DNA of 64,000 bases from Candidatus Gygaella obscura. GTDB lineage: Bacteria > Omnitrophota > Gorgyraeia > Gygaellales > Gygaellaceae. The stretch covers positions 55,481 through 119,480 of the forward strand of contig JAVCCR010000032.1 in NCBI GenBank assembly GCA_030765485.1, read 5' to 3'. A program made the position numbers and the translations under genes. Under the pieces are notes generated by a model, which did not search any database, was not told the origin of the DNA, and saw only the letters and a program-made list of their open reading frames with translations. How positions within the stretch are numbered: the first letter of the stretch is position 1; the number at the start of each line of letters is the position of its first letter. Shown piece by piece: positions 1 to 64,000 of the stretch.

Positions 1-206
1 GAATAAGGCGGGTTCTTTTAGAGAAAGCTGCAGCAGTGCCCAAAGAGGTGTGTCAATTGTGTTACGAGGCATTACTTTTGGCTCCGGTTTTAACAAGGAA
101 AGGGAATTTCAATCTTATTTCTGATGTTGAAGTCGGAGTTGAATTGTTAGAGGCTGCTTTTAAATCCGGTCTTATAAATGTAAGAATAAATAATGAAATT
201 GCTTGA
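1..206 (+). CDS. 3' end of methenyl-THF cyclohydrolase / formiminotransferase-cyclodeaminase-family protein (FchA-like), partial
   Basis: Frame-3 ORF enters from upstream and stops at TGA 204-206, overlapping the folD start. Its C-terminal ...GNFNLISDVEVGVELLEAAFKSGLINVRINNEIA resembles the cyclodeaminase/FchA C-terminus (GNxNxISD motif). It sits immediately upstream of folD-metVF, as in acetogen clusters. Confidence 0.45.
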   Translation, partial: IRRVLLEKAAAVPKEVCQLCYEALLLAPVLTRKGNFNLISDVEVGVELLEAAFKSGLINVRINNEIA

Positions 207-1029
207 AGGTAGAAAAATAGTTGATGGGATTAAATGCAGTTTAAAACAGGAGATTAAAGGTTTAAACCGAAAACCTGTTTTGGCTTGTGTTCAGCTGGGA
301 GACAATTCTTCGGTTTCAAGTTATATAAAATCACAGCAGAAATGCGCTAAGGATTTAGGAATTGAATATTGTTTGAAGTCCTTAGCGGCTCAAACCAGCC
401 AGGAGGATTTGATTGATACGATTACTGAACTTAATAACGACAGTAATATTAACGGTATAATTATCCAGCTTCCTTTGCCCGAACATATTGATGTAAGGAC
501 TGTATATATGGCGGTTTCTCCTGGTAAAGACGCAGAATCTATGCATCCGGAAAACCTAGGAAAGCTTTTCTTTTCTAGTACTAAAGTTTCTCCTTGCACG
601 GCTAGTGCAGTTGTAGAATTATTAAAATCAATCGATATCAAACTTTATGGTAAAGAGGTTGTTATCGTCGGGCACAGTCCCATATTAGGTAAGCCTTTAT
701 CTATTATGCTTTTGAATGAGTATGCCACAATCACAGTTTGTCATATTGCTACATTTGAAGCCGAGAAGTTGATATCTCATATAAAGCAGGCAGATATATT
801 AATTGTAGCTGTGGGTAAAGCGAATTTCATAAAAGCGGATTGGGTAAAAGAAGGTGCGGTAGTTATTGATGTGGGTATTAATAAGCTTGGCGATAAGATA
901 ATCGGAGATGTTGATTTTGATAATGTTTCTAAGAAAGCAAGCTTTATTACGCCTGTTCCCGGAGGGGTAGGGCCTTTAACCACGGCAATATTAATGCGCA
1001 ATCTAGTTACACTAGCAGGCAAGAAATGA
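193..1029 (+). CDS. folD: bifunctional methylene-THF dehydrogenase / methenyl-THF cyclohydrolase
   Basis: 278 aa. FolD-like throughout, with the Rossmann motif VVIVGHSPILGKP and C-terminal PVPGGVGPLTTAILMRNLV. Confidence 0.9.
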   Translation: MKLLEGRKIVDGIKCSLKQEIKGLNRKPVLACVQLGDNSSVSSYIKSQQKCAKDLGIEYCLKSLAAQTSQEDLIDTITELNNDSNINGIIIQLPLPEHIDVRTVYMAVSPGKDAESMHPENLGKLFFSSTKVSPCTASAVVELLKSIDIKLYGKEVVIVGHSPILGKPLSIMLLNEYATITVCHIATFEAEKLISHIKQADILIVAVGKANFIKADWVKEGAVVIDVGINKLGDKIIGDVDFDNVSKKASFITPVPGGVGPLTTAILMRNLVTLAGKK

Positions 1030-1685
1030 TAGTTACAAAGCAAAAGAGCTTACAAGATATATTAGCGGCATTAAAGAATAAAACCAATATTTTCATTATT
1101 GGTTGTGGGGAATGTGCAACGGCTTGCAAGACAGGCGGAGAAGAGGAAGTTAAAGCCTTAGCCAGCGAGTTATCTAAACATAAGAAGAATATTATTGGTT
1201 CTGTTATTCCTAAAGCTCCCTGTGTTGTTAGTCAGGTAAAAAGGGATTTATCTAAATTCCGTGTCGAGCTGGAAAAAACAGATTGTGTTTTAGTTATGGC
1301 CTGCGGTCTGGGTGTGCAGGCAGTCATAAAAAGTAAACGTTTTAACGGTAAAGTAGTTAGTTGCTGCGATACTTTATTTGCCGGATCAATGACTTCAGTA
1401 GGAGAATTTTTTGAATCCTGTTCTTCTTGTGGAGAGTGTGTTTTAAATATTACTGGTGGTCTTTGTCCTGTTACCAGGTGTCCGAAGTCATTATTGAACG
1501 GTCCCTGCGGCGGGGCAAAAAACGGGAAATGCGAAGTAGATAGAAACAACGATTGTGTTTGGATTTTGATCTACGAACGACTTAAAGAACTGGGTGAGTT
1601 GGATAATATTAAAAATTTTATCGAAGCAAAAAACCAGCGTAAGAATTTACGCCCTGGAAGTAGGTCTTTAAAAAAAGATAATTAA
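1026..1685 (+). CDS. metV: MTHFR C-terminal-domain-like zinc-finger protein (MetV-type partner of MetF)
   Basis: 219 aa and Cys-rich (GCGECATAC, CSSCGEC, CPVTRCP, NGPCGG). Its start overlaps the folD stop (ATGA) and it sits immediately upstream of metF, as in acetogen metVF operons. Confidence 0.75.
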   Translation: MIVTKQKSLQDILAALKNKTNIFIIGCGECATACKTGGEEEVKALASELSKHKKNIIGSVIPKAPCVVSQVKRDLSKFRVELEKTDCVLVMACGLGVQAVIKSKRFNGKVVSCCDTLFAGSMTSVGEFFESCSSCGECVLNITGGLCPVTRCPKSLLNGPCGGAKNGKCEVDRNNDCVWILIYERLKELGELDNIKNFIEAKNQRKNLRPGSRSLKKDN

Positions 1686-1687
1686 AT

Positions 1688-2557
1688 ATGAGTAAATTAG
1701 AAACAGCTTTTAAGAATAAAAAATTTGCGGTTACCAGCGAGATTGGACCGCCCAAGGGGATTTTGTTTGAACAGATTTTAATGGATAACATTTCTTTAAG
1801 GGGGCGTGTGGATGCAATTAATGTTACTGATCTTCAGAGTTCGGTTATGCGTTTAGGCTCTTTGGCATTTTCTAAAATTCTTTTAGACAACGCAATAGAA
1901 CCGGTTTTTCAGCTTACCTGTAGAGATAGAAATAGACTTGCTCTACAGTCAGATCTTTTAAGCGCTGCAGTCTTGGGTATTGAAAATGTATTATTGTTAA
2001 CAGGCGATCATCCTATTCTAGGTGATCATCCTCAGGCAAAGGCTGTTTATGATTTAGACAGTGTTCAGCTTTTAGATTGTGCAAGAAAACTTACCAACGG
2101 AGTTGATCTTTGTGGTAATAAGCTTAAAGGTTCTCCTAAGTTGTTTTTAGGGGCTGTTGTTAATCCGGGGGTGGAAACTCTTGATCTAGAGTTGTTGAAG
2201 ATGGAAAAGAAGATTAAAGCAGGTGCACAGTTTTTCCAGACTCAGGCAGTTTATGATATGGATTCTTTCGATAGGTTTATGAAAAAAGCCAAGACCTTTA
2301 ATGTCCCGATAATGGCGGGGATAGTGCTTTTAAAATCTGTTAATATGGCTAAATATCTAAATGATAATGTTGCTGGTATAAATGTCCCCGAAGCACTAAT
2401 TAAACGTATGGAGAAGTCAACGGATAAGGTCAAGACTTCAATAGATATAGCTACAGAGCTTATAAATAATCTAAAAAGTAATTGCCAGGGTGTTCATATC
2501 ATGCCCATTGGTTGGGATAAGTATGTAGTGTCGCTTTTGGATCAAGCCGGTTTATAA
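1688..2557 (+). CDS. metF: 5,10-methylene-THF reductase
   Basis: 289 aa MTHFR-family TIM-barrel protein with acetogen-type MetF length and context, following metV. Confidence 0.85.
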   Translation: MSKLETAFKNKKFAVTSEIGPPKGILFEQILMDNISLRGRVDAINVTDLQSSVMRLGSLAFSKILLDNAIEPVFQLTCRDRNRLALQSDLLSAAVLGIENVLLLTGDHPILGDHPQAKAVYDLDSVQLLDCARKLTNGVDLCGNKLKGSPKLFLGAVVNPGVETLDLELLKMEKKIKAGAQFFQTQAVYDMDSFDRFMKKAKTFNVPIMAGIVLLKSVNMAKYLNDNVAGINVPEALIKRMEKSTDKVKTSIDIATELINNLKSNCQGVHIMPIGWDKYVVSLLDQAGL

Positions 2558-2559
2558 TT

Positions 2560-3429
2560 ATGAAAATTTTAATTATTGGTAGTTCTGCTGCGGGTATTGA
2601 AGCTGCAGCGATGATCAGTTCTTCAGATAGGACGCATGAAGTTACTATAGTCAGCGAAGAGGCTGTTTTGCCTTATTATAGATTTAAACTTGCCGAGTTT
2701 ATTTTTATTAAAGAAGCGGGAAATGGATTCTATTTTAAAGATAAAGAATTTTTCGAAAAGAACAATCTAAAACTTTTGTTAAATAAGAAAGCCATAGGCC
2801 TGGACACAAGAAAAAGAAGGGTAAGGCTAGACGATAATACTTATATTGATTTTGACAGGCTTTTGGTTGCTACGGGAGCTAATTGTGTATTGCCGCAGAT
2901 AAAAGGAACAAATAAAAAGAATGTTTATGGACTTAGGAGTTATTCTGATGCCGAAGAAATAAAAAAGAATCTACCGATTGCCAGTACTGTATTTTTAACA
3001 GGTAACGAAATGTACCTGCGGGATATGGCTTTAAAGTTGAGCCTGCAGAAAAAAGAAGTATTTTTAGTTACTACAAATAATAATCTGGTAGCAGATATTG
3101 AAGAAAACGAGAATTTGAGGTTTATGCTTGAGGATGAAATATTGGAGATAATCGGAGAGTCACAGATACAGGCGGTTAAGCTTAAAAGCAATAAGGTTAT
3201 GGCATGTTCATTATTAGTTTATAATGGTAATTTTAAATCTAATATAAATTTTTTGAAAGGTTCGCCAGTAGAATTATCCGATGGAGTAATTGTAGATGAG
3301 AATATGCGCACCAATTTGGATTTTATTTTTGCTGCCGGCGATGTAGTTGTAATTGACGAGACGAGAAAACGCACCTGGGATAATGCAATCGAGCAGGGCA
3401 GAAAGGCCGGTTTGTCAATATTATTATAG
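2560..3429 (+). CDS. FAD-dependent pyridine-nucleotide-disulfide-oxidoreductase-like flavoprotein with degenerate NAD(P) site and no redox CxxxxC
   Basis: 289 aa. N-terminal IIGSSAAGIEAA is a dinucleotide (FAD) motif and the FAAGDVV FAD motif sits near the C-terminus. The central second Rossmann region reads VFLTGNEMYL, so it lacks GxGxxG. Confidence 0.5.
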   Translation: MKILIIGSSAAGIEAAAMISSSDRTHEVTIVSEEAVLPYYRFKLAEFIFIKEAGNGFYFKDKEFFEKNNLKLLLNKKAIGLDTRKRRVRLDDNTYIDFDRLLVATGANCVLPQIKGTNKKNVYGLRSYSDAEEIKKNLPIASTVFLTGNEMYLRDMALKLSLQKKEVFLVTTNNNLVADIEENENLRFMLEDEILEIIGESQIQAVKLKSNKVMACSLLVYNGNFKSNINFLKGSPVELSDGVIVDENMRTNLDFIFAAGDVVVIDETRKRTWDNAIEQGRKAGLSILL

Positions 3430-3488
3430 CTTTCTTCTTTTTCTACCGCGTAAAATCAGCTTAACAGACAATTCCTTTATTACCTATA

Positions 3489-5552
3489 ATGACAGATTTA
3501 AAATCAAGTTTACAAAAATTATCATTACTTTTAAAAGAAGACGTAGGTATATTGTTTAATAGCGATATATCAGAAAAATACGATGAAAATTTTTCATTTA
3601 AGGATATGGAAAATGCCTTTCCTTTGATCTGTGCTTTTTTTGGTAAGCGTATTTCTAGTTTTAGACAGCTGCGGAGTGCGTTAAATAAAATATCTCTTTT
3701 GCAAGATAAGGTAACAAACAGCGATAAAAAAATAAAAGAATCCGAGTACATCAGAAGACTTGGTTTGGTTATTTTATTTTATGAAGAGATAAAGATTTAT
3801 TTCGATGCTTTATCAAAAAGAAGGAATTTGGAAAGCATTTTGTTTAGCGATACACATATCAGAAAACTCGGTATAGCTTTATTGGATAAGAGCATAAGTG
3901 GATTTATTGTCTTTGTTGGAAGTGTAAATAAAAGTTCTAGCAGGGATGTTTTCTTAACGGATGCAGCCAAAAGGAAGTTAATAGTTTTTGATGACGCGTA
4001 TAAAACAGTTCAGTGCCTTATTAGGTTAAGTTTTATGTTTGGTTGTCAGAATAAAAAAGATTGGAAGTCTGTGTGTGATTACTGCAGGTCTAGTCTGCCT
4101 GCTGTAACTGTTTTATTAGATAATTTTAAAGAAATTGATTTAGCACAGGCCTGTGGAGCCTTAAATCTATCTGTTCCTATTATTACCAATAAAAGGTCAT
4201 TAAAGGTTAGGTATAGTAAGATTAAAAACGGTTACGATGCATTTATTAATATTAAAGAATCTGCTGTAATTATAGATAAGGTTGTAGAGGCAAGGAATAT
4301 TAAATTTGTTCCGGATTTGAGCCGTTTTCCAGTTGGTTTCGGTACAAAGTTTGAAGGGCAGATTATAAAAGATAAAGATTCTTTTATTGATTTTTCTCTT
4401 GGGTCTGCATGTGAGTTATTAGTAAATAGAAACCCTTCGCAGATCCGAGATGGCCAGATAGAAATTATTGGTAGCGATTTGGATAGTTTAAAAGCTGATG
4501 GATACAATAAAAGGCTTTTTATTTTAGTAGAGATGGTTACTAAAAGTGCCTCTAATGAATTTAATGCGGTTTTAGAACGTCAAATCCATAGATTTATTAA
4601 TTATATCGATGGTGTAACACATAGTGGACAAAGTGATTTTTTGAATATTTCAGTTAGTAGGAGTTCGTTTAGGAAGGGTTTAAGATTAAATGATATTGCT
4701 TTTTTTATTTATGCGATGATGCATAGGGAATATTCTAAAATTATAAATAAGATTCAAATAAAAATTATTACTGATAGAAAGCGTTTTGAAAAAGAATTAA
4801 GAAAATCCCGGGATATACACAGGACGCGTTTGGTAAAAGTTATCAATGAAACAGATGAATCCGTTAAAGAGTTTTATTCCTGTTCTATATGCCGCAGTTT
4901 TGCCTTAAATCATATATGTATTATTAGCCCTGAACATCCTGGTCTTTGCGGTTCTTATTCATTTCTTGATGCCAAGATTGCTTTTGAAATCGAGCCTTCA
5001 GGAGCAAATTATCCAATAAAAAAAGGAAAAGTTATTGATCGCAGGCTTGGACAGTGGCAAGGAGTGAATAGATACATTAAAAAAGTTACCAAAAATGCAG
5101 TTAAAAAAGTTAATCTTTATTCATTGATAGAATATCCGCATACCTGTTCTTTATGCTTTGAGTGTATTGTTGTAATCTTGCCGGAATTAAACGGTGTTAT
5201 GGTTGTGAGTAGAGATTATACTGGTAAAAATCCTCTTGGACTTGATTTTTCAAAATTGGCTCATCTATTGGGTTTTGGTGTTCAGTCTCCAGGAATGCTA
5301 GGTTCTAGCAGGGTTTTTCTATTAAGCAAAAAGTTTATGCCTCAAGAGGGGGGGGTAAAAAGAATTATTTGGATGCCCAGCAGTTTAAAGTATTTTTTGA
5401 CAAAGTATAATAAAGCAAGTCAAAAAAAGAGTAATTTAAAGAAAATATTCAGTAAGATTGCCGATGAGCATGATTGTACTTGCTTGGAGGATTTAGCAGA
5501 GTTTTTAAAGAAAAGAAAACACTCCTGTTTGAATATGAGCAGGATTATTTAA
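3489..5552 (+). CDS. acsB: acetyl-CoA synthase (CODH/ACS beta subunit, AcsB/CdhC family) homolog
   Basis: 687 aa. The C-terminal domain carries C465-x2-C468-x8-C477-x9-C487 (CSICRSFALNHICIISPEHPGLCG), the exact spacing of the A-cluster [4Fe-4S] ligands of ACS. About 66 residues downstream it has YPHTCSLCFECIV, where canonical ACS has TSCGCFE. The flanking similarity (PEHPGLCG, LYSLIEYP, GGVKRIIWMP) is ACS-like. Confidence 0.65.
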   Translation: MTDLKSSLQKLSLLLKEDVGILFNSDISEKYDENFSFKDMENAFPLICAFFGKRISSFRQLRSALNKISLLQDKVTNSDKKIKESEYIRRLGLVILFYEEIKIYFDALSKRRNLESILFSDTHIRKLGIALLDKSISGFIVFVGSVNKSSSRDVFLTDAAKRKLIVFDDAYKTVQCLIRLSFMFGCQNKKDWKSVCDYCRSSLPAVTVLLDNFKEIDLAQACGALNLSVPIITNKRSLKVRYSKIKNGYDAFINIKESAVIIDKVVEARNIKFVPDLSRFPVGFGTKFEGQIIKDKDSFIDFSLGSACELLVNRNPSQIRDGQIEIIGSDLDSLKADGYNKRLFILVEMVTKSASNEFNAVLERQIHRFINYIDGVTHSGQSDFLNISVSRSSFRKGLRLNDIAFFIYAMMHREYSKIINKIQIKIITDRKRFEKELRKSRDIHRTRLVKVINETDESVKEFYSCSICRSFALNHICIISPEHPGLCGSYSFLDAKIAFEIEPSGANYPIKKGKVIDRRLGQWQGVNRYIKKVTKNAVKKVNLYSLIEYPHTCSLCFECIVVILPELNGVMVVSRDYTGKNPLGLDFSKLAHLLGFGVQSPGMLGSSRVFLLSKKFMPQEGGVKRIIWMPSSLKYFLTKYNKASQKKSNLKKIFSKIADEHDCTCLEDLAEFLKKRKHSCLNMSRII

Positions 5553-5566
5553 AAAGCTTTTTTTGC

Positions 5567-5596
5567 TTGACTTGTATATATTATATGAGGTATATT
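5567..5596 (+). promoter_or_regulatory. putative sigma70-type promoter (TTGACT-18-TATATT) upstream of the TPR gene
   Basis: TTGACT at 5567-5572 and TATATT at 5591-5596. It is preceded by an AT-rich palindrome, AAAAAGCTTTTT. Confidence 0.3.
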
Positions 5597-5607
5597 ATAA
5601 CTAAATT

Positions 5608-6543
5608 ATGCGTAAGTATTTGAAACTTCTTTTTTTAGGTATTTTTTTGCTACTGGTTATTTGCGATGCCAGAAGTGTTTGTTTTGCTGATCATAAAGAT
5701 GATGCTTTAGATTTACGCAATAAAGGTCTTTTGGCCCAACGATTAGGAAATATCGATAAAGCTCTTAATTTTTATCTTCAGGCGCGCAAAAAATGGTCTT
5801 CCTGGCCGGTTATATATAATGATATTGGTGTTATTTATGAATTTCAATTAAGGATAAACGAAGCAGAGGCTGTCTATCTAAAAGCAATACAGTTTGATCC
5901 TTATTATGCTTCCAGTTATACTAATTTAGCCTTTCTTTATGAAAAGAAACAGGATTTTAAAAATGCTATTTTTTACTGGAAGAAAAGAATTCAGCTGGGC
6001 GATGTTGATGATCCTTGGGCAAAAACTGCCCGCGAAAGAATTGCTATTTTAAGAAATAAGATTGGGTTGCAAGAGGGTGATAGTACAGACGAATTGATTA
6101 AACAGGTAAATAAAGATATTTCTCGTTATGATAATCATATTTTTCCTTTTTCGGAGATTATTGATCTTGAATCTATAGATGATCTTTCTATGGAAGAAAA
6201 AATTACTAAAATTAGAAATGCCAAGGCAAGAGCCAAGTGGCTTCGCGATAACGATTATTCTGTTATGGAGAAAGATCAACTTGAGATGATTGATGAGTTA
6301 GAGTATTCCGTAGAGTTGGAGCGTGTGGAACAGGAAAAAGATCAACTTCTAGATCTTGATAGTGAAGGTTCGCTAGAGTTATTGAGAGAATTGTCAAAAG
6401 ATGATGATCCAGAAGTGAGAAAAAGTGCTGACGATGCCCTTTGGTATAATAGCCAAGGTTTTGGCATGTTGGCTAAAGAAGAAGCAGAGCGTATTAATCA
6501 GATGCGCAGTTTACCTTCAAGTAAATCACAGATAGATTATTAG
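5608..6543 (+). CDS. secreted TPR-repeat protein with acidic coiled-coil C-terminus
   Basis: N-terminal signal peptide MRKYLKLLFLGIFLLLVICDA. TPR-like repeats (AxxxYxxAIxxDPxYAxxYxNLAxxY). The C-terminal ~120 aa are D/E-rich. Confidence 0.6.
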   Translation: MRKYLKLLFLGIFLLLVICDARSVCFADHKDDALDLRNKGLLAQRLGNIDKALNFYLQARKKWSSWPVIYNDIGVIYEFQLRINEAEAVYLKAIQFDPYYASSYTNLAFLYEKKQDFKNAIFYWKKRIQLGDVDDPWAKTARERIAILRNKIGLQEGDSTDELIKQVNKDISRYDNHIFPFSEIIDLESIDDLSMEEKITKIRNAKARAKWLRDNDYSVMEKDQLEMIDELEYSVELERVEQEKDQLLDLDSEGSLELLRELSKDDDPEVRKSADDALWYNSQGFGMLAKEEAERINQMRSLPSSKSQIDY

Positions 6544-6596
6544 CACTAACTCCTAAATTTTAAAGATTAATGGCTTATTCCTTCCATTAGTTTTAT

Positions 6597-9119
6597 ATGA
6601 AAAACCCTAAAGAGTTAATATTAATAGACGCTAATTCATTTTGTTACCGTGCTTTTTATGCCATAAAGCAGCTTCAGACGAGCTATGGGCAGTCGACCAA
6701 TGCTGTTTACGGTTTTGTTGTTATGATAAATAAGATTGTTGAGATGTTTAAGCCTGAATACCTTGGGGTTTGTTTTGATGTTTCCAGAAAGACCTTTCGT
6801 TCTGAAAAATTCCGTGATTATAAGCTTAACAGGCCGGCTATGCCGGATGAGCTTGTTTCTCAGATAGATTTCATCAAGGAGCTGGTAAGAAGTTATAATT
6901 TCGCCCTGTTACAACGCCAGGGGTATGAAGCAGATGATATTATTGCTACAGCCTGCAGGACTTTTAAAAATAATGGATTTAAAAGTATCGTTATTAGTTC
7001 GGATAAAGATATGTTGCAGTTAGTGGATGATAAAACGTTTATTTATAATCCTCAGAAAGATAAAGGGCTTATGTTTGATAAAAGGGTTGTTTTAGAGCGG
7101 GTTGGCTTACATCCTGAGCAGATAGTTGATTTTATTAGTTTGACCGGTGATAATGCCGATAATATTCCGGGGGTTAAAGGTATAGGAGAAAAAACTGCTG
7201 TTTTATTGCTTAAGGAGTTTAAAACAGTGGATGGCGTTTTGAAGAATCTAGAAGAAATAAAAAAACCGAAATTAAGGGATTCACTTAGACAGGCAAAGAA
7301 GCAACTGACTTTAAACCGCGAGCTTATAACTTTGGATTCTAATGTAGACGTAGATGTTTCTTTGGATAATCTAAAGGTTAAAGAACCCGATTACAAAAGA
7401 CTTTCTCAGCTATATAGAAAACTTGAATTTAAGAGTTTATTAAAACAACTTCCTGATTCTTGTGATAGAGAAGTTTTAGAGTTAAAAAATGATCAGGAAT
7501 CATTTATCGGGGATTCGGAAGGAAAAAAGGCTATCTCTTTTTTTATTGAAGAAGATTGTTTTTATTTATCTTTCGGTACAGGATGTGTTTGGAAGTTCGA
7601 TTCGTTGTTTTTACAGTTAAAAGAAATATTAGAGGATAATAGTATTTTAAAAATTACGCATGATCTTAAAAAAGCTTATAGTGCTTTATCCAGATGCTCA
7701 GTAGAGTTAAAAGGAGAGCTTTTTGATATACTTTTGGCCGGATATCTTTTGGATAGCGGGAAGAGCGAATATTCGGTGAAAGACGTGCTTTTTGATTTTC
7801 TTGAGAAGCAGGTTAATCATAATTTTGAAGCTGTGAATTATTTTATTTCTTTAAAGGAGATTTTGTTAAAAAAACTTAAGGATAATCAGCTTGATAAATT
7901 GTTTTTTGAAGTTGAATTACCTTTTTCTAAAGTGTTATCCAGTATGGAAAGAGAAGGTTTTTCTATTGATGTTAGGTTTTTAAAAGATCTATCTGAAAAA
8001 TTCGAAATTAAACTAAAAAATATTACAGAAAAGATTTTTAAGATTAGCGAAGAAGAGTTTAATATCAATTCTCCTAAACAGCTTCGGGTTATTTTATTTG
8101 ATAAATTTAAACTTCCTGTTGTGAAGAAGACTAAAACCGGACCATCCACCGACGAGGAAGTTTTAAAAGTATTATCTTCAAAGCACGAGCTTCCTGTGTT
8201 GTTATTGGAGTATCGTCAGATTAACAAATTGAAGTCTACTTATGTTGATGTATTGCCGGAATTAGTGGATAAGAAGAATAAAATTCACTGTAATTTTAAG
8301 CAGTTTGGAACAGGTACAGGAAGATTGTCTTGTGAGAATCCGAACCTGCAGAATATTCCTGTAAGGACCGCCGCGGGAAAAGAAATCAGACGTGCTTTTA
8401 TTTGTTCCCGTAAAGATAATGTGCTTATTTCAAGCGATTATTCTCAGATAGAGCTGAGGATATTAGCGCATCTATCCAAAGATAAGAATCTGGTTAAGGC
8501 ATTTAAAAAGGGTGAGGATATTCATAGATTTACTGCCGGACTAGTTTTTGATGTTGAGGAAAAAGATGTGGATAATCAAATGCGCAATGTCGCTAAAAGA
8601 GTAAATTTCGGTATTATTTACGGAATGAGTGCTTTTGGTCTGGCTAAGGATCTATCGATTACTAATCAAGAAGCGCAAAATTTTATCGATACGTATTTCT
8701 TAAGGTATCCTAAAGTAAAAGAATATATCCAAGGTCAGATCAAATTTGCCGAAAATAACGGATATGTGGAAACTGTTCTCGGCAGGAAAAGATTTCTGCC
8801 ATTTATTAAAAGCAAAGTTAACGCTCAAAAGCAGTTTGCTTACCGCCAGGCAATAAATACGCCTGTTCAGGGTTCGGCAGCGGAGCTTATGAAGTTGGCG
8901 ATGATTAATATCCATGAATTGTTTATGAAAAATAGACTTTCTGCGAAAATAATACTTCAGGTTCATGATGAGTTGATTTTTGAAGTGAATAAGAATAGTT
9001 TAGAGGAATCAATATCGGTTATACGTAGCAATATGGAACAGATTTATAAGATAGATGTGCCGATTAAAACTAATTTTAAACAGGGTTCTAATTGGTTTGA
9101 TATGGTTGCTGTGAATTAA
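6597..9119 (+). CDS. polA: DNA polymerase I
   Basis: 840 aa with an N-terminal 5'-3' exonuclease domain and a C-terminal family A polymerase domain (motif A DYSQIELR, motif B RNVAKRVNFGIIYG, motif C QVHDEL). Confidence 0.9.
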   Translation: MKNPKELILIDANSFCYRAFYAIKQLQTSYGQSTNAVYGFVVMINKIVEMFKPEYLGVCFDVSRKTFRSEKFRDYKLNRPAMPDELVSQIDFIKELVRSYNFALLQRQGYEADDIIATACRTFKNNGFKSIVISSDKDMLQLVDDKTFIYNPQKDKGLMFDKRVVLERVGLHPEQIVDFISLTGDNADNIPGVKGIGEKTAVLLLKEFKTVDGVLKNLEEIKKPKLRDSLRQAKKQLTLNRELITLDSNVDVDVSLDNLKVKEPDYKRLSQLYRKLEFKSLLKQLPDSCDREVLELKNDQESFIGDSEGKKAISFFIEEDCFYLSFGTGCVWKFDSLFLQLKEILEDNSILKITHDLKKAYSALSRCSVELKGELFDILLAGYLLDSGKSEYSVKDVLFDFLEKQVNHNFEAVNYFISLKEILLKKLKDNQLDKLFFEVELPFSKVLSSMEREGFSIDVRFLKDLSEKFEIKLKNITEKIFKISEEEFNINSPKQLRVILFDKFKLPVVKKTKTGPSTDEEVLKVLSSKHELPVLLLEYRQINKLKSTYVDVLPELVDKKNKIHCNFKQFGTGTGRLSCENPNLQNIPVRTAAGKEIRRAFICSRKDNVLISSDYSQIELRILAHLSKDKNLVKAFKKGEDIHRFTAGLVFDVEEKDVDNQMRNVAKRVNFGIIYGMSAFGLAKDLSITNQEAQNFIDTYFLRYPKVKEYIQGQIKFAENNGYVETVLGRKRFLPFIKSKVNAQKQFAYRQAINTPVQGSAAELMKLAMINIHELFMKNRLSAKIILQVHDELIFEVNKNSLEESISVIRSNMEQIYKIDVPIKTNFKQGSNWFDMVAVN

Positions 9120-9137
9120 TTCTAAATAGGAAAATAT

Positions 9138-10550
9138 ATGAATATACTTTTTTGTTCTAGTGAAGTCGTACCTTTTGCTAAAACAGGTGGTTTGGCTGAT
9201 GTTGCCGGAGCATTGCCTTTGGCATTAAAAATGCTTAACCACGATATACGCATTGTTATGCCAAAATACGGCTTTATTGATGAAAAGAAATTTTCTTTAA
9301 AAAAATTGAATAATAATTTATATACGGCTAAAATAGCGGATAAAGTTACAGTTTATTTCATCGACCATAAGAGCTTCTTTAAGCGGGACGGTTTATACGG
9401 GGATAAGAATGGAGATTATCCGGACAATCTGGATAGATTTTCTTATTTTTCTCAACAGGTAATCGCTCTAATAAAGGAAGTTGATTTTATTCCCGATGTT
9501 GTGCATTGTAATGATTGGCAGACTGCGTTGATACCGGTTTATTTAAAGACCGCATGCAAAAACGATTCTGTTTATGCAAAGATAAAGACAGTATTCACAG
9601 TCCATAATCTTGCTTATCAGGGGCTTTTTGATAAAGAAAATTTTTCTAAGTTGGGTTTAGATTGGAAATTATTCAATATGGATTATCTGGAATATTACGA
9701 TAAAATTAATTTTTTAAAGGGTGGTTTGGTATTTTGCGATATTATTACTACTGTAAGCGAAGCCTATGCAAAGGAAATTCAGACTAAGGAATTCGGCTGT
9801 GGTCTGGAAGGATTATTGACGAAACGCAGTAAAGATCTTTTTGGCATTATCAATGGTCTTGATTATAATTTGTGGGATCCAGAAAAAGATAAGATGATTT
9901 ATAAGAAATATTCTGCTAAAGCCTATAAAGCCAAACATGAAAATAAAAGGCAATTGCAGGCAGAATGCGGTTTAGCAGTAAAAGAAGATGCGCTTTTATG
10001 CGGTATGGTTTCTAGGCTGGCTGAGCAAAAAGGAGTTGATGTATTGAGTGCTTCTTTGCAAGAATTAATAAAGCTTAATCTACAGGTTGTTATTTTAGGT
10101 ACGGGTGATTTGAAATACCATGATTTGTTGGCAAGGCTAGCAAAAAAATATAAAGATAAAATAAGCGTATTTTTAAAATTTGATAACGTGATAGCTCATA
10201 AGATATATGCCGGCAGTGATTTATTTTTAATGCCTTCGCGCTATGAGCCGTGTGGTTTGGGTCAGATGATAAGTTTAAAATACGGTACAGTTCCCTTGGT
10301 GTATAAAACCGGTGGTCTTGCTGATACGGTAATTGATTGTCAAAAAGACAAAACTAAAGGCAATGGATTTGTTTTTGAAAAATTTGATAAAAAAGAGTTT
10401 ATTTCAACTGTAAAAAGAGCACTTGCGGTTTTTGAAGAAAATAAATTCAATTCTCTTATTGGCAAAGCTTTTAAATATAATTTTTCGTGGAAGTCTTCGG
10501 CAAGTAAATACATAGATTTATTCAATCGTTTGGTAAAAGGAAGGGTTTAA
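9138..10550 (+). CDS. glgA: glycogen synthase (ADP-glucose type, GT5)
   Basis: 470 aa with N-terminal SEVVPFAKTGGLADVAGALP, the KTGGL motif of GlgA. Confidence 0.9.
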   Translation: MNILFCSSEVVPFAKTGGLADVAGALPLALKMLNHDIRIVMPKYGFIDEKKFSLKKLNNNLYTAKIADKVTVYFIDHKSFFKRDGLYGDKNGDYPDNLDRFSYFSQQVIALIKEVDFIPDVVHCNDWQTALIPVYLKTACKNDSVYAKIKTVFTVHNLAYQGLFDKENFSKLGLDWKLFNMDYLEYYDKINFLKGGLVFCDIITTVSEAYAKEIQTKEFGCGLEGLLTKRSKDLFGIINGLDYNLWDPEKDKMIYKKYSAKAYKAKHENKRQLQAECGLAVKEDALLCGMVSRLAEQKGVDVLSASLQELIKLNLQVVILGTGDLKYHDLLARLAKKYKDKISVFLKFDNVIAHKIYAGSDLFLMPSRYEPCGLGQMISLKYGTVPLVYKTGGLADTVIDCQKDKTKGNGFVFEKFDKKEFISTVKRALAVFEENKFNSLIGKAFKYNFSWKSSASKYIDLFNRLVKGRV

Positions 10551-10556
10551 GCGGTT

Positions 10557-11147
10557 ATGGTTTTTGGAGTTACAGGAGGTTTTGCTTGCGGTAAAAGTAC
10601 GGTTAGCAAGATGTTTCGTGATTTGGGTGCAAAATTAATTGATGCGGATAAAATTGCTCACGTTCTTTTAGATTCGCCCAAGTTAAAAAGAAGTTTAGTT
10701 TCTTATTTTGGGAAAGATATATTAACCAGGCAAAAGAAGATTAGTAGGAAAAAACTTGCGAATATTGTTTTTTCAAAACCAAACAGCCTGAGATTTCTTA
10801 ATAGTGTTGTTCATCCGGAGGTAATCAAAAAATTAAAATCCCGGATTGCTTCTTTCAGAAACAGAATATTGGTTTTGGATATTCCTTTGTTGTACGAGTC
10901 ACGCTTAGAAAATTTGGTTGATTATATTGTGGTGGTTAAGTGTTTAAAATTAATTTGTTTAAAGAGGGCACAAGAGAATAATTTTTCTAAATCGCAGGCT
11001 TTGAAAATAATCCAGGCACAATTGCCTTTAAGATATAAAGTTGAGCAAGCTGATTATGTAATTGATAATAGCTATTCGTTAAAAAAGACCAATATGGAGG
11101 TTAAAAAGACATGGCGGGATATGTTGCGAAAACAGAACAAGAAGTAA
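10557..11147 (+). CDS. coaE: dephospho-CoA kinase
   Basis: 196 aa with a P-loop, [12 protein letters not shown]. Confidence 0.85.
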
Positions 11148-11149
11148 AA

Positions 11150-12397
11150 ATGGATATCAGTAATCTTAAGGATATGAAAGTAACCGATCTTAATAAAATC
11201 GCTAGAGATCTTCGTGTCAATGGGGTTAGCGGATTGAAGAAACAGGATTTGATTTTTAAAATACTTCAGGCCCAGGCGGAAAAAGCCGGACTTATGTTCG
11301 GAGAAGGCACTTTAGAGATTTTACCAGAAGGCTTTGGGTTTTTAAGGTCGGCGAATTACAATTATTTGCCTTCACCTGATGATATTTATATTTCACCATC
11401 CCAGATAAGGAAATTTGATTTAAGGACTGGCGATACAGTCAGTGGTCAGATTAGGCCTCCTAAGGAAGGCGAGAAGTATTTCGCACTTTTAAAGGTAGAG
11501 GCGGTGAATTTTGAGAATCCTGAGAATTCAAAAGAAAAGGTTCTTTTTGATAATCTTACGCCCCTTTACCCGCAGGAGAAATTTATTCTTGAGACCAAGC
11601 CAGAAGAGGTGTCCATGCGGGTAATGAGCCTGTTGGCTCCTTTAGGCAAGGGCCAGCGTGCATTAATCGTGGCTCCGCCTTATAGCGGTAAAACCGTGCT
11701 TTTACAGAAAATCGGTAATGCCATAACAAACAACCACCCTGATGCGACATTAATGGTGCTTTTGATTGATGAGCGTCCAGAAGAGGTTACGGATATGCAG
11801 CGTAATGTTAAAGGAGAAGTAATTAGCTCTACTTTCGATGAGGCTCCGGAGCGTCATGTTCAGGTAGCGGAAATCGTGTTAGAGAAGGCTAAAAGGCTTA
11901 TTGAACATAAACGGGATGTTATAATTTTACTTGATAGTATTACCCGTTTAGCACGTGCCTATAACTCAGTAATGCCTCATAGCGGTAAGATTCTTTCAGG
12001 TGGTATTGATTCAAATGCCTTGCAGAAGCCAAAGAGGTTTTTTGGCGCAGCCCGTGCATTAGAAGAAGGAGGAAGTCTTACTATAATTGCTACCGCTTTA
12101 GTTGATACTGGAAGTCGTATGGATGATGTAATTTTTGAGGAGTTTAAAGGAACTGGCAATATGGAGCTTCAGCTTGATAGAAATCTATTCCAGCGCAGAA
12201 TATATCCGGCTATTGATATTAAGCGTTCTAACACGAGACACGAGGAATTGCTTCTTAAGGAAGATGAACTTACAAAAATATGGATTATGCGCAAAGTATT
12301 GAATGATTTGAATTCTGTAGAGGCAATGGAGCTTTTGATTCAAAAATTAAAAAAGACTAAGAATAATAAGGATTTTTTAAATAGTATGAACCAGTAG
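11150..12397 (+). CDS. rho: transcription termination factor Rho
   Basis: N-terminal Rho_N domain, cold-shock-like RNA-binding domain, and Walker A PPYSGKT. I chose the start at ATG 11150 (MDISNLKDM...) immediately after the coaE stop; the ORF track's upstream Met at 11111 overlaps coaE. Confidence 0.9.
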
Positions 12398-12413
12398 ATA
12401 AGGGAAAAAGAAT

Positions 12414-13769
12414 ATGAATAAAATAGCGTTTGTTTTGTTAAGTTTTATTTTATGTTCTGTGTTTGCTTTTGCTCAAGAGGTTGAGGAAATCCGTATTGTT
12501 ACTTATTATCCTTCTCCTTACGGAAGTTATACAGAGTTACGCAGTAACAGGATGGCCATTGGAGATAATTATAGCGATGCTGGCACTTACCAATGGGGGA
12601 CTAATATTAACACTAATGCTGATTTAATTGTTCAGCAAAATGTTGGAATTGGAACATCTAACCCCGATGCCCCGCTATCTTTTGCAAATTCATTAGGTGA
12701 TAAAATCCAACTTTATGATAATGGTAGTTTTACTACGTATGGTTTTGGTGTACAAAGTAATAACCTGCAATTATTGACTACCGATCATACTACGGATATT
12801 ACTTTTAATTATGGTTTTAGTGCTTCTGCTACGGAATTGATGAGGATAAAGGGTAATGGCAATGTCGGTATCGGAATCACGAATCCAACTGAAAAGTTAT
12901 ACGTAAACGGGAATGCCATAATTGGCAGTAGTAATGTCGATGCTACTCTTAATGGGGAGGGAGTGTTTCAGTCAAGCAGTAATTTAGCTGGGGCTGGGTT
13001 TATAGCTACTCCTTGGGTGTATGCACGAGCAATAGAAGGAGATCAAAGAGGATCTGGCTCTACTCTTATTACAATTGGTGGTAAAAATGGCTTTACCAGT
13101 GATGATGAAATTGGTTTAGTAACAAACGGAAAACTAAAAATGCTTATGGATTCAAATGGGTTAGTGACTTTTTTTGGTTTGCATTCTACTTCTCCAGGGA
13201 ATCTCGTATTTAATCAGGATAGTCAGGGTGATTTTGAGACTGATATTAATTTTGATTCTAGCGGGCGTATTGCTGGAGAGAGTGATATTTTTCGTGTTGC
13301 AAGCAAAGGAACTCACGATTTACGTTTAGCAACGAATTCAGTAGATGATAAAGTTACTATTAGAAATTCAGGTATGGTTGGTATCTTGGATACGACCCCC
13401 AGTTATACTTTAGATGTTAACGGTACTTTTAGGGCGTTTGGTATTACTGATTCATCAGATATAAGATGGAAGAAAAATATAACTAATCTCGAGACTCCTT
13501 TAGATAAACTTGCTAAGCTTAGGGGAGTAAGGTATCAGTGGAATCAAGAAGCCTATCCCGATAAGAATTTTGCTCCAGGTATGCAGATTGGTATTATTGC
13601 CCAAGAGCTCGAAGAGCAATATCCTGAGTTGGTGGACATAGATAGTGATGGCTATAAATCAATTCAATATGGAAAATTAACTGCTGTATTATTAGAGGGG
13701 ATCAAAGAGTTAAAACAAGAAAATGATATTTTAAAACAAAGAATCGCATCTTTGGAAGAAAATTTTTAG
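12414..13769 (+). CDS. secreted fibre-like protein with C-terminal intramolecular chaperone (peptidase S74 / endosialidase-chaperone-like) domain
   Basis: Signal peptide MNKIAFVLLSFILCSVFAFA. Repeated GNVGIGTxNPxxxLxV-type motifs typical of tail-fibre stalks. The C-terminal ~110 aa (DIRWKKNITNLETPLDKLAKLRGVRYQWN...GIIAQELEEQYPELV...YGKLTAVLLEGIKELKQE) match the self-cleaving chaperone domain of phage tail fibres and tailspikes. Confidence 0.6.
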   Translation: MNKIAFVLLSFILCSVFAFAQEVEEIRIVTYYPSPYGSYTELRSNRMAIGDNYSDAGTYQWGTNINTNADLIVQQNVGIGTSNPDAPLSFANSLGDKIQLYDNGSFTTYGFGVQSNNLQLLTTDHTTDITFNYGFSASATELMRIKGNGNVGIGITNPTEKLYVNGNAIIGSSNVDATLNGEGVFQSSSNLAGAGFIATPWVYARAIEGDQRGSGSTLITIGGKNGFTSDDEIGLVTNGKLKMLMDSNGLVTFFGLHSTSPGNLVFNQDSQGDFETDINFDSSGRIAGESDIFRVASKGTHDLRLATNSVDDKVTIRNSGMVGILDTTPSYTLDVNGTFRAFGITDSSDIRWKKNITNLETPLDKLAKLRGVRYQWNQEAYPDKNFAPGMQIGIIAQELEEQYPELVDIDSDGYKSIQYGKLTAVLLEGIKELKQENDILKQRIASLEENF

Positions 13770-13830
13770 AAGAAAAGTTTGAAGCGATTATTTTTTACAA
13801 ATATAACTAGATGAAAGGAAGGAGAAAAAA

Positions 13831-14034
13831 ATGAAAAAGGAAATCCACCCAAAGTATAAAGATTGTACTATAGTCTGTGCATGCGGAGAGGTGATTCATA
13901 CGCGTTCTACAAAAGACAATATCCGTGTGGATATATGTTCTAAGTGTCATCCGTTTTTTACCGGAAAGCAGAAATTTATTGATTCTGCCGGACGCGTTGA
14001 AAAATTCAATAAAAAATATAAGAAAAACAAGTAA
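13831..14034 (+). CDS. rpmE: 50S ribosomal protein L31
   Basis: 67 aa with MKKEIHPKY and the zinc-ribbon cysteines CxC...CxxCHPFFTG. Confidence 0.9.
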
Positions 14035-15083
14035 TGTTTGATAAGTTTCAGATAATCGAGAGAAGATACGAAGAGCTTGAGCATCTTTTGGCCTCGCATG
14101 AGCTGATGAAGAATCAGGAAAAATATCAGGCCTTGGCTAAAGAGCTTGCTTCTATTTCAAAGATTGTTGTTAAATACAGAAACTATAAAAAATCCACTCA
14201 AGAAGAAAAGGATTTAAAAAAAGTTTTGACTGAAAAACATGAGAATGATTTTATTCAGCTTGCCGAAGAAGAACTTAAAAACATACAGGATAAAAGTGCT
14301 AGGTTAAAGTCTGAACTCGAAGATTATCTTAAAAAAGAAAATGATGTTCCGGATAGGGAATTAGTTTTTGAGATACGTGCTGGAACAGGCGGCCAAGAAG
14401 CAAGCCTTTTTGCCGGGAATTTGTTTCGTATGTATACTAAATACGCGCAGTCAAAATCTTGGAGTGTAGAATATCTTTCAGCTCATCCTACGGAATTAGG
14501 CGGATTTAAAGAGGTAATTTTTGCAATCAATGGTAGAGGCGCTTATAAAAGATTAAGGTTTGAGTCCGGCGTACATCGCGTGCAGCGCGTTCCGGAAACT
14601 GAGGCCTCAGGAAGGATTCATACATCAACTGCAACCGTAGCAGTTATGGTTGAGCCAAAGGAGGTAGAGTTAAAGATAGAACCGAAAGATTTACGTATAG
14701 ACGTATATAGGTCTTCCGGCCATGGGGGTCAGAGCGTTAATACTACAGATTCGGCAGTACGTATTACGCATATTCCTACAAAAATGGTTGTTACCTGTCA
14801 GGACGAGCGTTCACAGATCAAGAATAAAGGCAAGGCAATGAAGGTGTTAAGGGCAAGATTAATGGATCGTAAGGTTCAGCAAGAACAAAAAAAGGCTACA
14901 GAGCTGAGGAAGTCTCAGATCGGTACAGGAGACAGAAGCGAGAAGATCCGTACGTATAATTTTCCCGAGCGGCGCGTTACCGATCATAGGATTGGTTTTA
15001 CTATTCATCAGCTAGAGAAGATAATCGAAGGAGATCTAGAGCCAGTGATTAAAGCTTTATTAGAAGAAGATAGTAAAAAATGA
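14034..15083 (+). CDS. prfA: peptide chain release factor 1
   Basis: 349 aa with GGQ motif ([22 protein letters not shown]) and RF1-type length. Confidence 0.9.
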
Positions 15084-15877
15084 AAGAAAAAGATTTAATT
15101 TTAAGTGAAATTCTAAATTGTACGCCGATTGATCTATATACTAAAGAATTTGATTTAAGTTTTGATCAACAACAGAGGCTGGATACTATTTTGGAAAAAA
15201 GATCCCAAGGGGTGCCTCTGCAGCATCTTTTAGGCAGAATTGATTTTTATGGTTTGCCTTTTATGGTTAAAGAAGGTGTTTTTATCCCTAGATTTGAAAC
15301 AGAGATTTTAGTAGAAAAGGTAATTGCCTTAATTGATGGTTGGGATAATGCAAAACCGTTAAATATTCTAGATGTCTGTTCAGGGACTGGTAATATATCC
15401 ATTGCTTTGGCGCGCAATACAAAGAATACGCATATTACGGCAATAGATATTAATACAAAGGCAATTAGACTGTCTCAGGAAAATGCATCTTTGAATAACG
15501 TTCAGGATAAGACTGTTTTTTTAAGCAAAGATATATTTAAGCTTCAATGTTTTAATAAGAGTTTTGATGTTATTGTAAGTAATCCTCCGTATTTAAAGGA
15601 TAAGGATCTATCTATTCTTTCTCCGGAGGTATTGCATGATCCGAAAGAAAGTATTTTTGCCGGCGATGGCTTTAGGTTTTTTCGACAGATATTATCTATT
15701 GCTAGTAGTTTTTTAAAGAATGAAGCGTGGATTGTTTTTGAAATTGGTCATGATCAGGCTGAAGAATTAAAAGAAATCACTTTTTTAAACAAGGCTTTTA
15801 CGCTTGAGGAAATAATTAAAGATTATAACGGATTTGATAGAGTAGCGGTAATCAGATACAGGAAGAAAAATGGATAA
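15080..15877 (+). CDS. prmC: release-factor glutamine N5-methyltransferase
   Basis: 265 aa with the NPPY motif (SNPPYL) and SAM-binding VLDVCSGTG. It overlaps prfA. Confidence 0.85.
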
Positions 15878-17135
15878 ACTTATTATTGAAGGTGGAGTAT
15901 CTTTAAATGGAGAAGTTGTTGTAAGCGGGGCAAAGAACTCAAGTCTTCCTATAATGGCAGCAGCTCTTTTAACCAGTGAGCGTTGCATTATCAGAAACGT
16001 CCCAGATTTACGGGATGTGCATACGATGATAAAGATTCTAAGGTCTTTAGGTGCAGAGGCGGAATTTAGAAATAATAGTGTTATCATCGAAGCTAAGAAT
16101 ATTGATAATTTGAAAGCCGGCTATAAGATGGTTTCTACTATGAGGGCCTCTTTTTGTGTTTTAGGCCCACTATTGGGAAGGTTTAAAAAAGCCGAAGTAT
16201 CTTTCCCCGGAGGTTGCGTGATTGGTCTAAGGCCGGTTAATTTGCACATCAAAGGCTTATTGGCTTTAGGCGTTGATATAAAAACCAGATCAGGATATGT
16301 TATAGCTTCTGCGGGTAAGAAATTTAAAGGTGCAACTGTGTATTTAGGCGGAGAATTTGGTTCGACAGTTTTAGGAACGATAAATATTATGATGGCGGCT
16401 GTACTTTGTAAAGGTAAAACAGTTATTGAATTTGCAGCCTGCGAACCTGAGGTGGTTGATACAGGTAATTTTTTAAAGGCAATGGGAGCAGAAATAAGTG
16501 GATTAGGTACCCCTGTTATTGAAATTAAAGGCGTGAGTTCTTTAAGGGGTGTTGAATATGAAGTTATTTCTGATAGAATAGAAGCAGGCACATTTATGCT
16601 CGCTTCGGCGATTACCAATGGTAATGTTACTATAAAAGGTATTGATTTATCTTGCCATGGAGCATTAATTGATCGTTTAAGGGCAGCCCGAATTAAGATT
16701 AGGGAAGTCGGCGTAAAAAAAATAAATGTAAAAGGTTCTGTTTACAGAAAACCGGTTAATTTGACCACGCAGGCTTATCCAGGTTTTCCTACGGATATGC
16801 AGGCACAGTTTATGAGTTTGATGAGTGTAACCAGTGGTGTAAGCGTAATCACGGAGAAAATTTATCCGGATAGATTTATGCATATTGCCGAGCTTAATCG
16901 TATGGGTGCAAGAATAAGAAAGGAAGGTTCTTGTGCGATTATCGAAGGTGTGCGTTATTTGAGCGCAGCAGAAGTTATGGCTTCCGATTTAAGGGCTTCG
17001 GCAGCTTTAGTTTTAGCTGGTTTAGTGGCAAAAGGTAAAACTAAGATAAACCGGATTTATCATTTGGATAGAGGATACGAATCGTTAGACGCCAAGTTGA
17101 GTTCTTTGGGTGCGCGTATAACTAGAAAGAAATAA
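15870..17135 (+). CDS. murA: UDP-N-acetylglucosamine 1-carboxyvinyltransferase
   Basis: 421 aa of EPSP-synthase-fold MurA, beginning [21 protein letters not shown]. Confidence 0.9.
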   Translation: MDKLIIEGGVSLNGEVVVSGAKNSSLPIMAAALLTSERCIIRNVPDLRDVHTMIKILRSLGAEAEFRNNSVIIEAKNIDNLKAGYKMVSTMRASFCVLGPLLGRFKKAEVSFPGGCVIGLRPVNLHIKGLLALGVDIKTRSGYVIASAGKKFKGATVYLGGEFGSTVLGTINIMMAAVLCKGKTVIEFAACEPEVVDTGNFLKAMGAEISGLGTPVIEIKGVSSLRGVEYEVISDRIEAGTFMLASAITNGNVTIKGIDLSCHGALIDRLRAARIKIREVGVKKINVKGSVYRKPVNLTTQAYPGFPTDMQAQFMSLMSVTSGVSVITEKIYPDRFMHIAELNRMGARIRKEGSCAIIEGVRYLSAAEVMASDLRASAALVLAGLVAKGKTKINRIYHLDRGYESLDAKLSSLGARITRKK

Positions 17136-17704
17136 TGATTTTAGTTATAGATAATTATGATTCTTTTACGTATAATTTGGTTCAGTATATTGAAGAGTTT
17201 AATTTTTCTGTAAAGGTCTATCGTAATGATAAGATAAGTTTAAGAAGAATTTCCGGATTAAATCCTAAGAAAATTATTATTTCACCTGGGCCGGGAAGGC
17301 CGGAAAAGGCTGGAATAACCTGCAGTTGCATAAAAGAGTTTTCAGAAAAAATCCCTATACTGGGAGTTTGTCTAGGACATCAAGCCATAGCCTATGCGTT
17401 TGGTGCAAAGATAATCCAGGCTAAACGGTTGATGCACGGTAAAACCTCTTTAATTTATCATAATAAAAAGACAATCTTTAAAAATATCGTTAATCCATTT
17501 GTGGCAACCCGATATCATTCGCTGATTGTAGAAAAAAAATCTCTATCCAAGTGTTTTGAAATTATTGCAAAGACCAAGGTAGGTGAAATAATGGCGATTA
17601 AACATACAGAATTTCCTTTATGGGGAGTGCAGTTTCATCCTGAATCTATTTTGACAAAATGTGGTAAAAGTTTGTTGAAGAATTTTTTGTTTAGCGACAG
17701 GTAA
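17135..17704 (+). CDS. trpG: glutamine amidotransferase component II of anthranilate/aminodeoxychorismate synthase
   Basis: 189 aa class I GATase with MILVIDNYDSFTYNL and the catalytic GVCLGHQ. Confidence 0.85.
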   Translation: MILVIDNYDSFTYNLVQYIEEFNFSVKVYRNDKISLRRISGLNPKKIIISPGPGRPEKAGITCSCIKEFSEKIPILGVCLGHQAIAYAFGAKIIQAKRLMHGKTSLIYHNKKTIFKNIVNPFVATRYHSLIVEKKSLSKCFEIIAKTKVGEIMAIKHTEFPLWGVQFHPESILTKCGKSLLKNFLFSDR

Positions 17705-17716
17705 TAACTTAATCTT

Positions 17717-18733
17717 ATGATAGATAAAACTATAAATAAAATTATTTCGAAAATTGATTTAAATAAGTCAGAGGCAAAGAGTTTGTTCAATACGATTATG
17801 AAAGGAAGACTTTCGGATATTGAACTGGCAGCTGTGTTAATCGCTCTTAAACTTAAGGGAGAGTCTTCTTCTGAAATTGCCGGAGCGGCGTTGGCAATGA
17901 GAGAGAATATGTTTAAGGTAAAAAGGCCAAAAAAAAGCATGGTTTTAGATACCTGCGGCACAGGAGGATCGGGTAAGAACACATTTAATATTTCAACAGT
18001 AGTTGCTTTTGTAGTGAGCGGCGCGGGTGTTAATGTTGCTAAGCATGGTAATAGGGGAGTGTCTAGTAATTTCGGTAGCGCAGACGCAATAGAATCTTTA
18101 GGGATAAATATTAATATAACTCCTACACAGGCAGGATATATTTTAAAAAAAGCAGGAATTGTGTTTTTATTTGCCCCTATATTCCATCCGGCAATGAAGC
18201 ATGCTGTTAATGTTAGAAGGAATTTAAAAACAAGGACAATTTTTAATCTTTTAGGGCCATTATGCAATCCTGCTTTAGCCGATGTTCAACTTATTGGAGT
18301 GTATGCACCAGAACTGACAGAATTGATTTGCCATACTCTTAAACAGTTGAAGGTAAAAAGAGCATTTGTTGTTCATGGTATGGATGGGCTTGATGAGGTA
18401 ACTATATCTAATAGAACTAAGGTAAGTGAATTAAACAATAAAAGAATAAAAACGTTTTATTTAAGTCCTAAAGATTTCGGGTTGAAAAAACAGAATCTAA
18501 AATCTCTTATTGTTGAAAATAAGTTTCAGAACAAAAAAGCCATTATTGATTGTCTCAATGGTAAGCCAGGCGCAAAGTTAGACGTGGTTTTGATGAATGC
18601 AGCCTTATCTTTAGTTTTATCCGGAGTAGCCAAAGGTTTTAAAGAGGCAGTTAAATTAGCTTACGAGTCAATAAAAGGTAAAAAAGCACTAAAGAAACTA
18701 GAGCTTTTAAGAAAATATTCAAATAATCTATAA
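17717..18733 (+). CDS. trpD: anthranilate phosphoribosyltransferase
   Basis: 338 aa with GTGGSGKNTFNIST and KHGNR motifs. Confidence 0.9.
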   Translation: MIDKTINKIISKIDLNKSEAKSLFNTIMKGRLSDIELAAVLIALKLKGESSSEIAGAALAMRENMFKVKRPKKSMVLDTCGTGGSGKNTFNISTVVAFVVSGAGVNVAKHGNRGVSSNFGSADAIESLGININITPTQAGYILKKAGIVFLFAPIFHPAMKHAVNVRRNLKTRTIFNLLGPLCNPALADVQLIGVYAPELTELICHTLKQLKVKRAFVVHGMDGLDEVTISNRTKVSELNNKRIKTFYLSPKDFGLKKQNLKSLIVENKFQNKKAIIDCLNGKPGAKLDVVLMNAALSLVLSGVAKGFKEAVKLAYESIKGKKALKKLELLRKYSNNL

Positions 18734-19524
18734 TGAAAAAAGAAGCGTTTTTAAAAAAGATAATTCAACAGAAGAAAATCCGCATAGATGAAAAGAAAAA
18801 CTTACTTTCTTTAGAACAGCTTAAAGAAAAGTTAAATCAGGCACCAGCTGTTCGAGATTTTAAAAAAGCAATTTCTAAATCTTCAGAAGTAAGTTTAATC
18901 GCTGAGATTAAAAAGGCTTCTCCTTCTAAGGGGCTTATTCGAAGTGATTTTGATGTTTTAGAGATAATAAAGGCCTATGAGACCAGTGGAGTCCAGGCGG
19001 TGTCTGTTCTCACGGAAGAAGATTTTTTTCAAGGCAGTATGGAAAATATACGCTTGGTAAGAGAGAATAGTCAGTTGGCAATCTTAAGAAAGGATTTTAT
19101 TTTAGACTCGTATCAGGTTTTTGAATCGCGTGTTTTTGGCGCGGATTGTATTCTTTTAATAGTATCCTTATTGAAAAAAGATTTGTTGGTTGAGTTAATT
19201 GATTTGGCAAATAGCCTTGGCATGAATTGTTTGGTAGAGGTGCATAACGAGATAGAGCTTAAACGCGTTTTGTCTTTAAAAAAGGATTTTATTCTTGGGA
19301 TCAATAACCGCGATCTCCAGACTTTTGAGGTAGATATAAAAACGAGCGAGAAAATGCTTCCTTTTATTCCAAAAGGAAATACAATAGTTGTGGAAAGCGG
19401 TATAAGAAACTATCAGGATGTTTTATTCTTGAAATTCTTACGCGTTAATGCAGTTTTAATCGGTGAAACATTTATGAGGTCTGATAATATTGTTTCAAAA
19501 GTAAAAGAGGTAATGAATTGGTAA
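18733..19524 (+). CDS. trpC: indole-3-glycerol-phosphate synthase
   Basis: 263 aa TrpC TIM barrel with IAEIKKASPSKG. Confidence 0.85.
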   Translation: MKKEAFLKKIIQQKKIRIDEKKNLLSLEQLKEKLNQAPAVRDFKKAISKSSEVSLIAEIKKASPSKGLIRSDFDVLEIIKAYETSGVQAVSVLTEEDFFQGSMENIRLVRENSQLAILRKDFILDSYQVFESRVFGADCILLIVSLLKKDLLVELIDLANSLGMNCLVEVHNEIELKRVLSLKKDFILGINNRDLQTFEVDIKTSEKMLPFIPKGNTIVVESGIRNYQDVLFLKFLRVNAVLIGETFMRSDNIVSKVKEVMNW

Positions 19525-20144
19525 AGATAAAAATATGCGGTATAACTAATTTTGAAGACGCGTTAAAAGCAGTTGATTTGGGGGTGGATATAATTGGGTT
19601 TAATTTTTTTAAAAGAAGCCCGCGTTATATTTTGCCTAAAGATGCAGCTAAGATAATTAAGAAATTACCATGTTTTATATATAGCGTAGGGGTTTTTGTC
19701 AATGATGACCCCAAATATATAAATAAAACTATTGATATTACGGGAATCCAGGCGTTGCAGTTCCATGGCAATGAAACATCAGAGTTTTGTGATCAGTTCG
19801 ATTATCCTTTAATAAAGGCATTTCGCGTAAGGAATAAGGCAAGTTTTAAGGAAATCCCCAAATATAACGTTGATGCATATCTGTTGGATACATATGAAGC
19901 AAGAAAATTCGGTGGAACTGGAAAAACCTTTAATTGGAAGCTTGTGAAGAGTTTGAAAAAAACAAGCCTTCCTATTTTTATTTCTGGCGGTCTTAATCCA
20001 AAAAATGTTGTTCAGGCTATAAAAGTGACAAACCCTTATGCTGTGGATGTGAATTCTGGAATCGAGAAGTTCCCTGGTAAAAAAGACCCTAAACTGATGA
20101 AAGAATTTGTCTACAAGGCAAGAGGGACGAATCAGTTATCATAA
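19518..20144 (+). CDS. trpF: phosphoribosylanthranilate isomerase
   Basis: 208 aa beginning MVKIKICGIT, with a PRAI fold. Confidence 0.85.
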   Translation: MVKIKICGITNFEDALKAVDLGVDIIGFNFFKRSPRYILPKDAAKIIKKLPCFIYSVGVFVNDDPKYINKTIDITGIQALQFHGNETSEFCDQFDYPLIKAFRVRNKASFKEIPKYNVDAYLLDTYEARKFGGTGKTFNWKLVKSLKKTSLPIFISGGLNPKNVVQAIKVTNPYAVDVNSGIEKFPGKKDPKLMKEFVYKARGTNQLS

Positions 20145-20159
20145 AACAAAGGAAAAACA

Positions 20160-20921
20160 ATGATATTTCTTTTGGTATTATTAATGGCATTGATAGTAGG
20201 TTTATCGTTTTTTATTATCACGAATATCAATTCTTCAGAGCATGATCAGAAGCTGGCAATAAAAAAACTTCAGGATGATGTAAAAAGAAAATCTCATGAG
20301 CTTGAAGATACCCAAATACATCTTAAGGAGTTTATTGAAAAACATCAGCAAAAGGAGAATGATAGGGATGCTGTAAATGAGCAGTTAAAAGAACTTCATA
20401 AGCTGCGTGATCTCTTAAAACAAAAAGAAAGTGAAATAGCAAAACTTACAAAAACCAACCAAGGATTAAATAATGATTTATCTGTTGTAAAACAAGATAT
20501 GGATAAATTAAATACAGAATTAATAAGTATAAATGAGGTATATAATGGTCTTAAAGAACAATACGCGGAATTAGAAAAAGATATGGAATCTTCTTCCAAG
20601 GAAGATTTTGTAGAGTCAGAAGTAAAGCCCGAGTTTGAGCAGCCGCCAAAGCAGGAAACAAAAAAAGAGTCTTTAAAGACTTCAGCAAAAGAGGAAAAAG
20701 ATATTACGGTTGATAATCCAAAGGTTGAAACACCTGATGAGAAGCAATCTTCGGAAAATACACCAGGTAAGGATAATTTAGATACGTTTTCAGAAGGTGA
20801 TACTATTATTGCAGAAAAAGATAAGTCTTTACCAGAGTCATCTAAAAAAGAAGATGATTCTGCTGGTCAAGAAGGAAAAGACAAGTCAGATATTAATAAG
20901 AATGATTTACCAAAGGAATAA
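20160..20921 (+). CDS. membrane-anchored coiled-coil protein with acidic disordered tail, embedded in the trp operon
   Basis: 253 aa with an N-terminal TM segment ([20 protein letters not shown]), about 130 aa of heptad-rich K/E/L coiled coil, and an acidic low-complexity C-terminus. Its stop overlaps the trpB start (TAATGA). Confidence 0.5.
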
Positions 20922-22099
20922 TGAGCGCTAAGAATAAAAGAAAAGGGTATTTTGATGAATTCGGAGGTAGTTTTGTTCCGGAGACGCTGGTTGCTTGTTT
21001 AGAAGAGCTTGACAATGAATACAGTAAGGCAATCAAAAGTTCCTTGTTTAAAAAGGAGCTTTATTATTATTTAAGTGATTTTGCCGGAAGGCCTACGCCT
21101 TTATATTTTGCTTTTAATTTAAGCAGGATTTTAAAATTGAAAATATACCTAAAAAGAGAAGATCTTTTACATACTGGAGCACACAAAATAAATAATACTT
21201 TAGGCCAGGTACTTTTAGCCAGGCGCATGGGTAAAAAAAGAATAATTGCTGAGACAGGCGCTGGTCAGCACGGAGTGGCTACGGCTACGGTTGCGGCTTT
21301 ATTTGGATTTAAATGCGATGTATATATGGGGCTAGAAGATATCAAAAGGCAAAGACTTAATGTTTTTAGAATGAAGTTAATGGGTGCGAATGTTATACCT
21401 GTGGAAAATGGCTCGCAGACTTTAAAAGATGCAATGACCGAGGCTTTGCGTGATTGGGTAACAAATGTAAGAGATACTCATTATATAATCGGCAGTGTTG
21501 CCGGGCCGCATCCTTATCCAGTGATGGTAAGGGATTTTCAGAAGATAATCGGAGAAGAAACAAAAAAAGAGATTTTGAAAAAAGAAAAGAGACTTCCAGA
21601 TTATCTTCTTGCCTGTGTGGGGGGCGGAAGTAATGCAATGGGATTGTTTTATCCTTTTTTTAATTATAAAAAAGTAAAGTTTATCGGTGTTGAAGCAGCC
21701 GGACTTGGGCTTGGTTCGTCTCATCACTCGGCTACTCTGGTTGCCGGTAGGATTGGGGTTTTGCATGGTTCAAAATCTAATGTGCTGCAGGATAAGTACG
21801 GCCAGATAAAAATTGCACATTCCATAGCAGCTGGACTTGATTATCCAGGGGTTGGTCCGGAACATTCTTTTTATAAAAAAATAAAAAGGGCAGAGTATGT
21901 CGCCGTGAGCGACAAAGAGGCAATGGAAGGTTTTAAATTCTTAAGTGAAAAAGAAGGTATTATTCCTGCTCTTGAAACGGCACATGCCGTAGCCTATCTA
22001 AAGAAATTGTCCAAGAGGGCTAAGAAGAATTCTCTTGTTGTTCTTTGTCTTTCTGGAAGAGGCGATAAGGACATGGATATAGTGTATAAACGAATTTAA
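20921..22099 (+). CDS. trpB: tryptophan synthase beta chain
   Basis: 392 aa with PLP-lysine context HTGAHKINN and GGGSNAMG. Confidence 0.9.
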
Positions 22100-22102
22100 G
22101 CA

Positions 22103-22897
22103 ATGAACAGAATTGAGAATCAATTTTCCGACTTGAAAAGAAAAAAAAAGAAAGCATTTATTGCTTTCTTGACCGCAGGCCTTCCTTCACTTGAAAAAAC
22201 CTATAGACTTATTATAGAATTCGAAAAAAGAGGGGTTGATATTATTGAAATTGGTGTTCCTTTTTCTGATCCTTTAGCAGACGGTCCGATAATTCAAGAG
22301 GCTTCAAGCTTTGCTTTGAAAAATAAAATTAACCTAGAGAAAATACTTTCTTTGGTTAAAAAGGTTAGAACCAAAAGTCAGATCCCGATGCTATTAATGA
22401 CTTATTATAATCCCGTATTTTGTTTTCCTCAGGAGCGCTTTATTGAAGAGGCTAAACTAGCGGGAGTAGACGGTTTGATTATTCCTGATCTTCCTCCGGA
22501 AGAGGCCGTTGTTATTTCCAGAAAAGCTAATAATTTTGATGTTGATATTGTTTTTTTTGCTGCTCCGACAAGTTCTACCTCTCATTTAAAACTGGTTTCC
22601 AGGGCTTCTAAAGGGTTTATTTACTACATAAGTGTTACCGGAGTAACAGGTGTAAGGAATAAACTTCCTTTAGATTTGTCGAAGAATATTAAACGAGTAA
22701 AGCGCTTGAGTAAGAAACCGGTTTGCATCGGTTTCGGTATTTCTTCTTCAAAACAGGTGAGTGATGTTTCTCGTTTTTGTGACGGAGTTATCGTTGGCAG
22801 TGCAATAGTCAGTAAGATCAGAGATAATATTAATAGCCATAATATGGTCAAAAAAGTCGGTAAGTTTGTCGAAAGCCTTACCTGTGTATTGAAATAA
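22103..22897 (+). CDS. trpA: tryptophan synthase alpha chain
   Basis: 264 aa with IEIGVPFSDPLADGP. Confidence 0.9.
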   Translation: MNRIENQFSDLKRKKKKAFIAFLTAGLPSLEKTYRLIIEFEKRGVDIIEIGVPFSDPLADGPIIQEASSFALKNKINLEKILSLVKKVRTKSQIPMLLMTYYNPVFCFPQERFIEEAKLAGVDGLIIPDLPPEEAVVISRKANNFDVDIVFFAAPTSSTSHLKLVSRASKGFIYYISVTGVTGVRNKLPLDLSKNIKRVKRLSKKPVCIGFGISSSKQVSDVSRFCDGVIVGSAIVSKIRDNINSHNMVKKVGKFVESLTCVLK

Positions 22898-22904
22898 CCT
22901 AGAT

Positions 22905-24176
22905 ATGCATCAGCAATTAATTACTTTGGAAAACGGGTTGCGTGTAATTTCTTTGAAGGAAACCGATAAAAGATCAGTTTCTTTAGGGATCTGGTTTAAC
23001 GTCGGGTCGCGCTATGAAGAAAAAAAAGAAAAGGGGATTGCTCATTTTATCGAACATATGATGTTTAAGGGGTCTCAGCGTTTTGATAAGGACCAGATAA
23101 AGCGTTCCATAGAAGGTGTAGGAGGTACTTTAAATGCTTTTACAAGCGAAGAATTTACCTGTTATTTGGCAAAGATACCTTATCAGCATATAGATTTGAC
23201 TTTAGATGTGCTTTGCGATATGTGTCTTCATCCCGTATTCGATGCACAAGAGTTGGAAAAAGAAAGATCAGTAATTTTAGAAGAGATGAAGATGTATAAA
23301 GATCATCCGGCGATTTATGTCAATGAGTTGTTAGATCGATTGATGTGGCCGGATTGTTCTTTGGGGGATCCGGTTATCGGCTATGAAGAAAATCTTTTGG
23401 CTATGAAAAGAAGCGATCTTGTTAGCTTCAGAGATAATTTTTACGTGCCTAATAATACCGTTATTTCTGTTTGTGGATATTTTGACAGTGATAAGTTGAA
23501 CAAAAAAATCTCTGCTTTGTTTAGCGGATATAAAAAGAAAGAAGTGAGGGCATTTAAAAAGGTAAGTAAAAGCAGCGTTTCTCCGCAGGTGAAGATTTTT
23601 AAAAAGGACACCGAACAGACCCATTTATCTCTTGGTTTCTATGCTTCTAAAAGAAAAAGCCCGGATAGGTACGCGTTGGCTGTATTAAACGTTATTATGG
23701 GGGCAAATATGTCCAGTAGGTTATTTGATGTAATAAGAGAAAAAGAAGGTCTTGCCTATTCTATTTCCAGCTCTTTGAGAAAATTCCATGATGCCGGTTT
23801 ATTTTTGGTGCGTTCAGGCATTAAGAATGAGAATTTGATAAAATATATTAAGTTATTGCTACAGGAATTAAATAGGGTAAAACAAGAGCTAGTTTCTGTG
23901 AATGAATTTAAAAGGGCCAAAGATTTTCTTATCGGTCAGCTGGAATTATCTTTGGAGGATACCTTGGAAAATATGTTTTTTGCAGGTGAGTCTATTATAG
24001 CGCTTGGAAAACTTGATTCATTGGACGCAATAGTTAAGAAAATTGAAGAGGTAACTCCTGAGCAGGTGAAAGATTTAGCTAATAAGATTTTTAGAAAGGA
24101 AGCTATGAATATGGCGATAATCGGACCTCATGAAAATAAAATATCAGAACTAATTTTAAAGGAGTTAACTCTATAA
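22905..24176 (+). CDS. M16-family (pitrilysin-like) zinc peptidase
   Basis: 423 aa with the inverted zinc motif HxxEH (GIAHFIEHMMFKGS). Confidence 0.8.
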   Translation: MHQQLITLENGLRVISLKETDKRSVSLGIWFNVGSRYEEKKEKGIAHFIEHMMFKGSQRFDKDQIKRSIEGVGGTLNAFTSEEFTCYLAKIPYQHIDLTLDVLCDMCLHPVFDAQELEKERSVILEEMKMYKDHPAIYVNELLDRLMWPDCSLGDPVIGYEENLLAMKRSDLVSFRDNFYVPNNTVISVCGYFDSDKLNKKISALFSGYKKKEVRAFKKVSKSSVSPQVKIFKKDTEQTHLSLGFYASKRKSPDRYALAVLNVIMGANMSSRLFDVIREKEGLAYSISSSLRKFHDAGLFLVRSGIKNENLIKYIKLLLQELNRVKQELVSVNEFKRAKDFLIGQLELSLEDTLENMFFAGESIIALGKLDSLDAIVKKIEEVTPEQVKDLANKIFRKEAMNMAIIGPHENKISELILKELTL

Positions 24177-24178
24177 TT

Positions 24179-25198
24179 ATGGAAGGGTTATTTAATCTAC
24201 CTGTTGTTTTTTTTACTTTAGTTATTCTAGTTATACTCTCAATGTTTTTTGCCCTTTCGGAAACAGCTTTTGTTGCTTTGAATAAGTTGCGGCTAAGGCA
24301 GCTTCTGAAAAAAAAGGTAAAAGGAGCTCAAAGCGCTCAGAGGGTTTTTTCGAAAATGGATCAGCTAATCTCTTTGATTCTTATTGGTAACAATTTTGTT
24401 AATATTGCGATTTCTGCTTTAGTGACGAGTGTTTTTATATTTAAGTTTGGACCTAAATGGGGTGTATTAATTGCTACATTCTGTGTAGGTATTTTTATAG
24501 TTATATTCTGCGAGATAATACCAAAACTGTTTGCTATTCAGTATTCTAAGCGTACGGCGCTTGTTTTAGCTCCATTTTTGGAATATTTAATAAAGCTTTT
24601 TTCTCCCTTGGTTAGCGTTTTTGCATCTTTTAGCAATTTCGTTTTAAGGATTTTCGGCGGGAAGCCCCAAAAAAGAATTCCACTATTATCAGAAGAAGAA
24701 CTTAGAATAATGATCGAACTTGGTAGAGAAGAGGGAGTTGTTACGGAACAAGAGCTTAAGATTCTTCATAAGACTTTTGATTTCAGCGATCTTAAGGCAA
24801 AGGATATTCTTATTTCCAAAGATGAAATCGTAGCAGTTAACATTAAAGATAGCGCTTCGGAACTGATGCGTATTTTGGTAGAAGAAGGACATTCCAGGAT
24901 TCCCGCATATGAAGGTACAATTGATAATGTTAAGGGTATAATTTATGCCAGAGACCTGCTTTATCTTTTAAGCCATAAGGATTTATTTTTAGTTTCTGAT
25001 ATAGTACATCCGGCTTATTTTATAGAAGGGGATAAGAAGATAAGCGAGCTTTTAAAGGAATTCCAGCAAAAAAAGTTACAGATTGCAATTGTAACTGATA
25101 GCGTAGGTCGAACCCTAGGGTTGGTTACTTTAGAAGATTTATTGGAAGAGATAGTTGGGGAGATAGAAGAAGACACTTTTAATATTCCAGTGAGATAG
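24179..25198 (+). CDS. CNNM/HlyC-CorC-family transporter (DUF21 + CBS pair)
   Basis: 339 aa with an N-terminal 4-TM DUF21 region followed by tandem CBS domains. No CorC_HlyC C-terminal domain. Confidence 0.8.
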   Translation: MEGLFNLPVVFFTLVILVILSMFFALSETAFVALNKLRLRQLLKKKVKGAQSAQRVFSKMDQLISLILIGNNFVNIAISALVTSVFIFKFGPKWGVLIATFCVGIFIVIFCEIIPKLFAIQYSKRTALVLAPFLEYLIKLFSPLVSVFASFSNFVLRIFGGKPQKRIPLLSEEELRIMIELGREEGVVTEQELKILHKTFDFSDLKAKDILISKDEIVAVNIKDSASELMRILVEEGHSRIPAYEGTIDNVKGIIYARDLLYLLSHKDLFLVSDIVHPAYFIEGDKKISELLKEFQQKKLQIAIVTDSVGRTLGLVTLEDLLEEIVGEIEEDTFNIPVR

Positions 25199-25227
25199 TT
25201 TTGATATTAGTCTAGACAGAGCTATTG

Positions 25228-25256
25228 TTGACATTGATTTTAAATTATGGTAGTAT
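25228..25256 (+). promoter_or_regulatory. sigma70-type promoter TTGACA-17-TAGTAT with extended -10 TG
   Basis: TTGACA at 25228-25233, a 17 bp spacer, and TGGTAGTAT ending at 25256. It lies 36 bp upstream of the small ORF at 25292. Confidence 0.6.
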
Positions 25257-25291
25257 CTTCTTAGATTATCAAGAGAAAGGAGCAGTTTGTT

Positions 25292-25438
25292 ATGGAACAA
25301 GGATATTGCGTAAAATGTAAAGCTAAAAGAGATATGAAAGACACACAAAATGTCACTCTAAAAAACGGCCGTTCAGCACTTAAGGGAAAATGTACTACCT
25401 GCGACACAAGCATGTTTAAGATTTTAGGAAAAAAGTAA
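25292..25438 (+). CDS. small zinc-ribbon protein (CxxC...CxxC, DUF5679-like), 48 aa
   Basis: The ORF MEQGYCVKCKAKRDMKDTQNVTLKNGRSALKGKCTTCDTSMFKILGKK is preceded by RBS AGGAG (25278-25282) and the promoter above. It is below the ORF-track size cut-off. Confidence 0.55.
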   Translation: MEQGYCVKCKAKRDMKDTQNVTLKNGRSALKGKCTTCDTSMFKILGKK

Positions 25439-25447
25439 AATTTTAAG

Positions 25448-25831
25448 TTGATAACTTCTAGAAAAAAAGCATATTTAGCAGCTAAGATAGCACAAGATAA
25501 GAAAGTTAAAGACCTTACGATTTTGGATATGCGTAAGGTCTGTAATTTTTGCAATTATTTCGTAGTTCTTACCGTTAGATCTAATCCTCAGTCACAGGCT
25601 GTTAAGGATGCTGTTAGTGAAGGATTCACCCAGCAGGGGATAGCGTATAGAATTAATGGAAATAACAGCGATTGGGTTTTGATTGATTCTTATGATGTTG
25701 TTGTGCATATTTTTGATGAGAATGCCAGGGATTTTTATAGTTTGGAACGCCTCTGGCAGAACGCAAGTCAGTTAAAATTACCCTCCTCAGTTAAAAATGG
25801 TCCAAAAAAAGTTAGAAGAAAACCTCGTTAA
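25448..25831 (+). CDS. rsfS: ribosomal silencing factor RsfS (Iojap)
   Basis: 127 aa with LTILDMRKVCNFCNYFVVLTVRSNPQSQAV. Confidence 0.85.
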   Translation: MITSRKKAYLAAKIAQDKKVKDLTILDMRKVCNFCNYFVVLTVRSNPQSQAVKDAVSEGFTQQGIAYRINGNNSDWVLIDSYDVVVHIFDENARDFYSLERLWQNASQLKLPSSVKNGPKKVRRKPR

Positions 25832-27446
25832 AGTAATTACAAAAGTTCTGCAGGATTTTTCCCTCAATGAGCCTTCAATTTTAAAAGAGATATCCCTAGA
25901 TATTCCTGATGCGGCTTTTGGTGATCTGTCTTCTAACATCGCATTTAAGCTTACCAAAAGTCTTAAAAAAGCCCCTATTGAAATAGCCAGAGATTTTGTT
26001 GTAAGGCTTACATCTTTTGTAGAAAAAGATGTATTTTTATCCACATATATAGAAAAAATCAGTGTTGCCGCCGCTGGTTTTATAAATTTTTCTTTAAAAA
26101 AAGAATTTTATACTGATTTATTGAAAGAAATACTTAGAACTAAACGTAATTTCTCGAAGCTTAATCTTGGTAAAAACAGGAAAGTCCAGATAGAGTTTGT
26201 AAGCGCTAATCCTACAGGGCCGCTTTCTATTGCCCATGCAAGACAGGCAGCGATTGGCGATGCCCTTTGTAACCTGTTGAGGTTTTTTGGATACAAGGTA
26301 ATTAAAGAGTATTATATTAATGATGAAGGTAACCAGATTAATATTCTGGCGCAGTCTACCCAGGCAAGACTTAAGGAGTTATTGCAAGAGCCGGTTGAAT
26401 TTAAAGAAGAGTTTTATCAGGGAGATTATATTTATGATATCGCAAGGACGTTGTTAAAGGATGACCCTGGGAAAAAAGATGATTTAAAGTTTTTAGCTGA
26501 TTATTCCGTTAAATATCTTCTTGATGTTATAAAAAAGGATTTGAGAGATTTTGGAGTTACTTTTGATGTTTGGTTTTCTCAGCGTAAACTTATCCTTAAA
26601 AACGTACTTAAATTGATAGAGCGTCTTAGAGAAAAAGGGTATATTTATGATTTAGATGCAGCGGTTTGGTTTAAATCTACTTCTTTTGGCGATGATAAAG
26701 ATAGAGTAGTTGTAAAAAACGATAACACTCTTACTTATCTTGCTTGGGATATACTCTATCACGAAAATAAATTCAAGAGGGGTTTTAAAGAGGTCATAGA
26801 TATTTGGGGTCCGGACCATCATGGATATAAGGCTAGAATGTATTCGGTTGTTCAGGCTTTGGGTTTAACCAAAGAGCAGCTGTCTATATTGATAATTCAG
26901 TTAGCAACTATCTATAGGGATGGAAAGCCTGTTTCGATGTCGACAAGAAGAGGCACTTATATTTCTTTAAGAGAAGTTTTAGATGAGGTTGGTAAAGATG
27001 CCGCCAGGTTCTTTTTTATGATGCGTAGGATTTCAAGTCATTTGGATTTTGATCTTGAATTGGCGAAACGTCACAGCCCGGAAAACCCAGTATATTATGT
27101 TCAGTATGCCTATGCCCGTATTGCCAATATAATAAAAAATGCCTCGACCTATAAAATAGGCGCTGATCTGGATCTATTGAAGGAGCCGGAGGAATTATCT
27201 CTTATGCGTATACTGCTTAAATATTCTTATGTTTTAAAACAGTGCGTCAATATTAAAGACCCGTGCAATATAACAGGCTATCTGCAGGAATTGGCCGCAG
27301 CATTCCATAAATTTTATGATAAACATAAGGTTTTAGTTGATGAGCCGCATTTACGAAACGCAAGATTAACCCTTATAGCTTGTGTTCAGATTATTTTAAG
27401 CAATTCTTTTTCCTTTCTAGGGATTAGTTCTCCTGAAAAGATGTAG
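25797..27446 (+). CDS. argS: arginine--tRNA ligase
   Basis: 549 aa with class I HIGH region (ANPTGPLSIAHARQAAIGD) and a KMSTR-like MSTRRG. The start at 25797 overlaps rsfS by 35 nt, so the true start is uncertain. Confidence 0.9.
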   Translation: MVQKKLEENLVKVITKVLQDFSLNEPSILKEISLDIPDAAFGDLSSNIAFKLTKSLKKAPIEIARDFVVRLTSFVEKDVFLSTYIEKISVAAAGFINFSLKKEFYTDLLKEILRTKRNFSKLNLGKNRKVQIEFVSANPTGPLSIAHARQAAIGDALCNLLRFFGYKVIKEYYINDEGNQINILAQSTQARLKELLQEPVEFKEEFYQGDYIYDIARTLLKDDPGKKDDLKFLADYSVKYLLDVIKKDLRDFGVTFDVWFSQRKLILKNVLKLIERLREKGYIYDLDAAVWFKSTSFGDDKDRVVVKNDNTLTYLAWDILYHENKFKRGFKEVIDIWGPDHHGYKARMYSVVQALGLTKEQLSILIIQLATIYRDGKPVSMSTRRGTYISLREVLDEVGKDAARFFFMMRRISSHLDFDLELAKRHSPENPVYYVQYAYARIANIIKNASTYKIGADLDLLKEPEELSLMRILLKYSYVLKQCVNIKDPCNITGYLQELAAAFHKFYDKHKVLVDEPHLRNARLTLIACVQIILSNSFSFLGISSPEKM

Positions 27447-27448
27447 TT

Positions 27449-29137
27449 ATGAGAAGATTATGGAATATATATAAGCCTTCCCGAGTTCTAGAAAATAAGC
27501 TTTCTAAAGATTTATCGATTAGCCCAATACTTGCTAGAATTCTTGTAAAAAGAGGCATGATTGATTCCCGCCAAGCTAAGGAGTTTTTAACTCCTGATAT
27601 CAATAAGCTTTATAGTCCTTTTACTCTTCCGGATATGGAAAAGGCAGTTGAGCGTATCAAAAAAGCCATAGGAGCTTCTGAGAATATGCTTATTTTCTCA
27701 GATTATGATGTTGATGGCATAACTTCCTGCGCTGTGCTTAAAAGGGCTCTTCTAACGATGTCTGCACGAATATTTCATTATTTTCCGCATCGTATAAAAG
27801 AGGGTTATGGTTTAAATAAAAATATAGTTAAGTTTTGTCTTGCGCGTAATATAACTTTATTGATTGCTTTAGATTGCGGCACTTCAGATAGAAAAATTAT
27901 AAATATATTGTCAGAAAAGGGGATTGATGTAATTGTCGTGGATCATCATTTGCCCGTAGAGGAAAGTATCGCTCATCCATTTTGCTTGATTAATCCGAAG
28001 ATAAGTACGTCAATATATAAATTTAAGGATCTTGCTGCGGTGGGTTTAAGTTTTAAGCTTGCTCAAGCCTTGACTGGAAAACAATTATGGGATGATTTAG
28101 ATCTTGTGTGTTTAGGCACGGTTGCCGATGTTGTTCCGCTTTTAGGCGAAAACCGCATTATTGTAAAAGAAGGCTTGTCTAGATTGCAGTGTACTCAGAA
28201 GTTAGGTCTTCAGGCGTTAATAAAAGTAAGCAGTATTAAGACCGACAGTATAGCTCCTTTTCATATTGGTTTTATTTTAGCTCCCCGTTTAAATGCTGCA
28301 GGCAGAATCGATTCCGCAGAGATAGCTTTTATGTTATTAATGAGTCAAAGTTATGATGAAGCTGTAAGATATGCAACTTTGCTTAATCAGCATAATCGCA
28401 AACGTCAGAATATTGAGTCAGATGTGTATAAGCAGGCTGTTGAGAGTATAGAGCGGAATTTTGATTTTGATAAAGATAGAGTTATTGTTTTACATCAAAA
28501 AGGCTGGCATTTGGGCGTAACAGGAATCGTGGCGTCAAAGATAGCCGATAGATATTATCGTCCGACTATTATAATTTCATTTGAAAATGGTTTGGGAAGA
28601 GGCTCGGCGCGCTCAATTGATAGTTTTCATATTTTAGATAGCTTAAAGAAGTGCTCTAAATTGCTTAAGGATTTTGGCGGGCATAGGCGTGCTGCCGGGT
28701 TGAGCATAGAGGAGAGTAAGATTAATTTATTTAATCAAGAAATAAACAGTTTTGCAAGGAAGGTTATAACAGAATTTGATTTGTGTCGTAATATTGAAAT
28801 AGACTCACATCTTGATTTTGATTCTATTGATGAAAATCTTTTAAAAGAATTAAAGTGGTTGGCTCCATTTGGTGAAGGTAACCCAGAACCAAAATTTTGC
28901 ACAAGGTCATTATGTTTAAAGGCTAGCCCGAGAGTGCTTGCAAAAGAAACGCTTAAATTATGGTTAACTGACAATATAAAGGTTTTGCCTGCCATAGGTT
29001 TTGGTATGTCTTCTTTTTTATCAACCGTTAAAAATGCCAAACAGATAGATCTTATCTATGGTATTTCTAAGGATACCTGGCAAGGACAAGATAGTATTAT
29101 CTTGAAGATTAAGGATTTGAGGTCTTCTTTGGTTTGA
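27449..29137 (+). CDS. recJ: single-stranded-DNA-specific exonuclease RecJ
   Basis: 562 aa with DHH motifs (SDYDVDGIT, VVDHH) and a DHHA1 domain. Confidence 0.9.
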   Translation: MRRLWNIYKPSRVLENKLSKDLSISPILARILVKRGMIDSRQAKEFLTPDINKLYSPFTLPDMEKAVERIKKAIGASENMLIFSDYDVDGITSCAVLKRALLTMSARIFHYFPHRIKEGYGLNKNIVKFCLARNITLLIALDCGTSDRKIINILSEKGIDVIVVDHHLPVEESIAHPFCLINPKISTSIYKFKDLAAVGLSFKLAQALTGKQLWDDLDLVCLGTVADVVPLLGENRIIVKEGLSRLQCTQKLGLQALIKVSSIKTDSIAPFHIGFILAPRLNAAGRIDSAEIAFMLLMSQSYDEAVRYATLLNQHNRKRQNIESDVYKQAVESIERNFDFDKDRVIVLHQKGWHLGVTGIVASKIADRYYRPTIIISFENGLGRGSARSIDSFHILDSLKKCSKLLKDFGGHRRAAGLSIEESKINLFNQEINSFARKVITEFDLCRNIEIDSHLDFDSIDENLLKELKWLAPFGEGNPEPKFCTRSLCLKASPRVLAKETLKLWLTDNIKVLPAIGFGMSSFLSTVKNAKQIDLIYGISKDTWQGQDSIILKIKDLRSSLV

Positions 29138-29363
29138 CGTATTTTTTGACTTTCCCCGCTTTTATACATTTAGTACAGACATTGACTGCTTTGATAGTTT
29201 TTTTGTCAATGATGCGTACCTTTTGTAAATTAGGCGAGAAATATCTTTTATTTACACGGGAGATTTTGCTACCGGTACCGCCTTTTTTCTTGTAGAGACC
29301 TTTACGGGAATTTGTTTTTCCCGCTACTTTTTTCTTTCCGCAATAAAAACATTGTTTAGCCAT
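29109..29363 (-). CDS. rpmB: 50S ribosomal protein L28
   Basis: 84 aa from MAKQCFYCGKKKVAGKTNSRKGLYKKKGGTGSKISRVNKRYFSPNLQKVRIIDKK. I took the start at MAKQ rather than the ORF-track upstream Met at 29408. It is convergent with recJ and overlaps it by 29 nt. Confidence 0.8.
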   Translation of the reverse strand: MAKQCFYCGKKKVAGKTNSRKGLYKKKGGTGSKISRVNKRYFSPNLQKVRIIDKKTIKAVNVCTKCIKAGKVKKYVKPKKTSNP

Positions 29364-29422
29364 AGGTAAAAGTATATATAAAAAGATTTTTTTGTCAAGT
29401 TTTTTCACTAATTATAAATACA

Positions 29423-29451
29423 TTGATTTAATAAGCAAGGCTTTGTATAAT
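29423..29451 (+). promoter_or_regulatory. sigma70-type promoter TTGATT-17-TATAAT (TG-adjacent -10)
   Basis: TTGATT at 29423-29428, a 17 bp spacer, and TATAAT at 29446-29451. It is only ~10 nt upstream of ATG 29461, implying a near-leaderless transcript with no SD. Confidence 0.55.
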
Positions 29452-29460
29452 GAGCCTATT

Positions 29461-30855
29461 ATGCCAGTAAAACTAAAGTTTTGCGGAGGGGTAAGAACCG
29501 TTACAGGGTCAAACCATCTTCTGATTACGGATAAATCGCGCATATTGATCGATTCTGGGATATTCTATGGTCATCGTGAAGAGTTCTATTCTGTTAATTC
29601 TTCATTTTCCTATAAGGTACACAAGCTTGATGCAGTCATAATATCTCATGCCCATATAGATCATTGTGGCAATGTGCCAAGCTTGATAAAAAGAGGCTTG
29701 CGCTGCAGGATTTTTTCTACTTCAGCCACGCGGTCTTTATGCCGTCTTATGCTTGCTGATAGTGGTAAAATCCAGGAAGAGGATATCCATTATTTAAATA
29801 AGGTTAATAGAAAATTAGGTCTTCCTTTAAGACAGGCGCTCTATACAAAAAAAGAAGGTGGAAGGTCAGTTAAAAAATTCCGTGGAATTGCCTATGGTCA
29901 AAGATTCAAAATTGCCAAAGACGTAGTACTTACTTTTGTAAATGCAGGACACATTTTAGGTTCAGCAGTAGTTGTTCTTGATATAGTCCAGAAAAACAAA
30001 AAACTAAGGTTAGGATATGCAGTGGATTTAGGTAGAAGCGGTTTGCCTATTCTGGATGGTCCAGTAGCTCCTGATGGTTTGGATTATTTGGTCATGGAGA
30101 CTACCTATGGAGGAAGATTCCATCCATCTAGTATTGATGCAAAAAAACAGTTTAAAGAAATTATTAATCGTACCATTGCTAGAAACGGCAAAGTGATTAT
30201 ACCTTCTTTTGCTTTAGAACGGGCCCAGGAAGTAATTTATTTATTAAATGAACTTTTAAAAGAAAAGGCGATTCCCTCTGTGCCGGTATATGTCGATAGC
30301 CCTTTGGCTATAGATATTACCGAGGTCTTCAAGGACAATCTTGCTTTTTTAGATGAGAAGACACGCACTTTAATTAGGACTAAACAAAGCCCTTTTGAGT
30401 TTTTGAATCTTAAATACACCAGAAGTCGCAGGGAATCTAAAGTGTTAAACGAAGATAAAAGGCCGATGATTATCATTGCTGGTTCGGGTATGTGCGAAGC
30501 AGGAAGAATCTTGCATCATTTGAAAAACAATATAGAGGATTCTCGCAATACTGTTTTAATCGTAGGATATACCGCAAGAGATACTCTGGGAGATAGAATA
30601 AGAAGGAAAGAAAAATTTGTTAAGATATTTGGTATCGAACACCAATTGAATGCTGAAGTAGAAGTTGTAGCAGGTTTTTCCGTGCATGCTGATAGTAACG
30701 GCCTGCTTGATTATGTAAAAAACTATCCCAAGTTAAAACAGGTTTTTCTTGTCCATGGCGATGAAGATCAAAGCCAGGCTTTTTATAAAAGATTGATAGA
30801 TGAAAAAATTCCCACATATATGCCTGTTAAAGATGAAGAGTTAATTCTCGATTGA
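29461..30855 (+). CDS. beta-CASP / MBL-fold RNA-processing metallo-hydrolase (CPSF/Ysh1-like)
   Basis: HxHxDH motif (SHAHIDHCGNVPSL) with beta-CASP and RNA-specificity C-terminal regions. I chose the start at MPVKLKF, downstream of the promoter that lies inside the ORF-track extension (29392). Confidence 0.75.
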   Translation: MPVKLKFCGGVRTVTGSNHLLITDKSRILIDSGIFYGHREEFYSVNSSFSYKVHKLDAVIISHAHIDHCGNVPSLIKRGLRCRIFSTSATRSLCRLMLADSGKIQEEDIHYLNKVNRKLGLPLRQALYTKKEGGRSVKKFRGIAYGQRFKIAKDVVLTFVNAGHILGSAVVVLDIVQKNKKLRLGYAVDLGRSGLPILDGPVAPDGLDYLVMETTYGGRFHPSSIDAKKQFKEIINRTIARNGKVIIPSFALERAQEVIYLLNELLKEKAIPSVPVYVDSPLAIDITEVFKDNLAFLDEKTRTLIRTKQSPFEFLNLKYTRSRRESKVLNEDKRPMIIIAGSGMCEAGRILHHLKNNIEDSRNTVLIVGYTARDTLGDRIRRKEKFVKIFGIEHQLNAEVEVVAGFSVHADSNGLLDYVKNYPKLKQVFLVHGDEDQSQAFYKRLIDEKIPTYMPVKDEELILD

Positions 30856-30856
30856 A

Positions 30857-32680
30857 ATGAATCCGTCGGCTATTATTAAAAATTTATCCCAAGATAACGA
30901 CTTTTGTTTTTTTGATTCAGTTAAAATAGATAGGTTTAATCGCTATAGTTATCTTTTTACTGATCCGGTAGATATAATCACTACAAATAGTTTATCTCAG
31001 GTAAAGAGGCTTTTAAGACAGATAGAAAAAGCAAAAAAAAGATATTATCTTGGCGGGTTTTTAAGTTACGAATTGGCTGATTTTGTTGAACCGACGATAG
31101 GCTTTAAACAGGAGTATGATTTTCCTTTATTGTGGTTCGGTATCTATAAAAAGCCGATAGTCTTTAAAACAAATAAATCTGCAAGATCAGAGAATAGACA
31201 GTCTTCTTATTTTATTCAAAATCACAGGGTTAACATAACAGACAGAGAGTATTTTGAGAAGATTAAAAAAATTAAGAATTATATAAGAAAGGGCCAAACT
31301 TATCAGATTAATTTTACCTATAAAGATAAATTTAATTTTTTCGGTTCACCAATTGATTTTTATTTTGATTTAAGATCCAGGCAGCCAACCGGATTCAGCG
31401 CATATATTCATTTTAAAGATTCGTGTATTCTTTCTTTATCTCCGGAGTTATTTTTTCGTAAACGGGGTAGTTATATTTATACCCGGCCGATGAAGGGTAC
31501 GATTAAAAAAGGAAAAAACATTATAGATAATAGAAACAATATGAAAGCTTTAAGGGCAAGCGCCAAGGATAGAAGCGAGAATATTATGATTGTTGATCTT
31601 ATCCGTAACGACTTGGCAAGAATATCTATTGAAAGTTCTGTTCAAGCATTTGATTTATTTCGAATTGAGAAGTATAAGTCTCTTTTGCAGATGACTTCAT
31701 CAGTAAAAGCAAAAGTCGATAAAGATATTTGTTTTTTCGATTTGATTAAAAATGTTTTTCCTTCTGGTTCCGTCACGGGGGCGCCGAAGATAAGTTCGAT
31801 GAAACTTATTAAAGCACTTGAAAAAGAGCCGCGCAGGATCTATACGGGTTCTGTTGGTTTTATAACGCCTGATAACGATAGTTGTTTTAATGTTTCTATC
31901 CGGACAGTTTTGATAGATAAGAAAAAGCATGCTGCCGAAATGGGTATTGGAAGCGGTATAGTTTATGATTCTATAAGCAAAAAAGAACTAAAAGAATGCA
32001 GGCTCAAGGCAGATTTCTTAACCCATTTGGCCCAGAATGAGTTTAAATTGATTGAGACTATTCTTTTCTCGCAGAAAGAAAAATATTTTCTGCTTGATTA
32101 TCATTTTAAGAGATTATCTGAATCCGCAAGTTTTTTTGATTATTCTTTTAAGGCTTCTATGATTAAGGATAAGCTAAATTCTTACGCAAAAAGATTAAAG
32201 TTAAATAGCTGTCCTTATAAGGTTAGACTTCTTTTATCAAAGCAAGGCAAGATACAATTGACTCATTCTAGACTAAATACCAATAGAGAATCATTATATG
32301 TTAAAATCAGCCCTGAAAGAATAGATCCAAGCAATATATTTCTTTATCATAAAACTACCAATAGGTCTATATACGATAGAGGTTTAAGGAAATCAAGAGC
32401 ATCCGGTTTGTTTGATTTTATTTATTTAAACCAGAAAAATGAAATCTGTGAAAGCTCTATCGGAAACGTTGTTATAAAAAAAGGCTCTTTTTTCTTCACT
32501 CCTCCAATAAGCTGCGGATTGCTTCCCGGTGTTTATCGGGATTTTTTGATCAGTAAAAGCTTATTAAAAAATAGAATAAAGGAAAAGATTTTGTTTATGG
32601 AAGATTTGGTTAATTGCGATAAAATTTTTATTATTAATTCTGTAATAAAAATGTTCGAAGTAAAACTATTGACAAAATAA
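30857..32680 (+). CDS. pabBC: aminodeoxychorismate synthase component I fused to aminodeoxychorismate lyase (PabB-PabC fusion)
   Basis: 607 aa. The N-terminal ~390 aa are a chorismate-binding domain (PKISSMKLIKALEKEPRRIYTGSVGF) and the C-terminal ~200 aa are aminotransferase class IV-like. Confidence 0.75.
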   Translation: MNPSAIIKNLSQDNDFCFFDSVKIDRFNRYSYLFTDPVDIITTNSLSQVKRLLRQIEKAKKRYYLGGFLSYELADFVEPTIGFKQEYDFPLLWFGIYKKPIVFKTNKSARSENRQSSYFIQNHRVNITDREYFEKIKKIKNYIRKGQTYQINFTYKDKFNFFGSPIDFYFDLRSRQPTGFSAYIHFKDSCILSLSPELFFRKRGSYIYTRPMKGTIKKGKNIIDNRNNMKALRASAKDRSENIMIVDLIRNDLARISIESSVQAFDLFRIEKYKSLLQMTSSVKAKVDKDICFFDLIKNVFPSGSVTGAPKISSMKLIKALEKEPRRIYTGSVGFITPDNDSCFNVSIRTVLIDKKKHAAEMGIGSGIVYDSISKKELKECRLKADFLTHLAQNEFKLIETILFSQKEKYFLLDYHFKRLSESASFFDYSFKASMIKDKLNSYAKRLKLNSCPYKVRLLLSKQGKIQLTHSRLNTNRESLYVKISPERIDPSNIFLYHKTTNRSIYDRGLRKSRASGLFDFIYLNQKNEICESSIGNVVIKKGSFFFTPPISCGLLPGVYRDFLISKSLLKNRIKEKILFMEDLVNCDKIFIINSVIKMFEVKLLTK

Positions 32681-32696
32681 AAAATAATTGTATAAT
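32669..32696 (+). promoter_or_regulatory. sigma70-type promoter TTGACA-16-TATAAT upstream of the por operon
   Basis: TTGACA at 32669-32674 and TGTATAAT ending at 32696, in the last codons and 3' flank of pabBC and ~43 nt upstream of porG. Confidence 0.55.
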
Positions 32697-32738
32697 TAAA
32701 ATTCGGTTTTCCCTCAAGGTATAAAACAAACTAAAAGA

Positions 32739-33290
32739 ATGAAAGAAATAAGAATACACGCTCGCGCCGGTCAAGGCGCAATAACAACGGCAGTAATATT
32801 AGGACAAGCTTTTTTTCAGGAAGGAAAGCATGTCTATGCTTTTCCTCATTTTGGAGCAGCGAGAATGGGTGCTCCTATGAATGCTTTTGTGCGCGTTGAT
32901 GATGATCCTGTAAGGTTGAGGAGTCAGATTTATTATCCTGATTATCTTTTAGTAATAGATGATACTCTTTTAAGGGGTTTTAATTGTTTCGCTGGCTTTA
33001 AGGACAGGGGAATTGCAGTAATTAATAGCAATCAAAGTTCGCATAATACGGGTCTTACAAAAATGCAAAAGGCTTATTGTCTTCCCGGAAATGAAATTGC
33101 CTTAAAAACAATAGGTAAACCTTTAGGTAATACTGCTATTTTAGGTGCTTTTGTGGCTGCTACGGATGAGTTGAAGCTAGATTCTTTATTGGCAAGTATA
33201 GAAAAACGTTTTCCTGAGAAAATCCGTAAAGTAAATATTGAGGCTGCAAAGCAGGGTTATGAATTTGTAAAAAATATAAGGAATAAATAA
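32739..33290 (+). CDS. porG: pyruvate:ferredoxin oxidoreductase gamma subunit
   Basis: 183 aa PorG-like, in a four-gene porGDAB arrangement. Confidence 0.85.
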   Translation: MKEIRIHARAGQGAITTAVILGQAFFQEGKHVYAFPHFGAARMGAPMNAFVRVDDDPVRLRSQIYYPDYLLVIDDTLLRGFNCFAGFKDRGIAVINSNQSSHNTGLTKMQKAYCLPGNEIALKTIGKPLGNTAILGAFVAATDELKLDSLLASIEKRFPEKIRKVNIEAAKQGYEFVKNIRNK

Positions 33291-33291
33291 T

Positions 33292-33546
33292 ATGTTTGGT
33301 CCTTTGACAGCAAAACCAGGTTCAAGTCAAAATAACAAGACAGGTTCTTGGAGGATTAAAGCAAGGCCTAAATTCTTAAAAAAAGAATGCATTGGTTGCA
33401 AGCTTTGTAGTTTAGTTTGTCCGGAAGGCTGCATCACAGGAACTGATAAGGATTCAATCAAGTGTGATCTTGATTATTGTAAAGGCTGCGGTTTATGTGT
33501 AAAGATTTGTCCTAAAAAAGATATTGTAATGGAAGAGGAAAAATGA
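33292..33546 (+). CDS. porD: pyruvate:ferredoxin oxidoreductase delta subunit (2x[4Fe-4S] ferredoxin)
   Basis: 84 aa with two CxxCxxCxxxCP motifs. Confidence 0.85.
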   Translation: MFGPLTAKPGSSQNNKTGSWRIKARPKFLKKECIGCKLCSLVCPEGCITGTDKDSIKCDLDYCKGCGLCVKICPKKDIVMEEEK

Positions 33547-34718
33547 GACAGTTTCTTGAAGGTTCACAGGCCATTGCTAAGATTGTTTCTCTTTGTCGTC
33601 CGGGTGTAATATCAGCATATCCGATAACTCCTCAAACACATATTGTTGAAGGTTTGGCTAAATATGTTGCAGACGGTAAATTAAAAAGTGAGTTTGTCAA
33701 TGTAGAAAGCGAACATTCCGCAGCCTCAGTAGTTTTAGGAGGTTCTGCCGGAGGGGCAAGAGTATTTACCGCAACCAGCTCTCAAGGGCTTTTTCTGATG
33801 GCGGAAGTAGTGTTTAATATTGCCGGTATGAGGCTACCGGTAGTTATGCTTGTGGCTAATCGTGCAATATCTGCTCCGATAAATATCTGGAATGACCATC
33901 AGGACAGTGTTTCTTTAAGAGACTCTGGATGGATTCAGATGTATGCGGAAAATATACAAGAGGCAGTTGATGCTACGCTTTTTGCTTATAAAATCGCCGA
34001 AAATAAAGATATAATGCTTCCGGTTATGGTATGTATGGATGGGTTTATACTTACACATGGTTTAGAGCCTGTTGATATGCCGCAGGAACAGGATGTTAAG
34101 AAATTCTTGCCTGATTATAAGGCAATATTAAAACTGGATGTTGATAATCCTATAAGTATGGGGTTATTGGCTGATCCGGATTATTATTTAGAAACAAGAT
34201 ATGCTATTCAAAAGACCCATGATGACATATTAGAACTTATTCCTAAACTTTCTGAGGAGTTTGAAGGAGTATTTGGTAGGAAAGGTATTGGTTTAGTGGA
34301 AGAATACTATACTAAAGATGCAGATAAGGTTATTGTGGCTATGGGTTCAGTGACTGGAACAATAAAAGAGGCAGTTGATATTATGCGTGCCAAGAAGAAA
34401 AAAGTAGGGTTACTGAAAATAAATACCTACAGACCATTTCCATACAAGGAAGTTTATAGAGTACTTTCAAAAGCAAAGTCAGTTGCCGTATTGGATAAGG
34501 CAGTTTCCCTGGGTGCTTACGGGCCTTTATATGCGGATATAGCCAGTGCTTTTACCGGAAAGTCGAAATTACCCAAGATAAGCGGTTTTATTGCAGGTTT
34601 AGGTGGAAGAGATATTATGCTTGATACGATTTATGGTATTTTTAAAAAACTTAACGGTACAGTAAAACCGTGTGAATATGTAGATATTAAACAGGAATTA
34701 TTAAGAGATCATTTATGA
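33543..34718 (+). CDS. porA: pyruvate:ferredoxin oxidoreductase alpha subunit
   Basis: 391 aa with PorA-like N-terminal AYPITPQT. Confidence 0.9.
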   Translation: MRQFLEGSQAIAKIVSLCRPGVISAYPITPQTHIVEGLAKYVADGKLKSEFVNVESEHSAASVVLGGSAGGARVFTATSSQGLFLMAEVVFNIAGMRLPVVMLVANRAISAPINIWNDHQDSVSLRDSGWIQMYAENIQEAVDATLFAYKIAENKDIMLPVMVCMDGFILTHGLEPVDMPQEQDVKKFLPDYKAILKLDVDNPISMGLLADPDYYLETRYAIQKTHDDILELIPKLSEEFEGVFGRKGIGLVEEYYTKDADKVIVAMGSVTGTIKEAVDIMRAKKKKVGLLKINTYRPFPYKEVYRVLSKAKSVAVLDKAVSLGAYGPLYADIASAFTGKSKLPKISGFIAGLGGRDIMLDTIYGIFKKLNGTVKPCEYVDIKQELLRDHL

Positions 34719-35608
34719 GTAAAGATACGTTTAATTCAGAAAAACCTTATCTTTTAAAACCAGGACATACTGCATGCGCCGGGTGCGGGCAGTCTTTAGC
34801 TGCACGTCTTGTAATTGATGCAGCAGGTAAAAATACTATAGTAGTTAACAATACAGGATGTTTAGAGGTGTTTAGCACTAAATGTCCTGAGTCAAGCTGG
34901 GGTGTTCCTTGGGTGCATTCGCTTTTTGAGAATGCTGCTGCTGTGGCTTCAGGAGTTGAAGCGTCTTTAAAATACTTCGGGAAAAAAGATAAAATTAATG
35001 TTATTGCCCAGGCAGGAGATGGAGGAACCGCGGATATTGGTTTGCAGGCTTTATCGGGAATGCTTGAACGGGGACATGACATATTATATGTTTGTTACGA
35101 TAACGAAGCCTATATGAATACAGGTATTCAGCGTAGCGGTCTTACGCCGTTTAACTCTAATACAACAACAACTCCGCCAGGAAGTGAATCTAAGGGTAAT
35201 TGGAGGCCTAAAAAGCCGATTCATGAGATTTGCAATGCACATGGTATTGCTTATGTTGCAACTTCTACTATAGCCTATCCTCAGGATATACAGCAAAAGG
35301 TGAAGAAGGCACTTTCTATTAAGGGTCCAAAATACATGCAGATACATGTGCCTTGTCCTTTGGGCTGGCGTTTTGACCCGTCTTTGTCTTTAGAAGTGGC
35401 TAAACTTGCTGTAGAAACCGGGCTTTATCCGATTATAGAATATGAAAATATGAAGCTTTCCAGGGTGAGAAAAATTACTCCTAAACCAGTAGCGGAATAC
35501 TTAAAAACCCAGGGAAGATTTAAACATCTTTTAAATGATGAAGAGGCATTGTTGCAGATTCAGAAAATTGCCGATACAAATATAGAAGTATACGGTCTTA
35601 AAGTCTAG
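34715..35608 (+). CDS. porB: pyruvate:ferredoxin oxidoreductase beta subunit (TPP-binding)
   Basis: 297 aa with CAGCG and GDGG TPP motifs. Confidence 0.9.
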   Translation: MSKDTFNSEKPYLLKPGHTACAGCGQSLAARLVIDAAGKNTIVVNNTGCLEVFSTKCPESSWGVPWVHSLFENAAAVASGVEASLKYFGKKDKINVIAQAGDGGTADIGLQALSGMLERGHDILYVCYDNEAYMNTGIQRSGLTPFNSNTTTTPPGSESKGNWRPKKPIHEICNAHGIAYVATSTIAYPQDIQQKVKKALSIKGPKYMQIHVPCPLGWRFDPSLSLEVAKLAVETGLYPIIEYENMKLSRVRKITPKPVAEYLKTQGRFKHLLNDEEALLQIQKIADTNIEVYGLKV

Positions 35609-35626
35609 TAAAAAGGAGAAGGTATT

Positions 35627-35806
35627 ATGAAAGTAACAGTTGATGAGTCTTTATGCGTTGGCTGCGGTCTGTGTGAATCTAATTGTTCAGAGGTTTTTAA
35701 GATGGATAATGGTATTGCCAAGGTAGTAAAGGAAGACGGAACAGGTTGTGATGTAAAATCCATGGCTGAGCAGTGCCCAGTAACAGCAATAAAGGTAGAA
35801 GAATAA
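35627..35806 (+). CDS. small [4Fe-4S] ferredoxin (59 aa)
   Basis: MKVTVDESLCVGCGLCESNCSEVFKMDNGIAKVVKEDGTGCDVKSMAEQCPVTAIKVEE, with RBS AAGGAG at 35613-35618. Missing from the ORF track. Confidence 0.7.
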   Translation: MKVTVDESLCVGCGLCESNCSEVFKMDNGIAKVVKEDGTGCDVKSMAEQCPVTAIKVEE

Positions 35807-35822
35807 TAATAAAATCACTCTT

Positions 35823-36671
35823 GTGAAAGAGGCAAGATTTTATAAAGTATTAGCAGGGGATAAGGTTCAATGTGAACTTTGTCCCCATTTTTGTTTATTG
35901 GAGTCTGGCGCAACCGGTAGCTGTAGGGTAAGAAAAAATATTAACGGCAAGCTTTTTACGCTTAATTACGCCAAAATAAGTTCTTTTGCTTTAGACCCAA
36001 TAGAGAAAAAACCACTTTACCATTTTCATCCCAAAGAATATATTTTATCTGTTGGTTCAGCTGGCTGTAATTTTGAGTGTGCTTTTTGTCAAAATTGGAC
36101 AATATCTCAAGAAACGTCTAATTTAAAAGAAACAACAAGTGAATTTTTAATCCAGCAGGCTAAGTCGAATAAGTCTTTTGGTATTGCCTATACCTATAAC
36201 GAACCTTTTATCTGGTATGAATTTGTTTTTGATACAGCTAGGCTTGCTAAAAAAGAGGGGTTGAAAAACGTTTTGGTTACAAATGGATTCGTAAACCAAA
36301 AGCCGTTAGAAGAGATGTTGCAGTTTATTGATGCGATGAACATAGATTTAAAATCTATGGACGAAGGTTTTTATCAAGATATTTGTAAAGGAAGCTTGAA
36401 TCCTGTATTGGATACTATAAAAAAATCTGCTCAAGTTTGCCATGTGGAACTGACCAATCTTGTAATACCAGGGCTTAACGATAAAGAGGATTATTTTTGT
36501 AAGTTGAGAGATTGGGTTTTTGATAATCTCGGAGCTGATATAGTAGTGCATTTAAGTAGATATTTTCCTTGTTATAAGATGGATATTGGCCCTACCTCTT
36601 TAGAGACTCTTAAAATTGCACAGGGTATAATTCAAAAGAAATTAAAATATGTATATTTGGGTAATGTTTAG
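35823..36671 (+). CDS. AmmeMemoRadiSam-system-type radical SAM enzyme (AmrS/PflA-like)
   Basis: GTG start. N-terminal zinc-like CxxCPHxC, radical SAM CNFECAFCQNW and DPIEKKPLYHF. Confidence 0.75.
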   Translation: MKEARFYKVLAGDKVQCELCPHFCLLESGATGSCRVRKNINGKLFTLNYAKISSFALDPIEKKPLYHFHPKEYILSVGSAGCNFECAFCQNWTISQETSNLKETTSEFLIQQAKSNKSFGIAYTYNEPFIWYEFVFDTARLAKKEGLKNVLVTNGFVNQKPLEEMLQFIDAMNIDLKSMDEGFYQDICKGSLNPVLDTIKKSAQVCHVELTNLVIPGLNDKEDYFCKLRDWVFDNLGADIVVHLSRYFPCYKMDIGPTSLETLKIAQGIIQKKLKYVYLGNV

Positions 36672-38125
36672 TTTGTAAGCGCAGAAATATTACTTTGTAG
36701 ATTTGCCTTTTTTCTGAGTTGGCTGAGTAGTTTTAGGTTGGAGTTGTTCTCTTCTTTTGTTAATTCCGTTTGTAGGAAATTTTTCTTATCTTTGTTAAAT
36801 TTTTCCATATCTAGAGGGTCTAGTTTATTTATTCTAAAAAGATAGAATTTATTTTCTATTCTTAAAGGAGGACTTATTTCATTTTCTTTCAACACAAAAG
36901 CGATATTAGCCAGCTCTTTGCTGTATCCGAGCTTAGGAAATATCTTTGTTTGCCTGGTAAAAGTTGAAGTTGTAAAGGGTTTCTTTTTTAAAGATTTTGC
37001 CAGCTGTTTAAAGTTCTTTTTTGATTCTTGTTTTTGTTTTTTTATCATTTGATCGTAAAAAAGATTTATTTCATTTAATGCGAGTTTTGTTTTTTGTTCA
37101 TTAGTTATTTTATCAATAATTATTCCTTTTGCTTTGTTAAAATCAATAGTATAGCCATCTTTTTTTTCTAAGACCTTGAGCATAAAGTAGCCATTACTGA
37201 TTTCCATAGGACTGCTGATTTTGCCTACGGGTAAAAACGTTGAGATTGCTATAATCTGGCTTTCGGGATCTTTGTCTGAAAGTAGTTTATTGTCGGCAAT
37301 TCTTTCTCCCGTAGTTTTAAAGTCGAGAGAGTTAGTTTTTGCAAATTGTTCTAGTTGGGTATACTCATCTATATTTATTACAAGAGCATCTATTTTTGAT
37401 TTGATGTTTTCTTTTTCTGATTTCGTAATTTTCTTTTTATAAAAGGTTCCTAGATATGCGGTGTCAATCATAACTTTGTTCTGAAAATCCTTAATATTTT
37501 TTTCATAGTAAGCTTTGATTTCATTCGAGGAGGGTTTTTCTATTTTAAAATCATCGCAGTCCACATATATATAATTTAATGAAATTTTTTCGTGTTCTTT
37601 TTTGTAACGCGCGATAAGCTCATTTTCAGTAATTGAAATATTAGAATTATTTTTAGCGTAAAGTTTCTCGATTGTAAGGGCATCTCTGATTTCTTCTTCG
37701 AATTGACGTTTCGATATATTAAAAGTAATTTCAAGTATCTGTTGATAAAGGTATTTATCAAAATAACCGTCTTTTTTAAAAAAGGGCATAGAGGCTATGG
37801 TTTTAATCACTTTTTTATCGTTAATTTTTATTCTTATTTTTTTTGCTTCCTGAAGCAGTATTAATCTATCCCAGGCCAGCTTATTTATGGTAAACGGGTT
37901 GGGTTTTTGAGGAATGCCTTTTAGTATAAAGATATGCTCGACAGCTAGTTTGCTTTTTAAGAATTTTTTTACAGAGATTTTTTTACCAAACATCTCTCCG
38001 GCGTATTCGTTGGAACGATCTTGCAAGGCAAAGTTTGCACCCCAGAGTATGAAAGAGGGCACAATTAGAATGGTTAATACCCAGATTATCCTTTTAATGT
38101 GTTTTTTGTTTAATTTGCCAAACAT
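36668..38125 (-). CDS. periplasmic chaperone / PPIase, PpiD/SurA-like
   Basis: 485 aa with an N-terminal TM anchor and a SurA_N-like region. It is convergent with amrS and overlaps it by 4 nt. Confidence 0.7.
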   Translation of the reverse strand: MFGKLNKKHIKRIIWVLTILIVPSFILWGANFALQDRSNEYAGEMFGKKISVKKFLKSKLAVEHIFILKGIPQKPNPFTINKLAWDRLILLQEAKKIRIKINDKKVIKTIASMPFFKKDGYFDKYLYQQILEITFNISKRQFEEEIRDALTIEKLYAKNNSNISITENELIARYKKEHEKISLNYIYVDCDDFKIEKPSSNEIKAYYEKNIKDFQNKVMIDTAYLGTFYKKKITKSEKENIKSKIDALVINIDEYTQLEQFAKTNSLDFKTTGERIADNKLLSDKDPESQIIAISTFLPVGKISSPMEISNGYFMLKVLEKKDGYTIDFNKAKGIIIDKITNEQKTKLALNEINLFYDQMIKKQKQESKKNFKQLAKSLKKKPFTTSTFTRQTKIFPKLGYSKELANIAFVLKENEISPPLRIENKFYLFRINKLDPLDMEKFNKDKKNFLQTELTKEENNSNLKLLSQLRKKANLQSNISALTN

Positions 38126-38169
38126 ATTATATATTTATACACTCATTTAATATATTTGCAATAATTTTC

Positions 38170-38198
38170 TTTACAAAATATCCTTTACTCTGTATAAT
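38170..38198 (+). promoter_or_regulatory. sigma70-type promoter TTTACA-17-TATAAT upstream of hisG
   Basis: TTTACA at 38170-38175, a 17 bp spacer, and TGTATAAT ending at 38198. Confidence 0.55.
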
Positions 38199-38219
38199 GA
38201 GCCAAAACGTAATAAGAAA

Positions 38220-39107
38220 ATGAAGACAAACAAAAATATTCTAAAGCTTGGTTTGCCTAAAGGCAGCCTTCAGGAATCCACTTTTAAGATGTTGCGTAAA
38301 GCCGGATTTAATATTTCTGTATCTTCTCGTTCATATTTTCCCAGTATTGACGATGATGAGATAGAATGTGTGCTGTTGCGTGCTCAAGAGATGTCTCGTT
38401 ATGTTGAGCAGGGGGCTTTAGATTGTGGGATAACCGGTAACGACTGGATTCTTGAAAACGGTTCAAAAGTTGAAATGATTGCCGATCTGATTTATGCTAA
38501 ACAAAGCCTATTGCCTGTAAGATGGGTAATTGCGGTTCCAGAAAGTTCCTCTATTCGTAGTATCAGAGATCTAAAGGGTAAGCTTATTGCTACAGAATTA
38601 GTTAATGTTACAAAGAAGTTTTTAAAGAAAAAGAATGTAAAAGCGGAAGTAGAATTCAGCTGGGGAGCTACGGAAGTAAAAGTGGCATCTAACCTTGTAG
38701 ATGCGATAGTTGAGCTTACTGAGACCGGTAGGAGTCTGCGGGCTAACAAATTAAGGATTTTGGATACGATATGCACTTCTACAACGAAGCTTATTGCTAA
38801 TAAGATTTCTTATAGCAATAATTGGAAAAGGCAAAAAATCAATAATCTGAAATTATTATTAAACGGGGCTATTTCTGCTGAAGGAAAAGTTGGTATGAAG
38901 ATGAATGTCAGCGAGAAGAATTTGAATAAATTGCTTAAGGTTGTTTCCGCCCTGAAAAATCCTACAATATCGAAATTGAGCAAGCCCGGATGGGTGGCTT
39001 TAGAGGTTGTTATTGATGAGAGCGTGGTTCGAAAGATTATTCCTTGCCTTAAAGCAAACGGGGCAGAAGGAATTATTGAATATTCACTCAACAAGCTTAT
39101 TTATTAG
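38220..39107 (+). CDS. hisG: ATP phosphoribosyltransferase, long form
   Basis: 295 aa with [10 protein letters not shown] and a C-terminal regulatory domain. Confidence 0.85.
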
Positions 39108-39129
39108 TTTATAGCAGGAGGAATTATCT

Positions 39130-39231
39130 ATGCCTTGCGGAAAAAAAAGAAAAAGAAGAAAAATCCGCACCCATAAGAGAAAAAAATCAAGAAGACGTCT
39201 TCGTCACGTCAAAAAGAGAGACTGGAATTAA
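39130..39231 (+). CDS. 33-aa ultra-basic peptide (candidate small ribosome-associated protein)
   Basis: MPCGKKRKRRKIRTHKRKKSRRRLRHVKKRDWN, with a strong SD (AGGAGG at 39113-39118). About 67% K/R. Resembles bS22-type small basic ribosomal peptides. Confidence 0.4.
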   Translation: MPCGKKRKRRKIRTHKRKKSRRRLRHVKKRDWN

Positions 39232-39445
39232 TTTCTCCTAACTTTGACCATTGATGTCCTTTTCTTTTAATACAAGAATAAAATTACAGGGTGTTTTTTA
39301 TAGTTGTGTTTTTGTTTTGGTTAATTTTTCTTATAATAAAAATTGAGCAATTGACAAGGTTTTTGATTATTGGTAGAAATTATTGAAGGTTGATTTTTGC
39401 AGAATGATATAACAGAGAGATTGGATAAAATAGAAACGAAACTCG

Positions 39446-40285
39446 ATGAAAACAAAAATTAATTATTCAAGCCAGGATTTAGAGCAATTAAAATGTATAT
39501 CTACTAAGATTAGGTGTAATATCGTAAAGATGATTGCAAATGCAAAAAGCGGTCATCCCGGAGGGAGCTTATCTTCTACGGAATTGCTCACTGTTTTATT
39601 TTTTAAAGTGATGAAATATGATGTTAAACGTCTTGATTGGGGAGAAAGGGATAGGTTTCATCTTTCCAAAGGGCATTGTTGTCCTCTTTGGTATGCGGTT
39701 TTAGCAGAGGCGGGTTATTTTTCAGCAGAGGAATTAAAAACCTTAAGGAAGTTAGGTACGTTTTTACAGGGTCATCCAGACCGGCGAACCCCAGGAGTTG
39801 ATGTTGCCAGCGGTTCTTTAGGGCAGGGTCTATCTGTGGCTTTGGGTATGTCTTTGGCAGCAAAAATGGATAATTTAGACTATAGGGTGTATTGTTTGAT
39901 GGGAGATGGAGAGATGCAGGAAGGCAATATCTGGGAAGCAGCAATGGCAGCTGCGCACTATAAATGTGATAATATATGCGCATTGCTGGATTATAATGGT
40001 TTTCAAATAGATGGTCGTGTGGTTGATGTGATGAATCTTGAGCCGATAGTTGATAAATGGCGTGCTTTTGGTTGGCATACTATTTCTATAGATGGCCACG
40101 ACATGAAACAAATACTTGATGCCTACAATGAGGCAATTACCGTGAAGTTAAAACCTACAATTATTATTGCCCGTACCATTAAAGGCAAGGGCGTTAGCTG
40201 TATGGAGAACGTGTGTGATTTTCATGGCCGAGCTCCTAACGTAGAAGAAACTAAGCAGGCTCTCGAAGATCTAGGGGAAAATTAA
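39446..40285 (+). CDS. transketolase, N-terminal (TPP-binding) subunit
   Basis: 279 aa with GHPGGSLS and GDGE motifs. A split transketolase. Confidence 0.9.
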   Translation: MKTKINYSSQDLEQLKCISTKIRCNIVKMIANAKSGHPGGSLSSTELLTVLFFKVMKYDVKRLDWGERDRFHLSKGHCCPLWYAVLAEAGYFSAEELKTLRKLGTFLQGHPDRRTPGVDVASGSLGQGLSVALGMSLAAKMDNLDYRVYCLMGDGEMQEGNIWEAAMAAAHYKCDNICALLDYNGFQIDGRVVDVMNLEPIVDKWRAFGWHTISIDGHDMKQILDAYNEAITVKLKPTIIIARTIKGKGVSCMENVCDFHGRAPNVEETKQALEDLGEN

Positions 40286-40287
40286 TT

Positions 40288-41217
40288 ATGGAACAAATGT
40301 ATCAAAGAGATGTGTATGGTAAGACTTTGGTTGAATTGGGTAAAAAACACAAAGACCTGGTAGTCTTAGATGCTGATCTTTCCGGATCTACTAGAACCTC
40401 TTTTTTTGCCAAGGAATTTAAGGATAGATTTTTTAATTTTGGAGTAGCTGAACAGAACATGATGGCTACCTCTGCAGGGTTAGCAAGTTGCGGCAAGAAA
40501 GTATTTGTTTCTACTTTTGCTATGTTTGCAACTGGAAGAGCATGGGATCAGGTCAGAAATAGCGTTTGTTATAATAAATTTAATGTTAAAATCGTTGCTA
40601 CTCATGCTGGTCTTACTGTTGGTCCTGATGGTGCAAGCCACCAGGCTTTGGAAGATATGGCTTTAATGAGCGTTATTCCAGGAATGAGAGTTATTATTCC
40701 TTGTGATGGTCCTCAGACAAGAGAGGCTATTATCGTTGCCTATGAAAACGAAGGTCCTTTTTATGTGCGTTTGAGCCGTTCAAAATTTCCTTCGGTTGAG
40801 AATCTGCCTAGTTTTAAACTGGGCAAGGCGCAGAGGTTAAGAGAGGGTAAAGATATAGCAATATTTGCCTGCGGGATAATGGTGAATACAGCTATTAAGG
40901 CTGCCCGGGTTTTAGAAGATTTAAATATTGATGCGCGTGTAGTAAATGTCCATACTTTAAAGCCAATTGATACAGAAGAGATTATTGCTGCGGCTAAAGA
41001 AACTAAGGCGATATTAGTTTGTGAGGAACATAATATAATCGGTGGCCTTTTTAGCGCTATAAGCCAGGTTGTTTGTGAAAACTATCCTGCGAAGGTTCAT
41101 TCTCTATCTGTTCGAAATCGTTTTGGTCAGTCCGGAGAACCTGATGAGTTACTTCAGAAGTATCATTTGGCTTCAAATGATATAGTAGAGTTAACAGAAA
41201 AAATTCTTAAGGCCTAG
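40288..41217 (+). CDS. transketolase, C-terminal (pyrimidine-binding) subunit
   Basis: 309 aa partner subunit immediately downstream. Confidence 0.9.
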   Translation: MEQMYQRDVYGKTLVELGKKHKDLVVLDADLSGSTRTSFFAKEFKDRFFNFGVAEQNMMATSAGLASCGKKVFVSTFAMFATGRAWDQVRNSVCYNKFNVKIVATHAGLTVGPDGASHQALEDMALMSVIPGMRVIIPCDGPQTREAIIVAYENEGPFYVRLSRSKFPSVENLPSFKLGKAQRLREGKDIAIFACGIMVNTAIKAARVLEDLNIDARVVNVHTLKPIDTEEIIAAAKETKAILVCEEHNIIGGLFSAISQVVCENYPAKVHSLSVRNRFGQSGEPDELLQKYHLASNDIVELTEKILKA

Positions 41218-41228
41218 TTTTATCCATC

Positions 41229-42110
41229 ATGAAGCATCTTTTTATTAAAAGTCCTGCAAAAATCAATTTATACCTCGATGTCCTCTCTAAAAGAAAAGAC
41301 GGCTATCATAATCTGCTTACTTTTTTCGAAAGAATTTCTCTTTTTGATAAAATCTATTTAAAAATAACAGATAAAGAAAAGGGGATTAAGCTATGTTGTA
41401 ACAAAAAAGGCATTCCCTGCGGAAGTGATAATTTAGCATATAAGGCAGCTGTTCTTATAAGAGAGGATTTTGATATTACTTCAGGATTAAGAATAGATCT
41501 AGTTAAGAATATTCCTTCTGGGGCTGGCCTTGGAGGGGCCTCAAGCAATGCGGCAATGACTCTTTTGGGCCTCAATAGGCTTTATAACCTTAAACTATCT
41601 AGGAAAAAACTATTTGTCTATGCTAGGAAAATTGGCTCTGACGTGAATTTTTTCCTGCTTGAGAAGAGTTTTGCTTTGGCAAAGGATAAAGGGGATGTTT
41701 TTTTGCCGATAAGAGGCCTTAAAACTGATAAAATATGGCATTTACTGCTTATTCCTAAGAAAAAAATTCTTACAAAAAACATATACAAAACGCTTAATCT
41801 TAAAAAGAATAAAAGTTTGACAAGATCTTTAAAGAATGTTAGACTAATGACTTACGCGTTAGAAAAAAAGGATAACTCTCTTCTCTCGAGAGCTATTTAC
41901 AATAAGCTTGAAGAGGTTACTTTAAAAAAGCTTGTTGAGATCGGGAGAATAAAATATAAGCTCAAAGCGCTGGGCGTTGATTGCAGTTTAATGTCAGGCA
42001 GTGGGCCTGCTGTGTTTGGGATTGTTCATACGAGAAAGGAGGCGCTAAGGCTTAAGAGAGAGTTTATACAGATAAAGGATTTAGATAGTTTTGTAGTGAG
42101 CACTTTTTAA
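41229..42110 (+). CDS. ispE: 4-diphosphocytidyl-2-C-methyl-D-erythritol kinase
   Basis: 293 aa GHMP kinase with PSGAGLGGASSNAA. Confidence 0.85.
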   Translation: MKHLFIKSPAKINLYLDVLSKRKDGYHNLLTFFERISLFDKIYLKITDKEKGIKLCCNKKGIPCGSDNLAYKAAVLIREDFDITSGLRIDLVKNIPSGAGLGGASSNAAMTLLGLNRLYNLKLSRKKLFVYARKIGSDVNFFLLEKSFALAKDKGDVFLPIRGLKTDKIWHLLLIPKKKILTKNIYKTLNLKKNKSLTRSLKNVRLMTYALEKKDNSLLSRAIYNKLEEVTLKKLVEIGRIKYKLKALGVDCSLMSGSGPAVFGIVHTRKEALRLKREFIQIKDLDSFVVSTF

Positions 42111-42135
42111 TTATTTAATAAGGAGGCTTGGACTT

Positions 42136-42531
42136 ATGGAGATTACTGAAGTCAGGATTTTTCCTAGAGAAAGTGTTGATAAAAAACTTAGAGCTTATGC
42201 CGCTGTTACTTTTGATAATTCTTTTGTAGTTAGAAACATTAAAGTAATTCAAGGTAATAATGGATTATTTATTGCAATGCCGTCGAGAAAAATAAAGCAG
42301 CCTTGTCCAAAATGCAATTTTAAAAATGAAACAAGAAGCAAATTTTGCAATCAGTGCGGTGCTAGCTTGCCAGTAAAAGAGAAGCCTTTAACACCGGGAG
42401 CTGATATGTTAAGCCAGATACAAGCTGAACATAAAGATATTGCCCATCCTATTACCCAAAGTTTTAGGGAGTACTTGCAAAAGCGTATTCTTGAGGCTTA
42501 CGAACAGGAAAAAAGCAAGACCACTGTTTGA
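42136..42531 (+). CDS. spoVG: SpoVG-family nucleic-acid-binding protein with inserted C4 zinc ribbon
   Basis: The N-terminus (MEITEVRIFPRE...VIQGNNGLFIAMPSRK) is SpoVG. A CPKC-x10-CNQC ribbon (aa 57-74) is inserted before the conserved DIAHPIT segment. Confidence 0.75.
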   Translation: MEITEVRIFPRESVDKKLRAYAAVTFDNSFVVRNIKVIQGNNGLFIAMPSRKIKQPCPKCNFKNETRSKFCNQCGASLPVKEKPLTPGADMLSQIQAEHKDIAHPITQSFREYLQKRILEAYEQEKSKTTV

Positions 42532-42545
42532 CAAATTTAAAACTT

Positions 42546-42617
42546 TGCCCGGTAGTGTAATTGGTAACACACGAGAATTTGGGTCTCGCTTTTCTGGTTC
42601 GAGTCCAGACCGGGCAG
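42546..42617 (+). tRNA. tRNA-Gln (anticodon UUG)
   Basis: Cloverleaf folded by hand: acceptor TGCCCGG/CCGGGCA (U1-A72, discriminator G), D-stem GTGT/ACAC, anticodon stem CGAGA/TCTCG with loop ATTTGGG, T-stem TCTGG/CCAGA with loop TTCGAGT. CCA is not encoded. Confidence 0.8.
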
Positions 42618-42636
42618 AATCTGAAGGTAAACGATT

Positions 42637-43932
42637 ATGAAAAATGTAACTACAGTTATTTTGGCAGCAGGTAAGGGAGTGCGCATGAAGTCGCAATTAC
42701 CCAAGGTATTACATACTTTATGCGGTAAACCGTTATTGCAATATAGCATTGATTTATCGCTTAAGTTGGGGATAAAGCCAATATTGGTTTTAGGTTCGCA
42801 AAAAGATTCCTTTAAGGATTACGCTTCAAGTTTTAAGACAGTGTTTCAGATAAAACCAAAAGGCACGGCAGATGCAGTTAAGTTATTAAAGAAATTTTCG
42901 CATGTTATTTCATCTAATCTAGTTGTTTTATATGGGGATATTTCTTTGCTCAGGCCGGATACGATAAAGAATTTAATTAATAGCCATGTAAAAAGCGAAG
43001 CAGCTGCCACTGTTTTAACAACATATATGGATAATCCTACTGGATATGGCAGGGTAGTTAGAGATAATTTAAGCAATATCCTAAAAATTGCCGAGGAAAA
43101 AGATGCTACTTTGGCAGAAAAAGATATAAAAGAGATCAATACTGGAATAGTCTGTTTTAAGAAAAAAGTTTTGTTTTCTTATATCAATAAAATAAAGTCT
43201 AATAATAGTAAAAAAGAGTTTTATTTAACGGATATATTTTCCATATTCAGAGAGCAACGTATTAAAATTAACTCTATTCTGCTGGAAGATTGCACTGAAA
43301 GTTTAGGCATTAATACACAGAAAGATCTGGTAACGGCTTCAAAGATTATGCGCAGTCGTATTGTTGACGATCTTTTTGAAAAAGGGGTAAGAATAATTGC
43401 TCCGGAGACCCTGTTTATAGAAACAGATGTAGAGATCGGTACGGATACAGTGATTTATCCTTATGTGGTTATTGATCGCAACGTCCAAATCGGTGCAAAT
43501 TGTAGTATCGGACCATTTTGTCATATTAGGCAGGGGTCTGTGATCAAAGACAATAATACAATCGGTAACTTTACCGAAATCGTACGTTCTAAAATTGGTA
43601 AAGATGGGTTTATGAAACACTTTTCTTACGTTGGAGATAGTATTCTTGGTGATAATGTTAATGTTGGTGCAGGGGTTATCACAGCAAACTTTGATGGTAG
43701 GGAAAAGTCTATCACAAAAGTAAAAGATAAGGCTTTTTTAGGCAGTGGTACGGTTTTAGTTGCGCCGGTTACGGTGGGTAAAGGCGCGGTTTCAGGAGCT
43801 GGTAGTGTGATTACGAAGAATAAAAATATTCCTGATAATTCGGTTTGTATGGGTATTCCGGCAGTTGTAAAGAACATCGATAAAAAGAAACAAAAAATTA
43901 ACAAATCAAATAAAAAGAAGAAAAAGAAATGA
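42637..43932 (+). CDS. glmU: bifunctional GlcNAc-1-P uridyltransferase / GlcN-1-P acetyltransferase
   Basis: 431 aa with N-terminal LAAGKGVRMKS and C-terminal left-handed beta-helix hexapeptide repeats. Ends in a poly-lysine tail. Confidence 0.9.
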   Translation: MKNVTTVILAAGKGVRMKSQLPKVLHTLCGKPLLQYSIDLSLKLGIKPILVLGSQKDSFKDYASSFKTVFQIKPKGTADAVKLLKKFSHVISSNLVVLYGDISLLRPDTIKNLINSHVKSEAAATVLTTYMDNPTGYGRVVRDNLSNILKIAEEKDATLAEKDIKEINTGIVCFKKKVLFSYINKIKSNNSKKEFYLTDIFSIFREQRIKINSILLEDCTESLGINTQKDLVTASKIMRSRIVDDLFEKGVRIIAPETLFIETDVEIGTDTVIYPYVVIDRNVQIGANCSIGPFCHIRQGSVIKDNNTIGNFTEIVRSKIGKDGFMKHFSYVGDSILGDNVNVGAGVITANFDGREKSITKVKDKAFLGSGTVLVAPVTVGKGAVSGAGSVITKNKNIPDNSVCMGIPAVVKNIDKKKQKINKSNKKKKKK

Positions 43933-44867
43933 AAGAAAAAGTATGCGTATTTAGCGGTAATGCCAATAAAGACCTCGCGTTAGGCATATGTAAAAAAATG
44001 GATCTTAAACTTAAGGAAGCTTTGGTTACTCGTTTTAGCGAAGGTGAAGTGCGCGTTCAGATTAAAGACAATGTTCGCGGTAAAGACGTATTTGTAATTC
44101 AGCCAACATGTCCTCCGGTAAACGATAATATGATGGAGCTTTTGATTATGATCGATGCCTTAAGGCGCGCCTCAAGTGGTAGGATAACAGCAGTTGTGCC
44201 TTATTTTGGTTATGCTAGACAGGACAGAAAAGATCAACCCAGGGTTCCTATAACTGCAAAGCTAATTGCCAACCTTTTGACTAATGCCGGTGTAAATAGA
44301 ATTCTTACTATGGATCTTCATGCAGGTCAAATTCAGGGATTTTTTGATATCCCCTTGGATCACTTATATGCGATTGGAATTTTTGCGGATTATTTTTCAA
44401 AGCTAAATTCTAAGAATCTTTGTGTGGTTTCTCCCGATGTAGGAGGAATAAAGATGGCCAGAAGCTATGCCAAGAGGTTGAATGCCGGTTTAGCTATAGT
44501 AGATAAGCGTCGTATTAGTCCGGAGCAGACAGAGGTAATGAATATTTTAGGTGAAATCAAGGATCGCGATGTTGTTTTAGTTGATGACATACTTGCAACC
44601 GGGACCTCGGTTATAGAGGCTGTTAATTTCTTAAAGAAAATCGGTGCGGGAAATATATACGTTGCTATAACACATGGGATACTTTCAGGTAATGCGATTG
44701 ATAAAATTAAATCCTCACAAATAAAAGAACTTGTAATTACTGATACTATTCCTCTGCCTAAGGATAAACAGATTCCTAAGATAAAAGTATTATCGGTTGC
44801 CGGATTATTGGCAGAAGCAATTAAGAGAATTCACAAAGAAGAATCAATAAGTTGTCTTTTTGATTAA
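43929..44867 (+). CDS. prs: ribose-phosphate pyrophosphokinase
   Basis: 312 aa with the PRPP-binding VDDILATGTS. Confidence 0.9.
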   Translation: MKEKVCVFSGNANKDLALGICKKMDLKLKEALVTRFSEGEVRVQIKDNVRGKDVFVIQPTCPPVNDNMMELLIMIDALRRASSGRITAVVPYFGYARQDRKDQPRVPITAKLIANLLTNAGVNRILTMDLHAGQIQGFFDIPLDHLYAIGIFADYFSKLNSKNLCVVSPDVGGIKMARSYAKRLNAGLAIVDKRRISPEQTEVMNILGEIKDRDVVLVDDILATGTSVIEAVNFLKKIGAGNIYVAITHGILSGNAIDKIKSSQIKELVITDTIPLPKDKQIPKIKVLSVAGLLAEAIKRIHKEESISCLFD

Positions 44868-44883
44868 TAACAAGGAGTTTAAG

Positions 44884-45594
44884 ATGGAAGAGTTAGTTTT
44901 AGAGGTTTCTACAAGAGAAGAGGTTGGTAAATCAGCTGTAACAAGAATAAGGAATGAAAATTTTATTCCTGCAGTATTATACGGAAAAAATAGAGAATCT
45001 GTAAGTATTAAAGTTTCTACCAAAAATCTTCATAAACTTGTAAATGAAGGAAGATTGGAAAATGCGCTTATAAGGTTAGTATTTAAAGATAAGGGTGAAA
45101 AGTCAAAACCAATACATACCTTGGTTAAGGAGCTTCAGTTTGAGCCGGTAAAGGATACGATTCTACACATTGACTTTAATGAGATTTCTATGACGGAAAA
45201 TATCAAGGTTAAAGTTCCTGTAAAGCCTAAGGGAGAACCCGAAGGTGTTAAAAAAGACGGTGGGTCTTTAGAGCATTTATTGTGGGAGTTGGATGTGGAG
45301 TGTTTACCTACAAGTGTACCGAATAAATTCGAGATAGATGTTAGTGCTTTAAAAATAGGTGATGGTATTCATATTCGCGATATCGTTGTTCCAGAGGGTG
45401 TAAAGATTTTACATGAGGAAGATAGTCTTGTTTTTAGCGTAACAGCACCTACTAAAGAAGAGTTGTCACAGGAAACAGAAGCCGCTGAAGGTTCAGAATC
45501 CGCAGAGCCGGAAGTAATCAAGAAGAAGAAAGAGTCAGCCGAAGGTGAAGCAGGCGCTGAAGCAAATAAGCCGGAAAAGAAAGAAGCAAAATAA
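44884..45594 (+). CDS. rplY: 50S ribosomal protein L25 / general stress protein Ctc
   Basis: Start at ATG 44884 (RBS AAGGAG 44872-44877). bL25/Ctc fold with an acidic C-terminal extension. Confidence 0.8.
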   Translation: MEELVLEVSTREEVGKSAVTRIRNENFIPAVLYGKNRESVSIKVSTKNLHKLVNEGRLENALIRLVFKDKGEKSKPIHTLVKELQFEPVKDTILHIDFNEISMTENIKVKVPVKPKGEPEGVKKDGGSLEHLLWELDVECLPTSVPNKFEIDVSALKIGDGIHIRDIVVPEGVKILHEEDSLVFSVTAPTKEELSQETEAAEGSESAEPEVIKKKKESAEGEAGAEANKPEKKEAK

Positions 45595-45623
45595 TAGTAA
45601 ATTATCGTTCATATCAATAAAAG

Positions 45624-46184
45624 ATGAAGTTAATAGTTGGTTTAGGCAACCCAGGGGTTAAATACAGAAATTCGAGACACAATTTAGGTTTTTTGATAGC
45701 TGACAGTTTGACATCAAGATATAAGTTAAAATATAAGATTCTCAATGCCTGTTCGTCAAGAATTGCAAAGCATAAGAATTTTGTTATAGGTAAACCGCAG
45801 ACTTATATGAATTTATCCGGATCTGCGGTTAAATGCTTAGTAAAGAAGTTTAGGTTAGAAACAAAAGATATACTTGTGGTTTTTGATGATATAAATCTGG
45901 AGTTGGGACGATTTAAGATTACTTACGGTGGTTCTTATTATGGTCACAATGGTCTTAAGTCAGTAATAGAGTCTTTACACACTAAAGATGTGGCGAGATT
46001 GCGATTAGGGATAGGTACATTTTCTTCTGAAGATTTGACAGATTTTGTATTAGGTAATCTTACCCGAAAAGAAAAAAATTCAATTGATTCACAGCTTGAA
46101 ACTATAATCGATTGCTGTCAGGATTGGGTTGAAGAAGGAATAGATTTTACAATGAATAAATATAACAAAAGGAAGAAAGAATGA
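45624..46184 (+). CDS. pth: peptidyl-tRNA hydrolase
   Basis: 186 aa beginning MKLIVGLGNPG..Y..SRHN.G. Confidence 0.9.
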   Translation: MKLIVGLGNPGVKYRNSRHNLGFLIADSLTSRYKLKYKILNACSSRIAKHKNFVIGKPQTYMNLSGSAVKCLVKKFRLETKDILVVFDDINLELGRFKITYGGSYYGHNGLKSVIESLHTKDVARLRLGIGTFSSEDLTDFVLGNLTRKEKNSIDSQLETIIDCCQDWVEEGIDFTMNKYNKRKKE

Positions 46185-46504
46185 AAAATTTTTACGAAGC
46201 AATTTATATTTTAAAACCTAATCTTAGTAAAGAACAGCTCGACGCTCAAATAAACCATCTTAAAGAGCTTGTAACTAATGAAAAAGGAGAGATTAAGGAG
46301 GCTTCTTTTTGGCAGGAGAAAAGAAAACTTGCTTATCCGATAAAAAAGTTCCAGGAGGGGGTTTATTACTTGATTCAGTTTGACGCCGATCCAAGTCTTA
46401 TCGCTAAGCTGAGAAAATCATATAGATTGAACGAGAATATCTTAAGGTATCTGATTATTAAAAAAGAAAATTCAGCAAAAAAAATAGATTCAATAAAGGA
46501 GTAA
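46181..46504 (+). CDS. rpsF: 30S ribosomal protein S6
   Basis: 107 aa beginning YEAIYILKPNL, in the rpsF-ssb-rpsR-rplI order. Confidence 0.85.
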   Translation: MKNFYEAIYILKPNLSKEQLDAQINHLKELVTNEKGEIKEASFWQEKRKLAYPIKKFQEGVYYLIQFDADPSLIAKLRKSYRLNENILRYLIIKKENSAKKIDSIKE

Positions 46505-46508
46505 TGAT

Positions 46509-46955
46509 ATGGCAAATTTAAATAAAGTTCTTCTTATTGGCAATCTAACCCGTGACCCGGAATTGCGTTACACTCCTAATGGTACGGCTGTTGTTAATTT
46601 AGGTTTAGCCGTTAACAGAAGATATAAGGATAAAGCAGGAGAACAAAAAGACGACACCTGTTTTTTGACAGTTGTAGTGTGGAATAAGCAGGCGGAAGCA
46701 TGTAATCAATATCTGCAAAAAGGAAGAAGTATTTTTGTAGAAGGAACATTGCAGCAGCGTTCCTGGCAGGACGCTCAAGGGCAAAAAAGAACAGCTATGG
46801 ATATTAGGGCTGACAGAGTGCAGTTTTTGGGTGCGCAATCTACAGTCAATACCCAATCTCAACCTTCGAAAGAGCCTGTTTTTGAAGATACAAATTTAGA
46901 AAATAGCGGTCAAGATGTAGCATCTTGGTTAGAGGAGGATAAAAATAATGATTAG
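46509..46955 (+). CDS. ssb: single-stranded DNA-binding protein
   Basis: 148 aa with the OB fold LNKVLLIGNLTRDPELRYTPNG. The C-terminus ends ...SWLEEDKNND, without the usual DDDIPF tip. Confidence 0.9.
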   Translation: MANLNKVLLIGNLTRDPELRYTPNGTAVVNLGLAVNRRYKDKAGEQKDDTCFLTVVVWNKQAEACNQYLQKGRSIFVEGTLQQRSWQDAQGQKRTAMDIRADRVQFLGAQSTVNTQSQPSKEPVFEDTNLENSGQDVASWLEEDKNND

Positions 46956-47202
46956 GAAAAAAGATAGAAAAAAACGACGTATTTCTACAGTGCCATACAG
47001 AAAAAGATATTGCAGATTCTGTAAGGAAAGGGATAAGGAAATTGATTATAAAGATATTAGATTAGTTGAGCGTTTTGTCGGCGACCGTTTAAAAATCGTT
47101 CCCAGGCGCGCCAGTGGTCTTTGTGCTAAGCATCAAAGAAGAGTATCTGAAGCTATTAAAAGAGCAAGATTTTTGGCAATAATCGATTACGTAAAAAGAT
47201 AA
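46948..47202 (+). CDS. rpsR: 30S ribosomal protein S18
   Basis: 84 aa with YRKRYCRFCKE..IDYKD...RFV. Confidence 0.9.
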   Translation: MIRKKDRKKRRISTVPYRKRYCRFCKERDKEIDYKDIRLVERFVGDRLKIVPRRASGLCAKHQRRVSEAIKRARFLAIIDYVKR

Positions 47203-47203
47203 A

Positions 47204-47650
47204 ATGATTAAAGTTATATTAACGAAAAAAATTAATGGTTTAGGTCAAGCTGGTGAAACTGTAAAAGTAAAAGAAGGTTATTTAAGGAATTACCTTTTAC
47301 CCAATAATTTGGCAATGGAGGCAACCCCTGGTAATCTTAAGCGTTCTGAAGAACTAAAGCAGAAAATAGTGATTTCAAAAGAGAATGAAAAAAACCAGGC
47401 AATAAAGCTTGGCGATAGATTTAAGAATATTTCTCTTACTTTAAAAAAAGAAGCTACGGATCAGGATGTTTTGTATGGAAGTGTTTCGAAAGAAGATATC
47501 CAGACTTCTTTTAAAGATGAGGGCTTGGATATACAATTGGAAACTCTTCATATAGATGAGCCTATAAAAAAACTAGGAATTTATCACATAAGTGTTGTTT
47601 TACATCCGGAAGTAAAATTTAAAGTAAAGATCTGGGTTGTCAGAAAATAG
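47204..47650 (+). CDS. rplI: 50S ribosomal protein L9
   Basis: 148 aa beginning MIKVILTKKINGLGQAGETVKVKEGYLRNYLLP. Confidence 0.85.
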   Translation: MIKVILTKKINGLGQAGETVKVKEGYLRNYLLPNNLAMEATPGNLKRSEELKQKIVISKENEKNQAIKLGDRFKNISLTLKKEATDQDVLYGSVSKEDIQTSFKDEGLDIQLETLHIDEPIKKLGIYHISVVLHPEVKFKVKIWVVRK

Positions 47651-47653
47651 TTT

Positions 47654-48997
47654 ATGTCAGAAGATATTTATTTGAATAAAGTTCCTCCGCAGAATACCGA
47701 AGCTGAAATGGCTGTCTTGGGATCTATGTTGATTGATAAAGAAGCTATTCCTGCTGCTTTGGAGCTGCTTTCTACAGAATTCTTTTATGATAATTCCCAC
47801 CGTAAAGTATTTGAAGCAATAGTTGATTTATTTAATGAAAACCGTGCCGTAGATATTCTTACTCTTAGCTCTAGGTTGACTGAAAAAAATGAGTTGGAGA
47901 AAATTGGTGGTGTTAGTTACCTTACTAAATTGGTAAATTCAGTACCTACTTCAGCCAATGTTCAATATTACGCCAGGATTGTTAAACAAAAAGGCATTTT
48001 AAGATCTTTGATCAATAACGCCACATCAATAGTTGCTAAGGCGTATGATAGTAATGGAAATGTAGATGAAGTATTAGACTATGCGGAACGTTTGATTTTT
48101 GAGATTAGCGATAAAAAGATTGAAGGAGGGTTTGTTCCTGTTAGGGACATAATAAAGGATAGCATTGAACAAATCGATAAACTTTATCAAAGAAAGGCGC
48201 ATGTTACAGGATTACCCAGTGGTTTCAATGATTTTGATACCAAGACTGCTGGTTTGCAGTCTTCTGATCTTGTAATTATTGCTGGTAGGCCTTCTATGGG
48301 TAAAAGTGCTTTTGCTGTCAGCGTAATAGAACACATAAGTGTAGTAGAAAAGATTCCTACAGCTTTCTTCAGTTTGGAAATGTCTAAGGAGCAGCTTGTG
48401 CAACGACTTCTTTGTAGCCATGCCAGGGTTGATGCCCATAAGGTGAGAACTGGGTTTTTAGCCGGTTCTGACTGGCCAAGGCTTACAGCTGCTGCCGGTA
48501 AGCTTTCGGAGTCATCTATATTTATTGACGATACACCGGCCATAAGTGTGTTGGAATTGCGCGCAAAAGCAAGGAGGTTAAAGCTTCATCATAATATTAA
48601 GCTTGTTGTTGTAGATTATCTTCAGCTTATGAGGGGAAATGATAAAGAGAGCCGACAGCAGGAGATTTCAGAGATTTCACGTTCTCTAAAGGCCTTAGCA
48701 AGAGAATTAAATATTACTGTAATTGCTATAAGCCAGCTTTCCCGTGCTGTAGAGTCCCGCATAGGACATAAACCTCAGTTGTCGGATTTAAGAGAATCCG
48801 GCGCCATTGAACAGGATGCAGATGTGGTTGTACTTCTTTTTAGGGAAGAATATTATAATCCCAAGGAAGAGAATAAGGGAATAGCTGAAGTAAATATCGC
48901 CAAACAGAGAAACGGTCCTGTCGGGACAGTAAAATTAGCATTTTTGAAAGAGTATATGCGTTTTGAAAACTTAGCACCTAGCTTTATGGAGGAATAA
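47654..48997 (+). CDS. dnaB: replicative DNA helicase
   Basis: 447 aa with N-terminal PPQNTEAEMAVLGSML and Walker A GRPSMGKSAF. No intein. Confidence 0.9.
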   Translation: MSEDIYLNKVPPQNTEAEMAVLGSMLIDKEAIPAALELLSTEFFYDNSHRKVFEAIVDLFNENRAVDILTLSSRLTEKNELEKIGGVSYLTKLVNSVPTSANVQYYARIVKQKGILRSLINNATSIVAKAYDSNGNVDEVLDYAERLIFEISDKKIEGGFVPVRDIIKDSIEQIDKLYQRKAHVTGLPSGFNDFDTKTAGLQSSDLVIIAGRPSMGKSAFAVSVIEHISVVEKIPTAFFSLEMSKEQLVQRLLCSHARVDAHKVRTGFLAGSDWPRLTAAAGKLSESSIFIDDTPAISVLELRAKARRLKLHHNIKLVVVDYLQLMRGNDKESRQQEISEISRSLKALARELNITVIAISQLSRAVESRIGHKPQLSDLRESGAIEQDADVVVLLFREEYYNPKEENKGIAEVNIAKQRNGPVGTVKLAFLKEYMRFENLAPSFMEE

Positions 48998-49000
48998 TCT

Positions 49001-51313
49001 ATGAATAAAGTCTTTAAGAATCTATTTGTTTTTTGTATTGTGGCTGGTTTATTGTTTGTTAGTATCAATTTATCTTTTGCTTCGGATAAAATAATCAAGA
49101 AGATTGACGTACAAGGCAATAAAAGCATTTCTACGAGTATGATAGTTTCCAAGATAAAGTCACGCGTGGGCTCGGTTTATTTTGAGAATATTGTCGATGA
49201 TGATGTGAAAAGACTTTATAAAGAAGGTTATTTTGACGATATAAAAATAGATGTTGAAGATTATGAAGATGGATTACGTCTGGTGATTAATGTTAAAGAA
49301 CGTTTGATTTTAGAGCGTATAGATTTTAAAGGGAATCGTTATATCAGGAATTCCCGAATTAGAAAGGATTTAAAATCGAAAGAAGGTCAATACGTTAATT
49401 ATAGTGATATTATGGAAGATATAGATATGGTTAAATCGCTTTATGAGAAGAAGGGTTTTTCTCTTGTAGATATAAGTTACACTGAAGATATAAATAAAGA
49501 TGCGGGGAAAGTAATCGTAACTGTTAATATTCAGGAGAAAAGAAGACATAAGATAAGAAGTTTAAATTTTTCCGGTAATGATAGTTTTTCCAGTAAAAGA
49601 TTAATGAAGCTTATCAAGACCAGAAAGGCCGCCTTCTTTAGCTCCGGAGTTTTTAAAGAAGATGTATTTTTACAGGATCAAGAAAGGTTAAGGGCTTTTT
49701 ATATGAACGAAGGGTTTAGCGATGTGAGCGTTGATTCTGAGATTGAATACGGTGCGCTCGATTCGATATATCTGACTTTTCAAATAAAAGAAGGCCCGAG
49801 ATACAATGTTAAAAAAGTAGATTTTAGCGGAAATAAAGTTTTTACTGAGAGAGAGCTTCGTTTGACGTTGGAAAATTGTTTAGAGGGTGCTGTTTATAAC
49901 GAAGACGGTTTACGCAAGGATCAGGCATTGATAAAAGAACTTTATTTTGATGATGGCTATATCGCCGTTAAGGTTGATTACGATGTATTTGCAGACCTAG
50001 AGACAAATGGTGTCAATATTACTTATAATATAGTTGAAAACGAGATTTCTTATGTAAATCTGGTTAAGGTTAGAGGAAACGTAAAGACAAAAGATATCGT
50101 TATAAGACGTGAAATGCGTTTAAAGCCTGGTGATAAATTCGATGGTGAAAAACTTAGGCGTAGTAAAGAGCGTCTTAAAAACCTGGGATTTTTTGATGAG
50201 CAGGAAGGGGTTAATTACGATATAGAAGATACTAATGTTGCGAATAAGAAAAATCTTGTTGTCGAATTAAAAGAAGCAAAGACCGGTGAATTTAGTTTTG
50301 GTGGAGGATATAGTACGGTGGATAAGATGGTAGGGTTTGTTCAGATTGAGCAGAAGAATTTTGATTGGAGGAACTGGCCTTATTTTACAGGAGACGGTCA
50401 GGATCTGCGTTTAAGGGCTGAGTTGGGCTCAATTAGTGATGAGTATATGCTAAGTTTTACAGAGCCTTGGATTTTTGATTATCCAGTTTCTTTCGGTTTC
50501 GATTTATATCGCAGTGCACACGATAGGGATACTGATGTTGGATACTCTTTTGATGAGACCAGAACCGGAGGTGATTTACGTTTGGGAAAAGCATTAGGAG
50601 AATATTTAAGCGCAAGCGCTGTGTATCGTTTGGATAATATCGAGATTACCAATATCGATGATGCTGTAGTAAGCGATATAAAAAAAGAAGAAGGCGAAAA
50701 TGATATCAGTAGTATGAAATTTGGCTTAGGTTATGATACGAGAGATAATGTATTTAGTCCCACAAAGGGTAATATTTTTGGTATAACCCTTGAATGTGCC
50801 GGAGGCCCTTTTGGCGGGGATAAAGATTTTACTAAGGTGATTACCCGCTATAGCCACTTTTTTCCTTTTATGCGAAAATCAACTTTTGAGACTAGATTCT
50901 ATGCAGGTGTTGCCAATGAGTTTGACAGCGCCGATGATGTGCCTATATATGAAAGGTTTTATGCTGGAGGTGCAAATACAATCAGAGGTTATGAGGAAAG
51001 AAAAGTTGGTCCTATTGATTCGGTAACAGAAGATCCGATTGGTGGTAAAGCAATATTTATCGCTAATTTTGAATATCTTTATCCTGTGGTAGATCAGATT
51101 AAGCTAGCAACTTTTTATGATGTGGGAAATGTTTGGAAAAAGTCTAACGATATTTTTAATGGCGGTGATTTAAAATCAAGTGTAGGTTTAGGGTTGCGAA
51201 TCAAGACCCCTATTGGACCAGTTAAGTTAGATTACGGTATTCCGCTTAAAACTGGACCTGGAGAAGAAGGTAAAGGCGGAAGGTTTCATTTTAGCGCAGG
51301 ACAAACATTCTAA
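49001..51313 (+). CDS. bamA: outer membrane protein assembly factor BamA
   Basis: 770 aa with a signal peptide, POTRA repeats, and a C-terminal Omp85 barrel ending ...RFHFSAGQTF. Confidence 0.9.
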   Translation: MNKVFKNLFVFCIVAGLLFVSINLSFASDKIIKKIDVQGNKSISTSMIVSKIKSRVGSVYFENIVDDDVKRLYKEGYFDDIKIDVEDYEDGLRLVINVKERLILERIDFKGNRYIRNSRIRKDLKSKEGQYVNYSDIMEDIDMVKSLYEKKGFSLVDISYTEDINKDAGKVIVTVNIQEKRRHKIRSLNFSGNDSFSSKRLMKLIKTRKAAFFSSGVFKEDVFLQDQERLRAFYMNEGFSDVSVDSEIEYGALDSIYLTFQIKEGPRYNVKKVDFSGNKVFTERELRLTLENCLEGAVYNEDGLRKDQALIKELYFDDGYIAVKVDYDVFADLETNGVNITYNIVENEISYVNLVKVRGNVKTKDIVIRREMRLKPGDKFDGEKLRRSKERLKNLGFFDEQEGVNYDIEDTNVANKKNLVVELKEAKTGEFSFGGGYSTVDKMVGFVQIEQKNFDWRNWPYFTGDGQDLRLRAELGSISDEYMLSFTEPWIFDYPVSFGFDLYRSAHDRDTDVGYSFDETRTGGDLRLGKALGEYLSASAVYRLDNIEITNIDDAVVSDIKKEEGENDISSMKFGLGYDTRDNVFSPTKGNIFGITLECAGGPFGGDKDFTKVITRYSHFFPFMRKSTFETRFYAGVANEFDSADDVPIYERFYAGGANTIRGYEERKVGPIDSVTEDPIGGKAIFIANFEYLYPVVDQIKLATFYDVGNVWKKSNDIFNGGDLKSSVGLGLRIKTPIGPVKLDYGIPLKTGPGEEGKGGRFHFSAGQTF

Positions 51314-51332
51314 ATTAATCAAGGAGGGTATT

Positions 51333-51824
51333 TTGCAAAGAATAAGACCAATAGCAATTTTGTTTATTTTAACTTTTTTAGTTTCCAATGTTTTGTATGC
51401 TGCAGAAGGTTTGGTTTACATGGATCTTAAGAAGGTCTTAGCCAGTTACGCAAAAACCAAGAAGTATGATTCTGCTCTTGAAAAAGAACAAAAGGAATAT
51501 AAGTCTTCCATGGAAAAGAAAGTAGCCGAGTTAAAAAAGATGCAGAGTGCATTATCGGTTTTAAACGAGAACGAGAAAGCAAAAAAGCAGGAAGTTATCG
51601 AGCAGAAACTAAGAGATCTGAGGAATTTTGAAGAAATCAAACAAAGTGAGATAAGTAAGGAATATAATTTAAAGATGAAAGATATTTTTGATGATATTGA
51701 TGTGGTAATAAAATTGGTTGCAGAGAAGAAAGGTTATTCTTTGGTTTTAGATGAGCGTTTTTTGCTTTATGCAGACGATAATCATGAGATAACTGATGAA
51801 ATAATAAAGGAATTGAATAAGTAA
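51333..51824 (+). CDS. skp: periplasmic chaperone Skp/OmpH
   Basis: 163 aa with a signal peptide and coiled-coil. Conserved position between bamA and lpxD. Confidence 0.75.
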
Positions 51825-51831
51825 TAAGTTT

Positions 51832-52878
51832 ATGCAAAAAAAACTCAGTGAGATTGCTTTATTTATTAATGGTAGGCTTTTCGGAGACGGCGGTATTATC
51901 GTAAATGGAGTTAATGGAATAGAACGGGCAGGAAAAGATGAAATAACATTTCTTGCAAATTCCAAGTACACGGGTTTTTTGAATAATACTAAAGCTGCCT
52001 GTGTAATTACATCTTGTGAGCTTCCCAGGGGATTAAAAACCGCTTATATCTTGGTCAAGGATGCTTCTATTGCTTTTAGCAAGGTTATTGCGTTATTTAA
52101 ACCTGAAGTTAAGCAGTGTTTTTTTGGTATAAGCGATAAGGCTCAGATTGCAAAAAGCGCTAAAATTGGTAAGAATGTTTCTATTGGTAGTTTTACAACT
52201 ATAGAAGATGGTGTTTCTATTGGTGATGATTGTATAATTTATTCTAATTGTTCTATAGGTAAAAATACAAGTATTGGCAGTGGTAGTTTATTTTATTCTA
52301 ATGTTACAATAAGAGAAGATATAATTATTGGCAAAAGGGTTATTATACAAAGTGCAGCAGTTATCGGTTCTGACGGTTTTGGTTTTGTAAATATAGGTGG
52401 TAAACATGAGAAGGTTCCTCAGACAGGTATTGTGGTTATTGAGGATGATGTAGAAGTAGGTGCAGGAACCACTATTGACCGCGCGCGTTTTGATAAGACT
52501 TTAATTAGCGAGGGAACAAAGATCGATAACTTAGTTCAGATAGCCCACAATGTTGTTATTGGCAAAAATTGTATAATAGTTGCTCAGGTGGGGATTTCAG
52601 GAAGTACTAATATAGGCGATAATACTATTATTGCTGGGCAAGCCGGGGTTGCTGGTCATCTGAATATTGGTAAAAATGTTTTAATTTATGGTAAAGCAGG
52701 GGTAACTAAGGACGTAAAGGATAATCAGCAGGTTTCCGGTTATCCTGCAAAAGATCATTCTTTGTCGAGGAAAATGCATGTTTATATTAATAAATTGCCA
52801 AGACTCAATGAAGAATTGAAACAAATAAAAGAGTCTTTAGCAGAGGTTAAGAAATTAAGCGAGGAGAATAAGAAGTGA
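51832..52878 (+). CDS. lpxD: UDP-3-O-acylglucosamine N-acyltransferase
   Basis: 348 aa with hexapeptide-repeat left-handed beta-helix. Confidence 0.9.
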
Positions 52879-54197
52879 ATAATAAACAGTGCACCATAGC
52901 TAAACCTATTTCTTTTGAAGGTAAGGGTTTGCATACTGGTAAAAAGATTAAGGTGACGATTAAACCTGCGCCGGCTGATTCAGGCATAAATTTTACTAGG
53001 TTAGATTTGAATAATAGGCTTACGATTAAGACTATTGTTGAAAGCGTGTTGGATCTTCCCCGTAGTCCTCGCCGTACTTCTATTGGCATTGATTGTGCTC
53101 ATGTGCATACCATAGAACATTTTATGGCTGCGTTGTTTTGCAGGGGAATTGATAATCTTTTTGTTGAACTTGATAATGAAGAGTTGCCTGGTTTTGACGG
53201 AAGCGGTAAAGGATTTATAGATATATTATCTAAAGCAGAATTAAAAGAACAGGATTCTAATAAAAATTATTTTTTGGTAAAAGAGCCTGTTTTTATTGAT
53301 GATAAGGATTCGTTTATTGCAATTTTCCCCAGCAACGAATTAAGGATAAGCTACACCTTAAGTTACAACCATTCTTTTTTAAATTGTCAATATATGGATC
53401 TAGTGGTAACTCCAGAGTCTGTGGCAAGAGAGATAATCTCTGCTAGGACATTTTGTCTTGAAGAAGAGGCGGAGCTTCTTAAGCGCAGCGGCTTGGGTAA
53501 AGGTGCAGATTATAGCAATACTTTGGTTGTTGGTGAAAAAGGCGTGCTGAAGAATAAATTGCGTTTTGAGGATGAGTTTGTAAGGCATAAGATCTTAGAT
53601 CTCATCGGTGATTTAAGTCTTTTCGGTATGGGGCTAAAGGCGCATATTGTGGCATTAAAAAGCGGCCATAATCTTAATATAAAACTTTTAAGAAAATTAC
53701 GAAATCAGCAGGTAAAATATCAAACCAGCGCAGTGGGTTCTGTTAGTGGATTTACTGTTGAGCAGGGAGATGTTTTAAGCGTTGAGCAAATACAGAAAAT
53801 ACTGCCGCATAGAAATCCGTTTTTATTCCTGGATAAGGTTATTGAGATTGTTCCGGGAAAACGTGCAGTTGGTATAAAAAATGTAACCATGAACGACTAT
53901 TTTTTTAAAGGACATTTTCCGCAGCGTCCGGTTATGCCGGGAGTAATTATTGTTGAGGCTATGGCACAGCTGGGAGGGGTGTTGATGCTTTCTGAAGCAG
54001 GGAATAAAGGTAAATTAGCTTTTTTTATGGCAATAAGTAATGCCAAATTCCGCAAGCCTGTTGTTCCCGGTGATCAGCTGGTTATGGAGGTAGAAGCAGG
54101 TAAAATTAAATCCCGCACAGGGCAGGTTTTTACAAAGGCATATGTTGATAATAAACTTGTTGCCGAAGCAGATCTTATGTTCGCATTAGTTGAATAA
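52875..54197 (+). CDS. lpxC-fabZ: bifunctional UDP-3-O-acyl-GlcNAc deacetylase / 3-hydroxyacyl-ACP dehydratase (LpxC-FabZ fusion)
   Basis: The N-terminal ~290 aa are LpxC ([15 protein letters not shown]). The C-terminal ~140 aa are FabZ hotdog ([19 protein letters not shown]). Confidence 0.9.
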
Positions 54198-54202
54198 TTA
54201 AT

Positions 54203-54982
54203 ATGATCGATAAAACCGCTATAGTATCAAAAAAAGCAAAATTGGGTTCTTTTGTTACTGTGGGCGCATTCAGTATTATTGGAGATGGCGTTGAAATAGG
54301 CTCTAATGTTCAGATTGGAAATCATTGTAATATAATTGGTAATACTTCTATAGGGGATAGTTGTAAAATTCTTACCGGTGCTGTTGTGGGTAGTATCCCT
54401 CAGGATTTAAAATATAAAGGCGAAAAAAGTTTTTTAAATATAGGCAATAAGAATATAATCCGCGAATACGTAACTATTAATCCTGGTACAAGCGAAGGTT
54501 CTTCTACGAGAATCGGAAACGATAATTTATTTATGGCATATTCACATGTTGCGCATGATTGTAAAGTTGGTAATAATTGTACTATTGCTAATAGCGGTAC
54601 ATTGGCCGGACATGTAGTTATTGAGGATTGCGTAGTTATAGGTGGTTTGGCCGCAATACATCAATTTTGTCGGATCGGAAAGTTTTCTATTATTGGCGGT
54701 TGTTCTAAAGTAGTGCAGGATGTTATTCCATTTTCAATGTGTGATGGTAATCCAGCAAGGATCTGCGGTATTAATTTAGTGGGATTAAGAAGATCAGGTT
54801 TTAATAGAGAAGAGATAATTGATATAAAAAAGTCAATTAAGCTTCTATTTTTTTCCGGACACGTAAAAGCGAAAGCGCTAGTGCAGATAAAAGATTCTGT
54901 TGATTTATCAGAGAATATAGGTCATTTGATAGATTTTGTACAATCTTCTCAGAGAGGCTTATGTCGGTCCAAAAAAGAGTAA
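54203..54982 (+). CDS. lpxA: acyl-ACP--UDP-GlcNAc O-acyltransferase
   Basis: 259 aa with hexapeptide repeats and a LpxA C-terminal helical domain. Confidence 0.9.
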   Translation: MIDKTAIVSKKAKLGSFVTVGAFSIIGDGVEIGSNVQIGNHCNIIGNTSIGDSCKILTGAVVGSIPQDLKYKGEKSFLNIGNKNIIREYVTINPGTSEGSSTRIGNDNLFMAYSHVAHDCKVGNNCTIANSGTLAGHVVIEDCVVIGGLAAIHQFCRIGKFSIIGGCSKVVQDVIPFSMCDGNPARICGINLVGLRRSGFNREEIIDIKKSIKLLFFSGHVKAKALVQIKDSVDLSENIGHLIDFVQSSQRGLCRSKKE

Positions 54983-55779
54983 GAATCGGTTTAATCGCCG
55001 GTAATGGTCGTTTCCCCATACTATTTGCTGAATCAGCAAAAAATCACAATGTCGATATTATCTGTGTTGCCGTCAAGCAAGAAACATCATCTTCAATAAA
55101 AAAAATCGTGGATAGAATATTCTGGTTGAATATTGCTGAGTATTTAAAACTTGTCGATATTTTCAAATCTGAAGGTATTACAAGAGTTGTTATGGCAGGG
55201 CAAATCAATCCTCTCAAGCTTTTTAGCAAAACAGCCACTGAAAATAGTCAGTTATCAAGTTTTCTTTCCTCTTTAAAGGATAAAAGAGCTGATACCGTAT
55301 TCGGTGCAATAGCAGATTTGCTGCAGAATAATAATATCAATCTGCAAGACTCTCGTATGTTTCTTGAAGATTATATTCCGAAAAAAGGAGTATTGACTAG
55401 TAGACAGCCAACGAATTCGGAAAAAAATGATATTGAATTTGGTTTTAATATTGCCAAGACAATAGGTTCGGTAGATATAGGACAGACAGTAGTGATTAAG
55501 AATAAGGTTGTTGTTGCCGTTGAGGCAATAGAGGGGTCTGATCGGACTATAATGCGTGCTGGTCGTATTGCCGGGAGAGGATGCATTATCGTAAAGACAA
55601 ATAAGCCTAATCAGGATATGCGTTTTGATATTCCTTTGGTCGGTTTAAAAACTATTAAGAATCTGATTCGTATAAAGGCGACTTGCTTAGCAGTTGAAGC
55701 TGAGAAAACTATTATATTGGATAAAGATTCATGTGTTAAGATGGCAGATAAAAATTCAATCGCTATAATCGCTTTATAA
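54961..55779 (+). CDS. lpxI: UDP-2,3-diacylglucosamine hydrolase, LpxI (DUF1009) type
   Basis: 272 aa beginning RIGLIAGNGRFPILFAE. Sits where lpxH/lpxI occurs in lipid A clusters. Confidence 0.7.
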   Translation: MSVQKRVRIGLIAGNGRFPILFAESAKNHNVDIICVAVKQETSSSIKKIVDRIFWLNIAEYLKLVDIFKSEGITRVVMAGQINPLKLFSKTATENSQLSSFLSSLKDKRADTVFGAIADLLQNNNINLQDSRMFLEDYIPKKGVLTSRQPTNSEKNDIEFGFNIAKTIGSVDIGQTVVIKNKVVVAVEAIEGSDRTIMRAGRIAGRGCIIVKTNKPNQDMRFDIPLVGLKTIKNLIRIKATCLAVEAEKTIILDKDSCVKMADKNSIAIIAL

Positions 55780-55819
55780 CTGGTGTTTAAATATTCTATT
55801 AAATATGATTGTTAACTAC

Positions 55820-55843
55820 AGCCTGATTAAACAGGCTTTTTTT
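55820..55843 (+). terminator. Rho-independent terminator after lpxI
   Basis: AGCCTG-ATTAAA-CAGGCT hairpin (6 bp stem) followed by a run of 6-7 T. Confidence 0.6.
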
Positions 55844-55848
55844 ATAGA

Positions 55849-56469
55849 ATGTTGAAAACAATAAAAATAGTTTTTGAAGATAGGTATATGGCTGTTTTTT
55901 ATAAGCCAGCTGATTTAATCGTAAACGCAAATAATAAAGAGCGTTCTTTGACTGATATTATAAATAAAGAGCTTGAACGAAGTTCTTGTGAAAAGTATTA
56001 TCCTTGCCATAGGCTCGATAAACAGACCTCGGGGTTGATACTCTATGCTAAGGGAAAAGAAATACGTGATCAATTGATGAATCTATTTAGAAAACGACAA
56101 ATAAAGAAAAGTTACGTCGCTTTCTTACATGGCAGCTTAAAAAAAAGCAGGATAAGTATAAACGATAAAATTGATGGTAAAGAGAGCATTTCGATAGTAA
56201 AAGTGAAATTTCAAAAGAAAAAGTTTGCTATAGTTGAACTTATTCCTTTGACTGGCAGAAAGAATCAGCTGAGGATACATTGTAAGAAGATATACCATCC
56301 TATAGTAGGAGAGCGTAAATTTATTTTTGCTAAGGATTATGATCTTAGGTTTAAAAGGCTGGCGCTTCATGCTTATAAATTAGCTTTTAAGCATCCAGTA
56401 AATAAGAAAATGATTAGTTTAGAGATCGGTTTACCTAACGAGATGAAAGAATTTATAAAAAGTAATTAA
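55849..56469 (+). CDS. RluA-family pseudouridine synthase (short, no S4 domain)
   Basis: 206 aa with the catalytic HRLDKQTSGL. Confidence 0.75.
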   Translation: MLKTIKIVFEDRYMAVFYKPADLIVNANNKERSLTDIINKELERSSCEKYYPCHRLDKQTSGLILYAKGKEIRDQLMNLFRKRQIKKSYVAFLHGSLKKSRISINDKIDGKESISIVKVKFQKKKFAIVELIPLTGRKNQLRIHCKKIYHPIVGERKFIFAKDYDLRFKRLALHAYKLAFKHPVNKKMISLEIGLPNEMKEFIKSN

Positions 56470-56483
56470 TCTAGAGAGAGGTT

Positions 56484-57221
56484 ATGAACTTAAAATTTAT
56501 TTTATTGGGTTTAGCGCAGGGAGTGAGTGAATTTCTTCCAATAAGCAGCTCCGGTCATCTGGTTTTGATTCAGAATATTTTTAATCTTAAAGAAATGCTT
56601 TTTTTTGATATTATTGTTCATTTTGCAAGTCTAATTGCGATTCTGTTGGTTTTTAGAAAAAGGTTTCTATCTTTAACTGTAAGAAAAATTCTATTTTTGT
56701 TTATTGCCAGCATACCAACGATGCTGCTTTATTTGGTCTTAAAGCAATATATCGGTTCATTATTTAATGATTTAGACTTTATTTGGTTATTTTTTCTTTT
56801 AACTGGTTGTATTATTTATTCTACTAAGTTTTCTCGTCCCAAAAAAGACATAAATTTAATTTCTGCTATTTTAATAGGAATAGCGCAGGCACTGGCTTTA
56901 TTCCCCGGTGTTTCACGTTCAGGAGCAACAATTTCAGTAGGCCTTTTACACAGGCTTCAAAGAAAAGAGGCTGTTGAATTCTCGTTTATGTTGGGTGCGA
57001 TTGCAATTTTAGGGGCAACTCTTTTGGAGTATAAGGAAATAGTTGCCATTGATAACGTTTTGGTATTTCCTACTGTTTTAGGATTCTTCGCAAGTTTAAT
57101 CGCCAGCATCATTGCCTTAAAGATCGTAGTGAAATTTGTTGAGAATTCACAGTTTTATCGATTCGGATATTATTGTTGGTTTATGGCAGGGGTAAGTTTA
57201 AGCGTAAAGTTTTTCTTTTAA
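56484..57221 (+). CDS. uppP: undecaprenyl-diphosphate phosphatase
   Basis: 245 aa polytopic membrane protein with GVSRSGATI. Confidence 0.85.
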   Translation: MNLKFILLGLAQGVSEFLPISSSGHLVLIQNIFNLKEMLFFDIIVHFASLIAILLVFRKRFLSLTVRKILFLFIASIPTMLLYLVLKQYIGSLFNDLDFIWLFFLLTGCIIYSTKFSRPKKDINLISAILIGIAQALALFPGVSRSGATISVGLLHRLQRKEAVEFSFMLGAIAILGATLLEYKEIVAIDNVLVFPTVLGFFASLIASIIALKIVVKFVENSQFYRFGYYCWFMAGVSLSVKFFF

Positions 57222-57223
57222 TT

Positions 57224-59038
57224 ATGAATGATATTTTAAGTAGTTTATCTAAAGAGAAATGGAAGAGAATTGGTACAAATAGGCGCTCCGGTATGCTTAT
57301 TCCGCTTTTTTGCGTTTATTCTAAAGATAGCTTAGGAATAGGTGACTTTTCAGATCTTAGGTTGGTTGTGGATTTTGTCTGTCTTTGTAGGAATTCAATA
57401 GTTCAGCTTTTACCGATGAACGAATTGGGTATGGATTTTTGTCCTTATGATTCATTAAGTTCTTTTGCCCTGGAACCGGCTTATGTTAGCTTTAGGGAAT
57501 TATTTGTGGGTAAGAATATCGATCTGAAACTATATATTGATAAGCTTAAGAAACAATTGCCTGATAGAACCACTCATTTAGATTATAAAGTTAAGGATTT
57601 AAAATTAAAGTTTTTAAAGTTGATATTTGAAGAGCAGAAGAATGTTTCTTCTGCTGAATTCGAGCAGTTTAAAGAAGATAATTCTTATTGGGTTGAAGAT
57701 TTTTGTTTGTTTAAGGTATTGAAGGATTTTCATAAAGGGCTTGCTTGGCATAAATGGCAGCAACCGTTTAAGGATAGAGAACACTCTGCCTTAGAAAAAT
57801 TTAAAATTGAAAACAAAATTGGTTTGGAATTTCAGGTATGGGTACAATGGCAGCTCTATCGTCAGTTTAAGAGCTCAAAAGAATATGCCAATAAAAGAGG
57901 TGTTTATATAAAAGGAGATTTGCCTATATTGGTTTCACGCGATAGTGCAGAAGTATGGGCAAAAAGAGATTTTTTTAAATTACATTTATCAGCTGGTGCG
58001 CCTGTGGATATGTATTGTGCTAAGGGACAGCGTTGGGGTATGCCTACTTATAATTGGGAAAATATCGCAAGAGATGGATATGGTTTTATAAAGGAAAGAC
58101 TTGCTTATGCCGAAAACTTCTACGATATGGTAAGGCTTGATCATGTTGTGGGTTTATTTAGAATATGGAGCATTCCTTTTGAGGAACCTTTAGAAAATCA
58201 AGGAATGAATGGTTTTTTCGACCCAGAGGATGAATTTATTTGGCTAAAGCATGGCAAAGATATTCTTTCTGCTATGCTTGCTTCAACAGATATGCTTATT
58301 TGTGCAGAGGATTTAGGCACAGTACCGGAAGGATGTGCGGATATATTAAAAGAACTAGGTATTCCAGGCAACGATATACAGCGTTGGATGAAGAATTGGT
58401 TTGATTCGCATGATTTCATAAGTCCTTCTGATTACAGGGAGATTTCAGTTGCCATGCTTTCTACGCATGATACAACCAATTGGTTTGGCTGGTGGGAATT
58501 TGAAGCCGGAACTATAGACGAAAGTATTTTTGAGAGATTTTGTTTAGAGAAAAATATAAACTTTTCTAATATTAAAGAGAAATTGTTTTCGCGAGATTTG
58601 TCTAGTTACGGAAGGCTTCGTTGGCTTGATTCTGTGGATTCGGTAAAGAAATTATCTGAATATTTATCACAACCCGTAAAGTATTTGTATCAAATTATGA
58701 ATATGTACCTGGATACTTTTAAGGAAAAGGATAAATTATTGACGCAGTTTAAGCTGCAGATTCCTTATCAGGAAAAATGTTCTCAAAGTATTATTTTTGG
58801 AGCCTATAAAAAGAATATGGAGGCGAGATGTATTTTTTGCATCCAATCAATTATTGATATATTATATATGATAGGTATATTAAAAGATGATTCATATAAT
58901 AACAGGTTTAATATCCCCGGAACTATCAATTCGAAAAATTGGTCTTTATTGTTGCCGGTTTCAATCGAAGAATTACTTGAATCGAATTTGATAGGTAAGG
59001 TAAAAGAAGTTACTCTCTCATCAGGTAGAGCAGTCTAA
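57224..59038 (+). CDS. malQ: 4-alpha-glucanotransferase (amylomaltase, GH77)
   Basis: Start set at ATG 57224 just after the uppP stop. GH77-like throughout (RxDHVxG, GxPxYNW). Confidence 0.85.
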   Translation: MNDILSSLSKEKWKRIGTNRRSGMLIPLFCVYSKDSLGIGDFSDLRLVVDFVCLCRNSIVQLLPMNELGMDFCPYDSLSSFALEPAYVSFRELFVGKNIDLKLYIDKLKKQLPDRTTHLDYKVKDLKLKFLKLIFEEQKNVSSAEFEQFKEDNSYWVEDFCLFKVLKDFHKGLAWHKWQQPFKDREHSALEKFKIENKIGLEFQVWVQWQLYRQFKSSKEYANKRGVYIKGDLPILVSRDSAEVWAKRDFFKLHLSAGAPVDMYCAKGQRWGMPTYNWENIARDGYGFIKERLAYAENFYDMVRLDHVVGLFRIWSIPFEEPLENQGMNGFFDPEDEFIWLKHGKDILSAMLASTDMLICAEDLGTVPEGCADILKELGIPGNDIQRWMKNWFDSHDFISPSDYREISVAMLSTHDTTNWFGWWEFEAGTIDESIFERFCLEKNINFSNIKEKLFSRDLSSYGRLRWLDSVDSVKKLSEYLSQPVKYLYQIMNMYLDTFKEKDKLLTQFKLQIPYQEKCSQSIIFGAYKKNMEARCIFCIQSIIDILYMIGILKDDSYNNRFNIPGTINSKNWSLLLPVSIEELLESNLIGKVKEVTLSSGRAV

Positions 59039-59052
59039 AAGAAAGGTTTAAT

Positions 59053-59646
59053 ATGAAAAATACACTGAGAAAACATTTTCTAACCGGTTTGTTGGCTGTA
59101 GTGCCGGTTTTTTTGACTATCTATGTTTTAGTTATAATATTTCAGTTTATCGATAATCTAACAGGTAGGTTTATAAATAGCTATATTAGAAGTCAGCTTG
59201 GGTTTTATATTCCTGGCCTTGGTTTTATAATTTTCTTTATTTTTATATTTTTGGTTGGTTTTGTAGCCAATATATTAATTGGTAGAAGAATGTTTCTTTT
59301 TTTTGAGAAATGGTTTAAGAGTCTGCCATTTGTAAACAAGATATATCCTGCTTTTAAACAGATAGTATCTTTTTTGTTACAGCAGCAAGAATCTAAGTTT
59401 AAAAAGGTTGTTTTAGTTGAGTACCCCAGAAAAGGAATTTGGTCGATTGGTTTTCTTACAAATGACAATACACAGACTTTTCTAAATGAAGTCGGAAAAG
59501 ATCTGGTTTCCATTTTTATTCCTAGTTCTCCGGGGCCATTAACAGGGTATGTTTTATTTTTTCCGAGAGAAGAATTAAAATTTTTAGATATTAGTGTTAC
59601 CGATGCTTTGAAAGTAATTTTTTCCGGAGGCATTATTAGAAAGTAA
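59053..59646 (+). CDS. DUF502-family membrane protein
   Basis: 197 aa with two N-terminal TM helices and a DUF502-like body. Confidence 0.7.
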   Translation: MKNTLRKHFLTGLLAVVPVFLTIYVLVIIFQFIDNLTGRFINSYIRSQLGFYIPGLGFIIFFIFIFLVGFVANILIGRRMFLFFEKWFKSLPFVNKIYPAFKQIVSFLLQQQESKFKKVVLVEYPRKGIWSIGFLTNDNTQTFLNEVGKDLVSIFIPSSPGPLTGYVLFFPREELKFLDISVTDALKVIFSGGIIRK

Positions 59647-59718
59647 TGCAAATTTTGAGATTAATTAAATCCAGGTGTTCAGCACAAAAGTTTAAAAATA
59701 GATTTATGTTGGTTGGGG

Positions 59719-59758
59719 CAGATATCGAAGCGAAAAAAAAGATTTTTTTAGATATCTG
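59719..59758. repeat. perfect 8-bp inverted repeat CAGATATC / GATATCTG around a 24-nt A/T-symmetric loop; one of three GATATC palindromes in 59719-59809
   Basis: Read directly from the sequence. GATATC also occurs at 59751-59756 and 59803-59808 (the latter within GGATATCC). Confidence 0.5.
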
Positions 59759-59882
59759 GGTTTATTAAACGATTTAGAACTAGCTGTTTTTTATTGTTCA
59801 TGGATATCCGGAAGCAAAGAACGCTAAAGGGGAAAGGCTAGTTATTAGAGGGTTAATAATAGGCTAAAAAAAAGAAATATAC

Positions 59883-59910
59883 TTGACAAAAACTAGTTAG
59901 TTTATATAAT
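59883..59910 (+). promoter_or_regulatory. sigma70-type promoter TTGACA-16-TATAAT upstream of speH
   Basis: TTGACA at 59883-59888 and TATAAT at 59905-59910, 18 nt upstream of ATG 59929. Confidence 0.55.
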
Positions 59911-59928
59911 AAAAGTGGAAGATAAAAT

Positions 59929-60354
59929 ATGAATATAAAATTGGTTTCAGATAAAGTAAAGTTAGGCATAAATAAGAAGTATCTGCCTTTTGGATTTCAG
60001 CTGTTATTGGATCTTTATGGTTGTAAACCCGGCGCTTGTGATGATTTAGATTTATGTTATAAATATTTGGATGAGATAGTGCCGTATTTAGGTATGGAAA
60101 AACAGGCTCCACCTAGTATCTTCAGAAGTGACGAAACGCGGTTTCCGGATAAGGCAGGACTTTCCGGATGGGTTCCTCTTATTGAGAGCTCCATTGTAAT
60201 ACACACTTTAACTCCCAAGAATTTTATTTCTGTTGATGTCTATTGTTGTAAATGTTTTGACGCTAATAAGGCAAAGCGTTTTACAAGTAAGTTTTTCCAG
60301 CCTAAGAGAATAGACGAGCAGTATTTGGAAAGAGGTCTTGATTATTATAAGTAA
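59929..60354 (+). CDS. speH: S-adenosylmethionine decarboxylase proenzyme (pyruvoyl-dependent, SpeH-type)
   Basis: 141 aa with LDLYGC and the self-processing site LIESSIVIHT followed by DVYCC. N-terminal extension of ~20 aa. Confidence 0.8.
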   Translation: MNIKLVSDKVKLGINKKYLPFGFQLLLDLYGCKPGACDDLDLCYKYLDEIVPYLGMEKQAPPSIFRSDETRFPDKAGLSGWVPLIESSIVIHTLTPKNFISVDVYCCKCFDANKAKRFTSKFFQPKRIDEQYLERGLDYYK

Positions 60355-60380
60355 TTGATTGTTCGTTTCGGTTTATTATG

Positions 60381-60409
60381 CCCAATCTTAATAGTTGGGA
60401 TTTTTTTTT
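60381..60409 (+). terminator. Rho-independent terminator after speH, abutting the convergent minus-strand gene
   Basis: CCCAA-TCTTAATAG-TTGGG hairpin followed by 9 T. It lies 4 nt from the stop of the minus-strand gene at 60414. Confidence 0.55.
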
Positions 60410-60413
60410 ATCT

Positions 60414-63125
60414 TTAGCGGATGGAAATATTAATTTTGATATGCTGAGGCAGTCTTTTTAAGGCAGTTTTTTTTATAATTATTGTATTTTCTTTTTTTAT
60501 AAAACTGACTTTTGGTTTTATAATTATGTTTGATATTTCATTTTTGAATTTCTTGCCAGATTTATCCAGATAGTTCAATTCAACTGATTTATTAAGAAAC
60601 TTGAAGTTTACTCCAATCGATTTATTCATAAATATTTTTTTGCAAAGTTTAGGTTGTATTAAGAGATTGGAAAAATCTCCCTTAATGCCAAAAATTTCAG
60701 TTAATAAAACAAATATAAACCAACTGGCAGAACCTGTAAGGTAACTGTAGAGACCTCTATTTTCTAAATTGAAGTATTCAGGCAGGTTGGGAAACGTTTT
60801 ACTTGTTTCGTAGTCTGTGCTTAAAGTATAGAGTCCATTAAGTATGTCCCAAGCTTTATCGTTTAAAGAATTTTTTAATAAGGCATAAGCAAACATTACG
60901 TTCATATGGCTGAAAATAGAACCATTTTCTTTATCGCCGTAAGAGAAGGAAAAAGCTCTTCCCAGGTTTATTTGAGGCTCAAGGAAATCCGTATTGAGCC
61001 TATAGGTTTTAGTTTTCTTATGCCCAAGATATTTATCCACAGTATGCAGGACTTTCAGTGTTTCTTTTTTATCGGTTAATCCGTTCATCAGTGGAAAAAC
61101 CTGGGATTGTAGCATTATGTTTATTTTTGACCCGTTTTTCCCCTCGACACGCTTGGATCTATTATCGTAGTATCCGTTAAAGAAGTGCGTGTTGCTGTCT
61201 ATTTTTAAAAACTCATTATTTTTAATATGTTTTTTTATCCAAATAGATTTTTTCTTAAGATCGCTTATAATCTTTTCAATGGGAATATCTACTTTTGTTC
61301 CGGAAACCTTTTCTTTGGTTGACCAAAAATATTTATCTAATAAGCTTATTTTATAATGCACCCTATTATAGTTTATTGGATTGGATAAAGTATCAAAAAG
61401 AGGCAGAATTTCCTTTGTCAGCTTTATACTCTTGATATGTTTAGATTCATTCAAGTATTTAAGAAGTTCTGAGATTTGTTTAAGATTTTCGGCGTAAAAA
61501 CTTGAGAAGGCAACGCTTTCTCCTTTCTCAGAAGCCATATCTAATCCATCATTCCAGTCCGCGTCTTCAAGCCTAATATTATTGTGCTTTCCCACATTGA
61601 AGAATTGGACTAAATGCTGCAGCATAATATGCTCCAGAAGACTTGCTTTATGGACACGGTTATTTTTATCAAGAAGTTTTTTCTTAAAATTTGGGTTAGG
61701 ATTTATTAGTTTTGCCCTTTTTAATATTCCGTCGTTAAAATAAGGAATTTGAGAAAAAAGTATTTTTGTATCATCGGTGTAGTTTAGATAAAGCTGAATT
61801 GTGAAAAAGGGCCATATACCATGATCCATCCATACTCTAGGTATAGAATTACGGTCGCTGATAAATGTTTTGTTGTTTTCTGCAACTATGGTTGCATTGG
61901 TTCCGTCAATCCTCACTCCGCATAGGCTGTTTATGATGAAGCTACGCAGATTGTTTTTATTGCAGGAATTATTTATTATTAAATTAAGATAATCCTGCCA
62001 GATATCTCGCCAGCCTCTGTTACCTTTACCATAATCGAAGTGGGGCAGGAAGGAACAGCCGAATGTTTTTCTTAAAATCGGTTGAACATTTACCCATTTC
62101 AGCCAGTTGTTTAGTCTAGGTTCTCCTAAATCAAATTCTATATTGGAGATTTTTTTCCAGTATAGTTTATTTTTCTCTTGGGCAGAGTTAATTTTCTTTA
62201 ACGTATTATATTTTTTTGTTATTCTATTTAAAGAGTAATCTTTGTCGTTTATGCCTAATAGGATAATGTAAGTCTGGCTTTGTAAGGGGGATAGTGTTTT
62301 TGTTTTGAATCTTAATGCACCGATAGCATCTTTACCTTGGATGTTATTTATTTCAGGTTTAGAATTATTGATTATCGCTTCAGGAGCTTCTAAGTCTGAA
62401 GTTTTGCCGATAAAACTTTCTAAATCTGGCAATATCTGAGTTGGTTTATTACCGTTTGAATCAAAGCCAAAGCAGAAGTAAACAGTTTTATTAAGTCTAT
62501 GACTTTTTTCATCAAACACCATAGTTGGTTTTAGCACTATGCCGGAGTTAGTTGGATATATACGGTTTAAGAGGCTGGTGACGTGTCTGTGGTCATGTAT
62601 ATTCTCAGCGCTTCTGCCATAAAGAGGGATTGCACTAGTTGCAGTTATTTTTACTTTTTTCCTGGAGATATTTTTTAGTTTAATTGTCATTATTTCCAGC
62701 GTTTCGTTATCAGCTGGAACAAAATTAGTAATTTCAGACTCAAGGCCAATTTTTTTGTTCGTAACTTTTACTTTATGCCATAATAGTCCAGCTTCCAGAG
62801 TTTTCTTATCATATTTTTTTTCAGGTAGACTGGATACGCCGCTGGCAGACCAAGCCTTTTTCGTGTTATGTACATATACCCAGAAATTACGGCTCATTTT
62901 GCTATTTTTTATATCTGTGGTTGAAACAGGAGAGGTGAGAAACTTATCGTTTGAAAGCTTGATATCTCCTTTTAGCTGTGCAGTTATAGAGCTTTTTAAG
63001 CCTTTTTGGTTCGCAAGAGGAAAATATGCCTCCTGGAAGTTAGATAGGTCTTTACAAGCAAAAGTTCCATCGTTGTTGGTGAATATGCATAACTTGTTAT
63101 TCATCGGGTATTTAGTATAAATCAA
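60414..63125 (-). CDS. GH94-family-like glycoside phosphorylase (cellobiose/chitobiose phosphorylase superfamily)
   Basis: 903 aa with EDADWNDGLDM (catalytic DWND motif of the GH94 (alpha/alpha)6 domain) and RGWRDIWQDYL. Exact substrate unknown. Confidence 0.55.
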   Translation of the reverse strand: MIYTKYPMNNKLCIFTNNDGTFACKDLSNFQEAYFPLANQKGLKSSITAQLKGDIKLSNDKFLTSPVSTTDIKNSKMSRNFWVYVHNTKKAWSASGVSSLPEKKYDKKTLEAGLLWHKVKVTNKKIGLESEITNFVPADNETLEIMTIKLKNISRKKVKITATSAIPLYGRSAENIHDHRHVTSLLNRIYPTNSGIVLKPTMVFDEKSHRLNKTVYFCFGFDSNGNKPTQILPDLESFIGKTSDLEAPEAIINNSKPEINNIQGKDAIGALRFKTKTLSPLQSQTYIILLGINDKDYSLNRITKKYNTLKKINSAQEKNKLYWKKISNIEFDLGEPRLNNWLKWVNVQPILRKTFGCSFLPHFDYGKGNRGWRDIWQDYLNLIINNSCNKNNLRSFIINSLCGVRIDGTNATIVAENNKTFISDRNSIPRVWMDHGIWPFFTIQLYLNYTDDTKILFSQIPYFNDGILKRAKLINPNPNFKKKLLDKNNRVHKASLLEHIMLQHLVQFFNVGKHNNIRLEDADWNDGLDMASEKGESVAFSSFYAENLKQISELLKYLNESKHIKSIKLTKEILPLFDTLSNPINYNRVHYKISLLDKYFWSTKEKVSGTKVDIPIEKIISDLKKKSIWIKKHIKNNEFLKIDSNTHFFNGYYDNRSKRVEGKNGSKINIMLQSQVFPLMNGLTDKKETLKVLHTVDKYLGHKKTKTYRLNTDFLEPQINLGRAFSFSYGDKENGSIFSHMNVMFAYALLKNSLNDKAWDILNGLYTLSTDYETSKTFPNLPEYFNLENRGLYSYLTGSASWFIFVLLTEIFGIKGDFSNLLIQPKLCKKIFMNKSIGVNFKFLNKSVELNYLDKSGKKFKNEISNIIIKPKVSFIKKENTIIIKKTALKRLPQHIKINISIR

Positions 63126-63226
63126 TTATGCTCTATTGGCAAGATTTAATTTAGCTTGTTTTTGGAAATTATTTTGTGTTATGCGATTTAAGAAGTATAA
63201 TAGCTATTTGAAGGAGGTAGTTTGTT

Positions 63227-63928
63227 ATGATTGATATGATGGTAATATTGTTGATATCTTTTTATATAATTATGGGTATCAAGAAGGGTTTCTTACGGCT
63301 TTTTGTAGAATTGATTGCTTTGCTTACAGCATTTACAATATGTTTTATTTTTTACCAGTCTTTTCACAATCCGCTTAAGACATTTTTTCTGTTAATAGCT
63401 TTAACTATAGTTCTACCGTTTATTGCCAAAGGTCTATTTTTTGGTTTTAAAAACAAGAAAAAGCAACAGCATTTATTCTTGAGCAGGTTTTTTGGTTGTG
63501 TTTTAGGTTTAGCCTGGGGAATAGTTGCGGTTTTTTTAACTTTTACGGTAATTGATCTTATTCCTAGAAGTTTGCCCTACGCAGAAGAGATTCATTTTAT
63601 GGTTGAAGATTCTAAGGCCTACGAAGTTTATCTTCAAAATTACCTCTTTAAGGAAGATCCTTTAGTTAAAAAGATTAAATATGCAGCGCAGTTAATGTCA
63701 GATAAGGATTTGACTGCCAGGCTTAAGGATGCCAAAGAGTTACAGCCGGTTTTTAACCATAAGAAAATTCAGGCAATTGCTAGAGATAAAGAATTGATAG
63801 AGGCGATAAAGAAAAAAGATTTGCTGAAGATAATCGCTGATCCTAAAATCATAGATTTTATGCAGGATGGATACCTGATGGAGCGTTTTATGGAAGTAGA
63901 TTTAGAAAGTATCATTAATGAACAATAG
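63227..63928 (+). CDS. cvpA: CvpA-family membrane protein
   Basis: 233 aa with 4 predicted TM helices and a CvpA-like N-terminus, plus a soluble C-terminal extension. Confidence 0.55.
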   Translation: MIDMMVILLISFYIIMGIKKGFLRLFVELIALLTAFTICFIFYQSFHNPLKTFFLLIALTIVLPFIAKGLFFGFKNKKKQQHLFLSRFFGCVLGLAWGIVAVFLTFTVIDLIPRSLPYAEEIHFMVEDSKAYEVYLQNYLFKEDPLVKKIKYAAQLMSDKDLTARLKDAKELQPVFNHKKIQAIARDKELIEAIKKKDLLKIIADPKIIDFMQDGYLMERFMEVDLESIINEQ

Positions 63929-64000
63929 GACAAACGGTAGTTTAAAGAATTATAACTCGCAGCAGAAGCAGGCCATTACATATAGAGATGGGCCTTGTTT
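63918..64000 (+). CDS. UvrD/PcrA/Rep-family DNA helicase, 5' end (partial)
   Basis: MNNRTNGSLKNYNSQQKQAITYRDGPCL... matches the helicase N-terminal LNxxQxxAVxxxxGPxLVLAGAGSGKT lead-in. Its start overlaps the cvpA stop. It runs off the window end. Confidence 0.45.
   Translation, partial: MNNRTNGSLKNYNSQQKQAITYRDGPC

What the first reader, a model, noticed from the sequence alone, without database searches (positions are those of the whole stretch)
1..5552. Wood-Ljungdahl methyl-branch cluster with orphan acsB and no CODH/CFeSP/methyltransferase genes nearby
The gene order is fchA(partial)-folD-metV-metF-flavoprotein-acsB, with intervals of 0-60 bp that look operonic. In acetogens and other WL organisms acsB normally sits with acsA (CODH), acsCD (CFeSP) and acsE. 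Here acsB is followed by a TPR protein and polA. Either the carbonyl-branch partners are upstream of the window or elsewhere, or this AcsB-like protein works in a non-canonical context with the methyl-branch enzymes.
Basis: partly seen in the sequence, partly recalled or inferred. Interest (0 to 1): 0.55.

Follow-up and report, generated by a model that had tools for sequence, protein, structure and literature searches.

The report
Degenerate acetyl-CoA synthase remnant in Omnitrophota
The "orphan acsB" is real, but it is a fast-evolving leftover of a carbon-fixation operon that lost its CO dehydrogenase. It has lost the nickel-binding motif that acetyl-CoA synthase needs, so it should not be counted as evidence of a working Wood-Ljungdahl pathway.

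Summary
The window, from Candidatus Gygaella obscura (Omnitrophota, Ace Lake), carries fchA(3' end)-folD-metV-metF-flavoprotein-acsB-like with gaps of -14 to 59 bp, followed by TPR and polA. No CODH, CFeSP or AcsE gene lies in the 64 kb window or the 6.5 kb upstream. The published annotation of the 90-94% complete MAG lists none.

Related Omnitrophota contigs with the same flanking genes have metF-(cooC)-cooS-cooF-FNOR(426-431 aa)-acsB(canonical)-TPR-polA. The Gygaella locus is therefore that operon after cooS/cooF were deleted and the FNOR was cut to 289 aa.

The retained AcsB keeps the three-domain fold and all four [4Fe-4S] cysteines. Its Ni-binding Ser-Cys-Gly-Cys reads Cys-Ser-Leu-Cys. 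It has lost 23 of 91 near-invariant ACS residues and is only 33-37% identical to its syntenic canonical orthologues, which are 70% identical to each other.

It is still under purifying selection against its one close homologue (55% identity, dN/dS about 0.23). Other Omnitrophota lineages lost the motif in other ways (SSGY, SSSL, SCGT, SCSY).

Verdict: this is not a working acetyl-CoA synthase. It is a retained Fe-S protein of unknown function, and a new variant of a known kind.

The parts
3..206 (+). 3' part of fchA (methenyl-THF cyclohydrolase). The full gene encodes 162 aa on contig L001.
   Evidence: PF04961, E 4e-15, and NCBIfam FchA. The full gene was seen in L001.
193..1029 (+). folD (bifunctional methylene-THF dehydrogenase/cyclohydrolase), 278 aa.
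   Evidence: PF00763 + PF02882. It is 74% identical to the L008 orthologue, with dN/dS 0.08.
1026..1685 (+). metV-like small subunit of MetFV-type methylene-THF reductase, 219 aa and Cys-rich.
   Evidence: PF12225, E 2e-34. It is 85% identical to the L008 orthologue.
1688..2557 (+). metF (methylene-THF reductase), 289 aa.
   Evidence: PF02219, E 6e-40. It is listed as MetF of this MAG in Williams 2021 Table S5.
2560..3429 (+). Truncated FNOR-type FAD protein, 289 aa. It is the remnant of the oxidoreductase of a cooS-cooF-FNOR module.
   Evidence: PF07992 only. Its closest full-length homologue, P0231 (431 aa, 35% identity), lies between cooS-cooF and acsB in the syntenic locus L093. It lacks the roughly 125-aa C-terminal domain (PF18267). 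The NAD(P)H-binding motif GGGLVG reads TGNEMY. It is 73% identical to the L008 orthologue, with dN/dS 0.13.
3489..5552 (+). AcsB' : a degenerate orthologue of acetyl-CoA synthase, 687 aa.
   Evidence: PF03598 + PF19436 but no PF18537. NCBIfam score 559 against a cut-off of 800. AF2 model pLDDT 83.9; TM 0.75 to ACS 6ytt_A. It is 33-37% identical to the syntenic canonical AcsB proteins, which are 70.5% identical to each other. dN/dS is 0.23 against its only close homologue.
4881..4949 (+). Codons of the four conserved [4Fe-4S] cubane cysteines (C465, C468, C477, C487; equivalent to M. thermoacetica C506, C509, C518, C528).
   Evidence: This stretch translates to YSCSICRSFALNHICIISPEHPGLCGS. These columns are invariant in the alignments.
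5145..5156 (+). Former Ni-binding site. It reads Cys-Ser-Leu-Cys where canonical ACS has Ser594-Cys595-Gly596-Cys597.
   Evidence: The canonical ligands are described in PMC8910529.
5523..5544 (+). Terminator-like hairpin overlapping the end of acsB'. A T-run follows, and then a promoter-like site at 5567..5596 before the TPR gene.
   Evidence: Consensus scan only: 11 terminator-like sites against 4.3 expected. Sequence shown. This is weak evidence that the operon ends here.
5608..6543 (+). TPR protein. It is a conserved downstream neighbour in all syntenic loci and is not part of the Wood-Ljungdahl remnant.

Best explanation
The cluster is what remains of an ancestral Omnitrophota Wood-Ljungdahl operon, (fhs)-fchA-folD-metV-metF-[cooC]-cooS-cooF-FNOR-acsB. 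In the Gygaellaceae lineage the CODH genes were deleted, the FNOR was cut down to its FAD domain, and fhs later eroded in G. obscura.

folD, metF and metV remain because they serve ordinary one-carbon metabolism.

The retained AcsB orthologue (AcsB') keeps the ACS fold and the [4Fe-4S] cubane. It has lost the Cys-Gly-Cys tripeptide that binds the distal Ni and supplies two of the three thiolates of the catalytic proximal Ni. It has no CFeSP, methyltransferase or CODH to work with. It therefore does not make or cleave acetyl-CoA.

It is nevertheless kept by purifying selection. Most likely it acts as an iron-sulfur protein with a different role.

Shown:
- orthology by synteny
- the deletions and the truncation
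- loss of the motif and of other invariant residues
- accelerated evolution that is still constrained
- absence of partner genes

Inferred:
- loss of ACS activity
- retention of the cubane
- a role as an electron-transfer partner of the co-transcribed short FAD protein and/or MetFV; this last step is the weakest
For: **Synteny.** L009 and L093 have metF-(cooC)-cooS-cooF-FNOR(426/431 aa)-acsB(SCGC)-TPR-polA-glgA-coaE-rho-rpmE-prfA. The downstream order is identical to the window.

**Locus in the window.** The window and L008 have metF-flavoprotein(289/290 aa)-acsB'-TPR-polA and onwards. tblastn finds no cooS trace in the window.

**fhs.** It is present in L008. In G. obscura it survives as a collinear relic of about 160 bp in L001 5991-6147 (E 6e-4).

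**Ni motif.** CSLC in the window protein and CSAC in P0002, against xCGC in the canonical sequences. All four cubane cysteines are kept.

**Invariant residues.** Of 91 positions that are at least 95% conserved in 47 canonical ACS sequences, the window protein keeps 68 and P0002 keeps 65. Canonical control sequences keep 90-91.

**Rate of change.** The canonical AcsB proteins of L009 and L093 are 70.5% identical while their PolA proteins are 48.6% identical. The window AcsB' is 33-37% identical to them while PolA is 49%.

**Constraint.** dN/dS is 0.23 over a near-saturated dS of about 1.5, with no frame disruption. The chance of no stop codon in 687 random codons is 2e-25.

**Partners.** None in the window or 6.5 kb upstream. 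None in the published MAG annotation. No Gygaella AcsC appeared in two searches.

**Recurrence.** Other Omnitrophota lineages lost the motif differently:
- SSGY, seen in 8 sequences from several MAGs (L010)
- SSSL, with the N-domain deleted (L012)
- SCGT (P0005)
- SCSY (L011)

**Fold.** It is retained.
Against: - No biochemical data exist.
- The Gygaellaceae proteins keep two cysteines in a CxxC arrangement (C553, C556) next to the bridging Cys468. A single metal could still bind there.
- The MAG is only 90-94% complete, so a CFeSP or CODH gene on an unbinned contig cannot be fully excluded. The two AcsC searches were pattern- or word-limited and showed only the top hits.
- dN/dS near saturation is approximate.
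- The proposed redox partnership with the flavoprotein and MetFV rests only on gene adjacency and on conserved pairing in the five reduced loci found (window, L008, L010, L012, L094).
Confidence: 0.65

Rival explanations
1. AcsB' is a non-functional relic on its way to being lost. It persists only because not enough time has passed, or because of polar or structural constraints in the operon.
For: - It has the highest dN and dN/dS in the locus: 0.345 and 0.23.
- The N-domain has an omega of about 0.4.
- The former Ni ligands were replaced differently in different lineages, and the N-domain was deleted outright in L012.
- The fhs relic shows that the locus is still decaying.
- The organism has a reduced genome of about 1.4-1.5 Mb.
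Against: - A 687-codon ORF is intact in two lineages whose synonymous sites are near saturation. P(no stop) is 2e-25 for random sequence.
- dN/dS is clearly below 1 in every domain.
- All four cubane cysteines are invariant in every variant.
- Streamlined genomes remove dead genes quickly, as happened to fhs and cooS here.
Confidence: 0.17
2. AcsB' is still a working acetyl-CoA synthase or decarbonylase. It uses CFeSP/AcsE, and CODH or free CO, encoded elsewhere in the genome. This would resemble the monomeric ACS of Carboxydothermus hydrogenoformans or the CODH-less ACS of Dehalococcoides.
For: - The ACS fold and the cubane are retained.
- Stand-alone or CODH-less ACS is known: PDB 1RU3 and Dehalococcoides (PMC7005905).
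- Partial pathways lacking AcsA are reported in related Omnitrophota families (PMC10066038).
- The MAG is incomplete.
Against: - Cys595 and Gly596 of the Ni site are replaced.
- A further 19 near-invariant ACS residues are changed in both family members, including E291, R382, R388 and W492.
- No AcsC, AcsD, AcsE or CooS is annotated in the MAG.
- The score is below the NCBIfam cut-off.
- The N-domain is only 18-22% identical to that of the orthologue.
Confidence: 0.06
3. AcsB' has acquired a new catalytic metal site: the cubane bridged through Cys468 to one metal held by Cys553 and Cys556. It would perform new chemistry, possibly on methyl-THF or another C1 or thiol substrate, with the short FAD protein as redox partner.
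For: - The C-S-x-C arrangement is conserved in both Gygaellaceae proteins although they are only 55% identical overall.
- Cys553 is a gain relative to the canonical Ser594.
- The gene is tightly linked to metF and the flavoprotein in all reduced loci.
Against: - Sister variants lack these cysteines (SSGY, SSSL). The site is therefore dispensable in at least two other variants (P0046 and P0054) found in the same flavoprotein-acsB context.
- There are only two family members, so conservation of two residues is weak evidence.
- Residues that are invariant in the middle domain of canonical ACS are lost.
Confidence: 0.1

Closest known systems
Canonical bacterial acetyl-CoA synthase AcsB (Moorella thermoacetica, C. 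hydrogenoformans, C. autoethanogenum; PDB 1OAO, 1RU3, 6YTT)
   Same: It shares the three-domain fold (TM 0.75 to 6ytt_A). The A2-A3 domains are 38% identical to 3git. All four [4Fe-4S] cysteines and the bridging Cys are kept.
   Different: - Ser-Cys-Gly-Cys has become Cys-Ser-Leu-Cys.
- 23 of 91 near-invariant residues are changed.
- The N-terminal domain, which pairs with CODH in the solved CODH/ACS complexes, is not recognised by PF18537 and carries deletions.
- There is no CODH, CFeSP or AcsE partner.
Syntenic canonical acsB loci of related Omnitrophota (L009 from JGI 3300035660; L093 from JGI 3300038439)
   Same: The flanking gene order is the same: fchA-folD-...-metF upstream and TPR-polA-glgA-coaE-rho-rpmE-prfA downstream. 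acsB directly follows an FNOR-type flavoprotein.
   Different: Those loci keep cooC/cooS/cooF, a full-length FNOR (426-431 aa) and an SCGC AcsB. Their AcsB proteins are 70.5% identical to each other. The window protein is only 33-37% identical to them.
Incomplete Wood-Ljungdahl pathway of Dehalococcoides mccartyi (AcsB + AcsCD without CODH; Zhuang 2014, discussed in PMC7005905)
   Same: An ACS homologue sits in a genome without CODH, next to THF-dependent C1 genes.
   Different: Dehalococcoides keeps CFeSP (AcsCD) and lacks MetF. Its AcsB is reported to cleave acetyl-CoA. Gygaella has MetF/MetV but no CFeSP, and its AcsB' lacks the Ni motif.
'Partial WLP lacking AcsA/CooS' reported for 24 Omnitrophota species (Seymour et al. 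2023, PMC10066038)
   Same: Same phylum, and it includes a family of the same order (Gygaellales). The carbonyl branch is truncated.
   Different: Those genomes are described as having AcsB-E and as using CO. Here AcsC, AcsD and AcsE are also missing and the AcsB active site is degenerate. The Ni-motif variants found here (SSGY, SCSY and others) suggest that some of those calls need re-examination.
FNOR-type NAD(P)/FAD oxidoreductase of a cooS-cooF-FNOR gene arrangement
   Same: The flavoprotein is homologous to the FNOR next to cooS-cooF in L093 and L009 (32-35% identity). The N-terminal FAD-binding motif is kept.
   Different: It lacks the C-terminal domain (PF18267). The NAD(P)H GxGxxG motif is degenerate. 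There is no CooS or CooF partner.

Membership tests
CO-methylating acetyl-CoA synthase (AcsB/CdhC, EC 2.3.1.169) | ACS middle and C-terminal domains (PF03598, PF19436) and the overall three-domain fold | tested here: met
   PF03598 E 6e-38 and PF19436 E 2e-86. AF2 model TM 0.75 to 6ytt_A and 0.85 (normalised to the target) to 3git.
CO-methylating acetyl-CoA synthase (AcsB/CdhC, EC 2.3.1.169) | Four cysteines ligating the [4Fe-4S] cubane of the A-cluster (Mt C506, C509, C518, C528) | tested here: met
   C465, C468, C477 and C487 are conserved.
CO-methylating acetyl-CoA synthase (AcsB/CdhC, EC 2.3.1.169) | Cys595-Gly596-Cys597 motif that binds the distal Ni (N2S2) and bridges the proximal Ni | tested here: not met
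   The site reads Ser554-Leu555-Cys556, with a Cys shifted to position 553. The motif is defined in PMC8910529.
CO-methylating acetyl-CoA synthase (AcsB/CdhC, EC 2.3.1.169) | Score above the curated equivalog cut-off (NCBIfam NF040764, 800 bits) | tested here: not met
   559 bits, with only residues 173-686 aligned. NCBI names it a hypothetical protein.
CO-methylating acetyl-CoA synthase (AcsB/CdhC, EC 2.3.1.169) | N-terminal CODH-docking domain (PF18537) | tested here: inconclusive
   There is no PF18537 hit. The domain is 18-22% identical to that of the orthologue and has a 33-column deletion. The AF2 fold still matches the ACS N-domain of 6yua at TM 0.74-0.76.
CO-methylating acetyl-CoA synthase (AcsB/CdhC, EC 2.3.1.169) | Co-occurrence with CFeSP (AcsC/AcsD) and methyltransferase AcsE in the genome | tested here: not met
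   None in the window or 6.5 kb upstream. None in the published MAG table. Two AcsC searches were weakly negative. The MAG is 90-94% complete.
CO-methylating acetyl-CoA synthase (AcsB/CdhC, EC 2.3.1.169) | Ni-dependent acetyl-CoA synthesis or CO exchange activity | not testable with these tools
   This needs anaerobic expression, metal analysis, EPR and activity assays.
Complete Wood-Ljungdahl methyl branch | Fhs + FchA/FolD + MetF(V) all present | tested here: not met
   fhs is reduced to a relic of about 160 bp upstream of the window and is absent from the MAG table. FchA, FolD, MetV and MetF are present.
FNOR-type NAD(P)/FAD oxidoreductase (rubredoxin/ferredoxin reductase-like) | FAD Rossmann motif + NAD(P)H GxGxxG motif + C-terminal domain (PF18267) | tested here: not met
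   The FAD motif GSSAAG is kept. The NAD(P)H motif reads TGNEMY. The C-terminal domain is absent.
Dehalococcoides-type incomplete Wood-Ljungdahl pathway | AcsB with AcsCD (CFeSP), no CODH, no MetF | tested here: not met
   No AcsCD was found, and MetF/MetV are present.

The most novel reading that the evidence does not exclude
After CODH was lost, the ACS scaffold and the FAD half of FNOR were co-opted together as a new two-protein Fe-S/flavin redox module tied to MetF(V). In the Gygaellaceae the module may carry a new single-metal Cys3 site on the cubane. It would be maintained across several Omnitrophota lineages. This would be the first known case of a Ni-free functional descendant of acetyl-CoA synthase.
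Probability: 0.2. Interest if true: 0.7.

Novelty: new variant of a known kind. Interest (0 to 1): 0.5.

Why it matters
**Annotation.** AcsB is used as the marker gene for the Wood-Ljungdahl pathway in metagenome surveys. Here AcsB homologues that pass Pfam lack the Ni ligands and lack partner genes. Some of them, such as the SSGY cluster, are named ACS by NCBI. Presence or absence calls can therefore overstate acetogenic or CO-using potential in Omnitrophota. Many motif variants in the 1.84-billion-protein library suggest the same may hold in other phyla.

**Evolution.** The set of syntenic loci captures stepwise dismantling of one of the oldest enzyme complexes:
1. a full cooS-cooF-FNOR-acsB locus
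2. a locus with CODH deleted, FNOR truncated and a near-canonical AcsB
3. loss of the Ni motif
4. loss of the N-domain or hyper-divergence

The ACS scaffold and its cubane persist under selection after the catalytic Ni site is gone. This raises a testable question about what else the fold can do.

Tried and rejected
- **Partners upstream.** Rejected. L001 shows ruvB...rnhB-fchA.
- **cooS remnants in the window.** tblastn with L009 CooS found nothing. CooF hit only the ferredoxin subunits of the oxoacid oxidoreductase.
- **A single clade of Ni-motif variants** (the NJ tree grouped P0001/2 with P0046, P0054 and P0005). Rejected as probable long-branch attraction. L010 is closer to canonical L009 than to the window in every housekeeping gene, and P0046, P0054 and P0005 are 50-62% identical to canonical AcsB but only 33-44% identical to P0001. 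Independent losses are more likely.
- **Promoter scan.** Not above chance: 30 sites against 24.5 expected. The best hit overlaps the acsB' start codon. Terminator-like sites are modestly enriched and were used only as a hint.
- **Rfam scan of L001 and L008.** No families found.
- **Per-genome KO table in Seymour 2023.** The stored file is truncated, so the Gygaella KO list could not be read.
- **Searches for AcsC in Gygaella or its relatives.** The genome-contig scan and the protein search found none. Both are limited, to peptide patterns or to the top 120 of 7,990 hits, so they count only as weak negatives.
- **Resemblance of 'CSLC' to the nitrile hydratase CSLCSC metal motif** (from my own knowledge). 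Considered and dropped. The homologue has CSAC, the spacing to the next Cys differs, and nothing else supports it.
- **Literature search for AcsB-like proteins lacking Ni ligands.** Nothing in the held library.

Full report
**1. What is in the window**

Positions 1-5552 carry these genes on the + strand:
- the last 67 codons of fchA (3..206)
- folD (193..1029)
- a metV-like gene (1026..1685, PF12225)
- metF (1688..2557)
- a 289-aa Pyr_redox_2 flavoprotein (2560..3429)
- a 687-aa protein with the two ACS Pfam domains PF03598 and PF19436 (3489..5552)

A TPR protein and polA follow. The spacings are -14, -4, 2, 2, 59, 55 and 53 bp.

The remaining 58 kb holds housekeeping genes only. These include the trp operon, argS, recJ, a four-subunit 2-oxoacid:ferredoxin oxidoreductase, bamA, lpx genes and ribosomal proteins. 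There is no CODH, CFeSP or methyltransferase gene.

**2. Origin and the upstream test**

The AcsB-like protein is encoded identically on 13 contigs read from ENA, JGI and Logan assemblies. NCBI names it 'hypothetical protein P9L96_06075 [Candidatus Gygaella obscura]'.

G. obscura is an Omnitrophota MAG (class Velamenicoccia, order Gygaellales) from Ace Lake, Antarctica. The MAG is 1.38 Mb and 90-94% complete. The coordinates of FolD and MetF in Williams et al. 2021, Table S5 (Ga0374944_274658_55673_56509 and _57168_58037) fit window position 1 being position 55481 of that contig.

On the 187-kb contig L001 the genes upstream of the window are ruvB-queH-spoIID-queA-tgt-trmD-rplS-rnhB, then a 280-bp gap, then fchA.

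In the same Table S5 the Gygaella column is empty for AcsA/CooS, AcsB, AcsC, AcsD, CooF, AcsE, FocA, Fdh and Fhs. Only FolD and MetF are listed. All 14 Ace Lake Omnitrophota MAGs have FolD and MetF, whether or not they have the pathway. folD and metF are therefore ordinary one-carbon metabolism genes here.

**3. The protein is not a normal AcsB**

- It scores 559 bits against the NCBIfam ACS equivalog, whose cut-off is 800. Only residues 173-686 align.
- It aligns to solved ACS structures only from about residue 172.
- It lacks the N-terminal Pfam domain PF18537, which nearly all full-length relatives in the hit list carry.
- The four cubane cysteines are conserved (YSCSICRSFALNHICIISPEHPGLCG).
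- Canonical ACS has Ser594-Cys595-Gly596-Cys597-Phe598. That tripeptide forms the N2S2 distal Ni site and supplies two of the three thiolates of the catalytic proximal Ni (PMC8910529). The window protein reads Cys-Ser-Leu-Cys-Phe at that position.
- Of 91 positions that are at least 95% conserved in 47 canonical full-length ACS sequences, the window protein keeps 68. Canonical control sequences left out of the set keep 90-91. Twenty-one positions are changed in both members of its family, including E291, G351, E359, R382, R388, G404 and W492.
- The fold is retained. The AF2 model has pLDDT 83.9 and TM 0.75 to C. autoethanogenum ACS. The N-domain alone matches the ACS N-domain at TM 0.74-0.76 with 20% identity.

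**4. How rare it is**

An exhaustive HMMER search of 1.84 billion cluster representatives returned one full-length relative, P0002 (55% identity, 682 aa, motif CSAC, from GCA_018400015.1). The next hit has 37% identity and covers only residues 172-687. The word-indexed search of 5.8 billion clusters gave the same picture.

**5. Synteny explains the 'orphan'**

| Locus | Gene order around acsB |
|---|---|
| L008 (P0002) | rnhB-fhs-fchA-folD-metV-metF-flavoprotein(290 aa)-acsB'-TPR-polA-glgA-coaE-rho |
| L009 (canonical) | fchA-folD-...-metF-cooS-cooF-...-FNOR(426 aa)-acsB(SCGC)-TPR-polA-glgA-coaE-rho-rpmE-prfA-prmC-aroA |
| L093 (canonical) | fhs-fchA-folD-...-metF-cooC-cooS-cooF-FNOR(431 aa)-acsB(SCGC)-TPR-polA-... 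|

L008 is the same locus as the window, with fhs present. In G. obscura the corresponding 280-bp gap still holds two collinear fragments of fhs (L001 5991-6147, E 6e-4). L009 and L093 are two other uncultured relatives that share the same downstream order.

Even a canonical acsB in this lineage is followed by TPR-polA. The Gygaella locus is the same operon with cooS/cooF removed.

The short flavoprotein is the FNOR remnant. Its closest full-length homologue is the L093 FNOR (35% identity). It ends right after the FAD domain and lacks the roughly 125-aa C-terminal domain. Its NAD(P)H motif GGGLVG reads TGNEMY.

**6. Rate and constraint**

The canonical AcsB proteins of L009 and L093 are 70.5% identical, while their PolA, GlgA and FolD proteins are 49-59% identical. 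AcsB is therefore normally one of the best-conserved proteins of the locus.

The window protein is only 33-37% identical to those orthologues, while PolA, GlgA and FolD are 49-57% identical. Its N-domain is 18-22% identical to that of P0004. Canonical ACS from different phyla share 44-60% in the same region.

Between the window and L008, AcsB' is the least conserved protein of the locus at 55%. The others range from 66% to 96%. Its dN is 0.345 and its dN/dS is 0.23. The other genes have dN/dS of 0.02-0.22. dS is about 1.1-2.1, which is near saturation.

By domain, dN/dS is about 0.36-0.41 for the N-terminal part and 0.2 or less for the rest. A random 687-codon frame of this base composition would be free of stop codons with probability 2e-25.

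The protein has therefore evolved fast but has remained under purifying selection since the two lineages split.

**7. The same thing happened elsewhere in Omnitrophota**

| Locus | Arrangement | State of AcsB |
|---|---|---|
| L010 (GCA_028700175.1) | fchA-folD-metF-flavoprotein(294 aa)-acsB-TPR-polA | SSGY. All 8 cluster members, from several MAGs, agree. NCBI names them ACS. |
| L012 | flavoprotein-acsB(424 aa)-TPR | No N-domain; SSSL. |
| L094 | metF-flavoprotein(292 aa)-acsB | The flavoprotein is 47% identical to the window's. The N-terminal 416 residues of AcsB are still 52-55% identical to canonical AcsB. |
| L011, L013 | metF-acsB-acsC | SCSY. |

L010 is closer to canonical L009 than to the window in every housekeeping gene. 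The losses there and in the Gygaellaceae are therefore probably independent. The NJ grouping of the variants is likely a long-branch artefact.

Across 192 ACS-family sequences the four cubane cysteines are almost universal. The Ni tripeptide is replaced in many ways.

**8. Interpretation**

The best-supported account is reductive evolution of a Wood-Ljungdahl operon. CODH and CFeSP/AcsE are gone, and fhs is eroding. folD and metFV are kept for C1 metabolism.

The AcsB orthologue is retained as a derived Fe-S protein that can no longer bind the Ni-Ni centre. It can therefore neither make nor cleave acetyl-CoA.

What it does instead is not known. Its conserved pairing and tight spacing with the truncated FAD protein and metF in the five reduced loci found (window, L008, L010, L012, L094) suggests a shared redox role. 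That rests on gene context only.

The rivals, scored in the rival section, are:
- a pure relic
- a still-working ACS with distant partners
- a new metal site formed by Cys468, Cys553 and Cys556

**9. Comparison with what is known**

The nearest physiological precedent is the CODH-less ACS of Dehalococcoides, which still has CFeSP (PMC7005905). The nearest taxonomic precedent is the 'partial WLP lacking AcsA' reported for 24 Omnitrophota species and interpreted as CO use (PMC10066038).

Neither source describes loss of the Ni-binding motif. Searches of the held literature for AcsB-like or Ni-ligand-less ACS found nothing.

I rate this a new variant of a known kind, of moderate interest. The 'orphan acsB' puzzle has an ordinary evolutionary explanation. 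The selected persistence of a Ni-less ACS scaffold, and the risk it poses for pathway calls from marker genes, are worth following up.

Noticed in passing
L001 5991-6147 (about 370-520 bp upstream of window position 1): There is a relic of fhs (formate-THF ligase). Two collinear tblastn fragments match residues 380-397 and 477-503 of the intact Fhs of the syntenic locus L008. They lie inside the 280-bp rnhB-fchA gap.
   Followed up: yes
P0030-P0041, P0076 (597-aa proteins; cluster members named Chloroflexota): A large group of short ACS homologues has Ala-Cys-Gly-Asp in place of x-Cys-Gly-Cys, so the second Ni cysteine is replaced by Asp. All four cubane cysteines are intact. They are annotated as ACS beta subunit. 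Their genomic context was not examined.
   Followed up: partly
census of 192 ACS-family sequences: Dozens of 50%-identity cluster representatives keep the four cubane cysteines but have non-CGC residues at the Ni site, for example SSGL, VSSL, SIGA, STLS and GCGR. Ni-less ACS-like proteins may be widespread beyond Omnitrophota.
   Followed up: partly
L011 7153-10677 and L013: An Omnitrophota AcsB with Ser-Cys-Ser-Tyr at the Ni site sits directly upstream of a normal-looking CFeSP large subunit (AcsC). A degenerate site is therefore not restricted to genomes that have lost CFeSP.
   Followed up: partly
L015 26-3844 (JBDRBQ010000004.1, Candidatus Omnitrophota): A canonical (SCGC) acsB appears split. 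Residues 1-500 and 468-719 of the query match two stretches about 1.5 kb apart. This could be an insertion or a misassembly.
   Followed up: no
window 12414..13769: A 451-aa protein with a Peptidase_S74 domain lies between rho and rpmE. L008 has an unrelated-looking 403-aa ORF with no Pfam hit at the same place. L009, L010 and L093 have nothing there, so this is a variable insertion spot.
   Followed up: no
window 52875..54197: A fused LpxC-FabZ protein (440 aa) lies within a bamA-ompH-lpxD-lpxC/fabZ-lpxA-lpxI cluster.
   Followed up: no
window 1..64000: GC skew is strongly positive in every 2-kb bin (0.08-0.34). Almost all genes are on the + strand, and GC content is about 35%.
   Followed up: no
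window 32739..36671: A four-subunit 2-oxoacid:ferredoxin oxidoreductase (gamma, delta, alpha, beta) is followed by a small ferredoxin and a radical SAM protein. This could be a source of reduced ferredoxin in this fermenter.
   Followed up: no
window 3489..5552 versus P0046 cluster: Public annotation is inconsistent. NCBI calls the Gygaella protein 'hypothetical'. It calls the SSGY variant, which lacks both Ni cysteines, 'acetyl-CoA decarbonylase/synthase complex subunit alpha/beta'.
   Followed up: yes

What the first reader, a model, noticed from the sequence alone, without database searches (positions are those of the whole stretch)
2560..3429. Degenerate NADH-oxidase-like flavoprotein as a candidate electron-transfer partner of MetVF
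A 289-aa pyridine-nucleotide-disulfide-oxidoreductase-like protein is tightly coupled downstream of metF. It keeps the N-terminal FAD motif and the C-terminal FAAGD motif. Its central NAD(P)H-binding Rossmann motif is degenerate (VFLTGNEMYL instead of GxGxxG) and it has no redox-active disulfide. MetF electron donors vary between lineages (Hdr/Mvh-like, Rnf-like, NADH-dependent) and are an open question. A truncated flavoprotein here may be a novel adaptor.
Basis: inference. Interest (0 to 1): 0.5.

Follow-up and report, generated by a model that had tools for sequence, protein, structure and literature searches.

The report
Truncated flavoprotein tied to acetyl-CoA synthase
The 289-residue gene is real and has lost its NAD(P)H site, but it is a cut-down descendant of a flavoprotein that normally accompanies CO dehydrogenase, and in related bacteria it is fused to acetyl-CoA synthase, so that enzyme, not MetVF, is its likelier partner.

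Summary
Observation confirmed. ORF 2560-3429 (+) encodes a 289-aa Pyr_redox_2 protein, 2 nt after metF. All FAD motifs are intact. The NAD(P)H motif is ruined (G-N-E-M-Y-L), no catalytic Cys is present, and the ~130-aa C-terminal domain is missing. The AF2 model is confident (pLDDT 95.5) and matches ferredoxin and rubredoxin reductases.

The window is Ca. Gygaella obscura (Omnitrophota). Related genomes show one collinear locus in several states:
1. metF-cooC-cooS-ferredoxin-FNOR (~430 aa, intact NAD site)-acsB.
2. metF-short protein-acsB (21 loci, including this window).
3. Short protein fused in frame to AcsB (9 clusters, down to 58% identity).
4. AcsB carrying only the degenerate central domain (111 clusters).

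So the protein derives from the CODH-associated FNOR. Its adjacency to metF follows from loss of cooC-cooS-fdx. The gene-fusion evidence links it to acetyl-CoA synthase. No MetF or MetV fusions were found, and MetF does not co-vary with the protein's state. Three loci do keep metF plus the short protein without acsB, so a MetF role is not excluded.

It is under purifying selection (dN/dS about 0.13). I rate it a new variant of a known kind, of moderate interest, with its biochemical function untested. The adjacent AcsB-like gene here is itself aberrant (Cys-Gly-Cys replaced by Cys-Ser-Leu-Cys).

The parts
2560..3429 (+). 289-aa truncated, NAD(P)H-blind FNOR-derived flavoprotein ('FPshort'). 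It has an FAD domain in two segments plus a degenerate central domain, and no C-terminal domain.
   Evidence: ORF. Pfam PF07992 E 2e-33. AF2 pLDDT 95.5, pTM 0.92. Foldseek against TodA, PdR, AorC and CoADR gives TM(query) 0.85-0.90. dN/dS 0.13.
2578..2595 (+). FAD dinucleotide-binding motif G7-S-S-A-A-G12 (a GxSxxG variant shared with full-length Omnitrophota FNORs).
   Evidence: Alignments.
2890..3246 (+). Central, formerly NAD(P)H-binding, domain (about residues 111-229). This is the part that survives as the N-terminal extension of AcsB in other Omnitrophota.
   Evidence: BLASTP of the P0339 N-terminus against window residues 111-221: 28% identity, E 3e-9. Against fusion P0274: E 6e-12. The same conserved residues appear in alignments A4 and A5.
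3001..3018 (+). Degenerate NAD(P)H motif G148-N-E-M-Y-L153, where relatives have G-G-G-L-I-G.
3328..3342 (+). F257-A-A-G-D261, the FAD 'GD' motif. It is retained in the window clade and lost in most other short forms.
1688..2557 (+). metF (methylene-THF reductase, acetogen-like short type), 2 nt upstream of the flavoprotein.
   Evidence: Pfam PF02219 E 6e-40. 57-79% identical to MetF at the same locus in all other states.
1026..1685 (+). metV (DUF5981, Cys-rich). It overlaps the folD stop. At this locus it is present only in the Gygaella clade.
   Evidence: Pfam PF12225 E 2e-34. tblastn finds MetV only in the window, L001/L004 and L057.
193..1029 (+). folD (methylene-THF dehydrogenase/cyclohydrolase).
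   Evidence: Pfam PF00763 and PF02882.
3489..5552 (+). Divergent AcsB-like gene (687 aa), 59 nt downstream. It is the likely partner inferred from fusions in relatives.
   Evidence: Pfam PF03598 and PF19436, but no PF18537. NCBIfam 559 bits against a cut-off of 800. Alignment to PDB ACS covers only residues 172-685. Only one close relative exists.
5145..5156 (+). C-S-L-C at the position where all other AcsB examined have S-C-G-C (the Cys-Gly-Cys that ligates the distal Ni of the A-cluster).

Best explanation
What it is. The gene encodes a stand-alone member of an Omnitrophota-specific lineage derived from FNOR. FNOR is the FAD/NAD(P)H oxidoreductase that accompanies Ni-CO dehydrogenase (CooS) and a CooF-like ferredoxin inside acs operons.

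How it arose. In this lineage cooC, cooS and the ferredoxin gene were lost from the locus, which brought the gene next to metF. The protein also lost its NAD(P)H site, its Cys42-like residue and its C-terminal partner-docking domain.

What remains and what it most likely does. What remains is an FAD domain plus a degenerate central domain. The protein most likely works as an accessory subunit of acetyl-CoA synthase (AcsB), attached through or near the AcsB N-terminus. Its central domain is the part that selection keeps.

Redox role. In the window's own clade all FAD motifs are intact, so it probably still binds FAD. Any redox role must therefore use a protein partner (ferredoxin, MetV or ACS) and not NAD(P)H.

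Shown versus inferred. Shown: the anatomy, the origin, the synteny series, the fusions and the purifying selection. Inferred: physical binding to AcsB in this organism, FAD occupancy, and whether the role is structural or regulatory (my preference) or one-electron (re)activation of the A-cluster.
For: Origin.
- The closest full-length homologue (P0005, 35% identity, 431 aa) lies in a collinear locus: fhs-fchA-folD-...-metF-cooC-cooS-fdx-FNOR-acsB-TPR-polA-glgA-coaE-rho.
- Fifteen further loci show cooS-fdx-FNOR-acsB.
- In an NJ tree the short forms are one clade beside the Omnitrophota FNORs.
- Intermediates exist: L008 is metF-fdx-FNOR-acsB and L072 is metF-FNOR-acsB.

ACS link.
- Eighteen of 21 short-form loci have acsB immediately downstream, often overlapping.
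- There are in-frame FPshort::AcsB fusions in L033 and in 9 distinct 90%-identity clusters, 1014-1030 aa, that have diverged to 58% identity.
- 111 of the 120 best hits to the fusion are AcsB carrying only the central domain at the N-terminus. They lie at the same chromosomal locus directly after metF.
- The residues conserved in the fused domains are the same ones conserved in the stand-alone short forms.
- In an AF2 model the fused extension is a discrete folded domain.

Loss of enzyme features is documented.

Selection. dN/dS is 0.13, close to FolD (0.08) and PolA (0.09).

Literature.
- FNOR is a recognised but biochemically unstudied CODH partner (PMC6344411).
- Many Omnitrophota have a partial Wood-Ljungdahl pathway lacking AcsA and CooS/F (PMC10066038).
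- Gygaella is not credited with the pathway (PMC8542988).
Against: - The fusions occur in a different subclade, the one that has lost the 'GD' Asp, and not in the window's clade. The inference reaches this protein only by homology of 30-35% identity.
- The window's own AcsB-like partner is highly aberrant, so what holds for canonical AcsB may not hold here.
- Three loci (L021, L052, L084) keep metF plus the short protein after losing acsB.
- AF2 gives no confident docking of the fused domain onto ACS (pTM 0.44, flexible linker).
- No genome-wide check that cooS is absent from G. obscura could be made.
- The tree is a simple NJ tree with long branches.
Confidence: 0.5

Rival explanations
1. The protein is a flavin-containing electron-transfer partner of MetF or MetVF. 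It would feed electrons from a non-pyridine-nucleotide donor to methylene-THF reduction, or take them in the oxidative direction.
For: - It follows metF in 21 of 21 short-form loci, mostly with 1-7 nt spacing.
- metF plus the short protein persist together where acsB is lost (L021, L052, L084).
- All FAD motifs are intact in the window clade.
- The physiological donor of type II MetVF enzymes is unresolved, and flavoprotein genes such as lpdA sit next to metVF in clostridia (PMC8760232).
Against: - The adjacency is explained by deletion of cooC-cooS-fdx between metF and FNOR.
- MetV is absent from the locus in all but the Gygaella clade.
- No MetF or MetV fusions appear in any hit list, whereas AcsB fusions are abundant.
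- In 111 clusters the flavin domain is gone altogether, yet MetF is unchanged at 57-79% identity.
- The FAD 'GD' Asp is lost in most short forms.
Confidence: 0.2
2. A bridging scaffold. The protein contacts both MetF and AcsB and holds the end of the methyl branch and ACS together in CODH-less Omnitrophota.
For: It is tightly coupled or overlapping on both sides, as metF-FP-acsB. This order is invariant across states 2-4 of the locus.
Against: - Methyl transfer from CH3-THF to ACS needs AcsE and the corrinoid protein, which are not at this locus.
- There is no direct evidence for any contact.
- Gene order alone is equally explained by ancestry.
Confidence: 0.12
3. A decaying relic with no function, caught on its way to loss in an eroding Wood-Ljungdahl cluster.
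For: - The G. obscura cluster is eroded. fhs is missing, no cooS or cooC lies in the 64 kb, and the AcsB-like gene is divergent with an altered Ni site.
- Catalytic motifs are lost.
- FAD motifs erode across the family.
Against: - The ORF is intact in more than 60 clusters, counting 50%- and 90%-identity clusters.
- dN/dS is 0.13.
- The sequence is identical on 14 contigs.
- The AF2 model is highly confident.
- The fusions are stable down to 58% identity.
Confidence: 0.06
4. It is still an NAD(P)H-dependent oxidoreductase that binds the nucleotide in a non-canonical way.
For: The central beta-alpha-beta fold is retained. One short subclade has a GxGxxA pattern (L005, L009, L018, L019).
Against: - In the window the second and third Gly are Glu and Leu.
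- There is a 12-20-residue deletion after beta-2.
- There is no Cys42 equivalent and no C-terminal domain.
- In derived forms the same domain survives without any flavin domain.
Confidence: 0.05

Closest known systems
CODH-associated FNOR: the FAD-dependent NAD(P) oxidoreductase (COG1251) of cooS-cooF-FNOR clusters (Geelhoed 2016, PMC4703632; Inoue 2019, PMC6344411)
   Same: Same protein family and, in Omnitrophota, the same chromosomal position upstream of acsB. It shares the GxSxxG FAD motif, the ATG and GD motifs and the overall two-domain fold.
   Different: It lacks the NAD(P)H GxGxxG, the conserved Cys at position 42, the C-terminal (Rubredoxin_C-type) domain and the neighbouring cooS and ferredoxin genes.
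FAD subunits of ferredoxin-module enzymes: AorC of tungsten aldehyde oxidoreductase (PDB 8c0z chain E) and PadH of phenylglyoxylate dehydrogenase (NF045765)
   Same: PadH is the best NCBIfam match (E 2.5e-35). AorC is among the top sequence and structure hits. Both are flavoprotein subunits that plug into a larger metalloenzyme complex.
   Different: Those subunits reduce NAD+ and keep their NAD site and C-terminal domain. The window protein scores 122 bits against a cut-off of 475 for PadH.
Ferredoxin, rubredoxin and putidaredoxin reductases (TodA 3ef6/4emi, PdR 1q1r, 3fg2, C. acetobutylicum NirB-family 3klj, P. furiosus 1xhc)
   Same: The fold of the FAD and central domains matches: TM(query) 0.85-0.90, 15-24% identity.
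   Different: TM(target) is only about 0.6 because the C-terminal domain that helps dock the iron-sulfur partner is missing. There is no NAD(H) site.
NAD(P)H-independent thioredoxin-reductase-like flavoproteins (ferredoxin-dependent FFTR, DDOR). Cited from my own knowledge, not checked here.
   Same: Same concept: a two-dinucleotide-domain flavoprotein that has lost pyridine-nucleotide binding and relies on a protein redox partner.
   Different: They belong to a different subfamily (TrxR type) and keep a redox-active CxxC and a defined substrate. The window protein has neither.
lpdA (dihydrolipoamide dehydrogenase) next to metVF in clostridial Wood-Ljungdahl clusters, and RnfC2 or HdrABC-MvhD partners of MetVF (PMC8760232)
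   Same: A flavoprotein gene directly downstream of metVF in a Wood-Ljungdahl cluster. The donor question is open.
   Different: LpdA is a class I enzyme with a CxxxxC disulfide, an NAD site and a dimerisation domain. RnfC2 and Hdr are unrelated folds. None of these features is present here.

Membership tests
Two-dinucleotide-binding-domain flavoproteins (Pfam Pyr_redox_2, PF07992) | Significant match to the family profile over the FAD and central domains | tested here: met
   E 2.1e-33, 116 bits against a cut-off of 26, residues 1-280. Foldseek probability 1.00 to many members.
Two-dinucleotide-binding-domain flavoproteins (Pfam Pyr_redox_2, PF07992) | FAD-binding motifs: N-terminal GxGxxG-type, acidic residue at the end of beta-2, ATG and GD | tested here: met
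   G7-S-S-A-A-G12, E33/E34, A104-T-G106 and G260-D261 are all present. Actual flavin binding was not tested.
Two-dinucleotide-binding-domain flavoproteins (Pfam Pyr_redox_2, PF07992) | Second GxGxxG/A for NAD(P)H in the central domain | tested here: not met
   G148-N-E-M-Y-L153, with Pfam PF00070 below its cut-off (21.4 against 22) and matching only the N-terminus.
CODH-associated FNOR (COG1251-type, cooS-cooF-FNOR) | Gene adjacent to cooS and a CooF-like ferredoxin | tested here: not met
   No cooS or cooC anywhere in the 64-kb window, and no ferredoxin gene adjoins the ORF; the only weak match to the 64-aa ferredoxin lies about 30 kb away at 33373-33543. The feature is met for full-length positional homologues in at least 15 loci.
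CODH-associated FNOR (COG1251-type, cooS-cooF-FNOR) | Full length of about 400-450 aa with a C-terminal Rubredoxin_C or Reductase_C domain and an intact NAD(P)H site | tested here: not met
   289 aa, no PF18267 or PF14759, degenerate motif.
CODH-associated FNOR (COG1251-type, cooS-cooF-FNOR) | Descent from the FNOR clade (phylogeny and conserved chromosomal position) | tested here: met
   The NJ tree places the short forms beside the Omnitrophota FNORs. The loci are collinear. This is a simple tree and needs confirmation.
   Phe42 in the window. The Cys is conserved in full-length FNORs but lost in all short forms.
   CoADR 92 bits against 458-579; Nox 69 bits against 600.
Class I disulfide reductases (LpdA, as found next to metVF in clostridia) | CxxxxC redox disulfide and a C-terminal dimerisation domain | tested here: not met
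   Only C109 and C216. No Pyr_redox_dim match. Lipoamide dehydrogenase scores 28 bits against 409.
Known MetVF partner subunits (RnfC2; HdrABC-MvhD) | Homology to RnfC or Hdr/Mvh proteins | tested here: not met
   No such Pfam or NCBIfam hits for this ORF or for any gene of the cluster.
Known MetVF partner subunits (RnfC2; HdrABC-MvhD) | Physical complex with MetVF | not testable with these tools
   Needs co-purification or multimer modelling. Only gene adjacency is available.
FNOR-derived N-terminal module of Omnitrophota AcsB (family proposed here) | Homology of the central domain to the N-terminal extension of 839-871-aa AcsB proteins and to FPshort::AcsB fusions | tested here: met
   E 3e-9 and 6e-12. 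Same conserved residues. All 120 long AcsB proteins examined contain the domain.
FNOR-derived N-terminal module of Omnitrophota AcsB (family proposed here) | Position between metF and acsB at the conserved locus | tested here: met
   Window and 17 other loci.
FNOR-derived N-terminal module of Omnitrophota AcsB (family proposed here) | Physical association with AcsB when encoded separately | not testable with these tools
   Inferred from the fusions only.

The most novel reading that the evidence does not exclude
In Omnitrophota that have lost CO dehydrogenase, the FNOR-derived module has been recruited as a replacement partner of acetyl-CoA synthase. It occurs free as here, fused, or reduced to its central domain. 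It would occupy or guard the N-terminal, CODH-facing side of ACS. Where FAD is retained, it would supply the single electron needed to (re)activate the Ni-Ni-[4Fe4S] A-cluster. This would define a previously unrecognised CODH-independent form of ACS.
Probability: 0.2. Interest if true: 0.8.

Novelty: new variant of a known kind. Interest (0 to 1): 0.55.

Why it matters
Acetyl-CoA synthase is normally studied as a tight complex with CO dehydrogenase. Omnitrophota are reported to carry ACS without any CODH (PMC10066038), and how such an ACS is supplied, activated or stabilised is unknown.

The series of states at one locus gives a concrete, testable candidate for an ACS accessory module:
1. Full FNOR.
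2. Truncated NAD(P)H-blind protein.
3. Fusion to AcsB.
4. Central domain only.

It is also a clear example of an enzyme turning into a non-catalytic domain.

For the MetF donor question the result is mainly cautionary. Adjacency to metF here is a by-product of gene loss, and MetF does not track the flavoprotein. On the annotation side, more than 100 AcsB clusters carry an unrecognised N-terminal domain, and the Gygaella 'ACS' should not be scored as a functional Wood-Ljungdahl enzyme without caution.

Tried and rejected
- cooS, cooC and CooF in the window. tblastn with the L002 proteins found no cooS or cooC. It found only a weak ferredoxin-like hit at 33373-33543.
- MetV in the other short-form loci. 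tblastn and inspection of ORFs in the folD-metF gaps found none; the gaps hold unrelated ORFs.
- Pseudogene idea. Rejected on dN/dS, intact ORFs and the number of conserved homologues.
- LpdA, NADH oxidase or CoADR assignment. Rejected on motifs and NCBIfam scores.
- RNA features. An Rfam scan of the window found only one tRNA, at 42546-42617.
- Pfam survey of ten downstream genes. Housekeeping genes only, no further Wood-Ljungdahl genes.
- PDB sequence search for MetV gave nothing. MetF matches only NAD(P)H-type MTHFRs weakly.
- AF2 of an 853-aa AcsB to see docking of the extension. Confidence was too low (pTM 0.44) to say anything beyond 'folded domain plus flexible linker'.
- The afdb50 fold library was unavailable.
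- Literature searches for a described FNOR-AcsB fusion or an Omnitrophota MetF partner found nothing relevant.
- A search for the FFTR/DDOR papers did not return them, so that analogy is cited from memory.
- I could not scan whole genomes a second time, so the absence of cooS from G. obscura rests on the 64-kb window and on published descriptions only.
Full report
**1. The observation**

It runs from ATG 2560 to the TAG stop at 3427-3429 on the + strand and encodes 289 aa. It starts 2 nt after the metF stop.

Upstream lie folD (193-1029), metV (1026-1685, Pfam DUF5981) and metF (1688-2557, Pfam MTHFR). An acetyl-CoA-synthase-like gene (3489-5552; Pfam CdhC plus ACS_CODH_B_C) follows after 59 nt.

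The protein matches Pyr_redox_2 (E 2e-33). It falls far below the cut-off of every named NCBIfam enzyme model. The best is PadH at 122 bits against a cut-off of 475.

- The FAD motif G7-S-S-A-A-G12 and F257-A-A-G-D261 are present.
- The NAD(P)H motif reads G148-N-E-M-Y-L153, where relatives have G-G-G-L-I-G.
- About 12-20 residues after beta-2 of the central domain are deleted.
- Only two, distant, cysteines exist.
- The ~130-aa C-terminal domain (PF18267/PF14759) of the 400-450-aa relatives is missing.

An AlphaFold2 model is very confident (pLDDT 95.5, pTM 0.92). It superposes on ferredoxin, putidaredoxin and rubredoxin reductases, on CoADR and on AorC. TM is 0.85-0.90 normalised to the query but about 0.6 normalised to the targets, which reflects the missing domain.

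The identical protein is called on 14 contigs from several samples. NCBI names it 'NAD(P)/FAD-dependent oxidoreductase [Candidatus Gygaella obscura]', so the window is from an Omnitrophota bacterium.

**2. Where it comes from**

The nearest full-length homologue is P0005 (35% identity, 431 aa, intact GGGLIG). It lies in a relative whose locus is collinear with the window on both sides: fhs-fchA-folD-...-metF-cooC-cooS-ferredoxin(64 aa)-FNOR-acsB-TPR-polA-glgA-coaE-rho.

I scanned one genome per species and annotated the loci by tblastn. Fifteen loci in Omnitrophota and neighbouring phyla show cooS-fdx-FNOR-acsB. Firmicutes and others show the classical cooS-cooF-FNOR unit.

FNOR is a recognised but biochemically uncharacterised companion of Ni-CODH (PMC6344411; PMC4703632).

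Short forms of 284-306 aa always lack a proper NAD(P)H site and the C-terminal domain. They occur in 21 distinct loci as metF-short protein(-acsB), with no cooS or ferredoxin gene.

Intermediates exist:
- metF-fdx-FNOR-acsB (L008).
- metF-FNOR(401 aa)-acsB (L072).

In a neighbour-joining tree the short forms are one clade. It is sister to a small group of 346-421-aa forms with an intact NAD motif, and both sit beside the Omnitrophota FNORs. This is a simple method with long branches.

The gene is therefore a truncated FNOR. Its contact with metF arose when cooC-cooS-fdx were lost from between them.

**3. Is it alive?**

Yes. Against the 73%-identical orthologue (L001), dN/dS is about 0.13. The comparable values are FolD 0.08, PolA 0.09, MetF 0.06 and AcsB-like 0.23; dS is saturated.

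A profile of the short forms finds 55 representatives of 335 aa or less at the 50%-identity level among the best 150 hits.

**4. Who is the partner?**

*Points in favour of MetF*
- Every short form follows metF, mostly with 1-7 nt between the genes.
- Three loci (L021, L052, L084) keep metF plus the short protein although acsB is gone.

*Points in favour of ACS*
- In 18 of 21 loci acsB follows immediately, often overlapping.
- In L033 the short protein runs in frame into AcsB, giving a 1028-aa product.
- A search with a second such fusion (P0131) found 9 distinct clusters of 1014-1030-aa fusions. They carry both Pyr_redox_2 and ACS domains and have diverged to 58% identity, so the fusion is old and maintained.
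- The other 111 of the 120 best hits are AcsB proteins of mostly 839-871 aa. Their N-terminal ~115 residues are homologous only to the central domain of the flavoprotein. Against window residues 111-221 the match is 28% identity, E 3e-9. Against the fusion it is E 6e-12. No FAD-domain segments remain.
- These long AcsB genes lie directly after metF at the same collinear locus.
- The residues conserved in the fused domain (P8, G9, K12, G14, V15, G40, E85, G88, E89, A94, K96, K101) correspond to those invariant in the free short forms (P112, G116, K119, V122, G148, E196, G199, E200, A205, K207, K212).
- An AF2 model of one 853-aa protein shows the extension as a separate folded beta-alpha-beta plus meander domain, joined by a flexible linker. 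Overall confidence (pTM 0.44) is too low to place it on ACS.

*Points against MetF*
- No MetF or MetV fusion appears in any hit list.
- MetV is at the locus only in the Gygaella clade.
- MetF is 57-79% identical across all states and does not track the presence or absence of the flavin domain.
- The FAD 'GD' aspartate survives in only 19 of about 85 short or fused forms.

Selection therefore preserves the degenerate central domain in association with ACS, not a flavin next to MetF.

**5. How it most likely works**

The supported statement is that the family is an ACS-linked, NAD(P)H-independent, largely non-catalytic module descended from FNOR.

For the window protein itself, all five FAD motifs are intact. 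FAD binding is therefore likely, and a protein-to-protein redox role cannot be excluded.

My preferred mechanism is inferred, not shown. The protein binds at or near the N-terminal domain of the AcsB-like protein through its central domain, as a structural or regulatory subunit. That place became available when the CODH-CooF-FNOR unit was lost.

A more specific and more speculative version gives it the job of supplying the activating electron to the A-cluster of a CODH-less ACS.

The literature fits this picture:
- Seymour et al. report a 'partial WLP' lacking AcsA and CooS/F in V. archaeovorus and 24 species (PMC10066038).
- The paper that describes Ca. Gygaella obscura attributes Wood-Ljungdahl genes only to another genus (PMC8542988).

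*Caveats*
- The fusions arose in a different subclade from the window's, so the link reaches this protein by homology at 30-35% identity.
- The window's AcsB-like partner is aberrant (see section 6).
- I could not check the whole genome for cooS.

**6. The local cluster is eroded**
- In all 35 other AcsB sequences inspected the distal-Ni motif is S-C-G-C-F-E-C. In the window it is T-C-S-L-C-F-E-C, and in L001 it is T-C-S-A-C.
- Alignment to solved ACS structures shows this is a substitution without an indel: Ser594 to Cys, Cys595 to Ser, Gly596 to Leu.
- The first ~170 residues do not match the CODH-facing N-terminal domain.
- NCBI calls the protein 'hypothetical'. It has a single close relative, and everything else is 44% identical or less.
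- On the G. obscura contig fhs is absent between rnhB and fchA, where the 73% relative still has it.

**7. Comparison with known systems, and novelty**

The protein belongs to the Pyr_redox_2 superfamily and descends from FNOR. It fails the defining features of FNOR itself: the NAD site, the C-terminal domain and the cooS/cooF context. It also fails those of NADH oxidase/CoADR (the Cys) and of LpdA (the disulfide and the dimerisation domain). It is unrelated to the known MetVF partners RnfC2 and HdrABC-MvhD (PMC8760232).

The nearest concept is the NAD(P)H-independent TrxR-like flavoproteins. That comparison is from my own knowledge and was not verified here.

I found no paper describing the truncated lineage or the AcsB fusions. 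The long AcsB proteins are annotated simply as ACS.

**Verdict.** The best reading is an ACS-linked FNOR relic, which I rate a new variant of a known kind. Interest is moderate (0.55). It is higher if the module proves to be how Omnitrophota run ACS without CODH.

Noticed in passing
window 3489-5552 (motif at 5145-5156): The AcsB-like protein has Cys-Ser-Leu-Cys where all 35 other AcsB sequences examined have Ser-Cys-Gly-Cys, the ligands of the distal Ni of the A-cluster. It lacks a recognisable CODH-facing N-terminal domain. NCBI annotates it as 'hypothetical', and it has only one close relative (55% identity). It may not be a functional acetyl-CoA synthase.
   Followed up: partly
L085 6880-7159 (G. 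obscura contig), compared with L001 3463-5157: The formate-THF ligase gene (fhs) that sits between rnhB and fchA in the 73% relative is absent from the same place in G. obscura. Only a 280-nt AT-rich spacer remains. This is another sign that the Wood-Ljungdahl cluster is eroding here.
   Followed up: partly
L091/L092 8001-10562; L093 8001-10568; proteins P0276-P0387: More than 100 clusters of Omnitrophota AcsB (mostly 839-871 aa) carry an unannotated N-terminal ~115-residue domain derived from the central (ex-NAD) domain of FNOR. Databases label them plain ACS.
   Followed up: yes
L013, L023, L029, L035 (9992-14164), L054: This is the sister group of the short forms: 346-421-aa proteins with an intact NAD motif. 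They sit in fchA-folD-flavoprotein-(MetH activation-domain-like, 210 aa)-MetH(802 aa), with no metF or acsB within 10 kb. The flavoprotein thus occupies the slot where metF would be expected, next to methionine synthase.
   Followed up: partly
L002, L015, L024, L031, L057, L058, L078, L081 and others: A 64-aa 2x[4Fe-4S] ferredoxin plus full-length FNOR are embedded inside acs operons (cooC-cooS-fdx-FNOR-acsB) in Omnitrophota and in MAGs labelled Elusimicrobia, Brocadiia, Armatimonadota, Thermotogae and Acidobacteriota. This suggests a pyridine-nucleotide link to CODH/ACS that is little discussed.
   Followed up: no
alignment of full-length FNORs, position 42 of the window protein: Full-length Omnitrophota FNORs conserve a Cys in Y-x-R-C-L, apparently at the position of the catalytic Cys of NADH oxidase and CoA-disulfide reductase (that equivalence is my reading, not tested by structural superposition). 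All short forms have lost it.
   Followed up: partly
protein P0324: A 1318-aa AcsB carries intein-type domains (PF14528, PF14890). This is an intein inserted in acetyl-CoA synthase.
   Followed up: no
proteins P0404, P0412, P0421, P0423: AcsB proteins of 929-1203 aa are fused to a PF03599 domain. P0421 is a partial sequence.
   Followed up: no
window 12414-13769: A 451-aa protein after rho has a C-terminal Peptidase_S74 domain (endosialidase / tail-fibre intramolecular chaperone). It is conserved at the same place on other G. obscura contigs.
   Followed up: no
window 1026-1685, compared with other loci: metV is present at this locus only in the Gygaella clade. The closest other copy found lies in an Elusimicrobia-labelled MAG (L057, 39% identity). 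All other Omnitrophota loci examined have metF without metV, so the electron donor of their MetF is also unexplained.
   Followed up: partly

What the first reader, a model, noticed from the sequence alone, without database searches (positions are those of the whole stretch)
4881..5165. Acetyl-CoA synthase homolog with C-S-L-C-F-E-C in place of the canonical Ni-binding C-G-C
The 687-aa protein has the ACS A-cluster [4Fe-4S] ligand spacing exactly (C465-x2-C468-x8-C477-x9-C487) and ACS-like flanking conservation. About 66 residues later, where canonical AcsB/CdhC has Cys-Gly-Cys (thiolates plus backbone amides forming the square-planar N2S2 site for the distal Ni), this protein reads T-C553-S-L-C556-F-E-C559. 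The extra residue and added third Cys would change the distal metal site. This could be a divergent ACS-like paralog with altered metal chemistry or function rather than a bona fide acetyl-CoA synthase. My recollection of the canonical CGCFE context is from memory and needs checking.
Basis: partly seen in the sequence, partly recalled or inferred. Interest (0 to 1): 0.7.

Follow-up and report, generated by a model that had tools for sequence, protein, structure and literature searches.

The report
Remodelled orphan acetyl-CoA synthase homolog
An uncultured Antarctic-lake bacterium keeps the gene for the nickel enzyme acetyl-CoA synthase after losing that enzyme's partner genes from the locus, and the kept copy has a rewired nickel site and no recognisable coenzyme A handle, so it probably no longer does the classic job.

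Summary
ORF 3489..5552 (+, 687 aa) is a three-domain AcsB homolog with the exact cubane ligand spacing. Canonical T-S-C-G-C-F-E-[C/A] reads T-C553-S-L-C556-F-E-C559.

The alignment is ungapped, so there is no extra residue. The first nickel-bridging Cys has moved one position upstream and the Gly is lost. The "third" Cys is present in 31 of 44 canonical enzymes, so it is not new.

The variant is conserved as T-C-S-A-C-F-E-C in the only other clade member (55% identity). The gene is identical in four independent assemblies.

Synteny shows it is the positional ortholog, not a paralog, of canonical AcsB in related Omnitrophota. Those loci carry CODH, CooF and (in one) CooC between metF and acsB. 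This lineage has lost them.

The protein evolves faster than all 15 compared neighbour genes but stays under purifying selection (dN/dS about 0.23). It keeps the cubane, the proximal-metal pocket and the Arg/His catalytic pair. It has lost the coenzyme A adenine-stacking Trp and two invariant Arg.

Most likely it is a repurposed AcsB derivative rather than a bona fide acetyl-CoA synthase. It is a new variant of a known kind, of moderate interest.

The parts
3489..5552 (+). ACS* gene: 687-aa three-domain AcsB ortholog (A1 about residues 1-279, A2 about 280-440, A3 about 441-687)
   Evidence: ORF. Pfam PF03598 and PF19436. PDB ACS hits at E 3e-106. AF2 model with pLDDT 84.3. Foldseek best overall superposition is C. 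autoethanogenum ACS 6ytt_A, TM 0.72.
4881..4949 (+). [4Fe-4S] cubane ligand block C465-x2-C468-x8-C477-x9-C487, with F471 (the equivalent of M. thermoacetica Phe512)
   Evidence: All four Cys are invariant in 44 of 44 canonical ACS and in both clade members. F471 is conserved.
5145..5165 (+). Variant distal-site motif C553-S-L-C556-F-E-C559 in place of S-C-G-C-F-E-C
   Evidence: Ungapped alignment to solved ACS. Column counts. Conserved as C-S-A-C-F-E-C in P0002 with partly different codons.
4632..4652 (+). Degenerated coenzyme A nucleotide site: S382...N386...S388, where canonical enzymes have R...W...R (C. autoethanogenum R401, W405, R407)
   Evidence: Canonical counts are R 44/44, W 41/44 and R 44/44. 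P0001 has S, N, S and P0002 has K, S, S. Trp405 stacks the adenine of acetyl-CoA (bioRxiv 10.1101/2024.08.05.606187).
4578..4589 (+). Retained catalytic pair R364 and H367 (C. autoethanogenum Arg383 and His386)
   Evidence: Conserved in both clade members and in 42 of 44 canonical enzymes.
3861..3887 (+). A1 gating helix R125-K-L-G128-I129-A-L-L132-D133 (C. hydrogenoformans R145, G148, I149, V152)
   Evidence: R, G, I and D are retained and V has become L. Roles are from PMC12289521.
4014..4085 (+). Clade-specific conserved Cys gained in A1: C176, C186 (F-G-G has become F184-G-C186) and C199
   Evidence: Canonical residues at these columns are F, G and N. The Cys are conserved in P0001 and P0002. 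Their function is unknown.
2560..3429 (+). Co-oriented truncated flavoprotein (Pyr_redox_2, 289 aa), ortholog of the 421-426 aa FNOR-like gene that sits upstream of canonical acsB in relatives
   Evidence: Pfam and synteny. The second GxGxxG, the Cys-x-Cys and the Rubredoxin_C domain are lost. dN/dS is 0.13.
193..2557 (+). Upstream folate C1 genes folD (193..1029), metV/DUF5981 (1026..1685) and metF (1688..2557). They are closely spaced or overlapping and co-oriented with the two genes above.
   Evidence: Pfam. The same order is found in the second clade genome.

Best explanation
ACS* is the positional ortholog of bacterial AcsB in the Gygaella lineage of Omnitrophota. The source organism is Ca. 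Gygaella obscura from Ace Lake. The gene survived the loss of its CODH, CooF and CooC neighbours, and reportedly of CFeSP and the methyltransferase. It was then remodelled.

**Shown**
- It keeps the three-domain fold.
- It keeps the four cubane cysteines, including the bridging Cys468.
- It keeps the hydrophobic pocket around the proximal metal (F184, F471, L132).
- It keeps the A1 gating helix and the Arg364/His367 pair.
- The thiolate that bridges the two nickels (M. thermoacetica Cys595) is now Ser.
- A Cys has appeared one residue upstream, and the Gly is now Leu or Ala.
- The coenzyme A adenine and diphosphate residues are gone.
- The protein evolves about twice as fast as its neighbours but remains under purifying selection.

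**Inferred**
- The canonical square-planar N2S2 distal nickel chelate of Cys-Gly-Cys cannot form.
- The cubane most likely now bridges through Cys468 to a single thiolate-ligated metal held by Cys553 and Cys556, possibly also by Cys559 or the newly gained Cys186.
- The protein no longer makes or cleaves acetyl-CoA in the classic CODH- and CFeSP-dependent way.
- It probably serves a new redox or small-ligand role together with the co-oriented truncated flavoprotein and the MetVF folate genes.
For: **Homology and fold.**

**Motif.** The alignment is ungapped. Canonical enzymes have C-G-C in 44 of 44 cases, against S-[L/A]-C with Cys at position -1 in both clade members.

**Orthology.** The closest canonical relatives are P0003 and P0004. 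They lie in the same neighbourhood: FTCD_C, folD, metF, CODH, cooF, (cooC), FNOR, acsB, TPR. In L007 the contig continues with polA, glgA, coaE, rho, rpmE, prfA, prmC and aroA. The window and the second clade genome lack CODH, cooF and cooC.

**Rate of evolution.**
- ACS* is 55% identical between the two clade genomes, against 66-96% for 17 neighbours.
- Its dN of 0.345 is the highest of 16 genes, with dN/dS about 0.23.
- The canonical pair L007/L008 has ACS at 78%, within the range of its neighbours.
- Mean identity to 18 canonical ACS is 29-30%, against 50% for the syntenic canonical orthologs.

**Residue map.**
- R125, G128, I129, F184, R364, H367, G380 and F471 are kept.
- R382, W386 and R388 are lost.
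- Only 20 of 35 canonically conserved A2 columns are kept, against 34-35 of 35 in typical canonical enzymes.

**Genome content.** A published table lists no AcsA, AcsB, AcsC, AcsD, AcsE or CooF for the Gygaella MAG (PMC8542988 supplement). No such genes occur in the 64-kb window.

**Reach of position -1.** Published modelling places a His substituted at M. thermoacetica Ser594 (S594H mutant) about 2.7 A from the distal nickel (PMC8910529). A Cys at that position could therefore plausibly ligate a metal.
Against: - No metal content, activity or expression data exist.
- Absence of CFeSP, methyltransferase and CODH across the whole genome rests on a published annotation of an 85-94% complete MAG. 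I did not test it independently, and nothing is known for the second genome beyond 10 kb on either side.
- Retention of the proximal pocket, gating helix and Arg/His pair could also mean that classic chemistry persists.
- One singleton ACS with another CxxC (C-W-Y-C) sits in a complete acsDBCE-cooC operon. A CxxC alone therefore does not prove loss of function.
- dS is saturated (about 1.5), so the dN/dS values are rough.
Confidence: 0.6

Rival explanations
1. It is still a working acetyl-CoA synthase or decarbonylase. It would have an unusual but competent Ni site built on C-x-x-C and use exogenous CO, as proposed for the 'partial Wood-Ljungdahl pathway without AcsA' in other Omnitrophota. 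The CFeSP and methyltransferase would be encoded elsewhere or missed.
For: - The cubane ligands, bridging Cys, Phe471, Phe184, gating helix and Arg364/His367/Gly380 are all retained.
- Partial pathways lacking AcsA and CooS are described for Gygaellales-related families (PMC10066038).
- The MAG is incomplete.
- A different CxxC variant lies in a complete acs operon.
Against: - The bridging Cys595 equivalent and the Gly are lost in both members.
- The coenzyme A adenine-stacking Trp and two invariant Arg are lost.
- dN is elevated two-fold or more, and 50 of 133 canonically conserved columns are changed.
- cooC is absent from the locus, although a relative has it there.
- No AcsC, AcsD or AcsE is listed for this MAG.
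- The protein scores below all NCBIfam cutoffs.
Confidence: 0.17
2. It is an electron-transfer or accessory subunit only. The cubane is used as a redox relay for the MetVF methylene-tetrahydrofolate reductase together with the truncated flavoprotein, and the former nickel site is merely structural.
For: - The operon-like order metV, metF, flavoprotein, ACS* is tight, with gaps of 2, 2 and 59 bp. It is conserved in both genomes.
- Both downstream genes are degenerate yet under purifying selection.
- The cubane block is the best-conserved part of the protein, at 80% identity for residues 455-500.
Against: - The gene order is inherited from ancestors in which acsB was canonical. Linkage to metF is therefore not specific evidence.
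- Retention of the catalytic Arg/His pair, the proximal pocket and three Cys at the former Ni site argues for more than a relay.
Confidence: 0.15
3. It is a decaying relic with no function, on its way to becoming a pseudogene.
For: - It is the fastest-evolving of the 16 compared genes.
- Its partner genes have been lost.
- NCBI labels it 'hypothetical protein'.
Against: - The 682-687 codon ORFs are intact in two lineages separated by dS of about 1.5, in a 35% GC genome.
- pN is 0.28 against pS of 0.65.
- 13 of 17 Cys are conserved, against 55% identity overall.
- The variant motif is conserved with synonymous differences.
Confidence: 0.06

Closest known systems
Bacterial acetyl-CoA synthase AcsB (alpha subunit of CODH/ACS in Moorella thermoacetica, and the ACS of Carboxydothermus hydrogenoformans and Clostridium autoethanogenum; PF18537 + PF03598 + PF19436)
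   Same: - Three-domain A1-A2-A3 fold.
- C-x2-C-x8-C-x9-C cubane ligands, including the bridging Cys.
- Phe next to the bridging Cys, and the A1 gating helix.
- Arg/His catalytic pair.
- The second Cys of the nickel motif, followed by F-E-C.
- The same chromosomal position as canonical acsB in related Omnitrophota.
   Different: - S-C-G-C has become C-S-[L/A]-C, so the Ni-Ni bridging thiolate and the Gly are lost.
- There is no PF18537 hit, and A1 shares only about 20% identity.
- The coenzyme A adenine-stacking Trp and two invariant Arg are lost.
- 38% of canonically conserved columns are changed.
- CODH, CooF and CooC are absent from the locus.
- It scores below the NCBIfam equivalog cutoffs.
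Incomplete Wood-Ljungdahl pathways that keep AcsB without CODH (Velamenicoccus archaeovorus-type Omnitrophota, PMC10066038; Dehalococcoides mccartyi, from my own knowledge)
   Same: AcsB is retained after loss of AcsA/CooS. Folate methyl-branch genes are present.
   Different: Those cases are described as keeping AcsC, AcsD and AcsE. As far as I know they keep a canonical nickel motif, which I did not check here. In this lineage the motif itself is changed and no CFeSP or methyltransferase is reported.
Other ACS-like homologs with altered distal-site motifs seen here (C-G-D 597-aa family; C-S-C, C-R-C and C-W-Y-C variants)
   Same: The cubane cysteines are conserved while the Cys-Gly-Cys column varies. 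Some are orphans outside acs operons.
   Different: None has the Cys shifted to position -1 with Ser at the canonical first Cys. They are different lineages, at most 37% identical to ACS*.

Membership tests
Acetyl-CoA synthase (AcsB/CdhC) | Sequence and fold homology to the A2 and A3 core (PF03598, PF19436) plus the A1 domain | tested here: met
   PF19436 1.5e-86 and PF03598 5.7e-38. PDB ACS E 3e-106. Foldseek TM 0.72 to 6ytt_A, and A1 TM 0.74-0.76 to 6yua. PF18537 itself is not hit.
Acetyl-CoA synthase (AcsB/CdhC) | Four Cys ligands of the A-cluster [4Fe-4S] cubane, including the Cys bridging to the proximal Ni | tested here: met
   C465, C468, C477 and C487 align with 44 of 44 canonical enzymes.
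Acetyl-CoA synthase (AcsB/CdhC) | Cys-Gly-Cys motif, which supplies both Ni-bridging thiolates and the two backbone amides of the square-planar distal Ni (PMC8910529) | tested here: not met
   Canonical enzymes have C-G-C in 44 of 44 cases. The window has S554-L555-C556 with Cys553 at position -1, and P0002 has S-A-C.
Acetyl-CoA synthase (AcsB/CdhC) | Coenzyme A binding residues in A2 (adenine-stacking Trp405 and flanking Arg, C. autoethanogenum numbering) and the catalytic Arg383/His386 | tested here: not met
   The Trp is N or S, and the two Arg are S/K and S/S. Arg364, His367 and Gly380 are retained. Assigning the two Arg to the diphosphate patch is my inference.
Acetyl-CoA synthase (AcsB/CdhC) | Curated family score (NCBIfam NF040764 equivalog, NF007078, TIGR00316) | tested here: not met
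   559.3 bits against a cutoff of 800. 558.9 against 809. 323.3 against 355.95.
Acetyl-CoA synthase (AcsB/CdhC) | Genomic partnership with CODH (acsA/cooS), CFeSP (acsC, acsD), the methyltransferase (acsE) and the Ni-insertion ATPase (cooC/acsF) | tested here: not met
   None is present in the 64-kb window or within 10 kb either side in the second genome. Syntenic relatives have CODH and cooF, plus cooC in one of them, at this spot. Genome-wide absence comes only from a published table.
Acetyl-CoA synthase (AcsB/CdhC) | Ni,Ni-[4Fe-4S] metal content and acetyl-CoA synthesis or exchange activity | not testable with these tools
   This needs purified protein, metal analysis, EPR and assays.
Nitrile hydratase-type 'claw' metal site (C-[S/T]-L-C-S-C) | A C-x-x-C-S-C motif in which the last C-S-C supplies two amides and two sulfurs | tested here: not met
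   The window has C-S-L-C-F-E-C, so there is no C-x-C unit after the CSLC. The resemblance is limited to the first four residues and was recalled from memory.
Ferredoxin-type [4Fe-4S] binding motif (C-x2-C-x2-C...C-P) | C-x2-C-x2-C followed by a remote Cys-Pro | tested here: inconclusive
   The Cys shift creates C553-x2-C556-x2-C559. No Cys-Pro follows, and a fourth ligand would have to come from elsewhere. No geometric check was possible.

The most novel reading that the evidence does not exclude
After CODH and CFeSP were lost, this lineage converted the Ni,Ni subsite of the A-cluster into a different metallocentre. The one-residue Cys shift turns C-G-C-x-x-C into C-x-x-C-x-x-C. With the bridging Cys468, or the newly gained Cys186 from A1, this could hold a mononuclear tetrathiolate metal or a second Fe-S cluster next to the cubane. 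The result would be an ACS-derived enzyme with a CODH-, corrinoid- and CoA-independent reaction in folate C1 metabolism. It would be a natural experiment on what the distal nickel is for.
Probability: 0.22. Interest if true: 0.75.

Novelty: new variant of a known kind. Interest (0 to 1): 0.5.

Why it matters
The role of the distal nickel in the A-cluster is still debated (PMC8910529 states it is "not clear yet").

A naturally conserved ortholog keeps the cubane, the proximal pocket and the catalytic Arg/His. It has moved one bridging cysteine and dropped the glycine. That gives bioinorganic chemists a ready-made variant to express, and a three-residue swap to test in model enzymes.

It also matters for genome annotation. 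Pfam-level hits to ACS in streamlined Omnitrophota, and in the other variant families seen here, should not be read as evidence of a Wood-Ljungdahl pathway.

The family-wide table shows that the Cys-Gly-Cys column is far more variable among ACS homologs than the cubane ligands. I found no paper in the searched literature that notes this.

Tried and rejected
- **Genome-collection scan with the single protein.** It found nothing. The source genome is probably absent or masked.
- **Genome-collection scan with the two-sequence alignment.** It recovered only the already known M55B134 contig.
- **Metagenome motif scan** (T-C-[S]-x-C-F-E-C-I-V).
  - It returned no new member.
  - Seven hits were canonical ACS with T-C-C-G-C, because the degenerate Ser codon pattern also matches Cys.
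  - Two hits (L012, L014) showed no similarity to ACS* by tblastn and look like chance matches.
- **Per-genome KO table of Seymour et al.** Looking up acs genes in genome 319 failed. Even the metF control phrase was not found, so the file is either cut or the phrase form does not match.
- **Literature searches for described ACS-like variants.** They found nothing relevant.
- **Promoter and terminator scan.**
  - Promoter-like sites are no more frequent than in shuffled sequence (30 found, 24.5 expected).
  - The best match overlaps the start codon.
  - Terminator-like sites are more frequent than in shuffles (11 found, 4.3 expected), and one lies at 5523-5544, overlapping the 3' end of ACS*. 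I did not follow this up.
  - I drew no operon inference from this scan.
- **Pseudogene reading.** Rejected on the intact ORFs and pN well below pS.
- **Nitrile-hydratase-like claw.** Rejected because no C-x-C follows the CSLC.
- **"Paralog".** Rejected on synteny.
- **"Inserted residue".** Rejected on the ungapped alignment.
- **Geometry check.** Model coordinates are not exposed, so I could not measure sulfur-sulfur distances.
Full report
**1. What is in the sequence**

- The finding lies inside ORF 3489..5552 on the + strand, which encodes 687 aa.
- Coordinates 4881..5165 run exactly from the Cys465 codon to the Cys559 codon.
- The protein hits Pfam ACS_CODH_B_C (PF19436, 1.5e-86) and CdhC (PF03598, 5.7e-38).
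- Its best solved relatives are the acetyl-CoA synthases of C. hydrogenoformans, C. autoethanogenum and M. thermoacetica, with E-values from 3e-106 to 1e-102 over residues about 172-686.
- It scores below every curated NCBIfam cutoff, for example 559 against 800 bits for the AcsB equivalog.
- An AlphaFold2 model has pLDDT 84.3 and pTM 0.73.
- The model superposes on the three-domain ACS of C. autoethanogenum with TM 0.72.
- The N-terminal domain alone matches the ACS A1 domain with target-normalised TM 0.74-0.76 at only 19-20% identity.
- An identical protein is deposited as 'hypothetical protein' of Candidatus Gygaella obscura, an Omnitrophota MAG from Ace Lake, Antarctica.
- The whole gene is base-identical in four independent assemblies.

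**2. Checking the observation**

The cubane spacing C465-x2-C468-x8-C477-x9-C487 is exactly as stated. All four Cys are invariant in 44 canonical relatives.

The motif T-C553-S-L-C556-F-E-C559 is also there.

- The independent HMMER alignment to C. hydrogenoformans ACS is ungapped through this block and pairs TSCGCFEA with TCSLCFEC. No residue has been inserted.
  - Cys556 is the canonical second Cys (M. thermoacetica Cys597).
  - Ser554 replaces the canonical first Cys (Cys595).
  - Leu555 replaces Gly596.
  - Cys553 occupies the position that is Ser, Ala or Thr in all canonical enzymes (Ser594).
- The Cys after F-E is present in 31 of 44 canonical enzymes. It is Ala in the well-studied C. 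hydrogenoformans enzyme.

**3. Is the variant conserved, and how rare is it?**

- A word-indexed search of 5.8 billion proteins and an exhaustive HMMER search of 1.84 billion cluster representatives found a single other clade member.
- That member is P0002, 682 aa and 55% identical, from MAG M55B134 (GCA_018400015.1). It reads T-C-S-A-C-F-E-C.
- Several codons in and around the motif differ between the two genes.
- All other hits are at most 37% identical.
- Across about 190 homologs the four cubane Cys are almost universal, but the C-G-C column is surprisingly variable.
  - C-G-C is the majority.
  - C-S-C, C-R-C, C-A-C and C-H-C occur.
  - A 597-aa family has C-G-D.
  - Several sequences have no Cys in that column.
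- Only P0001 and P0002 have the Cys shifted to position -1 with the canonical first Cys lost.
- A metagenome motif scan found seven canonical ACS with T-C-C-G-C, that is Cys at -1 together with the full C-G-C. This is a plausible intermediate on the path S-C-G-C, then C-C-G-C, then C-S-x-C.

**4. Genomic context and orthology**

In the window the gene order is folD (193..1029), metV/DUF5981 (1026..1685), metF (1688..2557), a 289-aa Pyr_redox_2 flavoprotein (2560..3429), ACS* (3489..5552), a TPR protein and polA.

The second clade genome has the same order, preceded by fhs and FTCD_C.

The closest canonical ACS sequences are P0003 and P0004. They are about 33-35% identical, read T-S-C-G-C-F-E-C and have a PF18537 hit. 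They lie in the same neighbourhood in related genomes, and L007 continues downstream with TPR, polA, glgA, coaE, rho, rpmE, prfA, prmC and aroA.

In those relatives, between metF and acsB, there are:
- a 635-644 aa prismane-family CODH;
- a CooF-type ferredoxin;
- a CbiA/CooC-type ATPase (in L008);
- a 421-426 aa Pyr_redox_2 + Rubredoxin_C protein.

ACS* is therefore the positional ortholog of canonical AcsB, not a paralog.

The Gygaella lineage has deleted CODH, cooF and cooC. It has also shortened the flavoprotein, which lost its second GxGxxG, its Cys-x-Cys and its C-terminal domain.

No acsA, acsC, acsD or acsE lies anywhere in the 64-kb window, which otherwise holds housekeeping genes.

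The supplementary table of Williams et al. 2021 lists AcsA, AcsB, AcsC, AcsD, CooF and AcsE only for Ca. Gorgyraea. For the Gygaella MAG it lists FolD and MetF on a contig whose coordinates match this window, but no carbonyl-branch gene. The main text calls the organism a sugar and 2-oxoacid fermenter with only an [FeFe] hydrogenase. I could not verify genome-wide absence myself.

**5. Evolutionary rate**

| Comparison | ACS or ACS* | Neighbour genes |
|---|---|---|
| Two clade genomes, aa identity | 55% | 66-96% (17 genes) |
| Two clade genomes, dN | 0.345 (highest of 16) | other 15 genes, all lower |
| Canonical pair L007/L008, aa identity | 78% | FolD 71%, MetF 85%, CODH 80% |
| Mean identity to 18 diverse canonical ACS | 29-30% | 50% for syntenic canonical orthologs |

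- For ACS*, pN is 0.28 against pS 0.65, so dN/dS is about 0.23 with saturated dS.
- The gene is therefore on a long, accelerated branch.
- An intact ORF of about 685 codons maintained in both lineages across dS of about 1.5, in a 35% GC genome, with pN well below pS, rules out a neutral pseudogene.

**6. What is kept and what is lost**

Of 133 columns that are at least 90% conserved in canonical ACS, 50 are changed in at least one clade member.

| Domain | Canonically conserved columns retained | Typical canonical enzyme |
|---|---|---|
| A1 | 14 of 22 | 20-22 of 22 |
| A2 | 20 of 35 | 34-35 of 35 |
| A3 | 60 of 74 | 69-73 of 74 |

I mapped residues whose roles are described for C. autoethanogenum ACS (bioRxiv 10.1101/2024.08.05.606187) and C. 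hydrogenoformans ACS (PMC12289521).

Retained:
- the gating-helix residues R125, G128, I129 and D133;
- F184 and F471, the hydrophobic residues that flank the proximal Ni;
- R364 and H367, the equivalents of Arg383 and His386, which the authors call 'likely crucial for acetyl transfer';
- G380.

Lost:
- the adenine-stacking Trp405 equivalent (now N or S);
- the two flanking Arg that are invariant in 44 of 44 canonical enzymes (now S/K and S/S);
- the bridging Cys and the Gly of the nickel motif.

Seven Cys absent from canonical enzymes are conserved in both clade members: C176, C186, C199, C308, C553, C663 and C680. C186 converts the conserved F-G-G after F184 into F-G-C. Overall 13 of 17 Cys are conserved, against 55% identity for the whole protein.

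**7. Most likely mechanism**

Established chemistry, from PMC8910529:
- The proximal Ni is held by three thiolates, Cys509, Cys595 and Cys597.
- The distal Ni is held in a square-planar N2S2 site by the thiolates and backbone amides of Cys595-Gly596-Cys597.

With Ser at the Cys595 position the fused chelate of the distal site cannot form as known, and one of the two Ni-Ni bridges is gone. This is inference.

The same paper's modelling of an S594H mutant places the substituted His side chain about 2.7 A from the distal Ni. Cys553, at the equivalent position, can therefore plausibly reach the metal site. This is also inference.

I conclude the following.
- The cubane and a thiolate-ligated metal next to it persist. 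The ligands would be Cys468, Cys553 and Cys556, with Cys559 or Cys186 as possible fourth ligands.
- The canonical Ni,Ni pair probably does not persist.
- The enzyme no longer binds CoA through its nucleotide.
- It has no CODH and apparently no corrinoid methyl donor.
- It is therefore most likely a repurposed AcsB derivative. It may act with the co-oriented truncated flavoprotein and MetVF, but its reaction is unknown.
- My confidence in this reading is about 0.6.

**8. Rival explanations**

- **A still-working non-canonical ACS using external CO, with CFeSP encoded elsewhere (0.17).**
  - For: the retained pocket and Arg/His pair; published partial pathways without AcsA in related families; a singleton C-W-Y-C variant inside a complete acsD-acsB-acsC-acsE-cooC operon.
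  - Against: the lost CoA site, the lost cooC and the published gene table.
- **A pure electron-relay subunit for MetVF (0.15).**
  - For: the tight linkage.
  - Against: that linkage is ancestral.
- **A functionless relic (0.06).** The selection evidence argues against it.

**9. Comparison with known systems, and novelty**

The protein works from the ACS scaffold but fails four membership features tested here:
- the Cys-Gly-Cys motif;
- the CoA nucleotide residues;
- the curated score cutoffs;
- the partner genes at the locus.

I therefore do not file it as an acetyl-CoA synthase in the functional sense.

I found no paper describing this or the other distal-site variants. The most recent ACS phylogeny discusses domain architecture only.

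It is a new variant of a known kind. Only two sequences are known and there are no functional data, so interest is moderate (0.5). The most novel reading that the evidence does not exclude is a new metallocentre built on the C-x2-C-x2-C created by the shift. I give that a probability of about 0.22.

Noticed in passing
window 2560..3429 (+); compare L007 8243..9523: The flavoprotein upstream of ACS* is a truncated ortholog (289 aa against 421-426 aa) of the FNOR-like Pyr_redox_2 + Rubredoxin_C gene of relatives. It has lost the second GxGxxG (VLGGGLVGLK has become FLTGNEMYLR), the Cys-x-Cys and the C-terminal domain. It is still under purifying selection (dN/dS 0.13).
   Followed up: partly
window 4014..4085 and 4410..4412 (+); ACS* residues C176, C186, C199, C308, plus C663 and C680: Six further cysteines absent from canonical ACS are conserved in both clade members. 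C186 turns the conserved F-G-G next to the proximal-Ni-facing Phe into F-G-C. A new metal or disulfide site is possible but could not be checked without model coordinates.
   Followed up: partly
L009, L010, L011, L013, L015, L016, L017 (metagenome contigs): A group of otherwise canonical ACS carries T-C-C-G-C-F-E-C, that is a Cys at position -1 in addition to the full Cys-Gly-Cys. This is a plausible evolutionary intermediate toward the C-S-x-C variant.
   Followed up: partly
L019 3119..5332 (P0028, GCA_964499695.1): A singleton ACS reads T-T-C-W-Y-C-E-C (a CxxC in a different register). It sits in a complete acsD-acsB-acsC-acsE-cooC operon. It could be a real variant or a sequence error.
   Followed up: no
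L018 8001..9974 (P0040) and P0030-P0041, P0076: A family of 597-657 aa ACS-like proteins has C-G-D-F-E-C (second nickel Cys replaced by Asp), intact cubane Cys and no full A1 domain. In L018 it lies outside any Wood-Ljungdahl context, next to a TrmO_N/Ni_insertion-like gene, an MFS transporter and a Na/H exchanger.
   Followed up: partly
all ACS homologs, table: Across about 190 homologs the four cubane cysteines are nearly universal, but the Cys-Gly-Cys column is highly variable (C-S-C, C-R-C, C-A-C, C-H-C, C-G-D, or no Cys). ACS-like proteins with altered distal sites therefore appear widespread, and I found no description of them in the literature searched.
   Followed up: partly
L001 5951..6230 compared with L005 4541..6235: The formate-tetrahydrofolate ligase gene (fhs) lies between RNase HII and FTCD_C in the M55B134 genome. 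It is missing at that spot in the Gygaella obscura contig, which has only a 280-bp gap there.
   Followed up: no
window 12414..13769 (+): A 451-aa protein with a Peptidase_S74 domain (intramolecular chaperone of endosialidase and phage tail-fibre proteins) sits between rho and rpmE. The gene at the same position in M55B134 is 403 aa with no Pfam hit.
   Followed up: no
window 20160..20921 (+): A 253-aa ORF with no Pfam hit is embedded in the tryptophan operon, between the PRA isomerase gene and trpB.
   Followed up: no
window 1..64000: Nearly all genes are on the + strand and GC skew is strongly positive throughout (0.12-0.31), consistent with one replichore arm. GC content is 33-37%.
   Followed up: no
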